From positions 143,966,001 to 144,030,000 of the forward strand of contig CM059431.1 of assembly GCA_030390025.1 (NCBI GenBank): a stretch of DNA of 64,000 nucleotides. Direction: 5' to 3'. Under the pieces are notes generated by a model. The model was given only the letters and a program-made list of their open reading frames with translations, had not been told where the DNA came from and ran no database searches. Below are positions 1 through 64,000 of the stretch, piece by piece. Within the stretch, counting starts at the first letter, position 1; each line of letters starts with the position of its first letter. This DNA comes from Squalus acanthias (lineage: Eukaryota). The position numbers and the translations under genes were made by a program.

Positions 1-87
1 TGATCAGCAATGATCTCATTAAATGGTGGAAATGGCTGGCGGGGCCGAATGGCCTACTCCTGCTCCTATCTTAGATGTTTCTATGTT
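1..87 (+). mobile_element. CR1 LINE 3' tail fragment
   Basis: Carries GATCAGC..ATGATCT..GGCCGAATGGCCTACTCCTGCTCCT followed by a (TTCTATGT)n tail, the same 3' end as the other CR1 copies in the window. Confidence 0.85.
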
Positions 88-1372
88 TCAATGTAAAACG
101 CCATACACATCTCGCAGGATCCTGAAACAACGTGAAATCCCATCCACAACTGCCAGGTTCCCGAAACACTGAAACCCCATACACCCATGACAGAATCCTG
201 ATACACTGTGAAAGCCCATTAACACCTGGCAGGATCCAGGTACACTGTCAAATCGCATACACAGCTGATAGGATCCTGATACACTGTGAAACCCACTCAC
301 ACCTGGCAGGTTCATGATATATATGGGAAACACCATACAGACCTGACGGCATCCCGACATGCTCTGAAATCTGATACATACCTGACAGGATTCTGATACA
401 CTCTTAAAACCAATACATATCTGGCAGAAACCCGATACACTGTGAAAACCTATACACACCTGGTAGGTTCCAGATTCAATGTGAAAACCCATACTCAGCT
501 GGCAGGATCCTGAAACACTGAAACCCCATACACATCTGACAGCCTCCGGATAAACTGTGAAAGCCCGTACCTACCTTATAGGTTCCTGATACACTGTCAA
601 AGCCCATACACACCTGGCAGGATCCTGATACACTGTGAAACCCTATACACACCTGGCAGGGTTCTGATAAACTGTGATACCCCATACACATAAGGCAAGT
701 TCCTGATACACTGTGAAACCCCATGCACACCCGTAACTTTGCTGATACACTGTGAAATCCCTTACACACCTGGCAGAATCCTGATACACTGTGAAACTCC
801 TTACACACCTGACAGGATTCTGATACACAGTGAAACTCCTTACACACCTGACAGGAACTGATAAACTGTGGCATCCCATAAACAATATGCAGGTTCCAGA
901 TGAACTGTGAAAGAGCTTACACACTTGGCAGGATCCTGATACACTGAGAACCCCCATGCACAACTGGCATGATCCTGTGAACTGTGAAATCCAATAAACA
1001 TCTGGCAGGATCCATATAAAATGTGAAACCCCATACACAGCTCGAAATTTCCTGAGACAATGTGAAAACCCATCCACACTGGCAGGATCCTGATACACTG
1101 CGATAATCCATTCATACCTGGCAGGTTCCTGATACATTGTGAAACCCCTAACACAGCAGGCAGGATCCTGCTACACTGCGAAACCCCATACACAGCTGAC
1201 AGCATCCTGATACACTGTCAAACCCGATACACAGCAGGCAGGATCTGTTTAAACTGTCAAACCCCATATACAGCTGGCAGGATCCTGATACACTGTGAAA
1301 CCCCTTACAGTCCTTGCAGGATCCTGTGGACTGTGAAACCCCACAAATATCTGTCTGGATCCCGATACAATT
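88..1372. repeat. 39-bp satellite (GATCCTGATACACTGTGAAACCCCATACACACCTGGCAG)n with 37-bp variants
   Basis: Tandem unit read directly; it gives a 13-aa period (CQVCMGFHSVSGS) in the ORF track. Confidence 0.95.
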
Positions 1373-1394
1373 TAAAAGATATATCAACAGAGAA

Positions 1395-2520
1395 CTTGGA
1401 AAACAGGTAAATCATGCTTGACTAATCTACTGGAATTTTTTGAGGATGTAACTGGTAGAATAGATAAGGGAGAACAAGTGGATATGGAGTATTTGGACTT
1501 TCAGAAGGCTTTCGATAATGCCCCGCATAAGAGATTAGCGTGCAAAGTTAAATCACACGGGATTGGGGGTAAGGTATTGTCTTGGATACAGAACAGGTTT
1601 GCAGACAGGAAGCAAAGAGTTGGAATAACCGATCTTTTTCCCGAGTGGCAGGAAGTGACTAGTGGGGTACCGAAAGGATCGGTGCTAGGACCTCAGCTAT
1701 TCACAATATATATAAATGATCTAGATGAGGCAACTAGATATAATATCTTCAAGTTTGAAGACGACACAAAGCTGGGTGGGAGTGTATGCTGTGAGGAGGA
1801 TGCAGACAAACTCCAGCATGATTTAGAGAGTTTGAATGATTGAGCAGAGGCATGGAAAATGCAGTATAATGAGGATAAATGCGAGGTTATCCACTTCGGT
1901 GGCAAAAAGAGGAGGAGAGATTATAATCTGAATGTCAACAGATTGGGAAAAGGGGAAGTGCAACGAGACCTGGGTGTTCTTGTGCACCAGTCGCTGAAGG
2001 TAAACATGCAAGTGCAGCAGGCGGGTAAGAAGGCAAATGGAATGCTGGCCTTCAAAGCGAGAGGATTCGAGTACAGGAGCAAGGATGTCTTACGGCAGTT
2101 CCACAGGGCCTTGGTGAAACCACACCTTGAATATTGTGTGCAGTTTTCGTCCCCTTATCTGAGGAAGGATATTCTTGACATGGAGAGAGTGCAGCGAAGA
2201 TTCACCAGACTGATACCTGGGATGGCAGGAATGATGTATGAGTAGAGATTGGGTCGATTAGACTTATATTCGCGAGAGTTCAGAAGAATGAGAGGGGATC
2301 TCATTGAAACGTATTAAAATATTACTGGACTAGACAGACTAGATGCAGGAAGGATATTCCCGATGGCGGGGAGTCCAGAACCAGGGGTCACAGTCTAAGG
2401 ATAAGGGGTAAAACATTTAGGACTGAGATGAGGAGGAATTTCTTCACCCAGAGAGTGGTGAACCTGTGGAATTCTGTACCACACAAAGCAGTTGAGGCCA
2501 ATTCATTAAATATATTCAAG
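1395..2520 (+). mobile_element. 5'-truncated decayed CR1, RT region; continues at 8077-8250
   Basis: Motifs [29 protein letters not shown] and FEDDTKL, with several stops. It breaks at ATTCAAG (2514-2520) and resumes at ATTCAAG (8077-8083). Confidence 0.92.
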
Positions 2521-2869
2521 CAGCGGATATGCCAGTGTTGGACTGGGGTGGACAAAAGTGAGAAGTCGCACAACACCAGGTTATAGTCCAATAGTTGTAT
2601 TTGAAATCACAAGCTTTCGGAGCTGCTGCCCCTTCGTCGGGTGAAGTGAGGGAATACGAATCGGCAAAGCACATATAGACGGAGAACAATGCATGTGTAG
2701 CTTACAATGTCAGACGACTACCGTTAATCTTTCTGACTGCCGTTTATCACACCTAGGCAGAGAAACATAGAAACATAGAAACATAGTAAATAGGTGCAGG
2801 AGTAGACCATTCGGTCCTTCGAGCCTGCACCGCCATTCAATGCGTTCATGGCTGAACATGCTACCGCAG

Positions 2870-5807
2870 TACCCCATTCCTGCTTTCTCGCCATACCCCT
2901 TGATCCCCCTAGTTGTGAGTATTATATCTAACTCCCTTTTGAATATATTTAGCGAACTGGCCTCAACAACCTTCTGTGGTAGAGAATTCCACAGATTCAC
3001 CACTCTCTGGGTGAAGAAGTTCCTCCTCATCTCAGTCTTAAATGGCTTCCCCCTTTATCCTTAGACTGTGACCCCTGGTTTTAGTTTTCCCTAACATTGG
3101 AAACATTCTGCCCGCATCTAATTTGTCTAAACCAGTCAGGATTTTAAACGTCTCTATAAGATCCCCCCTCATTCTTCTGAACTCCAGAGGATACAAGTTC
3201 AGTTGATCCAGTCTTTCTTGATATGTCAGTCTGGCCATCCCAGGAATCAATCTAGTGAACCTTCGTTGCACTCCCTCAATAGCAAGAATGTCCTTCCTTA
3301 AGTTAGGAGACCAAAACTGCACACAATACTCCAGGTGTGGCCTCACCAAGGCCCTGTACAACTGTAGCATCACCTCCCTACTCCTGTACTCAAATCCCCT
3401 TGCTATGAAGGCCAGCATGCCATTTGCTTTCTTGACTGCCTGCTGCACTTGCCTTCCCACCTTCAGTGACTGATGTACCATGACGCCCAGGTCTCTTTGC
3501 TCCTCCCCTTTTCCTAATCTGCCACCATTCAGGTAAAAGTCTGCCTCCCTATTTTTACCACCAAAGTGGATAACCTCACATTTATCCACATTATACTTCA
3601 TCTGCCATACATTTGCCCATTCACCCAACCTGTCCAAGTCACTCTGTAGCCTCCTAGCATCCTCCTCATTGTTCACACTGCCTCCCAATTTAGTGTCATC
3701 CGCAAATTTGGAGATATTACAATTAATCCCTTCGTCCAAATCATTAATATATAATGTAAACAGCTGGGGCCCCAGCACCGAACCTTGCGGTACCCCGCTG
3801 GTCACTGCCTGCCATTCTGAAAAGTACCCATTTACTCCTACTCTTTGTTTCCTGTGTGCCAACCAGTTCTCAATCCACGTCAACACATTACCCCCAATCC
3901 CATGTGCTTTAACTTTGCACACCAATCTCTTGTGTGGGACCATGTCGAAGGCCTTCAGGAAGTCCAAATATACCACATCTACTGGTTCCCCCCCCCGTCC
4001 ACCCTATTGGAAACATCCTCAAAAAATTCCAGAAGATTTGTCAAGCATGATTTCCCTATCACAAATCCATGCTGACTTGGACCTATCATGTCGCCACTTT
4101 CCAAATGGTCTGTTATGACATCTTTGATAATTGATTCCATCATTTTACTCACCACCGATGTCAGGCTGACCGGTCTATAATTCCCTGCTTTCTCCCTCCC
4201 TCCTTTTTTAAAAAGAGGGGTTACATTAGCCACCCTCCACTCCTTCGGAACTGATCCAGAGTCTAAGGAATGTTGGAAAATGATCGTCAATGCATCCACT
4301 ATTTCCAAGGCCACCTCCTTAAGTACTTTGGGATGCAGACCATCAGGCCCTGGGGATTTATCAGCCTTCAGTCCCATCAATTTCCCCAACACCTTTTCCC
4401 GACTGATAAGGATTTCCCTCAGCTCCTCCCTCTTACCAGATCCTTTGATCTCTTTTATTTCCGGAACCTTGTTTGTGTCCTCCACAGTAAACACCGAACC
4501 AAAGTACTTGTTCAATTGATCTGCCATTTCTTTGTTCCCCATTAAGACTTCACCTGTTTCTGACTGCAGGGGACCTACGTTTGTTTTTACTAACCTCTTT
4601 CTTTTTACATATTTATAGAAGCTTTTGCAGTCCGTTTTAATGTTCTCCGCAAGCTTCCTTTCATATTTTATTTTCCCTGCCCTAATCAAACCCTTCGTCC
4701 TCCTCTGCTGAGTTTTAAAGTTCTCCCAGTCCCCGGGTTTGCTGCTACTTCTGGCCAATTTGTATGCCACTTCCTTGCTTTTAATACTATCCCTGATTTC
4801 CCTTGTTAGCCATGGTTGAGCCACCTTCCCTTTTTTATTTTTACGCCAGACAGGGATGTACAATTGCTGTAGTTCATCCATGCGATCTCTAAATGTCTGC
4901 CATTGCCCTTCCACTGATAAACCCTTAAATATCGCTTGCCAATCTAACCTCGCCAATTCACGCCTCATACCCTCAAATTTGCCCTTATTTAAGTTCTGGA
5001 CCATGGTCTTTGAATTAACTGCTTCCTTCTCCATCCTAATGTAGATCTCCACCATACTATGGTCACTCTTCCCCAAGGGGCCTCGCACCACAAAATTGCT
5101 GATTAATCCTTCCTCATTACACAACACCCAGTCCAGGATGGCCTCCCCTCTAGTTGGTTCCTCAACATATTGGTTTAGGAAACCATCCCTTAAACACTCC
5201 AGGAAATCCTCCTCCACCCTATTGCTTCCAGTTTGAGTAGTCCAATCTATATGCATATTAAAGTCACCCATGATAACTGCTGCGCCTTTTTTGCATGCAC
5301 CTCTGATTTCCTGTTTCATACCCTTCCCCACCTCACTACTACTGTTTGGAGGTCTGTACACAACCCCCACTAACGTTTTCTGCCCTTTGGTGTTCTGCAG
5401 CTCAACCCATATTGATTCCACATCCTCCAAGCTAATGTCCTTCCTAGCTATTGCATTAATCTCCTTTTTTAACCAGCAATGCTACCCCAACCCCCTTTTC
5501 CTTTTATTCTATCCTTCCTGAATGTTGAATACCCCTGGATATTCAGTTCCCAGCCTTGATTGTTCTGGAGCCACGTCTCTGTTATCCCAATCACATCATA
5601 TCCGTTAACATCAATTTGCACAGTCAATTCATCCACCTTATTACGGATACTCCTTGCATTAAGACACAGAGCCTTTAGGCTTGTTTTATTAACACCCTTT
5701 GTCCTTTTAGACTTATGATTTAGCATGGCCCTTTGTGTTTCTTGCTTTTGTTTACTCGGATTTCCCTTATTGTTTCTCACCCTTCTAACATTTGTTTCTG
5801 ACTGCAT
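2870..5807 (-). pseudogene. CR1 ORF2 (AP endonuclease plus RT), broken only by small frameshifts
   Basis: LNARSIRNK, GITETW, YRPP, MGDFN, SDH, PGPDG, YLDFLKAFD, GVPQGSVLGP and FADDTKL. Frameshifts at ~5490, ~5465, ~3990 and ~3050. Confidence 0.92.
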
Positions 5808-5854
5808 ATTACTACCCCCTGTTTCGCTACATTGGTTCCCATTCCCCTGCCATA

Positions 5855-6799
5855 TTAGTTTAAATCCTCCCGAACTGCCTTAGCAAATATTAAACCGAGG
5901 ACATCGGTTCCAGTCCTGCCCAAGTGCAGACCGTCCCTATTGTACAGGTCCCACTTCCCCCAGAACTGGTTCCAATGCCTCAGGTATTTGAATCCCTCCC
6001 TCCTGCACCACTGCTCAAGCCACGTATTTAATCTCGCTATCCTCTTCATGCTACTCTGATTAGCACGTGGCACTGGTAGCAACCCAGAGATTACTACCTT
6101 TGAGGTCCTACTTTTCAACTTAGCTCCTAGCTCCCTAAATTCTGCTTGTAGGACCTCTTCCCGCTTTTTACCTATATCGTTCGTACCTACATGCACCACG
6201 ACAGCTGGCTCTTCACCCTCCCTTTCCAGAATGTTCTGCAGCCGCTCCGAGACATCCTTAACCCTTGCACCAGGGAGGCAACATACCATCCTGGAATCTC
6301 GGTTGCGGCCACATAAACTCCTGTCTATTCCCCTTACAATTGAGTCCCCTATCACTATAGCTCTACCACTCTTTTTACCGCCCTGCTGTGCAGCAGAGCC
6401 AGCCATGGTGCCATGAACCTGGCTGCTGGTGCCTTCCCCTGGTAGGTCATTTCCCCCAACAGTATTCAAAACGGTATATCTGTTTTGGAGGGAGACGACC
6501 GCAGGGGACTCCTGCACTACCTTCCTGATATTGCCCTGCCTCTTGGTCAGCCATTTACTGTCTGACCTAGCCTTTACCCGCGGTGTGTTCAACTCACTAA
6601 ATGAGTAATCCACAAAGTTCTCGGCATCGTGGATGCTCCAGAGTGAGTCCATCCGCAGCTCCAGTGACGCCATGCGGTCTGACAGGAGCTGCAGCTGGAC
6701 GCACTTCCTGCACACATAGTTGTCAGGGACACTGGAAGTGTCCCTGATTTCCCATATAGCACAGGAGGAGCACGAAACGGTTCCGAGATTTCCGGCCAT
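5855..6799 (-). CDS. CR1 ORF1 protein (Cys finger, leucine zipper, SGNH/GDSL esterase-like domain), 314 aa, open
   Basis: CSSC..CRKC, a heptad stretch, VIGDSIVR, VHVGTNDI and DGLHL. Confidence 0.92.
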   Translation of the reverse strand: MAGNLGTVSCSSCAIWEIRDTSSVPDNYVCRKCVQLQLLSDRMASLELRMDSLWSIHDAENFVDYSFSELNTPRVKARSDSKWLTKRQGNIRKVVQESPAVVSLQNRYTVLNTVGGNDLPGEGTSSQVHGTMAGSAAQQGGKKSGRAIVIGDSIVRGIDRSLCGRNRDSRMVCCLPGARVKDVSERLQNILEREGEEPAVVVHVGTNDIGKKREEVLQAEFRELGAKLKSRTSKVVISGLLPVPRANQSSMKRIARLNTWLEQWCRREGFKYLRHWNQFWGKWDLYNRDGLHLGRTGTDVLGLIFAKAVREDLN

Positions 6800-8076
6800 G
6801 ACTTAACCCTTATATTACTTTATTAAGTTAAGTCCCTGAAAACAAAATATAAATCGAACCTACCTTTTAAATTCCCTCTCCCCCTAAAGGTTAGAGGAGG
6901 TGGGAGGGTGGGAGACACTACTAGTGTAGTGTCTCGGGTTTAGCAACAGCTCCACTTATATACGGGTACCAATGAATTGGCCCCGCCCTCTGAATTTGAA
7001 CCCTGCTGATTGATTAGAAAACTGGTTTCCACTGACTGCTGTGCCAATTTACTGCTACTGCAGTGTAACCTTGTTTTACTCTTCTTAAACCAACAGAATC
7101 CCAAAAAGTTAACTTTTCCCCTTCACTTAAACTGCTTAAGTACTCTTATCAAGAATGATTTAAAGAGATCTAACAATTAAAGAACTACTCCCACTTACCC
7201 AAACTCACAGCACTCTCTGCTGACTTGCACGCAGTGCTGGCTCGCACTCACACTGGTCTTTTTATACTGTTTGTTTACAGCCAAATGAGTCACCCCTGCT
7301 GATTCATTAGAAAACTGGTTTCCACTGCCTGCTGTGCCAATTTACTGCTACTACAGTGTAACCTTGTTTTACTCTTCTTAAACCAACAGAATCAGGTTCA
7401 GTCAGGAAGGCATTATATCAAAGACATAGCAAGATACAACTAAGACATGAGGTGGGGTCACAGGGGGTCAATGTGTCAAATGCAGTCTGTATGGAAAATC
7501 ATAAACTTTAAAATGTTTACTTTTTTTTACTGGAAATTACATCTGTGAACAAGCCAACGACGACTCGAGTCTGGATGACTCTACGTCATGTAACGTGACA
7601 TGAACCCAAGATCCCGGTTGAGGTAGTCCTCATGGGTGCGGAACTTGGCTATCAGTTTCTGCTCGATGATTTTGCGTTGTCGTGTGTCGTCGTTGGCTTG
7701 TTCACAGATGTGATTTCCAGTTAAAAAAAAGTGAACATTTTTAAATTAATGGTTTTCCATACAGACTGCATTTGACACATTAGACCCCCTGTGACCCCAC
7801 CTCATTGTCTTAGTTGTATCTTGCTATGTCTTTGATATAATGCCTTCCTGACTGACCCTGATTCTTTCTCTGCCGAGGTGTGATAAACAGCATTCAGAAA
7901 GATTAACTGTAGTCGTCTGACATTGTACGCTACACAGGCATTGTTCTCTGTCTATATATGCTTTGCCGATTCGTATTCCTTCACTTCACCTGACGAAGGT
8001 GCAGCAGCTCCGAAAGCTTGTGATTTCAAGTAAAACTGTTGGACTATAAACTGGTGTTGTGCGACTTCTCACTTAA

Positions 8077-8250
8077 ATTCAAGAAGGAGTTATATACATT
8101 TCCTAAGGCTAAAGGGATCAAGGGATATGGGGAGAAAACAGGGACAGCGTACTGAATTTGGATGATCAGCCATGGACTCATTAAATGGCGGAACAGGCTC
8201 GCGGGGCCGAATTGCCTACTACTGCTCCTATCTTCTATGTTTCTATGTTT
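8077..8250 (+). mobile_element. 3' end of the CR1 that starts at 1395
   Basis: FKKELYTFPKAKGIKGYGEKTGTAY* followed by the CR1 3'UTR and tail. Confidence 0.88.
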
Positions 8251-10490
8251 CAATATAAAACGCCATACACATCTCGCAGGATCCTGAAACAATGTGAAAT
8301 CCCATCCACACCTGGCATGTTCCTGATACACTGTGCAACCCCATACACACATGACAGCATCCTGATACACTGTGAAACCCCATACACAGTAATCAGGATC
8401 CTGTAACCCTGTCAAACCGCATACACAGCTGGCAGGATCGTGATACACTGTGATACCCCATACACACCTGGCTGGTTCATGATACACTGTGAAACGCCAT
8501 ACACAGCTGGCAGGTTCCTGATACACTGTGATACCCCATAAACATCTGGCAGGATCCTGATACACTGAAAACCCAAACACACCTGGCATGATTCCGATAC
8601 ACTATGCAATCCCATACACAACTGCAGATTCCTGATGCACTGTGAAACCCCATATACACCTGGCTGGTTCATGATACAATTTGAAACCCGATATACACCT
8701 GGCAGGATCCTGATAAACTGTGAAACCCCATACACACCTGGCATGATTCCGAAACACTATGCAATCCCATACACAATTGCAGATTCCTGATGCACTGTAC
8801 TACCCCATACAGATCTGGCAGGATCCCGATAGACTGTGAGACCACATAACAGCTGGCAGTATCCTGATACACTGAAACACCAAACACACCTGGCATGATC
8901 TCGATACACTGTGAAACTCCATACACATCTGGCAGGATCCTGAAAACATGTGAAACCCCAAATACACCTTGCAGGTTCCTGATACACTGTGAAACCCTAT
9001 AAACACCAGGCAGGTTCTTGATACACTGAAACCTCATATACACCTGGCATGATCCCGATTCACTGTGGAACTCCATACACACCTGACAGGATCCTGATAC
9101 ACTGAAACCCCATAAACACCTGGCATGATACAGATACACTATGCAATCCCATACACAACTGCAAGATTCCTGATGCAGTGTGAAAGCCCATACACACCTG
9201 GCAGGTTCCTAATACAATTTGAGACACCATATGCACCTGGCAGGAACCTGATACAATGTGAAACCCCATACACAGCTGGCAGATTCCTGATACACTGTCA
9301 AACCCCATACACAGCTGGCAGGATTCTGATACACTGTAAAAGCTAATACTCACCTGGCAGGTTCGTGATACACATTGAAACCCGATACACATCTGGCAGG
9401 ATCCTGATGCACTGTGAAACCCCATACACATCTGGCAGGATCCTGATGCATTGTGAAATCCGATAAACACCTGGCAGTTTCCAGGTACACTGTGAAACCC
9501 CATACCGATCTGTCAGAAACCTGATACACTATAAAATCCCATACACAACTAGAAGATTCCTGATGCACTGCGAAACCCCATACACACCTGGCAGAATCCC
9601 GATACACTGTGAAACCCCATTCACACCTGGATAGTTCCTGATACAGTGTGAAACCCCATATACACCAGGCAGTTTCTTGATACACTGAAACCCCATATAC
9701 AACTTGCAGGATCCTGATACACTGTGAAACCCCATAACACCTGGCAGGATCCTGATACACTGAAACCCCATGCACACCTAGCATGATCCCGATCAATGGT
9801 GAAACTCCGTACAAACCTGGCAGGATCCTGATACACTGTGAAGTCCCATACATAAATGTAATTTCCTAATACATTGTGAATCCCAATACACACATGGCAG
9901 AATTCCGATACACTGTGAAACCCCATACAAACCTTGCAGTTTCCTGATACAATGTGAAACCCAAATACCCCAGGTATGTTCTTGATACACTGAAACCCCA
10001 TACACAACTGGCAGGATCCTCATACACTGTGAAACTCCATACGCACCTTGCAGGTTCCTGATACACTGTGAAACCCCATAACACCTTGCAGGATCCTGAT
10101 AAACTGAAATTCCATACACACCTGGCAGAATCCTGATACACTGTGGAACTCCATACACACTGGCAGCATTCTAATTCACTGTGAAACCCCATACCCACCT
10201 GGCAGCTTTCTGATACACTGTGAAACACCATACACACTTGGCCGAATCCTGATATACTTTGAAAACTCATACAAACCTGGAAGGACCCTGATACATTGTG
10301 AAAACCCACACACATCCGGTCGGATCCTGATACACAGTGAAACCCCATACACACCAGGCAGGTTCCTTATATACTGTGAATCTCCATATACACCTGGGAG
10401 TACCTGATAGATTGTGAAACCCCATACACACCTGGCAGGATCCTGATACACTGTGAAACACCATACACACCTGGCAGGATCACGAAACAG
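8251..10490. repeat. 39-bp satellite, same family as 88-1372
   Basis: Tandem GATCCTGATACACTGTGAAACCCCATACACACCTGGCAG units. Confidence 0.95.
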
Positions 10491-11589
10491 CGTCAAAGGA
10501 GCGTTGAAAGCTGCCCACAAAGATTTGACCATATTTAGACCACAGACTTGCTGCCATCAGACGTCTTTTCCAGCGCAGCGCCCTCTACAGTGGATCTGTG
10601 GACTGTGAGCAGGAGAAGGAATCAGCGAGGCTCTTCAACCAGTCTCGTGGAAGGACCCTCACTGAGAGGCGCAGATTCAAAACCAGAAATTATAAAACAG
10701 AAACTATAAATTACATTTATATCATGTTGATGACATGAAATAACGTTGGGAAATATATGTGTGATTAAGGAAGAGAGATAAAAGAGACAAACAGAAATAG
10801 TAAATATAAATATTTATTTTTTAAATCTGCAACATTAATTTTCTTCTGTGGGTATGAGACTCCACACATTTATAATTATTTTTTCAGTGCCAGAGAGATA
10901 GTTCAGCAGCAATTATCACTTATTTGGCCGTTTAAAAACTCACTTAATCCTGAATGCATTAGCCCTAACTCTTTCAGCAGTCTTTAGTGTGGAACTACTG
11001 TGTAAGTACCCCAAGCTTACGCCGCTGCAGTGATTTCAATGCAACTCTATCGGCGAGGATTGCAACAGCGCCTCTTCTGGAAGAAAAGGGTCTCTCTGAC
11101 AGCATCTTCTGCATTTCCACGTTTAACTGCGCATGTGCGGACACAAGATGTTGCTGTCAATTTTGCCCAGCAATAACGGCGAGCGCTGATAGTCTCGCCA
11201 TTATTATTAAAGCCAAATCCGAGCCAATGTTCAGGCTGACTAGAAGGTTATTGTCTAGCTTCCCAATTGCCGTGAAAGGGCGAACATTATTCTTCTCAAA
11301 GAATAGTCCTTAAATTCGCGTGTCTTTTTAGACCCAATGTAATGACTAACGGAACATATGTTGGTTCCCAAACCTGCAGTATAGAAAACTAAGACCAAAA
11401 TTAAACAACGGTGTGTAATTATTGATAGAACATTTCAAATGAACTGTAAATGTTTTATGCTCTAATATTACACTGAGTGAAGTGGGCTATAGTTCTATTT
11501 CTGTTTCTAATCGGTGATATGACAGGATTGTTATAAAACTCATTCAATGACATGATGTGTAAAACTGCTGAAACTTTTTTTCGCAATTT

Positions 11590-12312
11590 CTGAAACACAA
11601 CCTGAATTTCCGATTGGAGGCTTCCTGCGAGCGGATACCTCCGATCGGAAAAAACAATCTACGAACCTACCTGTTGGTTCTGTAGATCCCGAGGCTTGCG
11701 ATCCTGGGCCTCTCCGGGTCCGCGCTGGTAGAGGCACACGTATCCCAGGGGCACATGTGGTTCGCAAGCGCCCCTGGGATCACGTGGTCCAGGCAAAACA
11801 ATCAGAAAGTGGAATGCCTCTTCATACTTTTGACAGGTCTGTTCGCACAGAACTCTCAATGTATGAATGGGGATCACATTTAAAAGCGCACTAAAACATT
11901 AAATATTTAAAAAAAAAATTACATTAGTAAAATTAATTACAATGCCATTTAAATAAAAAAAATGTTTTAAATTAAAATATTTGGAAAAAAAATGCTTTTT
12001 TGGATCTAAAAATAAACGTAGCTTTTTGAAGAGTATTTTTAATTTATAAATGAGTTATGAAATTTAATGTTTCTATTCTTCAACATTGCTTTTAACAAGC
12101 ATAAGAATTCTATGGCCTTTCAGCGGGCGGATGTTGTGCAAAAAGCGCAACTCTCCACCTGCAGAGGCACTTTCCCCGGGCAGGTGGAACTTGACAGATG
12201 GCAAGTATGGTTTTCAGCGTGTGCGCTTTTACTGCCTGAAACCGGGACTTGCGAGTCCCCTACGGGTGGGTACCCACCTCGTACGCACCCGTGTGGGTCG
12301 GAAAATCCGGCC
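11590..12312. mobile_element. Probable non-autonomous DNA transposon or MITE remnant
   Basis: GC-rich ends with imperfect inverted similarity (CCTGAATTTCCGA.. / ..TCGGAAAATCCGGCCC) around an AT-rich core. Confidence 0.4.
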
Positions 12313-12859
12313 CATTACAAAAGGAGAACGATTAGTTAGTGAACATGGATATTTGGCCTAAAATAAGCCGGTCGCTGTTATAGAGATGACCCACTTACCC
12401 CTCCTCTCCATGTATATACACAAACACGTTCAATTGTCCCTACCCCGTCAAACACTGCCCCATTGCTGTGCTTCTCTGGTAACTGCTCCACCCGATCTAT
12501 TACCCTATGGGTGACAAAAATACCCTGATTTACCTTCTTACTTCTGGCTTCCAATCCACTCCATTATTAATTATATTTCTAATTGTTGCCTGTTTCCTGC
12601 ATTAATTTTGTGAATTCAATTAAAATATTTTAATACCGAAGGCTCTTGACCAAACAAAACTCATCAAACCCTTCTCACAGCCTAAACTCTGGATATCTTA
12701 AATCATCTTTCTCAGTGCATACAATACACCGGATAACCTGCACAAGTCAGGAAACAATAACAAATTACCTCCTGTCTATTCACAGTCTGTTCCCCGCTCA
12801 GTGCACACAATACCCCGGATAACCTGCCCAAACCCTTGAGACATTTTGTGTGAACCTTC

Positions 12860-13780
12860 TGTTAAGGGAGGGAAAGGTTTAGGGTGGTAATTCCTGAGCT
12901 CAGCGTCCTGGCAGCTGAAGCACAGCCGGCAATGATGGAGCGAAGTAAATCCGGTATGCGAAAGGCGCATGAATTGGAGGAGCGCAGTTATCTCGGAGGA
13001 TTGTGTGACTGGAGGTGTTTACATAGATAACGAGTGGGCGAGGACATGGAGGAATTCGAAAATAAGAATGCGAATTTTTAAATCGAGACGTTGCCAGACC
13101 GGGAGCCAAGTGGCACACGGGAAATGGGTAAAAAGGATTGATGGGAATTCGGATATGGGCAGCAGAGTTTTAAATGAGCTTGTTTATGGAGGGTGTGAGG
13201 TGGGAGGACAGCTATGAAGAGAGACTTGACAGGCTGGGGTTGTTTTCCTTAGAGCAGAGAAGGCTGAGGGGGGACCTGATTGAGGTGTACAAATTTATGA
13301 GGGGCATATATATGCTAGACATAAAGAACTTTTTCCCTTAGTACAGGGGTCAATAACCAGGGGGCATAGTTTCAAGGTAAGGGGCATGAGGTTTAGAGGG
13401 GATTTGAGGAAAAACTTTTTCACCCAGAGGGTGGTTGGAATCTGGAACTCACTGCCTGAAAGGGTGGTAGAGGCAGGAACCCTCACAACATTCAAGAAGC
13501 ATTTAGATGAGCACTTGAAACGCCATAGTATACAAGGCTACGGACCAAGTGCTGGAAAATTGGATTAAAATAGACAGGGCTTGAAGTCCGGCGCGGACAC
13601 GATGCGCCGAAGGGCCTCTTTCTGTTCTGTATAACTCATTGACTCTATGAGTCCGGATGTGACAAGGAGTACGGATGAGGGTTGCAGCAGCAGATGAGCT
13701 GAGGCAAGGGTGGAGACGGACGGCATGGCAGAGGTGGAAATAGGCAGACTTCGTGAAGAAGATATGGGGTCGGATGGTTA
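12860..13780 (-). mobile_element. Decayed L2-like LINE fragment interrupted by a CR1 3' fragment (13214-13648, +)
   Basis: The inner piece reads RGDLRKNFFTQRVVGIWNSLP. The outer pieces resemble L2 ORF2 C-terminal sequence. Confidence 0.55.
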
Positions 13781-14133
13781 AATAGAGCACCGAGTGCAAT
13801 GTCCGTCCATTCAGACTGTCCCACTTCCAATTCATACAATATCCCAGATATCCTGCTCAAGGTCTGACACAGTAACAGTGGGACAGTTGACCATTCGCAC
13901 TCTGTCCATAGCCCACTGATATCCAATGCCCTATATCCCAATAAATATTCGAATCAAGTGAGGATTTGAAACAGTTCTCAGACACTAAATGAGTTTTAAT
14001 TTCTCCATGCATCTCTATCGAAATAGCCAATTAAATCTGACGTTATTTTACTGAATAATGAAATGGTGTTGAGAAGTTGATTTATTTCAATACACTAACA
14101 TTGAGAACCAATTTCTGCCTGTTCTAATTGAAG

Positions 14134-15907
14134 ATGTTCAACAGAAACACAAGGAAATACTCCGGGTACAAACTGAAACACTGACAGTGAACACTATCCT
14201 AATAAAGGAGAAGGTTAAGAATTTCCAGCTGGTTGATCGATACGATGAGCTAACAGTAATTTCTACTGTTCGAGATCGGACACTTGTAGAACATGAAATG
14301 CTGGCAAGAGGCCGAGACCATGAAGTTTGGAGAGAGAAACATCTCCGGAGAGAACTGGAGAAAATCCGAACTGATCAATTGTTCCACAGCTGTTTTTCCC
14401 AGAGAGGAGGTTTGTTCCAGAAAATGAAGGGTTTCTTCTGGCGATCCAAATCTGGGAGTTCTGCAGCAGTGAGCGGAGTCCCGGGGATTGGAAAAACAAC
14501 AATCGTACAAAAGATTGTTTATGACTCGGCCACTGGGAAAATATACTCACACTTTCAATTTATTTTCAGCTTTAAATTCCGGGATTTGAACGCTATTAAC
14601 TTTAGAATAAACCTGAGGAATCTGATACTCTTTTTCTATCCTCACTTCGGGAAAGTACTGGGTGAGCTCTGGAAGAACCCAGAGGGGTTGCTGTTTATAT
14701 TCGATGGTTTCGATGAATTCAAGGACAGGATCGATTTTGCTGACAATCGGAGAAATAAAGAACCTCAGCACATGTGCACAGATCCCGAATGCTGGTGTGA
14801 AGTGTCTGACATTGTGTACAGTTTAATACAGCACAAGCTGCTCCCAGGATGTTCATTGCTAGTGACCAGCCGCCCCACTGCATTACATTTATTGGAAAAG
14901 GCTGAGATCAGTGTCTGGGTTGAAATCCTGGGATTTGTTGGTGAAGAACGGAAGGAATATTTCAACAAGTTCTTTGAAGATCAGGCGGTGGCAGCAGCTG
15001 TTTTCAAACATGTGGAGGAGAACGAGATCCTGCACACAATGTGCTACAGCCCTTCCTACTGCTGGATTCTCGGTCTGTCACTGGGCCCCTTCTTTACACA
15101 AAGAGACAGGAATCAGCAGCAAGTTCCCAAGACAATCACCCAGCTATATTCCTACTATATCTACAACATGCTGAAAAACCATGGCCGAGAGATTGAAAGC
15201 CCCCGTGATGTGTTATTGAAGGTCGGTCAGATGGCCTTCACAGGAGTATCCGAGAAGAAGCTTGTGTTTAGCAATGAAGATTTGATCAATTACAATCTGC
15301 AACCTTCCCAGTTCCTGTCTGGGTTCATGATGGAACTTTTGGAGAGAGATGATTCTGTCCAGAGCGTGGTGTACACATTCCCGCACCTCACCATCCAAGA
15401 GTTTGTAGCCGCACTGGCACAATTCCTGACTGCAGATCCCGGGGACATCCTGAAAGTCCTCAGAGAAGCCCACAGCAAGGAAGATGGGCGATTTGAGATA
15501 TTTCTCCGTTTTGCTGCGGGTCTCTCCTCCCCACAGTCAGCTCGACCCCTGGAGGAGTTTCTGGGTCTATTTCTTCATCAAACCACCTGCCGAGTGATTG
15601 ACTGGGTGAAGGAGAAGGTTGAAGGACAGATTGAGAACACGGAGAGTGAAACTGGTAAAAGGAGCCTCCTGAACTCATTCCACTACCTGTTTGAGTCGCA
15701 GAATAAAGCATTGGCTCGGAAAACAGTGGGATCTGTGGAAACACTTACATTTAGTCGATTGACATTGACCCCGATTGACTGTGCGGTCCTGTCTCATGCC
15801 ATTGAACTCTGTGATACAATACAAACACTCGATCTAGGGACCTGCAACATTCAGTGTGAAGGACTCCAGCGGCTGGAACGCATACTGCACAAATGCCGGT
15901 TGTTAAG
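14134..15907 (+). CDS. NACHT exon of an NLR (NACHT-LRR, NLRC3/NLRP-like) gene
   Basis: Open frame of about 590 codons with Walker A GVPGIGKT, Walker B LLFIFDGFDEF, sensor VTSRP and winged-helix YTFPHLTIQEFVAA. Acceptor ttctaattgaag| before 14134 and donor AG|gtaact after 15907. Confidence 0.95.
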
Positions 15908-16349
15908 GTAACTGTGTATTTGTCTCTAACTGTTGGGCGAATTGTAGAATAGTCACGGATTGTGTTGTTTGCAAAGTAATGAAGGGAAACAAACAGTTCC
16001 CTTAAATCAGAGAGAAGCAGATTCAACATAAATATGTCCAATAATAAGAGGATCAGTTAGTAATTCCCTAAGGACTGGAGAATCTAGAACGGATCCTTGT
16101 GAACAAGTAGGGTTTTACAGTCTTTATCGTATCAGCAAATACAGGTCACTGAGAGTCTGATAATTTAATTACAGTAAATCATATTTAATAAGGCAGGACA
16201 GCGGAATGTAAACATAAAATATAATCCGGCAGTAAAGATAAAATTAACTTAAAATATTTTACACATCCAACATTTCAACTAGAAATAGGAAAGAAACCGG
16301 AGTTTAAATCACAAACAGTTCGATATTAACTCCAATACCGTTGTGTCTT

Positions 16350-16685
16350 GTCGGGGGGAAGTTTCCTGGATTGGGAATAGTGCGGAATCGGGAATTCTTT
16401 CAGCTGTAAATGTTTACAACTTTACACAGTCCTGAACATTGAGTAAAGATTGATAAACAGGATTTTAAATCTGCCGGTAAAAAGTTTCCAATCTAACGGG
16501 TTGTGGTGTATGAGCCCCGGAGAACAGACAACACCCCGGCCAGCGGTGGGGCCTCGCACACAGCGGGCGGCTCCTGGGTAAACCGGGGGCAGTGAACCCG
16601 GGAATTGCCCATAATCCGCCCGCTGTGTGTGAGGCCCCGCTCGGGGAGGGAACTTCCGAAAATTTTGCAAAAACTTTCGGGCCAG
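16350..16685. mobile_element. Possible MITE remnant in the NLR intron
   Basis: GC-rich island bounded by an inverted motif, GGAAGTTTCC .. GGAACTTCC. Confidence 0.3.
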
Positions 16686-16777
16686 TTACACCTGAAATAT
16701 ATGCAGAGCCAGTTTAACGGGAATAAAGTGATAGACTCCCCTCCCCTATAAAGTAGGAGCACATGGACATTTAAAAC

Positions 16778-18090
16778 TAGTAATGGGACAGGAGAAACTC
16801 CATTGCTGCTATTGACAAGCACTTACTGTCAGCCCTCTGACTCCCACAGCTACCTGGAATATACTTCATCCCACCTCGCTTCCTGTAAGACGCTCGTCCA
16901 TTCACCCAGATTTTCCAACTTTGCCGCATCTGTTCTGATGATGCCACCTTCCATACTACTGCTTCTGACATGTCTTCCATTTTCCGCAAACAAGGATTCC
17001 CCTCTACCATGGCTCTTGACCGTGTCCATTCTATGTCCCGCATTTCTGCTCTTACCCCTTCCCCTCCCTCCCGGAACCACGATTGGGTACCCCTTTCACC
17101 CCACCAGACTTTGCATTCAACGGATCATCCTCCACCATTTCCTATCGACCAGTGTGATCCCACCACCAAACACATTTTCCCCTCTCCTCCCCTTTCAGCA
17201 TTCCGAAGGGACCGCTCCCTCCACTACACCCTGGCACACTCCTCAATCACCCCCAACACCCCTTCCCGTCCCAAGGCACCTTGCCGTGGAAGCGCAGGAG
17301 ATGCAACACCTGCCCTTTTACCTCTTCCCTTCACACTGTCCAGGGTCCCATACACTCCTTCCAGTTCAAAGCGATTTACTTGTACTTCTTCCAATTTAGT
17401 ATACTGTATTCGCTGCTCACGATGCATTCTCCTCTACATTGACGAGACCAAATGCAGATTGGTTGACCGCTTTGCAGAACACCTCTGCTCAGTCCTTAAG
17501 AGTGACCTCGAGCTTCTGGTCGCCTATCACTTTAATTCGCTGCTTCACTCCCATTCTGATCTCTCTGTTCTCGGCCTCTTACACTCTTCCAACAAAGTAT
17601 AACATAAGATCGAGGAACAGCACCTCATCTTCGAAAAGGCACATTACAGCCCTCTGGACTCAACATGAAGTTCAACAATTTCTGCCGATAAACTCGGCTC
17701 CTATTTTATCTTTGTCATTATTGTTTTTCCTAAACCATTCTTTTTCTCTCACATGACAGCTGTTGATGATTCTGCCATCGCCATTCACACCGCATCTAGA
17801 TGCATCTTTTCTTTCTTAACTTGTCCCTTTACCATCTCCAGTTTCTTGCATCTTCATTCATTTTGTCTTTTAATCTCTCCTGTCTTCCACCCTATCACAA
17901 AACTTCCCTTTTGTTCTTTCCTCTGCTCCCCCCAACCTTTCCCTGCCTCTACACTTAAAAATCTGTTACATCTTTAAATTTTTGCAGTTCTGACGAAGGG
18001 TCCACAACCTGAAACTTTAACTCTGTTTCGCAATCGATAGATGCTGCCTGATCTGCTGAGTATTTCCAGCATTTTTTGTTTTTATTTCAG
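16778..18090 (+). mobile_element. Penelope-like retroelement 3' part (RT thumb, GIY-YIG, pseudo-LTR), decayed
   Basis: DSHSYLEYTSSH and FTCTSSNLVYCIRCSRCILLYIDETKCRLVDRFAEH. The 3' repeat contains CTGACGAAGGGTC..ACCTGAAAC. Confidence 0.9.
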
Positions 18091-18377
18091 CATAAATTCT
18101 CCTTGTTATATAAAATCCTGGTGGACAGATTTTACAGCAGCAGTTAGCGCTGTTTCACAATATAACTCACACCGAGATATTATACAGATTAATATAATGC
18201 ACAGAGTATAAATACAGGAAATCACTGCTTTATCATTTAATTCGGAAAAAATCGCCCCTTTCCCGTAAAATTCGGGAGTAAAGGAGAAGCAGAAATGAGA
18301 CAGGTTTCCACAAACAACACTGGGCTGGTCACTGAGCTCCAGGAGGGTAATTCTGATCATCAGGGAATGAGACTTAA

Positions 18378-18781
18378 CTATTGGGAGCAGCAGCGAGAGC
18401 GGCCCCACCCGTGAGGGAACAGGTGAAGGAGGAGCAAGGAAATAAAGCCCGAGGCTCGAATCCCAGACCGAGCTAATGGGAGCAGCAGCGAGAGCGGACC
18501 GACCTGTGAGGGAGTAGGCGAAGGAGGAGCGAGGAAATAAAGCCCGAGGCTCGAGGCCCAGACCGAGCTATTGGGAGTAGCAGCGAGAGCAGCCCCACCT
18601 GTGAGGGCGCAGGCGAAGGAGGAAAAGGAAATAAAGCACGAGGCTCAAGACCCAGACCGAGCTAATGGGAGCAGCAGCGAGAGCGGACCGACCTGTGAGG
18701 GAGCAGGCGAAGGAGGAGCGAGGAAATAAAGCCCAAGGCTCAAGGCCTAGACCAAGCTAATGGGAGCCGTAGCGAGAGCGG
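18378..18781 (+). repeat. ~95-bp tandem repeat (about 4.3 copies) at the 5' end of a CR1
   Basis: GGGAGCAGCAGCGAGAGC-type unit starts recur at 18383, 18478, 18573, 18667 and 18762. Confidence 0.9.
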
Positions 18782-21700
18782 AACTCAACAGACAACATTC
18801 GAAAGTGACGTCAGAGATTAAACGTGACGTTGGCACAAGGGAAGTAGCTGATTGGTTAACTAGGACCTGGTGAGTATTTCTACATCCAGTTGTTAAAGTA
18901 AAAGTAAGGTCTCTAGTTCAGAGTAAGGTGTGTGAAATGTGAATTAAGGACCCTAGTGTATTTAATATTCTTCAATTTAAAGGAAGTAAAGGGAGTAAAT
19001 TAAGGGTTAGACATGGCAGGGCAGTGTGGAGTGCTCCTCCTGTGTTATGAGGAAACTCAGGCGAACATGTGTGCAGGACAAGTCTCCAGCTGCAGCTGCT
19101 CGAAATCCGCGTTTCGGAGCTGGAGTTGCGGCTGGAGTCACTGTGGAGTATCCGCGAGGCTGAAATCTTCGAGGATAGCACGTTTAACGTGGTGTTCACA
19201 CCACAGCAGCTAAAGTCTGCACAGGCAGACAGGGAATGGGTAACGCCAGACACAGTAAAATAACTAGGAAGTTAGCGCAGGAGTCCCCTGGGTCCATCTC
19301 CCTCTCCAACAGATTTTCCATTTGGATAATGCTGGGCGAGATGGTTTCACAGGGGAATGCATCAATAGCCAAGTCCGTGGCACTACGAGTGGCTCAGCTG
19401 CACAGGAATGGTCGAAAAAGAGTGGGACAGCAATAGTGATAGGGGATTCTATCGTAAGGGGAACAGAAAGTCGTTTCTGTGGCCGCAGACGTGACTCCAC
19501 AATGGTATGGTGCCTCCCTGGTGCCAGGATCAAGGATGCCACTGAGCGGCTGCAGGACATTCTGAAGGGAGAGGATGAACAGCTAGAGGTCGTGGTCCAT
19601 ATCGGTATCAACGGCATAGGTAGAAAGAGGTACGAGGTCCTGCAAGCAGTTATAAGGAGCTAGGAAATTAATTAAAAAGCAGGACCTCCAAGGTAGCAAT
19701 CTCAGGATTACTCCCAGCGCCACGTGCTAGCGAGAGCAGAAATAGGAGAATAGACCAGATGAATGCGTGGCTGGAGAGATGGTGTAGGAGGGAGCGATTA
19801 AAATTACTGATGCATTGGGACCATCTGGGGATGGTGGGAACTGTACAAGCTGGACGGGTTAACCCTCGGCAGAAGCGGGACCAACATCCTAACAGGGGGG
19901 TTTGCTAGTGCTGTTGGGAAGGATTGAAACTAGTTTGTCAGGGGTCTGGGAACCTAAGTGTGGGCCCAGAACGGAGAAAAACAAAGCTGAAAGTGCAAGT
20001 TGGAAAAGTACTCAGCAAAACTAGTAGGGAGCAGAAGCAAAGGCCAACAGTAAAGAGGGTCAAAGTGCAGAAAAATATTCAACAGGCAAAGTTGAATGCA
20101 CTTTATCTAAATGCACGTAGCATTCGCAACAACGTGGATGAATTAATGGCACTAATAGAAGTAAATGGTATGATGTAATTGCCATTACAGAGACATGGTT
20201 GCAGGGTAACCAAAGCTGGGAACTGAATGTTCCAGGGTACTCAACATTTAGGAAGGACAGACAAAAATGAAAAGTAGGTGGCAGAGCGCTGTTAATAAGG
20301 GATGAGATCGTTACGGTAGAAATAAAAGATCTTGGCTTGGCAGATCCTGATGAAGAACTGGAATCAGTTTGGGTGGAGCTAAGAAACAGCAAATGGCTGA
20401 AAACATTGCTGGAGATGTGTATAGGCCATCAAACAGTAATGGTAATGTAGGGCACAGTATCAATCAAGAGATTAGAAGTCCATGTAACAAGGGCAATACC
20501 GTAATCATGGGGGATTTAAATCTACATATTGACTGGGCAAATCAAATTACGACTAATGGTGTGGCGGACGAATTCTTGGAATGCATGCGAGATGTTTTCC
20601 TGGATCAGTATGTGGAGGAACCAACCAGGGAACAGGCTATTCTGGATCTGGTACTGTGTAATGAGAGAGCGCTAATCAATAATCTAGTGGTAAAGGGACC
20701 TTTAGGGACAAGTGACCATGATATGATTGAATTTTACATTAAGTTTGAGAGTGATGTAGTCCAATCTGAAACTAAGTTCTTCAATCTAAACAGAGGAAAC
20801 TATAAGGGTATAAGGGACAAGTTGGCCATGGTAGATTGGGAGACTACACTAAAAGGTATGAAGGTGGACATACAATGGTTAACATTCAAGGAAATAATGC
20901 ATAATTTGCAACAAACATATGTTCCTCTAGGGCATAAAAACTCAAAAGAAAAAGTGATCCAAACATGGCAAAAAAAAAAATTATAGCTAGTATTAATTCA
21001 AAGGAGGAAGCTTATAAAGTTGCCAGTGAAAGCGGTCAGCCTGAGGATTGGGATCTTTTTAGAAATCAGCAAAGGGGACCAAGAAATTGATGAAGAATGG
21101 GAAAGTGGAATATGAGCACAAACTAGCGAAAAATATAAAAACGGATTGTAAAAGTTTCTTTCGGTATGTGAAAAGGAAAAGACTGGCGAAGGTAAATGCA
21201 GGTCATTTACCGACAGAGACGGGAGAATTTATAATGCGGAATGAGGAAATGGCTGAGAAATTAAATAAACACTTTGTTTCTTTCTTCACGGAGGAAGAAA
21301 CAAAAAACCTCCCAGAAATACGAGAAATCCAAATGAGGAACTTAAAGAAATTATTATTATTAAAAAAACAGTACTAGCAAAATTGATGCTACTAAAATTC
21401 GATAAATCCCAAGGACCGGATTACCTACATCCTAGGGGTTTGAAAGAGGTGGCCATTGGAATAGTGGACGCATTGGTTGTCATCTTCCAAAATTCTATAG
21501 ATTCTGGAACGGCTCCTGCAGATTGGAGGAGAGCAAATGTAACCCCGCTATTTTAGAAAGGAGGGAGAGAGAAAACGGGGAACTACAGACCTGTTAGCCT
21601 CACAGCAGTAGTAGGGAAAATGCTGGAATCTATTATAAAGGATGCAATAAATGTGCACTTCAAAACTAATAGTAAGATTGGGCAGAGTCAACATGGATTT

Positions 21701-22985
21701 ATGAAATGGAAATCCTGTTTGACAAACCTATTCGAGATCTTTGAGGATGTAACTAGTGTAGTAGACAAAGGGGAACCGGTCGATGGGGTGTATCTGGATT
21801 ATCAGAAGGCCTTCGATAAGGTCCCACACAAGAGGTTGGTGAACAAAATTAGGGCACATGGAATTGGGGGTAATATATTAGCATGGATTGAGAATTGGTT
21901 AACAGACAGAAAACAAAGAGTAGGGATAAACTGGTCTTCTTCAGGATGGCAGGCAGTGACGTGTGGGTTAACGCAAGGATCGGTGCTTGGGACCCAGCTA
22001 TTCACAATCTATATCAATGATTTGGATGAGGGGACTAAATGTAACATTTCCAAATTTGCTGAAGATACATAGCTAGGTGGCAGTGTCAGTTGCAAAGAGG
22101 ATGTGAAGAGGCTTCAATGGGATCTCGACAGGCTCAGTGAGTGGGCGAGAACATGGCAGATAGAATGTAATGTGGATAAATGTGAAGTTATCCACTTTGG
22201 TAGAAAAAACAGAAAGGCAGAGTATTTCCTAAATGGTGAAAGATTGGGGAATCCAGATGCTCAAAGGGACCTGGGTGTCCTTGTACATGAGTCACTGAAA
22301 TTGAATGTGCGGGTGCAGCCAGCCATTAGGAAGACAAATGGTATGCTGGCCTTCATTACAAGAGGATTTGAGTACAGGAGTAAAGAAGTCTTACTCCAAT
22401 TAAAAAGGCCTTGGTGAGACAACACCTGGAGTACTGTGTACAATTTTGGTCTCCTTACCGAAGGATGGATATACTTACCATAGAGGGAGTGCAACGAAGG
22501 TTCATGAGATTGATTCCGGGGATGGTGGGACTGTCGTATGAGAAGAGATTGAGTTAACTAGGACTGTATTCTCTTGAATTCAGAAGAATGAGAGGGGATC
22601 TCATTGAAGCATACAAAATTATTGCAGGGCTTGATAGGATGGTTGCTGGGAGATTGTTTCCCTTGCCTGAGGAGTCTAGAACCAGGGGTACAGCCTCAAG
22701 ATAAAGGGTAAGCCATTCAGGCCTGAGATGAGAAGAAATTTCTTCACACAGAGGGTGGTGAATCTTTGGAATTCTTTACCGCAGAGGGCTCTGGAAGCTC
22801 AGTCATTGGGTATATTCAAAACAGAATTCGATAGATTTCTGACTAGTAAGGGCATCAAGGGATATGGCGATAAGGCCAGTGAATGGAATTGAGGTAGAAG
22901 ATCAGCCATGATCTCATTGAATGGCGGAGCAGGCTCGAAGGGCCGAAAGGCCTACTCCAGCTCCTATTTCTTATGTTCTTATAAG
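18378..22985 (+). mobile_element. Full-length but decayed CR1 LINE inside the NLR intron
   Basis: ORF1 remnants (VIGDSIVRG, VVVHIGING) at 19013-19925, ORF2 remnants (LNARSIRN, MGDLN, YLDYQKAFD, FAEDT) at 20090-22890, and the tail TTCTTATGTTCTTAT. Confidence 0.93.
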
Positions 22986-23099
22986 GAACATTTAAAGGCT
23001 TCGCACAGACAGCATTTTATTTAATACATACATTTAATTACAGTCCCTGAATATATGGGGAGCTGGACAGAATGAGATTCATTCCCAGTGACAGGATTC

Positions 23100-24760
23100 A
23101 GGGGAAATTTTCGGGGGGTCAGCGGGCGCGATCGGTGGCGGATCGGGAGGGAAAATGTATTTATTCCACAGCGGGTCGGGACCCCGCTTCAACACGCCGC
23201 CAGGAACCTTTCCCAAATGTCGCGTCTGTCAGCGCTGAGCAGACTCGACATGCAGCGGCGGGGGAGGCAATTCAGGTCATTATGACCTTTCTAACAAAGG
23301 ATTAACAACTATTTTCAGCTCACCTTCAGAGTTTACAAGGTCGCCCACATGGTCCACGCTGCTCGAGAATCACGTCAGGTAAGCAGGGTGGGAGTTGAAT
23401 GGCCATGGAAGCATCTCATTACTTGACAGCTGGAAATGTGCTCTAAAAGCTCCCGTCTCACAGCTGTTCAATTTCCAAGCACAGAAGATGTTACTTACTT
23501 CATCTGGAAGAAAGATTGAGCTTTATGTAGGTTGTAAGTGTATGGAGCAAACTCCCTATCCATTGTCTCCTCAATGGAACAACCTCTCTCAGCATTGACC
23601 GATTGCCTCTGTCATCTCAAGTTCACCTGCCATCTATTACATCAGATTGGGTACGGTTTATACTGTCTCACCTTGGGCCTCAGAGTCCCAACACGATCAG
23701 CACCAACACCTGCAGCACCAGGCACACCAACCTGTTCCGCAACAACTGATGCTTCACAGCTCAGAGGGCATCAACACCCGACCACATTGCTGACCGCGAC
23801 GCCAGAGATGACCTCACCATGGCCATTTTTCTTCACTTGAACCTGCACGCCCTGGATGCCACATGATGTGCCAGGTTGCCTCCAGCCCACACCAACAACA
23901 TAAAGCATCCCGACAATGCCCAAGCCATTCTTTTCACACTCATCAGCATTGCGGGGGTTACCGTTATGTCTCACCATTCACTGCAACTCAGTAAGCCACA
24001 TCCAAAAGTGCACAAAAATCTGTCGAAAACGGAAAGTGTTGAAAAGAAAGATTTCAATTTTTGACAACTCATTAACAGAAATCTCACATGAACATCGGCT
24101 AAAACACACAATTGCCTACTCTTGTGAGCTGTTAGTTGGTATGATTGGACTAGGATGAGGATGAGTGTGAGGGGTGTCGAGTAAGATGGGGAAGTGATAA
24201 TGTAGATAGAGAGGGATGGGTGGAGGTGCAAGGTATGTTGGTGTGAGTAAGATGTGCATGAGTAGGGTAGGGAATGGAGAGTGATGGAGCTGTAACGAGT
24301 GGCATTGCAGGATGAGGTTGAATGTGGCTTTGCAGTAACGTTTCGTCATCTGCTGAGATCATTGAAAGGTTTGCACCACTGCAGCCTGGTCCTCCTGACT
24401 ACATCCCTGCTTGTGCCCTCTTGTGCAATGTGCAACCAGGCTGCGTTGGTCTCCTGGGGAGGTCACGTCCGCCCATTGGAAGTGAAGAGAGTCTCTGCGT
24501 ACTGTGACTCCCCCCATAAGCATTTGTATGGAGTGATGCGAGAGCCTGGGCGCAGCCGTGCAGCTCTGTGTAGTGATTGTCAGTGTTTGCAACACCTCAA
24601 TGCTGCAGAGCACTGAAAACACAAATGTCAAACTAAATGTGTGCATGACCCCTTTAAGGAAACCGGCTGCTGGCGCGTTATCAATTGACTTCATCAGACC
24701 CGCCTCCTCTAATTGGCCGGGAAACGCGCTGGGCTGGGCTTAACAAGCCAATCAGGGGAT
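23100..24760 (-). mobile_element. PIF/Harbinger-derived DNA transposon remnant with Myb/SANT-like ORF fragments
   Basis: Minus strand ~24355-24560 reads APRLSHHSIQMLMGGVTVRRDSL and WLHIAQEGTSRDVVRRTRLQWCKPFNDL, the trihelix Myb-like pattern of the Harbinger accessory protein. Boundaries are approximate. Confidence 0.6.
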
Positions 24761-24861
24761 CCTTCGACAGAGCGAAGTGATTGCTGTCATATCCAAGAGA
24801 GAGAAATATATCAGATCAGGTTTTTGATTCAGTTTGTTTCTCCCTCTCTGTCTGTGTTTAG

Positions 24862-24948
24862 ACTGCGGAGCAATGCACTTTGAGATCTAGGAGCGAAGCC
24901 ACTGTGTGAGGCTCTGAGGAACCCGGACTGTAAAATACAAGAACTGGA
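24862..24948 (+). CDS. NLR LRR exon (87 nt) with an in-frame TGA at 24881-24883
   Basis: Bounded by tgtttag| and |gtaagt; reads LRSNAL*DLGAKPLCEALRNPDCKIQEL. Confidence 0.88.
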
Positions 24949-25088
24949 GTAAGTACCAGACTGTGTGAGATTGTGTTTATAATAACTGGATGTCTGACAC
25001 TGAACATTGTTATTAGTATCAGTAATAGTGTTATTAATAAACTCTGGTGATTGACTCTGATTCCTGTTATTTCTCTCTCTGATCCCAG

Positions 25089-25259
25089 GCTGGATAATAA
25101 CGGTCTCACAGATTCTTGTGCCAAGGATCTCTCCTCCGCTCTCAGTACAAACCGGTCACTGAAGGTTCTGGATCTGAATAATAATAACCTGGGTGATTCA
25201 GGAGGGAAAGTGCTGTTTGCGGCTCTGAGGAACCCGGATTGTAAAATACAGAAACTGCG
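25089..25259 (+). CDS. NLR LRR exon (171 nt, RI-type repeat pair)
   Basis: Bounded by cccag| and |gtaagc; reads LDNNGLTDSCAKDLSSALSTNRSLKVLDLNNNNLGDSGGKVLFAALRNPDCKIQKL. Confidence 0.93.
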
Positions 25260-25402
25260 GTAAGCACCAGACTGTGTGAGATTGTGTTTATAATAACTGG
25301 ATGTCGAACACTGTATTTTATTATTTGTGTCAGCAATAGTGTTATTAATAAATACTCGAGATTTACCCTGATTTTTGTTACTTTTCTCTCTCTGATCCAC
25401 AG

Positions 25403-25570
25403 TCTATGGGCTGTCGGTCTCACAGATTCTTGTGCCGGGGATCTCGCCTCCGCTCTCAGCACAAACCGATCACTGACGGATCTGTACCTGAACTCAAACT
25501 CCTTCACAGACCGATCTATCCCCGCTCTCTGCCGCCTAATACTGACCTGCACGAGTATGGAGCGGATCGT
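25403..25570 (+). CDS. NLR LRR exon (168 nt)
   Basis: Bounded by cacag| and |gtgagg; reads LWAVGLTDSCAGDLASALSTNRSLTDLYLNSNSFTDRSIPALCRLILTCTSMERI. Confidence 0.9.
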
Positions 25571-25743
25571 GTGAGGGTTTTGTGTTAATGTTTAATGTAA
25601 GAAATAAAATATAAATGCGATTCAGTCACTTTTATGCGTAATATTTATATGTAATTATTATTGAAATATTAACCCCAGTCTGCCTGTTATTTACACTGTT
25701 GTTCAATCTGTTTATTTCCTGTTTAATCTTTAATGCATTTCAG

Positions 25744-25832
25744 GCTGTTGGGGAATCAGTTCAGTTCAAATGGAAAAAAGACTACAAAAGTCGCTGCAGG
25801 AATCTAGAAGCGGACTGAGAGTGGAAGTGTGA
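25744..25832 (+). CDS. NLR terminal exon, apparently frameshifted
   Basis: tttcag| then LLGNQFSSNGKK, with a stop at 25805-25807 in the spliced frame. A shifted frame continues KSLQESRSGLRVEV* to 25832. Confidence 0.75.
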
Positions 25833-26199
25833 ACATTTCAATTGATGACCATCACTGCTCTCATTATATGACGATGTTTGGCCGATTTTCTGCGCCTCTC
25901 CTTTAAGCTGCAGAGATCCGGGTTTAAATCCTATCGGCCCCTTTAAGGGTTTCCAGCTCGAGCTGAGCAAGTGTCATCTCTCATTGTGAGGTCAGAGGCC
26001 CAGCCACAGGGTCCCGAGACTCAGCCGCCCGGCCCCACAGCGCTGCTTCTGCAGGATATCCGGGGCTGAATGTTCCCCAATGGGGCACTGGGGAAATGCA
26101 CAGACAGGAAGGGACCGGTGTAGGACTCAGACTGGGCTGCAGTGGGACACTGACAATTGCACTCAATATTCCTGTGTGTCTCTCCCAAAGAGGATTCGA

Positions 26200-27990
26200 T
26201 CTCTGTAACCACTGTCCCTGTGTACAGTGTTTGTCTCTCCCAGTGAGGTGTCGCACTCTGTAACAAGTCTCCCTGTGTACAGTGTGTGTCTCTCCCAGTG
26301 AGAAGTCTGACTCTGTAACAAGTGTCCCTGTGTGCAGTGTGTGTCTCTCCCAGTGAGGAGTCAGACTTTGTAACAAGTGTCCCTGTGTACAGTGTGTGTC
26401 TGTGCCGGAGAGGAGTCGGACTCTGTAACAAGAGTCATAGAGTCATAGTTATAACTGCACAAAAGGAGGCCAATCGGCCCATCGAGTCAGTGCCGGCTCT
26501 CTGGAGAGCAATCCAGTCAGATCCTTTCCCCGCTCTATCCCCGTAGTCCTGCAAGTTAATTTCCTTTAAGTGCCTATCCAGTCTCCCTTTGAAAACATTG
26601 AGTGTGTCTGCTTTCACCACTTCCGTCGGCAGCGAATTCCAGATCCTCACCACTCGCAGCGTAAAAAGATTTTTCTTACATCCCCCCTGTACCTTTTGCC
26701 AAACCTTAAATCTGTGCCCCCAAGTCCTTGTACCACCAACTAGTTGGAACAGCTGTTCCCCGTTTAGCATATCAAATCCCGTCATAATCTTATACATCTC
26801 TATCAAATCACCCCTCAACCTCCTTTGCTCTAATGAGAACAAATCCAGCTTCTCCAACCTATTCTAAGATCCCACATCCCGAAACCATTCTGATAAATCT
26901 CCTCTGCACCCTCTCAAGGGCCATCACATCCTTCCTAAAATGTGCTGACAAGAAGTGTCCCTGTGTACAGTGTGTGTTTCTCCCAGTGAGGAGTCGGACT
27001 CTGTAGCAAGTGTCCCTGTGTACAGTGTGTGTTTCTCCCAGTGAGGAGTCGGACTCTGTAACAAGTGTCCCTGTGTACAGTGTGTGTTCCCAGTGAGGAG
27101 TCGGACTCTGTAACAAGTGTCCCTGTGTACAGTGTGTGTCTCTCCCAGTGAGGAGTCAGACTCTGTAACAAGTGTCCCTGTGTACAGTGTGTGTCTCTCC
27201 CAGTGAGGAGTCAGACTCTGTAACAAGTCTCCCTGTGTACAGTGTGTGTCTCTCCCAGTGAGGAGTCAGACTCTGTAACAAGTCTCCCTGTGTACAGTGT
27301 GTGTCTCTCCCAGTGAGGAGTCAGACTGTATAACAAGTGTCCCTGTGTACAGTATGTGTCTCCCAGTGAGGCGTCAGACTCTGTAACAAGTGTCCCTGTG
27401 TACAGTGTGTGTCTCTCCCAGTGAGGAGTCAGACTCTGTAACAAGTCTCCCTGTGTACAGTGTGTGTCTCTCCCAGTGAGGAGTCAGACTGTGTAACAAG
27501 TGTCCCTGTGTACAGTGTGTGTCTCCCAGTGAGGAGTCAGACTCTGTAACAAGTGTCCCTGTGTACAGTGTGTATCTCTCCCAGTGAGGAGTCAGACTCT
27601 GTAACAAGTGTCCCTGTGTACAGTGTGTGTCTCTCCCATGAGGAGTCAGACTCTGTAACAAGTGTCCCTGTGTACAGTGTGTGTCTCTCCCATGAGGAGT
27701 CAGACTCTGTAACAAGTGTCCCTGTGTACAGTTTGTCTCTCCCATTGAGGAGTCACACTCTGTAACAAGTGTCCCTGTGTACAGTGATTGTCTCTCCCAG
27801 TGAGGAGTCAGACTCTGTAACAAGTGTCCCTGTGTACAGTGTGTATCTCTCCCAGTGAGAAGTCTGACTCTGTAACAAGTGTCCCTGTGAACAGTGTGTC
27901 TCTCCCAGTGAGGAGTCGGACTCTGTAACAAGTGACCCTTTGTACAGTGAGTGTCTCTCCCAGTGAGGAGTCGGACTCTGTAACAAGTGA
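26200..27990. repeat. 55-bp satellite (CTCTGTAACAAGTGTCCCTGTGTACAGTGTGTGTCTCTCCCAGTGAGGAGTCAGA)n
   Basis: Tandem unit read directly; interrupted at ~26432-26950. Confidence 0.95.
26432..26950 (-). mobile_element. CR1 3' fragment inserted in the 55-bp satellite
   Basis: [19 protein letters not shown] and RVVRIWNSLP, a GACTCTAT tail, and ACAAGA at both junctions. Confidence 0.88.
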
Positions 27991-28009
27991 CCCGACAACC
28001 CTCCGAGTA

Positions 28010-28302
28010 CTCTCCACTGCTCCGACCTCTTGCGCATCCTCGATTTTCGTTGCTCCACATTGGCGACATGACTTCAGCTGCCAAGGCCCTAAACTCTGGA
28101 ATTCCCTCCACAAACGTCGTCACAGCTCGACCTCTCTTTCCTCGCCTTTATACGCTTCTTAAATCCTACTTCTTTTACCAAGAATTTGATCATCTCTCCT
28201 AAAATATCTTTACGTGGCTCAGTGTCAAATTTTGACTGAGAATTGCCTCGTGACGTTTCACTACATTAAAGTCGCTATATAAATGCAAGTTATTGTTGTT
28301 GT
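28010..28302 (+). mobile_element. L2-like LINE 3' end
   Basis: FSCQGPKLWNSL..LKSYFF followed by the tail GCTATATAAATGCAAGTTATTGTTGTTG. Confidence 0.6.
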
Positions 28303-28711
28303 CCCTGTGTTGTGTTAATAAATCTCCACCACTTACTTCAGCTCACGCCTGGTCTCCTCGTCCCTTTCATAAAAACTGGCTTCATTGTTTTAATATATTA
28401 AATAATGACCTCAAAAGTACATCCCACCATCTCCAAACGACACTGTAGACTCGACCTGTCGGTCTATTGAAGCGGGTGGGTCTTACTCGGGAGGCTGGAT
28501 ATACAATTGACACAAGATGGTGAGACTGAGTGTCAGCAAAAGAGCGAGCTGGGATTCTAAAAATGGCGCCCCACAGGAAACGGTAAATGGCCGCCATGAA
28601 CCTGCCGCAAAATGGTCAACATCACCCTGCAGCAAAATGTCCCCTATCAATCTGCAACAAATCATAGAATCATGCAGCCCATTCGGCCCATCCTCCCTGT
28701 GCCGGCTCTTG

Positions 28712-29240
28712 TAGGAAGGATGTTTTTGCTATGGAGGGAGTGCAGCGAAGATTCACCAGACTGATACCTGGGATGGCAGGAATGAAGTATGAAGAGAGAT
28801 TGGGTGGATTGGGCTTGTATTCGCTGGAGTTTAGAAGAATGAGAGGGGATCTCATTGAAACTTATAAAATTCTAACAGGACTAGACAGACTAGATGCAGG
28901 AAGGATGTTCCCGATGGCGGGGGAGTCCAGAACCAGGGGTCACAGTCTAAGGATAAGGTGTAAGGCATTTAGGACTGAGATGAGGAGGAATTTCTTCACC
29001 CAGAGAGTGGTGTACCTGTGGAATTCTCTACCTCACAAGACAGTTGATTCCAATTCATTAAATATATTCAAGAAGAAGTTGGATGTATTTCTTAAGGTTA
29101 AGGGCATCAAGGGATATGGGGAGAAAGCAGGGACAGGGTACTGAAGTTGGATGATCAGCCATCATCGCATTGAATGGCGGAGCAGGCTCGAGGGGCCGAA
29201 TGGCCTACTCCTGCTCCTATTTTCTATGTTTCTATGTTTC
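28712..29240 (+). mobile_element. CR1 3' fragment
   Basis: [28 protein letters not shown] plus 3'UTR and tail. Confidence 0.92.
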
Positions 29241-29819
29241 GATGAAGGAGCGATCCAATAAGTCCCTCTCACTCCCCGTAGCCCTGCAAACTGTGTCTTT
29301 ACAAGTATACAGTACAATCTGCATCCACCATCCTTTCAGGCAGTGCATTCCAGATCAGAACAACTCGCTGCATAAAACATCCTCCTCATCTCTGCTCTGG
29401 TTCTTTTGGCAATTATTTTAAACCTTTGTCTTTTGGTTAACCACCCTCCTGCCCCGGAAAGAGTTTCTCCCTATTTACTCCATCAGAAACTATCAAATGA
29501 CGTCCATGTCCCCTCAATGTTGTCGCATCGCTCCGAAACACAAGCATTATTTTGAAATGTCCATCCACGGGTTCACTTTTCCGACTTAATTTCCTCTCAG
29601 TCCCTGTTCATCACGCACCAAGTTAACATGTTGTTGTAACATTGCAGGCCGGGCTACTTTAACCCAGGCTTTAAACTCTTTAAAACACAAGGACCACAAT
29701 CGAACAGGAACGTGTTAACCCGACAACAAAACCAGGGCTAAGAGAGAAAATTTAACCCAGGTAATAAACAAACAGAATTCGTGTGGGCCCCATTGTGTAC
29801 AACGTGAGAAGAAGGCCGC

Positions 29820-31430
29820 GTTCAGTCCCCCCTGGAAAATGCCTCGGTCAGTCCCCTCTGGAGGAGGTCTCGGTCAGTCCTCTGTGGAGAGGGTCTCGGG
29901 CAGTTCGCTCTGGAGGAAGTCTCAGTCAGTCTACTCTGGATGAGGTCTCGGTCAGTCTCCACTGGAGGAGGCCTCGGTCAGTCCTTCTGGATGAGGTCTC
30001 GGTCAGTCTCCTCTGGAGTAGGTCTCGGTCAGTCCCCTCTGGAGGAGGTTTCGGTCAGTCTCCTCTGGAGGAGGTCTCGGTCAGTCTCCTCTGGAGGAGG
30101 TCTCGGTCATTCTCCTCTGGAGGAGGTCTCGGTCAGTCTCCTCTGGAGGAGGTCTCGGTCATTCTCCTCTGGAGGAGGTCTCGGGCAGTCTCTGGAGGAG
30201 GTCTCGGTCAGTCTCTGGAGGAGGTCTCGGTCAGTCTCCTCTGGAGGAGGTCTCGGTCAGACTCCTCTGGAGGAGGTCTCGGTCAGTCTCTGGAGCAGGT
30301 CTCGGTCAGTACTCTCTAGAGGAGGCCTCGGTCAGTCCCCTCTGGAGGAGGTCTCGGTCAGTCCCCTCTGGAGGAGGTCTCGGTCAGTCTCCTCTGGAGA
30401 AGGTCTCGGTCAGTCTCCTCTGGAGGAGGTCTCGGTCAGTCTCTGGAGGAGGTCTCGGTCAGTCTCCTCCGGAGGAGGTCTCGGTCAGTCTCCTCTGGAG
30501 GAGGTATCGGTCAGTCTCTGGAGGAGGTCTCGGTCAGTCTCCTCTGGAGGAGGTCTCGGTCAGTCCTCTCTGGAGGAGGCCTCGGTCAGTCCCCTCTGGA
30601 GGTGTTCTCGGTCAGTCTCCTCTGGAGGAGGTCCCGGTCAGTCTCTGGAGGAGGTCTCGGTCAGTCTCTGGAGGAGGTCTCGGTCATTCCCTTCTGGAGG
30701 AGGTCTCGGTCAGTCTCTGGAGGAGGTCTCGGTCGGTCCCTTCTGGAAGAGGGTCAGTCTCCTCTGGAGGAGGTCTCGGTCAGTCCCCTCTGGAGGAGGT
30801 CTCGGTCAGTCTCCTCTGGAGGAATCTCGGTCAGTCCCCTCTGGAGGAGGTCTCGTGCAATCCAGTCTTCAGGCGTTCACGGTCAATATTCTCTGGAGGA
30901 GGTCTCGATCAGTCTCCTCAGATTAAGGCCTCGGTCACTCCACTCTGCAGGAGACACGCTCAGTCCCTTCTTGAGGAGGTCTCGGTCAGTCCCCTCTGGA
31001 GGAGGCCTCGGTTAGTCCCCTCTGGAGGAGGTCTCGGTCAGTCTGCTCTGGAGGAGGCCTCGGTCAGTCCCCTCTGGAGTAGGTCTCGGTCAGTCCCCTC
31101 TGGAGTAGGTCTCGGTCAGTCCCCTCTGGAGGAGGTCTCGGTCAGTCCCCACTGCAGGAGGTCTCGGTCAGTCCTCTCTGGAGGAGGTCTCGGTCAATCC
31201 CCAGTTGAAGCAGTCTCGGTCAGTCCACTCTGGGAGAGGTCCCGTTCAATCCCCTCTCTAGGAGGTCTCGGTCCGTCCCCGCTGGAGGAGGCCTCGGTCA
31301 GTCTCCACTGGAGAAGATCTCGGTCAATCCCCAGTTGAAGCAGTCGCGTTCAGTCTTCTCTGGAGGAGGTCTCAGTCAGTCCCCATTGGAGGAGGTCTCG
31401 GTCACTCTCCTCTGGAGGAGATCTCGGTCA
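29820..31430. repeat. 26-bp satellite (GGTCTCGGTCAGTCTCCTCTGGAGGA)n with 23-bp variants
   Basis: Tandem unit read directly. Confidence 0.95.
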
Positions 31431-31434
31431 GAAC

Positions 31435-32425
31435 TGTAAGTCGTTCTGATTGTCTGAGAGTTTATAAAGTTCAGACCCGTGCAACAAACAACACAAAACC
31501 CAATGAATCTGTGAAACTTCTTTTACTTAAAATGCAACAAGATGTTACAAGTAATTTCCAGAATACAATCTCTACTCAATGCATGTACTTATCACAAACA
31601 AGCATCTAAAATCATTGACTTTAAGCTCAGGTGATTATAAGTAAAACCACATACAGACTATTCACCAGATGAGAGGTCAATTCAACGATGACAGACGTAT
31701 GACTAACTGTAACTGGCACCTGACCAGGTCACCATCGCCTATAGCCCCGAATGTCAGTGTCCAACAACAATTATACCCCAAAACTTGGCAACTCGCCCAC
31801 AGCATTCATGTTTCTAACATTATGGCATAATCGTCATTAACTGTTTCTCAGACCCTCTTATCATTAGTTCATTGAGCAGCTGTGTGTCTCAAGTCTACGT
31901 GCATTCCATAGTCTGAAGAGGTTTCATTATTGCACTGATTTCACAGTCAGTAGCGGGTTCCCACAGAACCTCAATTAGCTTGTTTTCCATATCTGTTGAA
32001 AGGCAATTGGCAGCTTTTTTAGCTTGCACGTCAAACTGTTTATTTTGCAAAGTTCTCACAGCAAACAATCTTTGTCCGCGCGAAGCATGATAGTAAAATT
32101 TGATCAACTGTTACAGCAAATACTGTGTTCTACAGTGTCCACCCTCAAATAGTGTGTTCTACAGTGTTCACCCTCAAATAGTGTGTTCCACAGTGTCCAC
32201 CCTCAAATAGTGTGTTTTACAGTGTCCACCCTCAAATAGTGTGTTGTACAGTGTCCACCCTCAAATAGTGTGTTGCACAGTGTCCACCCTCAAATAGTGT
32301 GTTCTACAATGTCCACCCTCAAATAGTGTGTACTACAGTGTCCACCCTCAAATAGTGTGTTCTACAGTGTCCACCCTCAAATAGTGTGTTGTACAGTGTC
32401 CGCCCTGAAATAGTGTGTTAACACA
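31435..32425 (-). repeat. 3' LTR (outer end ..TTACA firm, inner boundary inferred)
   Basis: 31435-31815 aligns by eye with 41951-42335. The inner end is placed at TGTGTTAACACA just after the env stop. Confidence 0.7.
32125..32420. repeat. 29-bp tandem repeat (GTGTTCTACAGTGTCCACCCTCAAATAGT, about 10 copies) in the putative U3
   Basis: Read directly. Confidence 0.92.
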
Positions 32426-32469
32426 TTGTCCAACCGCAAGTGGCTGTGCATCCAATTCAAGGGTCACAG

Positions 32470-35400
32470 GCACTTACAACTTGTAGACGCTAAGTTCTTC
32501 CTTCGGCCTCTAATGTAACAGCTTGACCAATGCTTGCTGGTTGCGCCGTCGGTTGACTCGGCAAGTTATCGTTAGTAAATATAACTTGGAAAACAGTGAC
32601 AGGACCGGACAAAGCCAACATGGATTTACAAAAGGTAAATCATGCTTGACTAATCTACTGGACTTTTTTGTGGATGTAACTGGTAGAATAGATAAGGGAG
32701 AACCAGTTGACGTGGTGTATTTGGACTTTCAGAAGGCTTTCGATAAGGTCCCGCATCAGAGATTAGCGTGAAAATTTAAAGCACATGCGATTGGGGGCAA
32801 GGTACTGACTTAGATAGAGAACTGGTTGGCAGACAGGAAGCAAAGATTTGGAATAAATGGGTCTTTTTCCGAGCGGCAGGCAGTGACTAGTGGGGTACCG
32901 CAGGGATCGGTGCTAGAACCCCAGCTATTCACAATATATATTAATGATCTGGAAGAGGGAACTAGATTTAATATCTCCAAGTTTGCAGACGATTCAAAGC
33001 TGGGTGGGCGTGTGTGCTGTGAGGAGGATGCAGAGAATCTCCAGTATGATTTGGACAGGTTGGGTGATTGGGCAGATGCATGGCAGATGCTAAATTAATG
33101 TGGATAAATGCGAGGTTATCAACTTTGGTAGCAAAAACAGGAAGGCAGATTATTATCTGAACGGCAATAGATTGGGAGAAGGAGAAGTGCAACGAGACCT
33201 GGGTGTCCTTGTGCACCAGTCGCTGAAGATAAGCATGCAGGTGCAGCAGGCGGTTAAGAAGGCAAATAGTATGTTGGCCTTCATAGCGAGAGGATTCAAA
33301 TACAGGAGCAAGAATGTCTTGCTGTAACTTTACAGGGCCTTGGTGAGACCACACCTTGAATATTGTGTGCAGTTTTGGTCGCCTTATCTGAAGAAGGATG
33401 TTCTTGCCATGGAGGGAGTGCAGCGAAGATTCACCAGACTGATACCTGGGATGGCAGGAATGACGTATGAAGAGAGATTGGGTCGATTGGGCTTATATTC
33501 GCTAGAGTTTAGCAGAATGAGAGGAGATCTCATTGAAACTTATAAAATTCTAACAGGACTAGACAGACTAAATGCCGAGGGAGTCCAGAACCAGGTGTCA
33601 CAGTCTAAGGATAAGGGCTAAGCCATTTAGGATTGAGCTGAGGAGGAATTTCTTCACCCAGAGAGTGGTGAACCTGTGGAATTCTGTACCACAGAAGGCA
33701 GTTGAGTCCAATTCGTTAAATATATTCAAGAAGGAGATAGATATATTTCTTAAGGCTAAAGGGATCAAGGGATATGGGGAGAAAGCAGGGACAGGGTACT
33801 GAATTTGGATGATCAGCCATGATCTCATTAAATGGTGGAGCTGGCTCGAGGGGCCGAATGGCCTACTCCTGCTCCTCCCTTCTATGTTTCTATGTTTCTA
33901 TAACAAAATCACCAACTGAACAATGAACAAATCGTGGGAGATAATTCTTATCCAGGGATGAACCTCAATACTCATACCGATATCCCACCAGAATGAACCG
34001 TTCCCAATCTTAGATATTTCTTTGCGTAATTTCCGGTTTATCTGGGCCAGCGTATAAAAGTACCTTTGAGACTAACTAACTCGGTGCATTAACTCTACCA
34101 GTTGTTCTGGTAGAGGTGGAATGTCATAGCCGAATCGAGTCACGTACTGGTGTAATTGCTCTTTTAATTTATCTTCTACAGCGATATCTACTTGCCTATG
34201 CGAATAAATACTTAATAAATCCCGCGCCCCAAGTCTTACAGGTTTAACTGGGGTAAAGCAAAAAGTTCCCGCCACAATGGGACAAGTCAGGTTGTTACCA
34301 TACGGGTATTCCCGGTGTATGGTCGTGACACAATACTCACCTTTCCCTCGGTACCCAGATTGTACGGGGAAAAGCTTTCCTGCTACTACTTTCATGATGC
34401 AGTTTCACTCTATCCCATCCCAATCGAAACCGGACAAAGGGGCTGCATGTTCTACCACGTCATAAGGGCAGATGAATGTGTCCCGAGCTTGAGCGCACCC
34501 GGTAAGATGTGGGGCCACCCATGTGGTCCCATCCCCCCGGGTCACATACTGCGGGGGTTTGTCATACCTTACTAAGTGGTCTCCCTAGCGTACTCCTATA
34601 TTCTCCACACGGAATAGAGGATTCGGGGTCGCCTTTTCGCGCAGGATAGGATAATCCAACACCATCCCTAATAAGGTGATGTAATTCTGTTCCTGCAAAT
34701 GGCATTCATGTTTCACCGGGTATACCTGTACCAACCCAGTGACTTTACACATGTTGATAGTAAATTGATAAGTGGACATTGCCCTCAGGTGTCGATCAGT
34801 CACCCACAATGGGAGTTCCCCTCAGCAATGCTCTGCAGGTTATCACGGGCTTGTTCCACTAACCAGGATCCATACATTACACAAACATCATTTCCTGCGG
34901 CCTCACTAGAGGCACTCAGATTCTCCTTTAAAATTTGGTTTATCCTTTTAGCGTAAGATTCTAAATAGTTAACCATGTCCTGCAGATCAATGTATCATAA
35001 TTTGGTCCTCCTTCAATTCCTCTTGTTCCAGATCATTCATTTCATTCAGAATTTCCTTTACACGTTTTCTAACTGCCTTTACGGATTGATCCAAATTAGC
35101 AAAATCAAGACTATTAACGAGGGTGTTTCCGGTATTAAAAACAGTGGCTGCATCATTTATCAGACCTCGTCGTGTTCTGATATGGTCCCGTTTAACCCCC
35201 TAACCGACGTTGTTTCCTTCAGTGATCTCAGTATTTCCCCAAAGTTATTGTTAAATACATTACCATCTCCTGATCCCCTGCGATATAATGGGTCGAATTC
35301 CGATTCCCCCAAATTTGTGCTGGCTCTTTCCAAAAATCCTTTTTATTAAATCCCATACCATTCTCCCATATAACCGCGCTGTTTCTGGTTTCCACCAGTC

Positions 35401-36266
35401 CGGTATTCCCACCTCGGTCACATTTAATATCACAGGCACCACCTGGTGATGCACATCATGGTCCAATATCCGAGTTGGGACTCCCACAAACCCATGTGTC
35501 GGCCCCGGAGTGTGTTTGGGAGACAACCCGGGTTTCTCTTGTTCTTCCCGCCATTGTGTTTTATTTGCGGGGGGGGGGGGGCGGAGTGGGGCGGAGTTTA
35601 GGACGGACTTTCACTTTGAATTCTCTGGTATCTGTGGTTCCGTTTACACATTCCGATTCTTCATCAGTAACACACATTTCATGGCCCAGCCCTCCCTCCT
35701 TTTCACCCAGCATCCATTGATAAGGGGGGTCATTTTCTGCACCGGACACAAACGCAGGAGAAAGGCTGCAAACCGGGAATTCGGACCCAAAATTGACCCA
35801 ATTCTTCAGTGGGCCTGGTCGAGTGTTTACACATCCATATATACCCTCAGGCTCCTGCCTCCACCGTGGCCAACACAACATGGTTTCCCCATGGTCTTCC
35901 CATTGAGTTGGGCTCCCATTATATCCCCAAGGTCTCCTATCTGGCGGTAACTAGTATTGTCACCCACCTTTGCCTGAATGAACCATACACGCGGCTGATT
36001 CACAGTCTCACTCTTACACTTTATACATGTTCCCCTCCCTTCTTGGACCGTGTATGTGGTTACCCGGACTATTCCTGAACAACTTGTGTCGCACGGACCC
36101 TTGATAGATCGGAGGGTAACCTCACGGGCGATACCTTGGGGTGGAGTTACGGGGCAATGGTAATCTGACTGTCGTAACTTGAATCGCTGGATGCTTCCCT
36201 ATGAGTTCCTGCTGCCCTTTCGAGATGGAGCGCTATGTCACACAGCAACCAAAATATCCTCCCCAT
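32470..36266 (-). pseudogene. env: env-like glycoprotein gene, frameshifted and split by a CR1
   Basis: Starts at ATG MGRIFWLLC (36266). Contains VVPVILNVT, RTRR|GLINDAATVFNTGNTLVNSLDF (~35170), a heptad helix, Cys-rich YCVTT..CPI..FCFTP, the [21 protein letters not shown] and the basic tail RVNRRR. Confidence 0.85.
32586..33898 (+). mobile_element. 5'-truncated CR1 inserted into the env TM-coding segment
   Basis: CR1 RT and 3' tail, with TATAAC at 32580-32585 and 33899-33904. Confidence 0.93.
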
Positions 36267-36285
36267 TTCTCTGCCTTGTTCTGGC

Positions 36286-36313
36286 CTGTGGAAGAGGGGA
36301 ACAAAGCGGAGAG
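36286..36313 (-). promoter_or_regulatory. Putative env splice acceptor
   Basis: CTCTCCGCTTTGTTCCCCTCTTCCACAG|G lies about 20 nt upstream of the env ATG. Confidence 0.6.
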
Positions 36314-36403
36314 TTACTCCCAGTCCCGCCTCACTTCTTCCCACCATTGGTCTTTAAGGCTCTGCACTGACTATTCACTGGACCGCCTTGGCCGTTTCCC
36401 AGG

Positions 36404-39400
36404 TCATTGCCTCAGATTGTAACCACCATCCTGTACCTGGGGAGGCAGCTCGTCACACGGAGGTGCCTCAGGTGGGGGCGCTGCATTAGGCACCCCTTCT
36501 CCATCATCCCATTGGAGCGGCTGAGTCAGTCTCACCCTGCTCATGATCGTGGCTTGCTGTCTTCTTGACCTGCTTGTGGGCTGAAAAAGCTTCATCTGGT
36601 TAATGTGAAACCATTTGATTTTCTGAGGTAACTGAACCGCGTATACCATAGGACAAGCTTTGTAACAATGTTATACGGTCCCTTGTAGAGGCGTTCGAAA
36701 ACTCCCACCCTTGCATAGTTTCATACCATTACCTGGCTCTCTACTTCCCACTCCTGGGGTTTACTCGGAGTCAGGTGTAATCTGTTGCGTTGGTTTGTCT
36801 TCCCAATGTTGTGGGCGGCTCTCAAGTTCAGTTCTTTCAAAGTTCCCCACAGGTCGCTCAGGAATTTGTCCCGAGTGACTTCTTTCATTTGTTTATCAGT
36901 CAGAGTGGGAGCCAACAGATGTGTGGGGGTTCGCATGGGTCTCCCTTTTGCAAATTCATGAGGGGAGTGAACCGCTTCTTTGAATTTGTTACTATGGATC
37001 CCCATAATGATTAGGGGAAGTACCTCATCCCACTTAGTGTGCTGTTCGTTTAATTCCTTTCACAGGGCCAACTTCAACGTGCGGTTCATTCTTTCCACAA
37101 TCCCTGATGACTGCGGGTTGTGGGTTACGTGCTATTTCCCTTCAATTGCAAACAATTTCAGGGTGGCTTGCATCACTTGCCCTGTAAAATGACTCTCTTG
37201 GTCTGACTCTACCAATCGAGGGAGCCCCCATTTAGAAAATATCTCCCTAACTAGGGTCTTGGCCGTCCACAATGCTGCGGCCCACTTGCACGGGAAAGCT
37301 TCAACCCACTTGGTAAAATTCTCCACTTGGACTAGACAATATTTATTGTCCTTCTTAGTGTTGGGCAGGGGTCCGATGAAATCTATCTGGACACACTGCC
37401 CCGGTCCCTCTGGTCGATGGGAGTTTCCGAGGGCAGCCTTTCTTTTATGTGGGTCAGGATTGTTAGCAGCACACACTAAACAGGTTTTACACTAATCTTC
37501 TATGTCTTTCCTCAGATGAGGCAACCACCCTACCTCCTCGACCCGCTTCCAGGTTGTTTCGTGTCCGGTGTGTCCAGCCCCCAGTCCTCCGTGAGCGAGC
37601 TGCATGAATTCCTCCCTGTATCCCTCGGGCACAATCCACTTCTCTCCTTTGAACAACATACCTTACCTGATGTTTACATCTTTGGCCCCATAAGGCCCTT
37701 CTACAATCTGACCTGCTTCTCTTTCCTTGAGGACAGATTTTAGCACTACATCTGTCAGCTGTATTGTTTTGATATCCGGGGGAAGCGGAATAGTAACAGC
37801 CGGAGTGATGACTGCTCCCACTCCCGATTGATACGGGTCCCACGGGACGCCGATCTCCGCTCCCACCTTAGCAAGCTCGTCTGCTTTCCTATTTCCCTCC
37901 CCTCTGGGTTCTGCTTTTAAGTGGGCTTTGACCTTATGGATATAGTATTACTCGTCTCCCCCTCTTATGACTTCCGCTATGTTTGCCAGTATTGGTGCGG
38001 TAACCAGTGACTTGCCATCTGCTGATTTAAAACCTCTTCGAGCCCAAATCGCCAAATATTCTGTGCAAGAATCACATGTAAACATAGAGTCAGAGCAGAT
38101 CGTAGAGGGCGGGGTGCAATAGGTGGGATGTGTTACCACATAAGTTCCAGCTGCTAACTCTGTCTGCTGAGCACTGAGAGTGGTGGGTAGCTTAATCGCC
38201 ACTTCCATTCCTTTCTGTGGGTCGTAAATTCCACATCCTGTTTTACGTTCCCCCTTTTCCACAAAACTAGACCCATCCACATATATGTCTCTCCCTTCAG
38301 GGTGGATACCAGGTTTGAATCTGCCTTCTATTTCCCACACCCCCTCGACTGTACAAGTGTGGGGTTCCCCCATATATATAAGGCTGGGTGCTAATTTCAG
38401 ATCGTTTATCAGTTTCACTTTCAGGTTCATCCCTTCTAACTGTAGGGTCCATGTAGCGACCCGAGTGCATGGCACTGTTCCCTGCTTAATTCGGCCTTCT
38501 ATCATGAGGCGGGTTGGCGTGTGGTGGGTGAGGAGAGTGATGGGCTGGGTCCCCGGGAATACGGCAAAATGCTTCACTGCCCAGAATGTGGACAGCAAGT
38601 GCCGCTCACAGGTAGAGTATCCCTTCTCCACCTCAGATAGCACTTTGGTGACATAAGCAACTGGTCTCAGACTCCCATTCACTTCCTGCATTAAAACTGC
38701 ACTCAGATTGACGTCTGTTGCCGCTAATTCCAAAAAGAAGTAATCTTAGGGTCTCCGGCCCCAATGCTGGGGCTGTGTGTAGGTCCTTTTTCAAATTTAC
38801 AAAAGCTTCCTCACAGCGCTCATCCCAATCCCATTTCCACTCCCTTTCTGAGTAATCTCAGCAAAGGAGCTGCCGTCGCTGCCTAATTCTCAATACATTC
38901 TCTACAGTACCCTGTCAGACCCATGAATGATCTGAGAGCAGGTATTGAACCCGGGCGGTGAAATTCCTGGACAGTTTGGCGCTTTGCTTCGTCTATCGCG
39001 CGCTCCCCTGGTAGAATTGTCAATCTAAGAAACTGAATCTCTCTTTGCCCTATCTGTGCCTTCTTGGAATTTACCTTGAAACCTACGGCTGCAAGCGATT
39101 CTAACACTTCCTGCAGTAGTTGCTCATGTCCTCTTCGCTATCTGAGAACAGCAGTAAATCATCTACATCCTGCACAAGCTGGCCTGGCTGACTGAATTCT
39201 GATAGGCTGTTAGCCATACACTGGTGGACAATAGACGGGCTATTGTGGAATCCCTGTGGCAAACAAGTCCACGCATACTGCTGACATTTAAAGGTAAAAA
39301 CAAACTTATACTGGTCCTGCGGGTGTGAGGGAATTGACCAGAATCCATTATATATGTCCAATACTAGGAACACAGGGACAGAGCTGGGAATGTTGCCGAT

Positions 39401-40228
39401 TAAATCAATCACAGCTGCTCCTGTGGGAGCACAAGCAGGGATGGTTTTATTCAAGACTCTGTAATCTACAGTCATCCGCCAGGAATTGTCTGGCTTCATT
39501 ACCGGCCAAACAGGAGAGTTAACATGCATCACAATAGGTCTCAGGACCCCTAGTTCTACTAAGGACGCAACAGCTTTTTCTCAGTCTCTCTCTCTGCTTC
39601 CTTGGGGAACGTGCACTGTTTCTGGGGCCGGGACATTGGCTCACCCTCCACACCCACCTCACATCCTGTCCCCCTACCACAATCATGTCTGTGGGTAGCA
39701 CAAGCACCCTTGATATTCTGCACTGCGGTTTGATACCTCTCGGGCACCCTGGCCGTTAGTGTTTCTAAGTCATCGGGTCCCGCAGGTGTTACCACCCACG
39801 CTTCTCCATGTCTCGGGGGTATAACGATTACTTCTTCACCACAGTCCACTCCGCCCCACAAACAGTTATTATCCATATCCACTGTCACATTGTGAGCCAA
39901 CATCCAGTCAGAGCCCAGCACTCCCATTCCTGGCTGATCCCATTTCATTAGTAAACATCTCCACTTAGTTTGTAGGGGTCCGACTGTGAAGATTAAAGGT
40001 TCTGAGACCGCCCCAGCTGCTGAGTTACTCGTGAAACCTCCTAAAACATAGGGGGCGCCACTTGACCAGGGAGACGACATCGGGGATGGAGAGTGGATCT
40101 ACCTTGCTTGACGCTCCAGTGTCTATCAGATAGTCCCCTCTCTCGCCCTCAATCAGGATGTCTACACACGGTCTTCCCCAATCACCGTACCTGAGTGGAC
40201 ACAGGTACTCGGGCTGGGCGCGGCCCCG
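36404..40228 (-). pseudogene. pol: pol: protease, RT, tether (degenerate RNase H), RNase H, integrase; several frameshifts and stops
   Basis: PR YLIDTGAS (~40120). RT NSPVWPVMKPDNSWRMTVDYR, LDIYNGFWSIP, WTCLPQGFHNSP and QDVDD (YVDD mutated). Tether LRPVAYVTKVL..E. RNase H YVDGSS, AQQTEL, SDS, HKVKAH..GNRKADELAK. IN HHCC, QIDFIGPLP, SDQESHF, PQSSGIVERMN and GPY. Confidence 0.93.
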
Positions 40229-41901
40229 TCATGCTCGGGTCTCCCCGCGATCCTCCCCATGGGCCGCGTGGACCTTTCCTTGAGATGGTTCAAGCTCCTT
40301 CATCTGATTAGCTACATATCTAATGAAATCCTGATAACTGGGGGCGCTGGGCTGAGATTCTGCCTCTCGTGGGGCAGCCTCAACCATTTCTTTCCCAGGT
40401 GATCTTTTACAGTTCCGGGCATAATGTCCCACCACCCCACAGGCAGAGCACTTCTTTCCCTGACTCCCCTCTTGTAGCCACTTCCGATGTGCCCCCCCCC
40501 CCTTCATTTCATAGACTGTGCCTTTTGACTTGCTTATTACCCCGGAGTTATTTTTATCGACCTGGCGCGCCTCGAAACGCAGGGGCATTTTCCGCAGCAC
40601 CCTGACCTCAGTATTGGTGATATCTCCTGGGTCAAACTCCGCCATTGCGGCTTGTAAATAGGGCAGATTGTGGGAGATCAGTGTCCGCAACCAATGGTTC
40701 CGCGCTTCTCCGTCGAGGTCTGCTCTCCTTACCGGCCCTCCCATGGCGCATTATAGGTCGGCCATAACCTGTCAGCAAAAGCTGGGTGTTCGTTTGGGCC
40801 TTGATCCACGTCCGCCACGGCCTTCAAATGATCCCCTTTACATTGTCCCAAAACCTGGGCAAACCTCAAATTTAGCGCATCGTCAGTGCCCTCTCCCCTC
40901 TTATTCTCTGGTGGAAGTCCAGCAAAGACACTGGAGCTCAGGGTAAACAGCAGCAAGCGCTTCTTTACCTCCTCAACCAGGTGATTTAAAGCGGCCCTCT
41001 CTTCTCCCTCCAGATAATGTCCTTGGGGGTCCCCTCCCATTGCCAGCTTGTTCATATCACTGGACATTTTCCTTAACTCCTCAGTATTATACGGGTCCAC
41101 AAGCTCCCTCTCTAGCGCCCCCAACGCTCCTTCACCCGCCCCCATGGCTGGTGCCTGGGACCGTTTGTGACACATCAGAGCCATAGGTGGGGGTCTGACT
41201 CCCTCCGGTGGGCTATTTCCAGGTTGTGGGCCCCCATCCGGGTGATTTTTATCAACCCCTTTGCTATCCTGCAGATCTCCTCCAAACACAGGAGTCCTGG
41301 CCCACACAATACACCTCTGGACCTTCAACTTTTCCCCCAGCTCCCTAATCAATTCCGTACATTCAGTGTGATCCCCGGCAGCACTCCGGTCCTCCAGAGC
41401 CTGTCTCTGAGTGACCCTGAATGCAGCCTTCAGATCCTCATCAGCTTTCGCTGCTCGTTCAGCCCGATCTCTCTGGTTAGCCGCCTCCTCTGACCAAACA
41501 GCACACTGATTCTGATTATTTACACACCGGCTCTCAAGGTACTGCTCTTTATTACACCACCTCTCCTTTACCTTTTTAAGCTGTCCCCTCAGCCTCTTCT
41601 TAATTTCTCTTTCGTCGTCTAATTGCGATCGAAGCCGTTTTACAACCGCTTCCTTATCACTGCCATCCTTTGCCATCTCTTCCATCTCCTTATGCATCTG
41701 AGCCATTTTACACACATCATTCTTAAACTGCCTCTGGTCTGCCATTAATAAGACGGCCTTTACCATCCTTGGCCGGCAGTTGGACCCTTGGCTCCACTGT
41801 TCAGCCTCAGCCACTGGGTCAGCACCATCAATAATGACCCGTACCCACCGCTCCCTGAGGGGTAACTTCGCTCTCACATATTTCCTGACTAACTCATCCA
41901 T
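40229..41901 (-). pseudogene. gag: gag with a long coiled coil and one CCHC knuckle; frameshift near 40740
   Basis: Starts MDELVRKY just after the PBS, has a charged heptad region, and contains CSACGVVGHYARNC. Confidence 0.88.
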
Positions 41902-41927
41902 TGTTTTTGACAGTTTGTTCCGAACGA

Positions 41928-41945
41928 GTCCCTGTTCGGGTACCA
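41928..41945 (-). promoter_or_regulatory. Primer-binding site for tRNA-Lys(UUU)
   Basis: TGGTACCCGAACAGGGAC matches the canonical Lys3 PBS TGGCGCCCGAACAGGGAC at 16/18 positions, 5 nt from the LTR end. Confidence 0.9.
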
Positions 41946-41950
41946 GGATC

Positions 41951-42335
41951 TGTAAGATGTTCTGATTGTCTGAGAGTTTATAGAGTTCAGACTCGGGGAA
42001 CAGACAACACAAAACCCAATGAATCTGTGAAACTTCGTTTACTTAAAAATTAACAAAAGGTTACAAGTAAATCCCAGAATACAAACTGCACTGAATTCAT
42101 GACCGTATCACAAGCAAGCATCTAAAATCATTGACTTTAAGCTCAGGTGATTATAAGTAAAACTACATACATACTGTTCACCAGATGAGAGGTCAATTCA
42201 ACGATGACAGACGTATGACTAACTGTAACTGGCACTTGACCAGGCCACCATCGACTATAGCCGCGAATCTCAGTGTCCAATAACACTTATAACCCAAAAC
42301 TGGGCAACTGGCCCCCAGCATTCATGTCCCAAACT
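41951..42335 (-). repeat. 5' LTR remnant (R/U5 side; upstream part apparently missing or divergent)
   Basis: Direct repeat of 31435-31815 that ends ..CTTACA next to the PBS. Confidence 0.85.
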
Positions 42336-42649
42336 GTGGGGAATGTTGTTTTCCTCTCTCTCTCTCTCTCTCTGTTTTGACGCTCAGCTCTCCAAGGCAA
42401 GACTCCAAGGACTGCAAAGAGTCATTGTTTTTCATACCTGCAGGGCTGTTGAGGTTCTCACAGAATTTTCAAGAACTTATCTTCTGACGGAAATGTACCA
42501 GCTCATTATAAGTTTTGCAAATGTTTTTAACCAAAAGTCTCTTGCCCTCAAAGCTTTTCGGTGCATTTGGTCACTTATAGATTCTGTCAAATGGAGATCC
42601 AGAAAGTTTACCAGGACAGATCTATTTTTGGGCCTCAACTATTCACCGC

Positions 42650-43580
42650 TTTTATTAACGAGTAAGTAGATGGGATTGAGAGCCACATATCCACGTTTGA
42701 CGATGTCAGAACGATAGGCCGCATATAAGCAGGTTTGATGGAAGCAAGAAATTAGAAGAGATATTAATAGATTAAGTGATTGTACAAAAATTTGGCAAAT
42801 TGATTTAAATATAAGCAAATGTGAGGTCATCCATTTTGGATCTAAAATGGAGAGATCGGAATACTTTCTAAATGGTGAATAGCTGGAACCAGTGGATATC
42901 CAAAGAGACTTAAGGGTCCATGTACATATATCTTTAAATTGTCATGGACAGGTACAGAAAATATCAAAAAGGCTAATTGAATGGTGATATTTATATCTAT
43001 AGGACTACAATATAAGGGGGGGAATTTATGCTACAGCTACAAAAAACACTGATTAGACCACACCTGGAGTACTGTGCTCAGGTCTGCGCATCACAACTTA
43101 GTAAGGATGTATTAGCCTTAAAGAGTGAAGTGTAGATTTAACAGAATGATACATAGAGATCAAGGGTTAAATTATGAGGCGAGATAACACAAGCTAGGGT
43201 TGTATTCTCTGAAATTTAGAAGCTTAAGGGGTGATTTGATTGAAGTACTCACGACATTTAGGGGAACTGACAGGGTAGATAGAGAGAAGCTATTTACGAT
43301 GAGTCACCAGTCAAGGACTAGGTGACCTAGCCTAAATATTAGATCCAAGCCTTTCAGGAGTGAAGTTAGGAAACACTTCTACATGCAATGAGTGGTAGAA
43401 ATGTGTAACTCCCGTTTGCAAACAGCAGTTGATGCTGAGTCAATTGTTAATTTTAAAGCTGAGCTTGATAGATAGTTGTTAACCAAAGGTATTAAGGGAT
43501 CTGGAGCAAACCGAGTTATGTCACAGATCTCATTGAATGGCAGAAAGGCTCGAGGGGTTAAGTGGCCAACTCCTGTAATA
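42650..43580 (+). mobile_element. Old CR1 RT and 3' fragment, paralogous to 48430-49365
   Basis: Degenerate RPHLEYC and [10 protein letters not shown] motifs; shares its 3' flank with the second copy. Confidence 0.75.
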
Positions 43581-43678
43581 AAAACATAAAATGCTTGAAA
43601 TACTCAGCAGGTCAGGCATCATCTGTGGAGAGAGAAACAGAGTTAACTTTTCAGCTCGATGACCCTTCGTCAGAAGTG
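43580..43678 (-). mobile_element. Short Penelope pseudo-LTR/SINE-like fragment
   Basis: Matches 17985-18085 and 55915-56012, and is flanked by the duplicated AAGTGGCC(A/T)ACTCCTGT. Confidence 0.7.
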
Positions 43679-43755
43679 GCCTACTCCTGTTACTGTAATC
43701 ACTGTTAAAGAATCAGAGCACGAATGTGGAGATGAAAATCGCGATTAAAAAGCAG

Positions 43756-43828
43756 CGCCCGAATAGGGACTTGAACCCTAGACCCTCAGATTAAAAGTTT
43801 GATGCTCTACCGACTGAGCTATCCGGGA
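43756..43828 (-). tRNA. tRNA-Lys(UUU) gene or recent pseudogene
   Basis: TCCCGGATAGCTCAGTCGGTAGAGCATCAAACTTTTAATCTGAGGGTCTAGGGTTCAAGTCCCTATTCGGGCG has 4 differences from vertebrate tRNA-Lys3. A and B boxes are intact, with a T5 terminator at 43747-43751. Confidence 0.88.
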
Positions 43829-43847
43829 TTGTGCGAGCAAAAGCTCA

Positions 43848-46800
43848 ACATAGAATCATAGAAGATAGGAGCAGGAGTTGGCCATTCGGCCCCTCTAGCC
43901 TGCTCCGCCATTCAATGCGATCATGGCTGATCATCCAAATTCAGTACCCTCTCCCTGCTTTCTCCCAAATTCCTTGATCCCTTTAGCCTTAAGTAATATA
44001 TCCAACTCCTTCTTCAATCTATTTAATGAATTGGCCTCTACTGCCTTCTGTGGCAGAGAAGTCCACAGGTTCACCACTCTCTGGGTGAAGAAATTCCTCC
44101 TCATTTCTGTCCTAAATGGCTTACCCCTTATCCTTAGACTGTGAACTCTGGTTCTGGACTCCCGGCCATCGGGAACATCCTTCCTGCATCTAGTTTGTCC
44201 AGTCCCGTGAGAATGTTATAAGTTGCAAAGAAACCCCTCTCATTCTTCTAAACTCCAGCGAGTATAAGCTCAATCGACCCAATCTCTCTTCATAAGTCAT
44301 TCCTGCCACCCCAGGTATCAGCCTTGTGAATCTTCGCTGAACTCCTTCCATGGTAAGAACATCCTTCCTCAAATAAGGCAACCAAAACTGCACACAGTAC
44401 TAAAGGTGTGGTATCACCAAGGCCCTGTACAACTGCAGCAAGACATCCTTGTTCCTTTACTCAAACCCTCTCACTATGAAGGCCAACATACAATTTGCCT
44501 TCTTAACCGCCTGCTGCACCTGTATGCTTACCTTCAGCGACTGGTGCACAAGGTCACCCAGGTCTCGTTGCACTACCCCTTCTCCCAATCTATTGCCATT
44601 CAGATAATAATCTGCCTTTCTGTTTTTGACAACGAAGTGGATAACCTCGCATTTATCCACGTTATATTGCATCTGCCACGCTTCCGCCCAATCACCCAAC
44701 CTGTCCAAATACATAGATACATAGATACATAGAAGATAGGAGCAGGAGTAGGCCATCCGGCCCTTCGAGCCTGCTCCGCCATTTAATGAGATCATGGCTG
44801 ATCCTCCAATTCAGTATCCCGTCCCCGCCTTCTCTCCGTAACCCTTAACCCCTTTTGCCTGTAGAAATATATCTAATTCCCTCTTAAATATATTTAATGA
44901 GCTGGCGTACACTGCCCTCTGTGGCAATGAGTTCCACAGGTTCACCACCCTCTGAGTGAAGAAATTCCCCCTCATTTCTGTCCTAAATGGTTTAGCCCTT
45001 ATCCTTAAATTATGTCCTCTAGTTCTGTTCTCACCCGCCAAGGGAAACATTCCTTCTGCATCTAGTCTGTCTAGACCTGTCAGAATTTTATACACTTCTA
45101 TGAGGTCCCCTCTCAATCTTCTAAACTCCAGTGTGTACATCCCTAAACTACATAGTCTCTCCTCATAGGTCAATCCCGCCATTCCTTGTATCAGCCTGGT
45201 GAATCGCCGCTGCACCCCCTCCATGGCAAGAACATCTTTCCTCAGATGAGGCGACCAAAACTGTACACAGTACTCGAGGTGTGGTCTCACCAGTGCCCTG
45301 TACAGCTGCAGCAAGGTATCCCTGTTCCTGTATTCCAACCCTTTTGCTATGAAGGCCAGCATACCGTTTGCCTTCTTGACCGCCTGTTGCACCTGCATGC
45401 TCGCCTTCAGTGACTGGTGTACAAGAACACCCAGGTCTCTCTGTACTTCCCCCTCTCCCAATTTATTGCCATTTAAATAATAATTTGCCCTCCCGTTCCT
45501 GCACCCAAGGTGGATAACTTCGCACTTGTCCACATTATAGTGCATCTGCCATTTATCCGCCCAATCACCCAGTCTGTCCAAATCGCTCTGGAGCTTCCTG
45601 GTCTCCTCCTCTGAGCCCACCCCCCCTCCTAGTTTAGTGTCGTCTGCAAATTTGGAAATGCTGCATCCGACTCCCTGATCCAGGTCATTAATGTAAATTG
45701 TGAACAGCTGGGGACCCAGGACAGATCCCTGTGGTACCCCACTTGTTACTGCCTGCCATTCAGAAAATGAGCCGTTTATTCCAACTCTCTGTTTTCTATC
45801 TGACAGCCAGTTCTCTATCCACGTCAATACTTTCCCCTTTATCCCATGAGCTTCAATTTTCCCTGCTAATCTTTTATGTGGGACCTTATCGAAGGCCTTT
45901 TGGAAGTCCAGGTACACCACATCTACTGGCTCTCCCCCATATATTTTACCAGTTACTCCCTCAAAAAATTCCAATAGATTAGTCAAGCACGATTTACCCT
46001 TTGTAAATCCATGTTGACTCTGTCCTATCCTGTCCCCATTTGCTAAGTGCTCCGCTATTTCATCCTTAATGATGGACTCCAGCATTTTGCCCACAACTGA
46101 TGTAAGGCTTACAGGTCTGTAATTACCTGCTTTTTCCCTACCCCCCTTTTTGAATAGTGGGGTAACGTTAGCTACCCTCCAATCGATGGGCACTGTTCCC
46201 GAGTCTAATGAATTCTGAAAAATCATACTTAGTGCATCCGCTATCTCTAGGGCCACCTCCTTCAGCACCCTAGGATGCATGTTATCAGGCCCTGGGGATT
46301 TGTCCGCCTTCAATCCCTTTAGCTTCCTTAACACCATATCCTTAGAGATATTGATTTGCGTCAGTTCCTCCTTTGCAAATGTCCCTATTTTTCCCGATAT
46401 CCCAGGGAGGTTTTTTGTGTCTTCCTTCGTAAAGACTGACCCAAAGTATGCATTTAGTTGGTCTGCCATTTCCTTATTTCCCGTTATATATTCCCCCGTA
46501 TCTGACTGCAATGGGCCAACTTTGGTTTTCACCAGTCTTTTCCTCTTGATATACTTATAAAAGCTTTTGGAGTTAGTTTTTATATTTTCCGCCAGCTTGC
46601 TTTCGTAAGCTATTTTGCCCCTCTTGATTAAGCCCTTTGTCCTCCTTTGCTCTATCTTAAACTGTTCCCAATCTTCCGCTCTGGTGCTTTTTTTGGCTAT
46701 TTTATACGCCCTATCTTTGGATTTTATGCTGTCTCTAATTTCCCCTGTTATCCACGGTTGAGTCACCTTTTTAGATTTCCTTTTATGCCAGATTGGTATA

Positions 46801-47698
46801 AACAATTTTTGCAATTTTGTCATTCTATCTTTAAATGCTTGCCATTGTTTATCTACCTCCAGTCCTCCCAGGAACGTTGTCCAATCAGACCTGCTCAGTT
46901 CCCGTCTAATGGCATCATAATTCCCCTTGTTTAAATTCAGGACCTTAGTATCTGAGTCAATTTCTTCGCTCTCCATTTCGAGTGAGAAATCGATCATGTT
47001 ATGATCGCTCTGACCCAAGGGTCCCCGTACAACAAGATTACTAATTAGTCCCTTCTCATTGCACAGTACCCAGTCCAATATAGCCTGTTCCCGAGTTGGT
47101 TCCTCGACATATTGATCCAGATAACCATCCCTTAAACACTCAAGGAATTCCTCCTCCTCATTATTTTTATCCTGGAGTTTCTCGGCATCCTCCTCGCAGC
47201 ACACACGCCCACCCAGTTTTGTGTCGTCTGCAAACTTGGAGATATTACATCTAGTTCCCATGTCTAGATCATTAATATATATTGTGAATAGCTGGGGTCC
47301 AAGGACCGATCCCTGCGGTACCCCATTCGTCACTGCCTGCCACTCGGAAAAAGACCCGTTTATTCCACCTCTTTGCTTTCTGTTTGCCAACCAGTTCTCT
47401 ATCCAGTCTATACCTTGCCCTCAATCCCATGTGCCTTAACTTTACACGCTAATCTCTTATGCGGGACCTTATCAGAAGCCTTTTGGAAGTCCAAATACAC
47501 CACATCCACTGATTCTCCCTTATCTATTTTACCAGTTACATCCTCAAAAACTTCCAGTAGATTTGTCAAGCATGATTTACCTTTTGTAAATCCATGTTGA
47601 CTTTGTCCGATCCTGTGACTGTTTTCCAAGTGCTCAGCTATTACTTCTTTTATAATGGACTCTAGCAATTTCCCCACTACCGATGTCAGGCTTACCGG
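43848..47698 (-). mobile_element. Decayed CR1 (43848-44710 plus 47171-47698) interrupted by a younger CR1
   Basis: The RT sequence is colinear across the gap (EEDAEKLQ // LDRLGDWAEAWQM). Confidence 0.88.
44711..47170 (-). mobile_element. Young 5'-truncated CR1 with an uninterrupted ORF2 from the late endonuclease to the stop
   Basis: About 785 open codons (EEEFLECLRDG..KGYGEKAGTGY*) and an (ATCTATGT)n tail. Confidence 0.93.
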
Positions 47699-47869
47699 AC
47701 TTTCTTTGGCTGGCATGCATCATTGCACCCTCTACCAATTGCATTTGTTTGTCCAGTAATCCAGCCTGTATATCGCATTTCTCTCACAAATCCAGACTGA
47801 CTGCCTCAAAACGGCTTCACTTCAGAAATATTCTCCCTCCAACAAATGACACGCTCTTTAGCAGCGGCG

Positions 47870-49365
47870 TCAGATCTGAGAGGTGCGGTTCCCCAGATAT
47901 CGGTATTGGAACTTAAAGTTTTCACCACATTTATTATTGACTTGGATGGAGCAAAAGAGCGATGCATATCCAAGTTTGAAGATCGCACTAAGTTAGGAGG
48001 CACGGTAGTAGTGCAAATGAGAACGGAACATAACCAAAGGGATTGAGGCAGACTAAGTAAGCGGGCAAAATTATTTCAAATCGAGTTCACTGTGCGCAAG
48101 TGTGACATCATCCACTTTGGAACCAAGTAAGATAGTTCAGAGTATTTTCTAAATAATATTAACTGCTGAGGAGCAAAGAGGTTTGTGAGTCCCAGTTCAC
48201 AAATCATTAACAGCTAGTAGTCATGGAGCAAAAGACATTTGATAAAGTCCATCATAAGGGATTGTTAGGTAAAGTTGAAGCTCGTGGAAGTGAAGGCAAA
48301 TTATTGTCCTCGTTATGAAATTGGTTGAGCGACAGGAGACACACTGTACGGATAACGGGCATGTACTTTAATTGGCAGGATATTACTAGTGGTGTCCCTG
48401 AGGGATTATTTTGAGGCTTGCACTATACACCGTTTTTATTAACGACTTAATTGGTGCGATTGAAAGCCACACATCCAACTTTGACGATGACACAAAGATA
48501 GGTGACATTAGAAGCAGTTTAGATGGAAGCAAGAAATTAGAACAGATATTAATAGATTAAGTGAATGGACAAAACTGTGACAAGTTGATTTAAATATTAA
48601 CAAGTGTGAGGTCATCCACTTAGGACCTGAAAAGGAGAGATCAGAATACATTCTAAATGGCGAAGAGCTGGAACCAGTGAATGTCCATTGAGACTTGAGG
48701 TTCTATGTACATATATCGTTAAATTGTAATGGGTAGGTACAGAAAAGAATCAAAAACGATAATTGAATGGTGGGATTTATATCTATAGAATTATAATATA
48801 AGGGGGAGAAGCAATGCTACAGCTATACAAAGCACTGGTTAGACCACACCTGGAGTACTGTGTTCATGTCTGGGCATCACACCTTAGCAAGGTAGTATTA
48901 GTCTATGACTCTATTAGGCTTAACGAGTGAAGCATTGATTTACCAGAATGATACTTAGAGTCCAAGGGATAAATTACAAGGGGAGATTACACAAACTAGC
49001 GTTGTATTCCCTGGAATTTAGAAGCTTAAGGGGTGATTTGGTTGAAGTATTCACGATATTAAGGGGGAACGATAGGATAGATGGAGATAAACTATTTCCG
49101 ATGATTGGCGAGTCTAGGACTAGGGGACTCAGCCTTTCAGGAGTGAAGTTAGGAAAGACTTCTACATGGAATGAGTGGTACAAATTTGTAACTCACTTAA
49201 ACAAACAGCAGTGAATGCTGGGTCACATGTCAATTGTAAAACTGAGATTGTTAGATTTTTGATAACCAAAGGTTATTAAGGGATCTGGAGCAATCAGAGT
49301 TAGGTCACAGATCTCATTGAATGGCAAAAAGGCTCGAGGGGTTAAATGGCCCACTCTTCTTACTA
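47870..49365 (+). mobile_element. Old CR1 RT fragments
   Basis: ISKFEDRTKLGG, FDDDTKIG and RSLRGDLVEV. Confidence 0.75.
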
Positions 49366-49425
49366 TTCTCATTGTTAAAGGATCAGAGCACGAATGTGGA
49401 GATGAGAATCGTGATTTAAAAGCAG

Positions 49426-49481
49426 CACCTGAGCAGGGACCTGAACCCTGGACCCGCTCTACCAGACTGAGCTATCCGGGC
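49426..49481 (-). pseudogene. tRNA-Lys pseudogene lacking the anticodon arm
   Basis: GCCCGGATAGCTCAGTCTGGTAGAGC is joined directly to GGGTCCAGGGTTCAGGTCCCTG, with the same flanks as the 43756 copy. Confidence 0.85.
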
Positions 49482-50094
49482 TCACAAGTCTTCCATTTGC
49501 TGCCATGCATCATTGCACCCTCTACAAATTCAATTTTCTTCTCCAGTAATCCAGCCTGTTCAGTGCAAAGGAACAGCTGCAACTGCTGCAGGAATCCAGA
49601 TTTGTCCTGAGCGTGAAAATATGATCAGTTCGCGGGTTGAGCATTGCTGGTCTCCTCATCAGAAAATTGTCATCTCCTGATATGAACATAATTCGTCTCA
49701 TTATAGGAATACTGTTGGTCCAATCTTACGCATTTTGTTTACGTCATTTTCTGACTCAATATAAGATGATGGCTCTTATATAATCATTGATGGCAATATT
49801 ATTGTCCTGATCATACACACGATATTGGTGTCATTTAATGAACATTGTTGCTGTTACATGAATATAATTTATCTCACGATAGGAAATTATTGGGTTCAAT
49901 GTAAGAACACTATTGGTCGCCTCATATGTATATTATTCATATCATATCATTCTTCTTCTTATAAAACATCATTATTCACATGGTAGCAACATTATTCATC
50001 TCACAATCGAGTCCTTATAGTTCTTAATATAAGAACACTATTGGTCTAATCATAGGTACATTATTCATATCAAATGAACATTATTGGTGTAATT

Positions 50095-51235
50095 CATTGA
50101 AAATTAAAGCTAAACACCACTGGTCACCACATATGACCATTATTCATCTAATTATCCCCCCTGCTAGTGTTCCCATATTCAGCCCCTTAAGTCCAAGGAT
50201 CGCAGATTTGATCATATCTGGCACAGAACTGGCTTACCCAACCATCACCAGAACAAATTGGGCCACTTCAACTGCTATTCGGCCTCACTCTCCTCTGCCA
50301 ACACCCACAACTTGTCCAGAATTATCCTGGAGATCAATGATATCACACAGCTTTTTCCCCACTACCACCCATCCCGTTAAACCTTGCTACCTCACCCATC
50401 AAGCCAAACCTTTCCCCAGTCTCCCTCTGTCACAGCCGGGAAACCGAGTGTTTCTTGTTTCTCTCCTATTTGCTCTAAGTCCTTTATGAGAGCATCTTGT
50501 CCATGAGAGCCATCTCCTGCTCCCTCGACGCCATTCTCACGAAACGGCTGACGATCTAATTTACTTCCCTGCATCCCAAGTAAGCTGTCATTGTAACTGG
50601 TTCCATCTCCTCAGGTGCATTTCTTCCACCCCCTTTCAAAGCCGCCATTTTCAACCCTCCTTAAAATAAATACCCTTGATTCCTCTGTCCCAGCACATTA
50701 CTGCCCCGTCTCCAACATTCCTTGGCTCTCCAAAGTTCTTGAACACCTTGTCGCCTCTCAAATCAATTCTCATATTTCCTGAAACTCCATGTCTGACTCT
50801 CTCCAATCAGCTTTGCATGTCTGTCACAAGAGCAAAATGTCCCGATTCGAATTCACAAATGACAGCCTCTGTGACTGACCACAATGCAATATCCGTCCTT
50901 GTCTTCCTCGATCTCTCCGCAGCTTTCGACACACTCGGCCAAACCATTCTCCTTCAAAACCTTTCAGTCTAGCTCAGTGGGCCTTCCCTCTGTGGAACAA
51001 CCCTAACCTATTCAATTGCAGCCAGAGCGCATCCTGCAATGTTTTATCCTATCACCGCCCCAGCACCATCTGAGTCCCGCAAGGATCTATTCTTAAGCGC
51101 TTGTCTGCCCATTGGCAACATTACCCGCAGACATGGCTCACCTTCTACATGTATGCCAACGATACTCAGCTCTATCTCTACAATCTCTCTCTCGACCCCG
51201 CCACTGATGCTGTGCTGTTAGACGGCTTGTCCGCC
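50095..51235 (+). mobile_element. Decayed L2-like LINE ORF2 fragment
   Basis: VLVFLDLSAAFDT and YANDTQLY-like RT motifs. Confidence 0.75.
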
Positions 51236-52049
51236 AGGTTGATGTTTCGCGTTCTGATCCTGTGACAGTTTTGATTTCTAGCCTTTACTCAGTCTTCTTG
51301 TGAACAATTGCAGTGAGCAACAACATGGCTATAACCCCAAACCATGACTGGGGCGCACGGCAGACTGCTGCACTGAGTGCATTGCCACGGTGATTTCTGT
51401 TTATTAATCGCACGAAACAAACATAGGGTGCAACAATAAAAGTAACACGGGGTGACATTATGAAAACCAAATTCAACCTCATCGTGTCTATCAAGCCTGC
51501 TTCTTTAGCAATATGCTAAACCAACTCATGCATGCGACATCAAAGAAAACAAAAGAAGCAGTAAGTGTGAGAAACCAGTGCCCGACAGAATCCACAACCT
51601 TTTCAGCAAAACTGATGTAGAGATTCTGATAAGGGTTAATATTTTAAAAACTTCAGTAAAGTTTCACATTTTCTTGCACATAGAGCAACCGCACCTCACA
51701 ACGTTTCCTCATTGAAGGGAGCAAAGGTGCTCACCTCAAGCCTGACCAGGGCTTGGGCTTTTTCCCTTCACCCCCTCGCTCTCTCCTCCCACTCCACTCT
51801 GGATTATATCACTAAATATATGAGCTAACAAGCAATTGTTAAATGTCAGGTGAGACCCCTCAGAGGAGAAGATTGTCAATTTCTATAGGATGATCAAAAA
51901 TAGAGCGGTTTAAGAAGTACTTCGAATTGATTCGATAAACTGAAGGGCATCAGAGAGAAGACGAATTCTGTTGTACTTGAGTGCGAGATGAGTGATACTA
52001 TGTTGGGTATAATAAATACTGTAGATAATTAAACTAAATTCAGACATAG

Positions 52050-53110
52050 AGCCAGGGCCCGACTAGAAATATCCTGAGATCATGGCGGATTTGAATGAAG
52101 AAATTGCAAAGGGTACAGAAGTTATATATTTGGGCTCTACTGAGTGTGGGTGTGTGCGAGAGGACTAGTGTGCAACCAATGTAGTGCCCAGATTAAAAAA
52201 GGGAAACAGCTAATCCAGGTACCTACAGACCAGTTAGCTTAACATCTGAGCTAGGAGAACATTGAGAGTCTCTAATTAGGGATGAAATTAACATGTAGCT
52301 AGATGAAGAATTAGATAGTTAGAATTAACCAGCGCCAATTTCAAAAGGGATGATCATGCATGACAAAGCTCAGTGAATTATTTGACCATCTAACAGACAT
52401 GGGGATTTAAGCATAAGAGTAAAGACGTCTTACAAAAATTATATAGGGCCCTCGTGAGACCACACCTGGCGTATTCTGTACAGTTTAGGTCTCCTTACCT
52501 AAGGAAGGATATACTTGCCATAGAGGGAGTGCAACGAAGGTTCACCAGACTGTTTCCTGGGATGGGGAGATTGTCCTATGGGGAGAGATTGAGTAGACGA
52601 GGTCTATATTCTCTAGAGTTCAGAAGAATGTGAGGTGATCTAATTGAAACATACAAAATTCGTACAGGGCTTGACATGATAGATGCAGGGAGGATGTTTC
52701 CCCTGGCTGGGGAGTCTAGAACCAGGGGTCACAGTCTCAGAATAAGGGGTCGGCCATTTAGAACTGAGATGAGGAGAAATTTCTTCTCTCAGAGAGTGGT
52801 GAATCTTTGGAATGCTCTACACCAGAGGGCTGTGGAGGCTCAATCGTTGAGTATATTCAAGATAGAGATCGCTACATTTTTTAATATTAAGGGAACCAAG
52901 GGATATGGGGACAGTGCAGGTAAGTGGAGATGAGGCAGAAGGTCAGCCATGATCTTATTGAATGGTGGAGCAGGCTCAAAGGGCCAAATAGCCTACCCCT
53001 GCTCCTATTTCTTATGCTCTTGTGGTGGATGGGGATGTTGTGTTCCCATAAACTTTACATCAGTCTTTGACAAGGTACCACATGGTAGATGATTAGAGAA
53101 GATAAAGGAT
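52050..53110 (+). mobile_element. CR1 fragments: an old RT piece with a younger 3' end inserted at ~52400-53020
   Basis: NYRPVSLTS-like motif; GRMFPLAGESRTRGHSLRIRGRPF; 3' tail. Confidence 0.85.
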
Positions 53111-54714
53111 GTTGAATTCGGGGAAGACACCAAACTGACAGACAAGGCCACAGATCTGCGTGTTTGGTGGGGTGGGGTGCTTACAAACCACACCAGCCAA
53201 TTTATAGGTAGATCCTAACACACAGGTGCTAGATTTCTATTTTATGCTGTGTAATCTGTTTGCAGTCAGACTTTAAACATAAATTTCTCTTGGACGCGAC
53301 GAGGAATTATTGCACATCAAAATTAACCATACAACAAATTACAGACATTCGCATCCTCAATAATTGAACAGTAATTGTTACAAAGCAACCAGAGGGATTT
53401 TTATTCGAGGGATATTCCATTGGCTGCTGATGCTGAAAGTCCTGTCACATTAGCCCAGATTGTAAGGTGGGTGTGGTGGTCTACTCTGAGACTACGTCAT
53501 CATACTCCTTTGAAACATATCGCAAGTTTGGGATTTCGGTGCACTCGCTGAATCCTGAACTTGCGATCTTGCCTTGACATTGTGAAAAACCAATTGTTGG
53601 AGCAGATTTGGGCTATTTGACCACCAACTACCCAGCAATTACGAACGTGTTTCTTCTGGTTGGTGAAAGCAAGCGAAGGAGCCTGTTTCACATCGTAGAA
53701 TGTGATCTGCAGTGGAAAAATCACCACTTTGCATTTCCCCGATACCAAGACAAACATGGGATAGCACCGTTTACAATCTGCTCAATCAATTTTGAATAGA
53801 AATGCAATGGAAAATGATTAGTCGGCCCTTACATGTTTTCTTAACAATGCTACAAAACAAGTTTAGGGAAAAATAAACTGAGAAAATACCTGAGACTTGC
53901 AATAAAAAAGGTTCCTGATTATTGGTGGAGAAAATGTATCAAACAGACTCCTCGCTTAAAAGTAGCTGACTTCATAGCTGTTTAAATTGATTTGATGCAG
54001 ATACAGAGGACAATAATCTCATTCATCCTGTGCGTTGTCTGTGTGATGAATAAAGCTTTTTAGAACAAAGAACCCAGCACACAGACTATTAGACGGGTGA
54101 GGCTGATTTATTAATAGCAGATCTACATTGTGCAGGTTTAGGTGGAGGAGACTTTTTTTCGTCGACCGAGTTTCATTTGAATTAATTGGGAAGTTGAATG
54201 AGAATTTAAATAAAGTGAACATCTGTCAGATTTCAGAGACCAATTCTGTCCTTTCAACTCAAAAACGAACAAACAGTATAACGCATCCATAACAAGGAAA
54301 AGAGTTTTTTCTATTACCACTATAAATGATATATTTTAATCCTGAAAATTAACATTGAATATCTGGCTGGGAATCTCTATCTGAAGTTCAGCCACCTTCC
54401 TTGTAGGAGGTATAAAACATTGTTAGTCCTTTAGTGAGCATCAGAACAGGAAGTTGTAAACATAGTGACAAATAAATTGTGAGTTTGATGAAAAAAAAAC
54501 AAATGCTGATCTATGAAATAAGTCTAAGTAGCAGTTTAATACGAGGTTTTAAACGGCTTCGGTCTTCACAATATTTAGTTGGAGGAAATTTCTATTCATC
54601 CAGGACTAGATGTCAGACAAGCTGTCTGACAATATAGAGACCGTGCCTATTTGGTGCAAATAATGAATCATACAAGGGCAGCATTTCTATTGTAGCTCTT
54701 TTGGTGGAAGCAAT

Positions 54715-55165
54715 AAACAAATAAACTGTAACTTATCAAAAAACATTAAATGAAACTTTACAAGTTAATTTAAAATGCTGTTGCCGGGGGTGATGATGCA
54801 TCCCAGTCCCTCCGGTGTCCACCGGGCGCGGGAGGCCTCGAGCGTGCTGGCGAACACCGCGTGCTCCATCTCCAGGGCCACCCGGGCGCGAACATGGCCG
54901 CGGAAGAGAGGCAGACAGTCGGGCCGAACGACACACTCGACCACCCGCTGCCAGGACCTGTTGATGGTCACTTTGGCCAGGCTCAGGAGCAGTCCTATAG
55001 AGAGATCCTCGACCTGCCCGCTCCCCTCCGTACCGGGTGACCAAAGAACAGCAGCGTGGGACTGAAGTGCAACCAAAAATCGAGGAGCAGCCCCTTCAAA
55101 TAATGGAAGAGGGACTGCAACCTCTCACACTCCACTAAAACATGGAACACGGACTCCTCCAGGCA
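54715..55165 (-). mobile_element. Tx1/L1-clade non-LTR element 3' end
   Basis: CLEESVFHVLVEC zinc-knuckle remnant followed by LLLSLAKVTINRSWQRVVE..FRGHVRARVALEMEH..ARWTP. Clade assigned from recall. Confidence 0.6.
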
Positions 55166-55877
55166 GCATTTCTATTGTATTGAGAATAGTGTGAAACACT
55201 AATTGCAAAGCATCTCGTTAGAAAAACAAATTCACAATCTTCTGCTGTATTTTCAACCAATTTGGCCGTAGATAGTTCGTCCACTCACCGTGAACACAAG
55301 TATTGCAGTCCTGCTGAGTCACTTTCCAGTGAAATTCAAGCTAACAACTTTCCGATGTCAAATTATTGTGCAAGCGCTGACTAACTCTCACTAACTCCCA
55401 ATACAAAGCACACAGTTTGTGCGCTCACTGCTAATCGCATCACTGGAGCGCTCCTTTAGTCTGGAACCAGACGAACACGGCCAGCCCGGGGCTGGATTCA
55501 GGCAGCGAGCTCAGATCTTTATTTGCATCTCCGCTGAACTGATTCCAACTCAGCCTTGATAAACACTTGTAAAATAAACACAATGTAAACGTTCGGAAAG
55601 CATTTCAAATCCCAGAATTCTGCAATTTCACTTGAATAATAAATCACTGGGGCAGTCTGCAGCGATAGAACTGGGATCATCCGTTATTTTACAGTCAATA
55701 GCGATCTCGTCTCGAAGTCCAGTTAAATTGTTTCTAAATTAGTTTATAAAAGGTACTGAATCTACAACAGGTCATCCGTGTACTTGGGACTCTAGGCGGT
55801 GCAAGCTTGGCTGCTACCGGGGTCTCACACCAATGACCTCCCTCGGGTGGGGAGCGGATTCTTCCACTATTCTGGTA

Positions 55878-56578
55878 CAAAAGCAAAACACTGCGGATGC
55901 TGGAAAACTGAAATATAAACAGAAAATGCTGGAAACACTCAGCAGGTCAGGCAGCATCTGTAGAGAGAGAGAAACAGTGTTAACGTTTCAGGTCGATGCC
56001 CCTTCGTCAGAACTGGAAAATGTTGGAGATATAACAGATTTTTAAGCAAATGTAGGGGCAGGGAAAGGGAGGAGGGGAGGAAAGAACAAAAGGGGAGGTC
56101 TGTGATAGGATGGAAGACAGGATAGATTAAATGACTCAAGGGATGATGGTGCAAGGCAAGAGGAGATGGTAATGGGACAAGTTAAGAAACGAAAGATGAG
56201 TCTAGATGAGGTGTCAATGGCAATGGCAGAATCACAAACAGCTACCTTGTGAGAGAAAGAAAATCGGGTCCGAGGTTATGATCTGAAATTGTTGAACTCG
56301 ATGTTGAGTCCAGAAGGCTGTAAAGTGCCTAATCTAAAGATGAGGTGCTGTTCCTTGAGCTTACATTGAGCTTCGTTCGGACAGTGTAAGAAGCCGATGA
56401 CGGAGAGATCAGAGTGGGAGTGGAGCGGAGAATTAAACTGATAGGCAACCGGAAGCTCGGGGTCACACTTACGGACTGAAACGAGTTGTTCCGCAAAGCG
56501 ATCACCCAATCTGCGTTTGGTCTCCCCAGTGTAGAGGACACCACATCCTGAGCAGCGAATACAGTTTACTAAATTCCA
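55878..56578 (-). mobile_element. Penelope-like 3' fragment (GIY-YIG plus pseudo-LTR)
   Basis: NLVNCIRCSGCGVLYTGETKRRLGDRFAEQ..EQHLIFRLGTLQPSGLNIEF. Confidence 0.9.
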
Positions 56579-57329
56579 AAAGTACAACCTCGAGTGTGGG
56601 AGGGTCCGGCTGCTGTGTGACATTTGTCTTGGCTGCTCTGTGATTGGCTTCTGGCTCCTCTGTGATGTCACCTGGAGACAGGTTTTCAGCACTGGTTAAA
56701 CAGCATCAGTGGGATATTATTTTGGGCGGAGCTGGAGCTGGCAACGTACATTGTGAGTGAGTTCAGTCTGCAAAAAGAGTACTTCAAGCAAATGTAATTA
56801 ATTGTAAATTGGTTCAAATTAAAATTATTCATACTCGCAAAATCAGTCCCATTCCCTTCAATAACAGATTCTTGAATTAATATGACTCATTTTTATATTA
56901 AAAGATTCGTGAAGTGAGCTTTATCTCAGTAAGGTGGAGAGAGCAAAATCGAATCAGCACTACACTAACTGGGACTATACAAAGGTCGCTGATTTCACAG
57001 AGCAGATCTGGTGGGACCAACACTCACATTGAACAAAACAGGATGATACAGGAAGTTTCATCATGATTGGATAGGCGAGGAGCTCCACTGAGAATCCCAA
57101 CAGTACAGGATTTTTTCAAGGTGAGAGTCTAACCAGCTATTGGGTGCCGTTTAATTTCTGGCAAAAGACTCAGCATTTGATGCGGCAATTTGACTGGGGA
57201 TTCACTGGGATGTAAAGCTCGCCCATACCTAACCTGGGGGTGCGTCATGCTTACATGTACAGGGATTTATGTCCTGTATTCATAACATGCTGTACGTGAG
57301 ATGGTGAGCTTGATTGTGTAGTTTCAGAG

Positions 57330-57862
57330 AACTTGTACGTGCATCGGCCCCATGCTTTAGCTGAATTCACTGTGCTTGATGACCGACTATACAGTGAGCT
57401 TATCACTGTATCTAACACCTGCAATGGGAGTTTCAGATGGGACAGTGTAGAGGGAGCTTTGCTCTGTATCGGAACCGTGCTGTTCCTGAGCTTGGAGAGT
57501 TTTATGAGATAGTCTAGAGGGAGCTTTACTCTGTATCTAGCCCGTATTGTATCTAACCTGGGTGTGTTTGATGGAAAAATGCAGAAAGAGCTTTACTCTC
57601 TATTTAACCCATACTGTACCTAACCTGGGAGTGTTTGATGGGACAATTTAGACGGAACATTACTCAGTATATATCTCGTGCTTGACTTGAAGTGGGATTG
57701 TTTTATGGGCGCTTTAAATATGTTTTACAGTGTATGTAAGCCATGCTGTTCCTGACCTGGGAGTGTTTGATGGGACGGTGTAGCGGTTGATTAAATCTTC
57801 ATGTCTGTCGTGTCATACGTGAACTGCAAGTGTTTGATGGGACAGTGTAGACGGAGTTTTAA
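57330..57862. repeat. Degenerate 67-bp satellite
   Basis: Unit of type CTGTATCTAACCCGTGCTGTACCTGCCCTGGGAGTGTTTGATGGGACAGTGTAGAGGGAGCTTTACT. Confidence 0.8.
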
Positions 57863-58594
57863 CTATTATTGCCCATGACTTCCCCTCCAATTATTGCTCA
57901 AATGACCCCACCAATTGATAGCCCTGATGATCCCTACAATGTGCCTCTGGCGCCCATTCCTGTTACAGGAAACAGAGTAGTTGCAGAACACAGAGGAGGT
58001 TGTTACATCTTCATCCAAGCACCATTACCTCAAACTGCATTTCACTGTCGAGACAGGAGGGAGACGCAGTGCTTGATATTATGTGAGGGAGTGTTAGGGG
58101 TGCATAAATCAAAAGGTGGAAATTTGGGCCATTGAATAGTGGGAACTCATATTTGGAGGATGGGACAGAGAATTCATAAGGGGCAATTTTGCGCGGTTTT
58201 GCTCCATGCCTGGGGTCTCAGTACGTGGGAAGGAGTCGGATCAGGACTGAATGTACAACATGTGTTCATCCCCAATGAGACTGCACACCAGGAGCAGAGC
58301 ATGATCATGTGACCCTGTGACAGCTCTAAAGCGCCGAGCTCCGGCTGCTTTGCGACATTGTTACTGGCTGCTGTATGATTGGCTCCTGCCTCCTTTGTGA
58401 TGTCACCTGGAGACAGGTTTCGGCCCCTGGTTACGCCCCATCAGTGGTGCGTCACTGTGGACGGAGCTGGATTTGGCAGCAGATATTGTGAGAGAATAAA
58501 GACCCAATAAATAGGGGCAAGGAGAGAAAAGAACAATTTAATATTAAAGTAAGGAATTCAACCAATTGTCATTAATTGCAAATATATATAATTA

Positions 58595-58700
58595 AATCTG
58601 ATGAAAGGTCATCGACCTGAAACGTTAACTCTCTTTCTCTCTCTCCACGGATGCTGCCTGGCCTGCTGAGTTTTTCCAGCGTTTTCTGTTGTTATTTCAA
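58595..58700 (+). mobile_element. Short Penelope pseudo-LTR/SINE-like fragment
   Basis: CTGATGAAAGGTCATCGACCTGAAACGTTAAC..GATGCTGCCTGGCCTGCTGAG. Confidence 0.75.
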
Positions 58701-59149
58701 ATTAAATATATTGATTGTTGCAAAATTAGTTCGATTGTTTGCCGATTATAGTTTATAGAATTAACATGAATCATTTTTAAAATTGGTAGTTTCTTGGAGT
58801 CTGCAGTAACTGAGGACGGTGGAGAGAGAGCGGAGTCTAATCATCACCACATTAACTGGGACCGGAGAAATGCCACTGGCTTCACAGATCAGATCTGGAA
58901 GTACCAGGACCTCCGTGTCAAAGACAGGAAAAAACAGGAAGCTTCATCAATGATTGGAAGGATGAGGAACTTTCCCAAGAATCGAATCAGTCCAGGATTT
59001 TGCCGAGGTGAGAGTCGAACCCGGCATCAGCAGCTGGTCAACATTTGCCGTAAGGCTCGGCCTTTGATGCGGTAATTTGACTAGAGATTCACTCGTGTGT
59101 GAACCTTTTCTATACCTCAAGTGGGAGTGCTTCAAAATTACATGTAGAA

Positions 59150-59675
59150 GGGATTTTATCCTGTAACCGTACCGTGTATTACCTGAGTTGATTTGTTTCA
59201 TTGGATAGTGTCAGAGGAGGTTTACACTGCATTGAGCACATGCTGTAACTGAGTTGACTGTGCTTGATGAACCAAAATACAGCGAGATCTACACTTTATT
59301 GAGCCCCTGCTGTACCTGCCCTGTTCGTCAGTGACGGGACAATAGAAATGAAGCTTTACTCTGTATCTAACCCGTCCTGTACCTGCTCTGGAAGTGTTTG
59401 ATGGGGAAATGTAGAGTGAACTTTACTCTGTATCTAACCCTTGCTGTACTTGCCATTGGAGTGCTTGCTGGGAGAGTGTAGATTAAGCTTTACTCTGTAT
59501 CTAACACGTGCTGTATCTGCCATGGGAGTGTTTGATGGGAATGTGTAGAGTGAACTTTACTCTGTATCTAACCCGTCCTGTACCTGCCATTGGAGTGCTT
59601 GAGGGGAGAGTGTAGATTAAGCTTTACTCTGTATCTAACCCGTGCTGTACCTGCCCTGGGAGAGTTTGATGTATA
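59150..59675. repeat. 67-bp satellite, same family as 57330-57862
   Basis: CTGTATCTAA recurs at 59361, 59428, 59495 and onward. Confidence 0.88.
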
Positions 59676-59680
59676 GGGGG

Positions 59681-60852
59681 TGGTAATGGGGTCAGCCTTC
59701 ACTTTCTGACTCAGTGATCGGTTCGAATCGCTCCCACACACCTCTGGTTCCTAGACTTTGGACTTATTTAGGGGTTGCGAACAAAAGTGCAGTAGACAAC
59801 AGGTACTGATGAAAGAATTTTTACTTTATTAAAAGAAAAAGGTAGCAAACTTAAAACACACTTAATACTTAAACACAGATTGGGGAGCACACGGTACAGA
59901 CGAGGGAGAATGACAATATACCAAACAAAAACCTTATCCCTCCCAAAGATCCCACTATATAGCTAGGTTTTTGGTTTCAGGAGATCAGGGATGCTCACCA
60001 ACGAATCCTTGGCAGGATTTTAGAGTCTTTTGTTTAAAAGATTTCGTAAGGCCCTTGTTGCTGCGAGGCGTCCGATGGTCACTGAGGCAGTCGCTCTGGT
60101 TTCTTCTTGTGTGCTGGTCTGTTTGCTGGCCTTCCTCCTCGTGGCTTGTAGTGGTTTTTGCTGGAGCAGGGAGAGAGCTGTGTCAGCGTAGTCAGCGAGT
60201 CCAAAAGAGAAATAATTTTTGGGACAGACTTTCAATTATACTGTCTTTTTATCGCTCCCAAAAACCCCATACTAAAACGTTTCCTTTAGGTTGCAAATGA
60301 GCCTTGCAATGTCCATTGTCTAGTTTTGGCGGGCTTGCCAGTTCCGATGGCTTCAGCTCAGTGTTAAACAATTCTTGATCGTTTTCCGATTTAAACACAG
60401 CCTTATCTACGCGCCAAATCTCAACCCTATTGTCCTAGGGATTTTGGCGGGCTTTTAAATCTGTCCTGTGGATACCTGGTTGATTGGCTTTTGATGAAGT
60501 ACTAAATATTTTATTGATTTCAGGCTTCTGGTATCCTGTTTGGGCCTGGGAATTTTAAAAGGGGGTCTTGGACTATTCATATTTCGATGTGTGTGTGAGG
60601 CTTTGGGTTTGTCTCTTCCTCCTTAGTAGGATTGCAGTGTAAACAATTCCCAGACAGCTTGAGTGGGCCCCAATACCCAAAGCTGTCCACTGCCTGGCCA
60701 CGCCCCTCCGCAGCCTGTCTTGTGTCTGTGAAAGGTGTCTCTCCCAACAGTAAAATTCAAAAGTCATTTTTCTCAGGGCTTTTCTTCCCTGATCTTTAAA
60801 ATGGCCAAGACTGAGGTTTTTACATCAAATCGCTTCACTTAGGTCCCGTCAT
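59681..60852 (-). mobile_element. Possible solo LTR
   Basis: A ~1.17 kb non-coding block with TGACGGGACC.. / ..GACCCCATTACCA ends and a minus-strand AATAAA near 59826. No partner copy in the window. Confidence 0.3.
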
Positions 60853-60855
60853 CCC

Positions 60856-61253
60856 AAGAGGGGATCTCATCGAAACATATAAAATTCTGACAGGTCTGGA
60901 CAAACTAGATGCAGGAAGAATGTTCCCGATGGTCGGACAGTCCAGAACCAGGGGTCATAATCTAAAGATAAGGGGTAAGCCATTTAGGACAGAAATGAGG
61001 GAGAATTTCTTCACCCAGAGATGGGGGAACCTGTGGAATTCTCTACAACAGAAGGTAGCTGAGGCCAGGTCATTAAATATATTCAAGAAGGAGTGAGATA
61101 TATTTCTTAAAGCTAAAGGTATAAAGGGATATGGGGAGAAGGCAGGTACAGGGTACTGAGTTTGGATGATCAGCCATGAGCTCATCGAATGGCGGAGCAG
61201 GCTCGAGGGGCCGAATGGCTTACTCCTGCCCCAATCTTTTATGTATCTATGTA
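60856..61253 (+). mobile_element. CR1 3' fragment
   Basis: [35 protein letters not shown] plus tail. Confidence 0.9.
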
Positions 61254-63880
61254 AGAGAGATTAAGAGATGGTGCAAGTCAAAAGGAGGTGGTAATTGGAC
61301 AAGATAAGAAACAAAAGACGGCTATGGATGAAGTGTAAATGGCACTGTCAGAATGAAAGACAGCTGCCATGTAGGAGAGAAAAAATAATAATATAACAAA
61401 AAAAATGGAAAGAAAAGGATACGGGCAGAGTTTATGGTCTGAAATTGTTGAATTCTATGTTGAGTCAAGAAGGCTGTAAATTGCCTAATCGAAAGATGAG
61501 GTGCTGTTCATCGAGCTTACATTGAGCTTCATTGGAACATTGTTCAAGACCGAGGACGGTGAGGTCTGAGTTGGACTGGAGCGGAGAATTAAAGTGACAG
61601 ATGACGGGAAGCTCGGGGTCAAACTTACTGACTGAACGGAGGTGTTCCGCAAAGCAGTCACCCGAATTGCGTTTGGTTTTCCCAACGTAGAGGAGACCGC
61701 ATCGTGAGCAGCGAATACAGTATAGTAAATTGCAAGAAGTACAAGTAAATAGCTGTTTCTCCTGGAAGGAGTGTTTGGGGCCCTGGACAGTGGGAAGTGT
61801 GGAGGTAAAAGGGCAGGTGTTGCATCTGCTGCACTCACATGGGAAGGTACCGGGCGAAGGGGAAGGGGTGTTGTGGGTGATTGAGGAGTGGATCTGGGTG
61901 TCTCGGAGGAAGCGGTCCCTTCGGAATGCTGAAAGGGCAGGTGAGAGGAAGATGTTTTTGGTGGTTGGATCACGCTGGAGGTGGCGGAAATTTCGGAGGA
62001 TGATCCGTTGACTGTGAATTCTGGTGGGTGAAAGATGAGGACAAGGGGAACCCTATCGTGTTTCCGGGAGGGAGGGGAAGGGGTGAGAGCAGAAGTGCGG
62101 GAAATAGAATGGACACGGTCAAGAGCCGTGTTAACCACAGTAGAGGGGAATCCTCGGCTACGGAAAAATGAAGACAAGTCGGAAGCACTAGTATGGAAGG
62201 TGGTATCGTCAGAGCAGATGTGTCGGAGACGGAGAAACTGGGAGAATGGAGTAGAGTCCTTACAGGAAGCGGGGTGTGAGGAAGTGTAATCAAGTTAGCT
62301 GTGGGAGTCAGTGGGCTTGTATCAAATGTTTGTCAATAGCCTATCCCCAGGGATGGAGACAGAGAAATCGAGGAAGGGAAGGGAAGAGTCGGAGATGGAC
62401 CATGTGAAGGTGAGGGAAGGGGGGAAATTGGAAGCAAAGTGAATGAAATGTTCTAGTTCAGGGCGAGAGCAGGAAACAGCACCGATACAGTCATCAACGT
62501 AATGGAAAAAGAGGTGAGGGGGGTGACCTGAATAGGACTGAAAAAAATAATATTCCACATATCCCACGAAAAGGCAGGCATAGCTGGGACCCATGCGGGC
62601 TCCCGTAGCAACACCTTTATTCTGGAGGAAGTGAGTGGAGTCAAAGGAGAAGTTGTTCAATGTGAGAACAAGTTCAGCCAGGCGGAGGATTGTGGTGGTG
62701 GATGGGGACTGGTTGGGCCTCTGTTCAAGGAAGAAGCGGAGCGCCCTCAGGTCATCCTGGTGGGGATCGGAGGTGTATAGGGATTGGACGTCCATAGTGA
62801 AAAGGAAAGGTTGGGGCCAGGAAACTGGAAACTGTTAAAGTGGCGTAGAGCGTCGGAAGAGTCGCGGATGTTGGTGGGAAGAGGCTGGAAAAGGGGAGAA
62901 AAAGTAAAGCCGAGATAGGAAGAGATAAGTTTCTTGGGGCAAGAACAGACTGAAAAGATGGGTCTACCGGGGCAGTCCTGTTTGTGAATCTTGGGAAGGA
63001 GGTAGAAGCGGGCTGTACGGGGTTGGGGCACTATGAGATTGGCGGCCGTGGAGGGAAGATCTCCAGAGGAGAAGAGGTCAGTGACAGTCTTGGAAATGGT
63101 GACTTGATGTTCGGTAGTGGGGTCGTCATCCAGGCGGGAGTAGGAGGAGGTCTCGGAGAGTTGGCGTCCAGCCTCCGCTAGGTAGAGCTCGGTTCGCCAA
63201 ACAACAACAGCATGACCCTTTTCAGCAGGTTTAATGACAATGTTGAGGTTGGATCTGAAAGAATGGAGTGCTGCAAATTCAGAGGGAGGTAGGTTGGAGT
63301 GAGTGAGGGGAGCAGAAAAATGGAGACGGCCGATGTCACGGCGGCAGTTTGCAATGGAAAGATCTAGAGAGGGTAAGAGGCCAGAGGGAGGAGTCCAGGT
63401 AGAATGAGAATTCTGAAAGCTGGAGAAAGGGTCAGCCGTGCGGGGGGAAGACTCCTGGCCAAAGAAGTGGGCATGGAGATGAAGGAGGTGGAAAAAGAGC
63501 TCAGCATCGTGCCGAGCTCGAAATTTATTGAGATGGATGCGTAAGGGGATGAAGCTCAGGCCATTGCTAAGAACTGATCGTTCGGGGTCAGAGAGGGGAA
63601 GTTCAGAGGGGATAGTGAAAACACGGCAGGGGGTGAGATTGGAAGAAGGGATGGGGTCAGAGGAACGTCAAGGGGAAGAATGTTCCGGAGGGGGTGTTGT
63701 TGTCCAAGAGTTCTTGAAGCTTGCTATCCTTGACACCTGAAAGGAAGAAAACAAGTTTGTTGTTAAAGCGACGGATGAGGCGAAGGATGAAATGGAACTG
63801 CTGACCAGTACAGCTTTGAGATAGAGTGAGTCGCTGCTGCTGAATAGATTTGTTAAAGCGCCGGACGAGGCGAAGGATGT
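61254..63880 (-). mobile_element. Penelope-like element (RT plus GIY-YIG), decayed
   Basis: RFYLLPKIHK, MDVQSLYT, GVATGARMGPSYA, YVDDCIG, LPFLDF, then GIY-YIG remnants. Confidence 0.92.
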
Positions 63881-64000
63881 GGTTTAATGTGTTCAGTTGT
63901 GGTCACCACACCTTAGGAAGGGATTATTAGCCTTGGAGGGAGTGCAGCCTAGATTTACCAGAATGATACATAGACTCCAACGGTTAAATTACGAGGAGAG

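Follow-up and report, generated by a model that had tools for sequence, protein, structure and literature searches.

A decayed endogenous provirus in Squalus acanthias, most likely of the snakehead retrovirus clade and with a predicted F-type Env

The stretch of Squalus acanthias DNA analysed here (64,000 nt, hereafter the window) contains a real yet heavily broken provirus that belongs to a very abundant family of endogenous retroviruses (ERVs), a first look at the family returning 9451 candidates for env, 6429 for gag, 3391 for the gag-pol junction and 2615 for the LTR. We consider it likely that this element is a decayed endogenous provirus of a canonical retroviral lineage, most likely from the snakehead retrovirus (SnRV) clade, and that its lineage has been hugely amplified in this genome. 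The placement within the SnRV clade is probable but provisional.

The provirus lies on the minus strand at approximately 31435–42618 and consists, in colinear order, of an LTR, a primer-binding site (PBS), gag, pol (PR-RT-tether-RNase H-IN), env and a second LTR (Table 1). All of these parts had been listed in the original prediction, which placed the 5' end at 42335, when the 5' LTR in fact continues to the limit given above and the LTRs are approximately 670 bp long rather than 375 bp. The description of the provirus as near-complete holds for its layout and fails for its coding capacity, with frame changes in pol, gag and env and in-frame stops in pol and env. Translated pieces (17 + 12) were searched against Pfam. 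The frame of pol changes near 40100, 39585, 39130, 38750 and 36640, and 11 in-frame stops fall within the stretches that were translated.

Table 1. Features of the provirus and its surroundings, in window coordinates
Feature	Position	Strand	Remarks
5' LTR	41951..42618	-	~670 bp; type A U3 segment
Primer-binding site TGGTACCCGAACAGGGAC	41928..41945 (approx.)	-	4 nt past 5' LTR end
gag	40229..41901	-	ATG at 41901; ends at in-frame TGA, 40229-40231
Protease	39587..40228	-	LIDTGAS; gag frame, directly past TGA; frame change near 40100
Reverse transcriptase	38886..39586	-	two frame pieces; RVT_1 E 4.2e-20 and 4.5e-4
Tether (degenerate RNase H) and RNase H1-type RNase H	37951..38857	-	dual RNase H
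Integrase	36571..37662	-	HHCC zinc domain; DDE core with DFIGPLP; C-terminal YKGPY (GPY/F)
env remnant	33901..36353	-	at least 8 frame pieces; 3 stops in last stretch
env furin-type site RTRR	35167-35178	-	followed by GLINDAATVF at fusion-peptide position
env membrane anchor	33901-33960	-	C-terminal part of env remnant
LINE fragment, inserted	32585..33899	+	1.3 kb, directly past env stop; RT pieces, weak RVT_1
29-bp tandem array	32117..32419	-	10.4 copies
3' LTR	31435..32106	-	type B U3 segment; 5' end truncated
26-bp satellite	29822..31431		63 copies, adjoins 3' LTR; flank, not viral

The LTRs were recognized as a direct repeat (31431-31730 and 41947-42246, 90 % identity) that extends to 381 bp at 89.8 % identity, and only these last 381 bp of the 5' LTR align with the 3' LTR. 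The outer edge of the 5' LTR is marked by 16 of 40 scored genome matches, which start at query positions 182-211 (window ~42619-42590). The PBS agrees at 16 of 18 positions with what we take to be the tRNA-Lys3-type PBS, and that of copy c7b differs at CpG-type positions. The two LTRs bear different U3 segments, type A being that of the 3' LTR in the dispersed copies L015, L017, L020 and L022, and type B being carried by the dispersed copies L016, L018 and L021. No target-site duplication was found at the provirus ends. Together with the unlike U3 segments, this suggests that the window copy is a chimera, produced by recombination between two family members rather than by one clean insertion. 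Between env and the 3' LTR lie the LINE fragment, which is missing in the dispersed copies and in the duplicates c1065 and c7c, and the 29-bp array, which is an amplified form of the purine-rich stretch (GAGGGTGGA) directly upstream of the 3' LTR and takes the place of roughly 50 nt at the start of that LTR. The 26-bp satellite follows the 3' LTR in six of seven near copies, and in c139 the sequence ends inside the 29-bp array. As the flanks of the provirus are common to at least 23 other loci, these loci are segmental duplicates. The LINE fragment and the 29-bp tandem expansion would have been acquired after the recombination, and segmental duplication, including the satellite flank, would have followed. 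With chimeric LTRs, no target-site duplication and segmentally duplicated loci, dating from LTR divergence is invalid.

The N-terminal part of gag is rich in coiled coil, and the gene includes a major-homology-like motif, QGPNEHPAFADRLW, and a single CCHC knuckle, CSACGVVGHYARNC (~40406-40456; Pfam zf-CCHC, E 2e-4), the feature that had been predicted to set it apart from foamy Gag. Alignment revealed one frameshift near 40740, and a gag relative was found in L042 (E 2.9e-7). The TGA that ends gag is present and in frame in approximately 136 of 150 scored junction matches (43-100 % identity, hand count), and its position is identical in L040 and L042. This family-wide conservation implies gag-pol readthrough, and a Gag-Pro-Pol polyprotein would thus be made by reading through the UGA. 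A readthrough structure was not supported when the 90 nt past the TGA were folded (z 0.33 and -0.63). Readthrough is known from SnRV and from several retroviruses of fish and frogs, the reviewed stop contexts including UGACGA and UGAAGA.

The protease matches Pfam RVP only at E 0.24, and it aligns with the PR of P0001, the family's intact stand-in, and of the L040 pol frame. The motifs LDIYNGFW, WTCLPQGFHNSP and DFIGPLP were all found in pol as quoted in the original prediction, except that the catalytic box given there as YVDD reads DVDD in this copy. The dual RNase H is supported by matches to RT_RNaseH for the tether (2.5e-16), RT_RNaseH_2 (7.8e-13) and RNase_H (1.3e-9). The integrase, though interrupted by five in-frame stops, matches Integrase_H2C2 (E 1e-8) and rve (E 1.2e-10).

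An RT tree was built from 39 rows, which included 10 Ty3/gypsy Pols and were drawn up without SnRV, Loki, Odin or foamy sequences. The window RT falls with the retrovirus-type Pols, which are split from the 10 Ty3/gypsy Pols at 100/100, in line with the prediction that RT and IN are retrovirus-like rather than Ty3/gypsy-like. It groups with P0001 and P0088 at 100/100, but the retroviral clade is internally a polytomy, in which the close relatives do not form one clade (2 changes). The window RT has the motif LPQGF, as do 16 of its 19 close relatives in the tree (group A), two others having LPQGL and one no match to the pattern, and it is also the form in the printed reference RTs of MuLV, foamy virus and SnRV. 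All eight gypsy rows that match the pattern have PFG.

Identities to P0001 were counted by hand using the RTs printed in the supplement to the lokiretrovirus paper. Over a 53-residue RT block there were 24 for SnRV, 22 for SFV, 20 for MuLV and 20 for Loki-Lca, and over a 28-residue block around LPQG there were 18 for SnRV, 14 for SFV and 13 for Loki-Lca. The RNase H stretch YLAIWARRGFKSADGKSL agrees with YLAVWKRRGMVNADGSQI of SnRV at 12 of 18 positions. By eye, RT and RNase H thus appear nearest to SnRV among the printed reference sequences, a link that is provisional as these are hand counts over short printed blocks. When the family profile was compared to proteins of solved structure, the scores were 392-398 bits for MLV RT-RH, 361-375 for foamy virus, 260 for Ty3 RT, 143 for HERV-K and ~100 for HIV, values that would put MLV and foamy virus at much the same distance from the lineage and indicate nothing more.

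The env remnant retains, in order, an SU region, the RTRR site, a heptad region, cysteine-rich beta domains, a second helix and the membrane anchor. It is 65 % identical to a 586-aa open frame in L015 and 38 % identical to a 715-aa frame in L023, and 42 relatives were found at E<=1e-3, the named ones being from three sharks, one skate and two frogs. In frog, pol and env are linked, the C-terminus of P0003 matching the N-terminus of the env P0034 (48 %, E 2e-29). No match to the env family was found in Pfam or among PDB sequences. The fold was examined using a predicted model of the homologue L023 in place of the window copy (mean pLDDT 63.9, confident only for residues ~160-580). Foldseek returned 224 matches at E<=1e-3, the best being 1ztm (1.9e-10), and the 36 matches listed, from ranks 1-49, are all paramyxo- or pneumovirus F proteins. 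With VIA, Langya virus F scored Z 11.3 over 325 residues and foamy Env Z 8.7 (8rm0) and 8.3 (8RM1), though by the tool's stated background, Z scores of 8-11 are no more than moderately raised. Language-model features in Atlas gave 0.94 to the F0, Baculo_F and gypsy-Env clusters. The model and these features point to an F-type class I fusion protein, with paramyxovirus F ahead of foamy Env, and agree with the prediction that env is non-canonical.

The family might instead be one of the foamy-like ERVs (FLERV/ERV-Spuma) that have been reported, from pol alone, in sharks and a frog, a reading that we consider rather unlikely. In a 2017 study, shark FLERVs clustered with a frog FLERV and pol alone was detectable, a host pairing also seen here, and shark ERV-Spuma lacked Gag or Env domains (Song et al. 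2023). Taken by itself, the 159-aa RT piece finds its best solved match in foamy PR-RT (93.8 bits, and 72.6 for MLV), the integrase finds its own in PFV integrase (99-122 bits; window copy 99 bits), the PBS is Lys-type as in foamy viruses, and the F-like core of the predicted Env matches foamy Env, as noted above. However, the full RT-RH scores higher with MLV than with foamy virus, and the motif-C region (FS....L.QYVDDLLL) is like that of MLV and SnRV and differs from that in the printed RTs of foamy virus, CoeEFV and AliFLERV, with coelacanth members such as P0004 clearly unlike the printed CoeEFV RT. The CCHC knuckle and MHR-like motif in Gag and the in-frame stop ahead of pol are also un-foamy, Pfam searches gave no match to the foamy-specific Gag, Env and PR families, and the ~165-190 bp between env and the LTR are too short to hold accessory genes of the bel/tas type. 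The gene sizes follow a different pattern in ERV-Spuma.0-Sca, whose LTRs measure 866 bp and whose gag, pol and env CDSs have 2259, 2946 and 1326 nt. If the family were foamy-like after all, the gag and env described here would be the parts that earlier studies failed to recognise; the shark and frog FLERVs might also prove to belong to this very lineage, and then the name alone changes.

The original prediction, which made the element a lokiretrovirus or a member of a sister lineage that branches outside the canonical retroviruses, is in our view improbable, more so than a foamy-like origin, and a position neighbouring the lokiretroviruses (renamed lokiorterviruses in 2022) is likewise unlikely. 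An Env with the fold and features of Mononegavirales-type F is a hallmark of that group, and the layout of LTR, gag, pol and env, the dual RNase H and the furin-cleaved Env with fusion peptide, coiled coil and membrane anchor are shared with it; there are relatives in frogs and coelacanth, which are also Loki hosts, and the RT is deep-branching, with the Loki count over 53 residues close to those of SFV and MuLV. Against this, the printed Loki RTs all have PFG (CPFGY, CPFGL or LPFGY) where the window has LPQGF, SnRV is nearer than Loki in all three hand-counted stretches, and gag-pol is of readthrough type. Though Loki Env matches Fusion_gly (PF00523) at E 2.2e-7 (Wang & Han 2020), none of 37 members of the env family does so at E<=1, the env profile found no F protein among PDB sequences, and an F-like fold is known in canonical retroviruses too, from foamy Env. 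The family also lacks an smc gene. Cartilaginous fish are absent from the host list of the Loki paper, and in the 2020 screen a Chondrichthyes row, Orectolobiformes, holds three genomes with no Loki positives, so that membership would be new and would take the group into cartilaginous fishes; no such extension of host range was shown. That the element is an errantivirus-like Ty3/gypsy element and not a retrovirus is most improbable, for while F-type Env is typical of errantiviruses, the top Atlas cluster of env is the gypsy-Env one and IN carries a GPY/F motif, the RT is split from the gypsy Pols, the tether with added RNase H and the LPQG motif are present, and an eLife 2026 study reports no homologues of invertebrate errantiviruses among vertebrate elements.

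The live virus would have been primed by a Lys-type tRNA and would have had a Gag with a capsid-like part and one CCHC nucleocapsid knuckle, a Gag-Pro-Pol obtained via the UGA with PR, RT, tether, RNase H and IN, and cell entry by a class I fusion protein, furin-cleaved and of the paramyxovirus F type, its N-terminal head Ig-like in relatives.

ERVs of the SnRV clade, named clade Huo by Xu et al. (2018), are known in fish, amphibians, reptiles and birds, and SnRV-like ERVs in the elephant shark are the lineage I CmiERVs (Han 2015); the clade was already known in sharks. The RT and RNase H motifs of the window family (LDISNGFWSI, EECQY.FAFTF, QQYTW..LPQGFH.SP.IFHQ, LQYVDD.LL) are nearest to those of SnRV by hand count, and in both gag and pol share one frame split by a stop, read through in SnRV and probably here. 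However, this stop is UAG in SnRV and UGA here, and SnRV is a complex virus that has accessory ORFs and an Env tail of 136 residues, whereas the window family is simple with a short tail. With gamma- and epsilonretroviruses the family shares the gag-stop-pol readthrough layout and the QYVDDLLL region, and its RT-RH score is highest with the gammaretrovirus MLV, but the matches to Gag_p30, MLVIN_C and gamma-type TM are lacking, unlike in the control Pols P0073 and P0091, and with MLV the score of P0073 reaches 428 bits and that of P0001 222-230. The predicted Env shares the class I fold of paramyxo- and pneumovirus F over model residues ~171-645, its best matches being post-fusion F of hPIV3, Langya, Nipah, NDV and RSV, and among language-model clusters those nearest to it contain Fusion_gly, Baculo_F and Gypsy. 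It has no match at sequence level to these proteins or to errantivirus and baculovirus F, and it differs from viral F in an extra N-terminal head of ~160 residues and in being carried by a retrovirus-type gag-pol.

Repeat and Pfam searches recovered a complete proviral order on the minus strand of the window, and the provirus of the original prediction is therefore confirmed, with borders that had to be corrected. The element shows LTR-PBS-gag-pro-pol-env-LTR, a tether with an added RNase H, and an RT lying apart from those of Ty3/gypsy elements, all features of canonical Retroviridae. The primer binding site (PBS), TGGTACCCGAACAGGGAC, starts 4 nt past the upstream LTR copy and agrees at 16 of 18 positions with the tRNA-Lys3-type site, so that its primer would be a Lys-type tRNA. 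The RT and integrase motifs quoted when the element was first noticed were found, but the catalytic box reads DVDD in the window copy. Five frame changes and 11 in-frame stops were counted in the translated stretches of pol, gag has one frameshift and env is split into at least eight frame pieces. A LINE fragment directly after env is missing from the dispersed copies of the family, and the 29-bp tandem array, which is much longer in two near duplicates of the locus (c29 and c139), seems to be an expansion of the purine-rich sequence that precedes the 3′ LTR. Two long LINE open frames elsewhere in the window include endonuclease and RT and are of the same kind as the inserted fragment; one of them retains an 869-aa frame.

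Features of the provirus and of the surrounding window (window positions)
Feature	Position	Strand	Detail
5′ LTR	~41951-42618	minus	type A
Direct repeat	31431-31730 and 41947-42246		90 % identity; stretches to 381 bp at 89.8 %
CCHC knuckle (zf-CCHC), gag		minus	Pfam E 2e-4
Stop (TGA) ending gag	40229-40231	minus	in frame with protease
RVT_1, pol		minus	Pfam E 4.2e-20
RT_RNaseH tether, then RNase_H domain, pol		minus	Pfam E 2.5e-16 and 1.3e-9
Integrase zinc domain; integrase core, pol		minus	Pfam E 1e-8; 1.2e-10
LINE fragment	32585-33899		1.3 kb
29-bp tandem array	32117-32419		just before 3′ LTR
3′ LTR	~31435-32106	minus	type B
Duplicated flank stretches	42619-43472 and 28900-31431		shared with at least 23 other loci
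LINE open frames	3038-6802 and 44811-47420	minus	
612-aa open frame	14073-15911	plus	P-loop GVPGIGKTT; NACHT/NLR-like look by eye; could be a large exon from an NLR gene of host innate immunity
Open frame, another repeat family	16889-17602	plus	Pro/Ser-rich, C-terminal part Cys-rich
Open frame, like the preceding	61485-63667	minus	Pro/Ser-rich, C-terminal part Cys-rich
Open frame of ~23-residue peptide repeats (…HCTQGHLLQSLTPH…)	27374-28147	minus	further tandem array near satellite

The LTR borders drawn initially did not hold. When the 5′ LTR-flank junction was used as a genome query, 40 matches were scored of 2615 first-look candidates, and 16 of them have their start between query positions 182 and 211, so that the LTR start originally proposed lies about 290 bp too far downstream. 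In dispersed copies this extra segment sits ~165-190 bp past the env stop and thus belongs to their 3′ LTR, giving a real LTR of ~670 bp. Two LTR types occur in the family, distinguished by an internal U3 segment of ~240 bp, with type A in four and type B in three of the seven dispersed loci examined (among L015-L022). The window provirus carries one of each, and no target-site duplication fits its flanks (5′ flank ending ...ATAGATC, 3′ flank starting GTTCTG...). As reverse transcription gives a new provirus two identical LTRs, we infer from the unlike types that the element arose when two family members recombined after integration. The dating by LTR divergence suggested at the outset was run and gave a K2P of 0.110 over 381 sites (25 transversions, exceeding the 14 transitions). 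However, because the two LTRs differ in type and are not sisters, this value is not an age and LTR divergence was rejected as a clock for this recombinant locus, which illustrates how such dating can be invalid.

The recombinant locus has itself been copied with its flanks by segmental duplication, since 24 of the 40 scored junction matches (the window locus included) run on into the same 5′ flank and a 26-bp satellite behind the 3′ LTR is also present in six of the seven near copies fetched. The duplicates are 92-95 % identical, a closer match than that between the two LTRs of the window provirus. Several duplicates lie on one contig (C7), within ~4 Mb.

The family is very large. In the 3.7-Gb assembly, the first look produced 9451 candidates with the env piece, 6429 with the gag piece and 3391 with the gag-pol junction. 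Each search had 150 matches scored, every one of them significant, and the lowest protein identities were 42-45 %. Long open frames are kept at other loci, namely a pol of 1291 aa in L040 (3688-7563), an env of 715 aa in L023 (4801-6948) and, in L042 (3661-6639), a frame comprising the C-terminal part of gag with PR-RT. Hence, some subfamilies are much younger than the window copy. That copy, one among thousands, is unremarkable, being dead, chimeric and duplicated. A scan of IMG/VR by named retroviral landmarks returned a single uncultivated contig at 22 % identity, which was of no use.

Gag includes a single CCHC knuckle, an N-terminal part rich in coiled coil, and a motif, QGPNEHPAFADRLW, that we take to resemble the orthoretroviral major homology region (MHR). 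No capsid family was matched in Pfam, zinc knuckles were the sole matches of Gag among PDB sequences, and an AlphaFold model built from a six-row alignment reached a pLDDT of 47.2. Atlas language-model features at 0.82-0.86 to capsid-type families are regarded as a lead only. Gag and pol share one frame with a separating stop, as in the SnRV (snakehead retrovirus) clade, and the TGA that ends gag is kept across the family: by hand count it lies inside ~136 of the 150 scored gag-pol junction matches, with no stop in eight and only TAA or TAG in six, and its position ahead of RG.AQPEYLCPL is identical in two diverged relatives (L040 and L042). The 90 nt after the TGA folded no better than shuffles, and we attach no evidential weight to a 7-bp hairpin that recurs in both sequences folded (n=2). 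As folding lends a structure no support, UGA suppression, and with it readthrough, is regarded as putative. The stop contexts in this family are UGACGG and UGAAGA; the parts of a 2026 review consulted give UGACGA and UGAAGA for fish retroviruses and UAGGGC for SnRV.

The closest Pol relative (P0001, 1145 aa) shares 71 % identity over the RT piece. Further Pol relatives come from the frogs Pyxicephalus, Aquarana, Rhinophrynus and Xenopus and from the coelacanth, and related RT fragments were found in a sevengill shark and an electric ray. An RT-connection tree was built from 39 sequences, none of them from lokiretroviruses, SnRV or foamy viruses. Ten Ty3/gypsy Pols were separated, with support of 100/100, from a retrovirus-type clade that holds the window and its relatives together with six MLV-like and three YIDD/dUTPase-type Pols and is internally a polytomy. 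Searches against PDB sequences gave the family profile 392-398 bits for MLV RT-RH, 361-375 for foamy, 260 for Ty3 RT, 143 for HERV-K and ~100 for HIV, and gave a class I control Pol (P0073) 428 for MLV RT-RH and 211 for foamy. The family's similar scores for MLV and foamy suggest that the lineage is roughly equally distant from gammaretroviruses and foamy viruses, foamy being ahead for the RT piece and integrase and MLV for the full RT-RH.

Reference RTs were compared by eye, using the alignment printed in the supplement of the lokiretrovirus paper. There, every lokiretrovirus RT examined has PFG (CPFGY, CPFGL or LPFGY), whereas this family has LPQGF, as do MuLV, foamy virus and SnRV. Hand counts of identities to P0001 over a 53-residue block were 24 for SnRV, 22 for SFV, 20 for MuLV and 20 for one printed lokiretrovirus RT (Loki-Lca), and over 28 residues around LPQG they were 18 for SnRV, 14 for SFV and 13 for Loki-Lca. 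A stretch of RNase H, also counted by hand, is identical to SnRV at 12 of 18 positions. The motif state and the hand counts, though not the tree, which included no lokiretroviruses, point away from that group.

The env region has little to offer at the sequence level. Neither Pfam nor the PDB sequences gave a match to the window env or to two naturally open frames in relatives (586 and 715 aa). A word-indexed search with the window env read-through yielded 2214 candidates, of which not one reached E≤1e-3. When the longer of the two open frames (715 aa) was searched exhaustively, 42 relatives met this threshold, those named being uncharacterised proteins from three sharks, one skate and two frogs. 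The nearest relatives of env and of RT make a cartilaginous fish the probable host. Neither Fusion_gly (PF00523) nor a foamy Env family was matched at E≤1 by any of 37 env family members, and the env family profile found no F protein among PDB sequences. PF00523 also had no match over the whole genome, in a search with a stricter first look that gave zero in control genomes too, so that absence is not implied.

The fold is more informative. In an AlphaFold model of env (mean pLDDT 63.9, the confident part being approximately residues 160-580), Foldseek found 224 matches at E≤1e-3, and among the matches listed (36, ranks 1-49) all were paramyxovirus or pneumovirus F, the best being hPIV3 F (E 1.9e-10). 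VIA-align gave Z 11.3 against post-fusion Langya F (325 residues, rmsd 6.1), and Z 8.7 and 8.3 against prefusion and post-fusion foamy Env, respectively. Independently, the F0, Baculo_F and gypsy-Env clusters are neighbours of env in language-model features (0.94). By its modelled fold, the env family is predicted to be an F-type class I fusion protein, with no known family recognisable from sequence. The window remnant retains, in order, RTRR, GLINDAATVF, a heptad region, Cys-rich domains, a second helix and a membrane anchor. The label Ig-like comes from the source name of one relative (P0009) and one weak V-set match. Residues 1196-1300 of a Pyxicephalus protein named 'NYNRIN-like' (P0003) match residues 1-107 of P0034, an Ig-like Env N-terminus, and this model is really the lineage's Pol continuing into its Env. 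As a frog Pol model runs into the env N-terminus, pol and env travel together beyond sharks. Env pieces also occur in the shark models P0016 (Niban-like), P0024 (cadherin-related) and P0040 (F-box), which are probably annotation chimeras.

The element had been read as lokiretrovirus-like, possibly extending the host range of that group. Part of this stands, as env does resemble the F proteins of Mononegavirales in fold, but the evidence of pol and gag favours a canonical retrovirus. The element has the architecture of an F-like Env (cleavage site, fusion peptide, coiled coil, membrane anchor) together with dual RNase H. However, the core is also found in foamy Env and dual RNase H is common to all retroviruses; hence these features, and the resemblance to Mononegavirales F, are not diagnostic of lokiretroviruses. 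As to host range, the parts of the lokiretrovirus paper's supplement consulted indicate that cartilaginous fishes were screened (C. milii is in the genome list) and that none of three Orectolobiformes genomes was positive, and nothing here alters that published screen. The knuckle-less Gag and the pol not translated through gag of Spumaretrovirinae were not seen here, zf-CCHC being present and pol following in frame after the TGA, and Pfam searches of the window and relatives gave no match to foamy-specific Gag, Env or protease families. The coelacanth members of the family are also plainly unlike the printed coelacanth foamy-like RT. The weakest alternative, a Ty3/gypsy errantivirus with an RT within Metaviridae and a single RNase H, is contradicted by the Pfam searches and by the tree, in which the RT does not group inside Ty3/gypsy, an outcome that would have told against the original prediction.

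In the literature searched, no report was found of endogenous retroviruses (ERVs) from sharks, frogs or the SnRV clade with an Env of F type, and the family or a relative may already be described, e.g. in work on a cartilaginous-fish endogenous foamy virus (Wang, Chen & Cui 2023, J Virol). Parts of the following sources were used: PMC7947760, PMC4422223, PMC9040795, PMC12440569, PMC11089739, PMC11468914, PMC5512871, PMC10699275, PMC6001957, PMC13524379, PMC8278194, PMC13517186, PMC12193657, PMC12583693 and PMC10581153. According to these parts, the core of foamy Env is F-like (2024 structures) and lokiretrovirus Env is F-like by sequence, and separate origins for the canonical and the lokiretrovirus Envs were argued for by Wang & Han 2022. 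The value of the locus is as an entry point to the family, in that an F-type Env on an orthoretrovirus-style gag-pol is worth following. A canonical-type lineage with an F-type Env bearing an Ig-like head, an MHR-like CCHC Gag, UGA readthrough and an LPQG-type RT would be present in sharks, skates and frogs, with pol relatives in the coelacanth. Taken with the foamy and lokiretrovirus Envs, it is possible, if rather unlikely, that this makes the F-type fusogen ancestral or very old in retroviruses and the gamma-type Env a later replacement. If true, the F-type fusogen would be no private acquisition of lokiretroviruses, and this would affect the four scenarios that Wang & Han 2022 set out for the origin. 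With the 2024 foamy Env structures, an F-type Env in a canonical shark and frog lineage opens the question of which envelope retroviruses had ancestrally to a test by structural phylogeny.

The hand counts on printed alignment blocks favour SnRV, and among known systems the best placement would provisionally be the SnRV clade (unclassified Orthoretrovirinae), ERVs of which, in the parts of the literature consulted, are known in fish, amphibians, reptiles, birds and the elephant shark. Gag_p30, an MLV-type integrase C-terminus and a gamma-type TM are absent from the window and its close relatives and present in the control Pols (P0073, P0074, P0077 and P0091). XtERV-S of Xenopus was rejected as the same lineage, having YIDD, dUTPase, a Ser PBS and a gamma-type TM. 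The gag-stop-pol readthrough layout is like that of gamma- and epsilonretroviruses and of SnRV. SnRV itself, however, has a complex genome with accessory ORFs, whereas this family does not, only ~165-190 bp separating the env stop from the LTR in seven dispersed copies.

Follow-up and report, generated by a model that had tools for sequence, protein, structure and literature searches.

The window, that is, the whole stretch of 64,000 nucleotides of the Squalus acanthias genome that was analysed, contains a decayed provirus that reads on the minus strand. Its 5' LTR (41951..42615), which resembles both LTRs in sibling copies, has its 3' terminus at ...TTACA and has had its initial few bases replaced. 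Next come a primer binding site complementary to tRNA-Lys(UUU) (41928..41945, with 2 mismatches relative to the form in a sibling copy) and gag (40229..41901), which has a single frame break, a coiled-coil N-terminal part and one CCHC zinc knuckle (Pfam zf-CCHC, E 2e-4). Pol comprises a broken protease region with a DTGAS motif (39559..40228, recognised by translation; the intact Pol P0001 matches at 57% over the RH part), a reverse transcriptase core with an SnRV-like LPQGFHNSP motif (39101..39580; RVT_1, E 4e-20), a tether, or degenerate RNase H, together with RNase H (37948..38745; PF17917, E 2.5e-16; PF00075, E 1.3e-9), and a broken integrase (36500..37660; rve, E 1.2e-10). The TGA that ends gag (40226-40231, minus strand) is in frame with pro-pol and is followed by CGG; it is in frame with pol in 3/3 copies inspected, and in a related family the in-frame TGA precedes CTA (L055:1019-1024). 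TGA with CGG or CTA at the end of gag is a context that we take to be a read-through signal. The 3' part of a CR1-like LINE with a (TTCTATGT)n tail (32584..33902, plus strand) stands in place of the end of env and the 3' LTR. The LINE has its 3' end at 33902, and the provirus lacks everything beyond: the last part of the TM, the cytoplasmic tail and the 3' LTR. The identical LINE/env junction recurs in at least 5 other loci among the first 30 matches, and the insertion was therefore duplicated together with its flanks.

Several further features surround the provirus. A tRNA-Lys(UUU) gene or pseudogene, of the type matched by the primer binding site, lies 1.2 kb from the 5' LTR (43755-43828, minus strand). 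An exon-like LRR stretch (25245-25574, plus strand) resembles NLR-type repeats, with weak LRR_1/LRR_6 matches, and the provirus may sit within a duplicated NLR gene cluster. Repeat units of 39, 55, 26, 29 and 67 bases make up minisatellite arrays at 87-1377, 8180-10500, 26136-28047, 29741-31400, 32059-32493 and 57350-59738. Comparison of the DNA with phages by blastn gave no match.

The env gene probably starts at 36266. An earlier note on this DNA had placed it at 33905..35530; 35530 falls close to the start of the F2-like segment, and env likely begins about 730 bases earlier. The gene opens with a likely signal peptide (MGRIFWLLCDIALHLERAAG, 36207..36266), at the position where the unbroken Env of a younger family starts, and a likely Ig-like domain (35831..36063) that was missed by the earlier note. 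The F2-like segment, a long beta strand and an HRC-like helix (35350..35508), corresponds to model residues 45-119, which align to F2 of paramyxo- and pneumovirus F. A furin-type site, RTRR (35167..35178), has R-x-K/R-R at the equivalent place in homologues. The fusion-peptide position that follows (GLINDAATVFNTGNTLVNSLDF, 35101..35166) is weakly hydrophobic (mean Kyte-Doolittle 0.40), as is the corresponding peptide in 8 homologues (0.16-0.87). Model and translation together then delimit HRA-like helices with a domain III core (34822..35094), including LDQSVKAV...EMNDLEQ (35094-35023) and, in a different frame, MVNYLESYAKRINQIL (34976-34929), and the Cys-rich beta domains I and II of the predicted F fold (34249..34821), with GCAQARDTFICP (34500-34465), NCIMKV (34404), EYCVTT (34338), TCP (34287) and FCFTP (34263). 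An HRB-like second helix (34113-34075) and a Trp-rich membrane-proximal segment with SFWWDIG (33996-33976) make up 33976..34113, and the gene breaks off in a shortened transmembrane helix (33904..33945), which in sibling copies runs on into a short tail. Six-frame translation recovered on the minus strand, at these places, every motif that the earlier note had quoted.

That note had reconstructed a single protein across frameshifts. Two frameshifts downstream of the cleavage site are indeed real (near 34993 and 34819), but the same part also has three in-frame stops (near 34585, 34405 and 34072), and further breaks lie upstream of the site; the env locus of the window is itself non-functional. 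The post-cleavage ectodomain, which had been put at roughly 400 residues, has 407 in an unbroken family copy and 401-416 in 6/8 proteins measured, the two exceptions being a frog protein (383) and a truncated shark model (348); the ectodomain of a gamma-type TM is short, about 150-200 residues. As had also been claimed, the three minus frames contain neither CX6CC nor an ISD-like pattern, and among 7 unbroken homologues CX6CC occurs in a single case, at the TM end of one frog protein. Gamma-type Env is defined by an ISD followed by CX6CC in TM (PMC9967133, in excerpt), and a gamma-type assignment was dropped on these motifs and on the length of the ectodomain.

Searching the genome with the env DNA gave 419 first-look candidates, the best 40 of which were scored and are 87-100% identical; the LTR gave 1316, with the best 40 at 84-100%. 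In one natural copy a frame of 586 codons, 87.6% identical to the window env, runs unbroken from the F2-like segment through to the TM. An unindexed protein search of 1.84 billion representatives retrieved 38 Env homologues at E<=0.001, and variants among the copies are biased to third codon positions. Together, the identity to the unbroken copy, the homologues and the third-position bias argue that env is more than a chance frame. A word-indexed protein search with a 409-aa natural ORF found 0 of 4101 candidates at E<=0.001. The nearest homologues come from sharks and rays, and the whole set spans sharks, rays and frogs. Three database proteins (P0017, P0015 and P0029) are gene models in which Env pieces are joined to host domains (F-box, cadherin and other), and are probably annotation joins. 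In six loci an antisense ORF of 341 aa lies near env; considered as a hidden gene, it was rejected as LINE reverse transcriptase.

Variant sharing among 23 de-duplicated copies (of 38) gave an omega of 0.91 for private variants, 0.60 for those found in two copies and 0.30 for those found in three or more. Because omega falls from 0.91 to 0.30, env was, as judged from the copies' sequences, under purifying selection during family spread, and each copy decayed neutrally once inserted. In 8 copies the two LTRs share 91.6-98.0% identity; two irregular copies have 84.6% and 90.1%. When 22 loci were mapped, 8 (L046, L063, L065, L068, L070, L071, L072 and L074) were found to have the order LTR, gag stub, integrase remnant, env, LTR, with neither reverse transcriptase nor RNase H. 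Full pol is present in 4/22, all duplicates of the window insertion, and the remaining loci are partial or range-limited. Proliferating ERVs usually lose env; this RT-less sub-lineage does the opposite, which suggests that its members are passengers mobilised by full-length helpers. Two further families of the genome have an Env of this type: a sister family (L044, L045, L052) with about 45% Env identity by protein search, and a very young one (L053, L055; G000 C7) with LTRs 99.9% identical, in which pol and env are unbroken and integrase is followed by a long acidic extension; its Env and RT are 38% and 75% identical to those of the window's family. In the L048 copy a 24-bp tandem repeat has expanded within the LTRs (1824-2315 and 9012-9551), and a second LTR-PBS-gag start lies after the copy.

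Sequence comparison with solved structures and curated domains gave few matches for Env. A single-sequence search of the PDB produced nothing under E 0.38. Two Pfam scans found PF00523 or Baculo_F in 0/16 and 0/11 family sequences, 31 homologues gave one weak Baculo_F match only (E 0.0011), and at its curated cut-off Fusion_gly (PF00523) matched none of the family sequences and homologues. Profile A1 of Env had foamy Env as its best PDB match, the sole significant sequence match to a solved structure; this was not repeated with profile A3, which had a weak HERV-K entry as its top match (E 0.027).

Template-free models of the unbroken family copy and of a Chiloscyllium homologue had paramyxo- and pneumovirus F proteins as their best solved-structure matches (NDV 3maw, PIV5 2b9b, hMPV 7sem, RSV 8wsq and measles 9coh, at 8-15% identity). 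The models have pTM 0.47-0.54, pLDDT below 50 in the fusion-peptide/HRA region and TM-scores of 0.2-0.5, and show the class Ib features of nested domains I-III, a core beta sheet and a helical bundle, as in paramyxo- and pneumovirus F. The furin site precedes the weakly hydrophobic fusion peptide and HRA, and HRB precedes the TM. ESM-Atlas features likewise lead to Fusion_gly PF00523, with F0 as the first Atlas match. The earlier note had likened Env to a paramyxo/pneumovirus class I fusion protein rather than a gamma-type TM; the models, the Atlas features and the missing gamma hallmarks support this, and the structural comparison with RSV, hMPV and paramyxovirus F that it proposed gives F as the best solved-structure match. 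Among the predicted structures of BFVD, however, baculovirus F and lispivirus, myriapod-virus and fish filovirus glycoproteins score as high as or above paramyxo/pneumovirus F, so that "paramyxo/pneumo-type" is to be taken, for these models, as the name of a fold class. The fish filovirus is a thamnovirus, and BFVD matches to the F-type models further include the predicted Env of the two walleye viruses WDSV and WEHV-1 (E 1.9e-10 to 2e-5). SnRV Env and the HERV-K and HIV Env trimers were not among the best 50 matches listed, an absence that excludes nothing; the homologues listed by the unindexed protein search did not include SnRV Env either. A best match to foamy Env had been set against the F-type reading by the earlier note, but the dichotomy is a false one: foamy Env has the same F core (PMC11468914, in excerpt), and WDSV and WEHV Env match too.

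About 250 residues precede the F2-like segment, whose strand and helix are contiguous in the model. The C...W...LCW...GxYxC pattern, over two frames in the window, is in a single frame in sibling copies, and in one of them continues in the same frame to the F2-like start. The Ig-type motifs (B-strand Cys, C-strand Trp and F-strand GxYxC, spaced by ~60 residues) are kept in 8/8 aligned segments. A profile of 8 natural segments placed Ig-superfamily chains on top in the PDB (DIP-alpha, E 1.5e-5; MLCK Ig, 7.5e-4), and one built from 6 segments of the Squalus acanthias genome alone had MLCK Ig as its best PDB match (E 0.017); Pfam Ig_3 and V-set matches were below cut-off (Ig_3 E 0.049 in the sister family). 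Atlas features for this part led to retroviral SU fragments, with TLV_coat in 11-25% of members, and AlphaFold leaves the region unfolded in the protein P0002. The Ig and SU leads may be compatible, since in gamma-type Env the RBD-C is a modified form of the IgV domain (10.1101/2024.03.17.585361, in excerpt). We regard the domain as likely Ig-like. It is far more divergent among copies than the F core (41-73% to one another's nearest reference), which fits the receptor-binding role that we infer for it.

The affiliation of Pol was examined by counting reverse transcriptase identities by hand over two blocks (72 columns), with simian foamy virus as the foamy sequence compared. SnRV scored 49, HERV-L 40, Loki-Lch 38, simian foamy virus 35 and Loki-Str 32. 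In a tree of 61 RT cores, with a rough bootstrap, rows of at least 105 aligned residues and a reference set without named viruses such as SnRV, the window falls within the retroviral clade (100/100). Its neighbours there are frog and coelacanth Pols; the epsilon-like Pols of fish and the gypsy elements stand apart. An integrase related to CGIN1 is a trait of lokiretroviruses, and several of the nearest Pols carry NYNRIN-like as their NCBI name. Pol likely belongs to the SnRV clade, or clade Huo (class III). According to excerpts of the respective papers, clade Huo consists of SnRV-related ERVs (PMC6001957), such ERVs are present in the elephant shark (PMC4422223), and SnRV is placed in Orthoretrovirinae (PMC12193657). 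We conclude with good confidence that the Env of this family is a predicted class Ib fusogen of the paramyxo/pneumo/foamy F fold, on a likely SnRV-related (clade Huo/class III) pol and with a likely N-terminal Ig-like receptor-binding head.

A different reading, in which the element is a foamy-like one of clade Tu with an ordinary foamy Env, draws on the profile A1 match, on 4-bp target duplications, seen in two copies, and on the best PDB sequence match of the RT, foamy Pol (93.8 bits versus 72.6 for MLV). However, foamy Pol ranks first there by default, as the PDB holds neither an SnRV nor an ERV-L RT, and simian foamy virus reaches only 35/72 in the hand count. Foamy viruses have a Gag without a CCHC knuckle and make Pol from its own start, whereas the gag described here has a knuckle and a stop in frame with pol. 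The models match F better than foamy Env, and the extra domain precedes F2, the foamy RBD being inserted inside it (PMC11468914, in excerpt). We regard this reading as very unlikely. That the lineage captured env from a paramyxo- or pneumovirus seems more improbable still: the top solved-structure matches are Mononegavirales F proteins and the first Atlas match is F0, but identity to those proteins is as low as 8-15% with no PF00523 match, the BFVD glycoproteins of other viruses score equally or better, the sole significant sequence match to a solved structure is another retroviral Env, and homologues are spread over sharks, rays and frogs. A lokiretrovirus, the first identity considered, would make the F-like Env the published one and the shark host alone new, yet it is the least probable of the three, highly improbable in our judgement, and was dropped on RT motifs: all 24 Loki RTs have PFG (PFG[YL]xN) where the window has LPQGFH, Loki hand identity is 32-38/72 against 49/72 for SnRV, Loki-Xtr Env lacks an N-terminal extension and its fusion peptide is strongly hydrophobic (although its F2-like part opens with a similar PGP..G motif), excerpts of PMC7947760 give 0 Loki elements in 6 chondrichthyan genomes, and of the traits reported there (gag-pol-env, tether and RNase H, RXKR site, Env similar to PF00523) the F-like Env and tether-RNase H shared with the window's family are common to other retroviruses and not diagnostic.

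For an F-type Env on an SnRV-related pol, the motifs give a precursor that would run from signal peptide through Ig-like head, linker, F2-like strand and helix, furin site and F1-like subunit to one TM anchor. By analogy with F and foamy Env, it would form trimers with cleavage at R-x-K/R-R, and a partner on the cell surface would be bound by the head. Extension of the HRA helices into a long coiled coil would then drive the N-terminal peptide into the membrane of the target, and HRB would fold back and so fuse the two membranes. Because env was under purifying selection during family spread, reinfection through Env is the likely route by which copies multiplied, some of them as RT-less passengers. 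After insertion the window copy decayed; the LINE took away its 3' end, and duplication together with the flanks came later.

An F-type Env on an SnRV-like Pol, beside those of foamy viruses, lokiretroviruses and walleye viruses, would favour one ancient F-type Env in Retroviridae, and the combination suggests that among retroviruses F-type fusion goes back further, and reaches more widely, than the two lineages in which it is known. We put forward tentatively, as a proposal that may well fail, that a third retroviral branch (SnRV-related orthoretroviruses of sharks, rays and frogs) uses F-type Env with an N-terminal Ig-like head, and that the F-type fusogen is the ancestral retroviral Env, gamma/beta-type TM being a later replacement. 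Of the four scenarios that Wang and Han set out for how retroviruses obtained env, they favour independent gains (PMC7947760, PMC9040795, both in excerpt). With its head ahead of F2, the Env described here would show a third layout for a receptor-binding module joined to an F core, foamy Env and coronavirus spike having the other two; unbroken natural relatives in sharks and frogs make structure work possible.

F-type Env has been published for lokiretroviruses (PMC7947760), foamy viruses (PMC11468914) and invertebrate errantiviruses (10.1101/2023.10.26.564294), and Viro3D expects more retroviral cases (PMC12583693; all four in excerpt). In the literature outside subscription journals we found no paper that reports an SnRV-like ERV with an F-type Env or with an Ig head, and excerpts of PMC9040795, PMC11521997, 10.1101/2021.11.05.467493, 10.1101/2024.07.05.601823 and PMC12690878 have nothing on this Env type. 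SnRV-related ERVs, nearest by RT, occur in all major vertebrate groups (PMC6001957, PMC4422223, PMC12193657); the available portions of these papers give no F-type description of their Env, and some class III members have a gamma-type Env instead (10.1101/2021.11.23.469661, in excerpt). Lokiretroviruses are likewise ERVs of aquatic vertebrates with an F-like Env, an RXKR site, a tether and RNase H, but differ in RT motifs and in the N-terminal part of Env, and the excerpts of PMC7947760 contain no report from cartilaginous fish. Walleye epsilonretrovirus Env (WDSV, WEHV-1) is also neither gamma nor beta type (PMC9967133; 10.1101/2021.11.23.469661, in excerpt), but has 1159-1317 residues and accompanies an epsilon-type Pol. 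Foamy Env (8rm0, 8rm1, 8ozh) has its RBD between N-SU and C-SU and a membrane-spanning leader (PMC11468914, in excerpt), whereas the extra domain of the shark Env sits between a likely, short signal peptide and the F2-like part, and the accompanying Pol and Gag are not foamy-like. Paramyxo- and pneumovirus F shares with the shark Env the predicted domains I-III, an F2-like strand and helix ahead of the furin site, HRA and HRB, a cleaved ectodomain of ~400 residues and a single C-terminal anchor; the shark Env differs in its ~250 extra N-terminal residues, likely Ig-like, in its weakly hydrophobic fusion peptide, and in being encoded in a provirus without a separate attachment protein.
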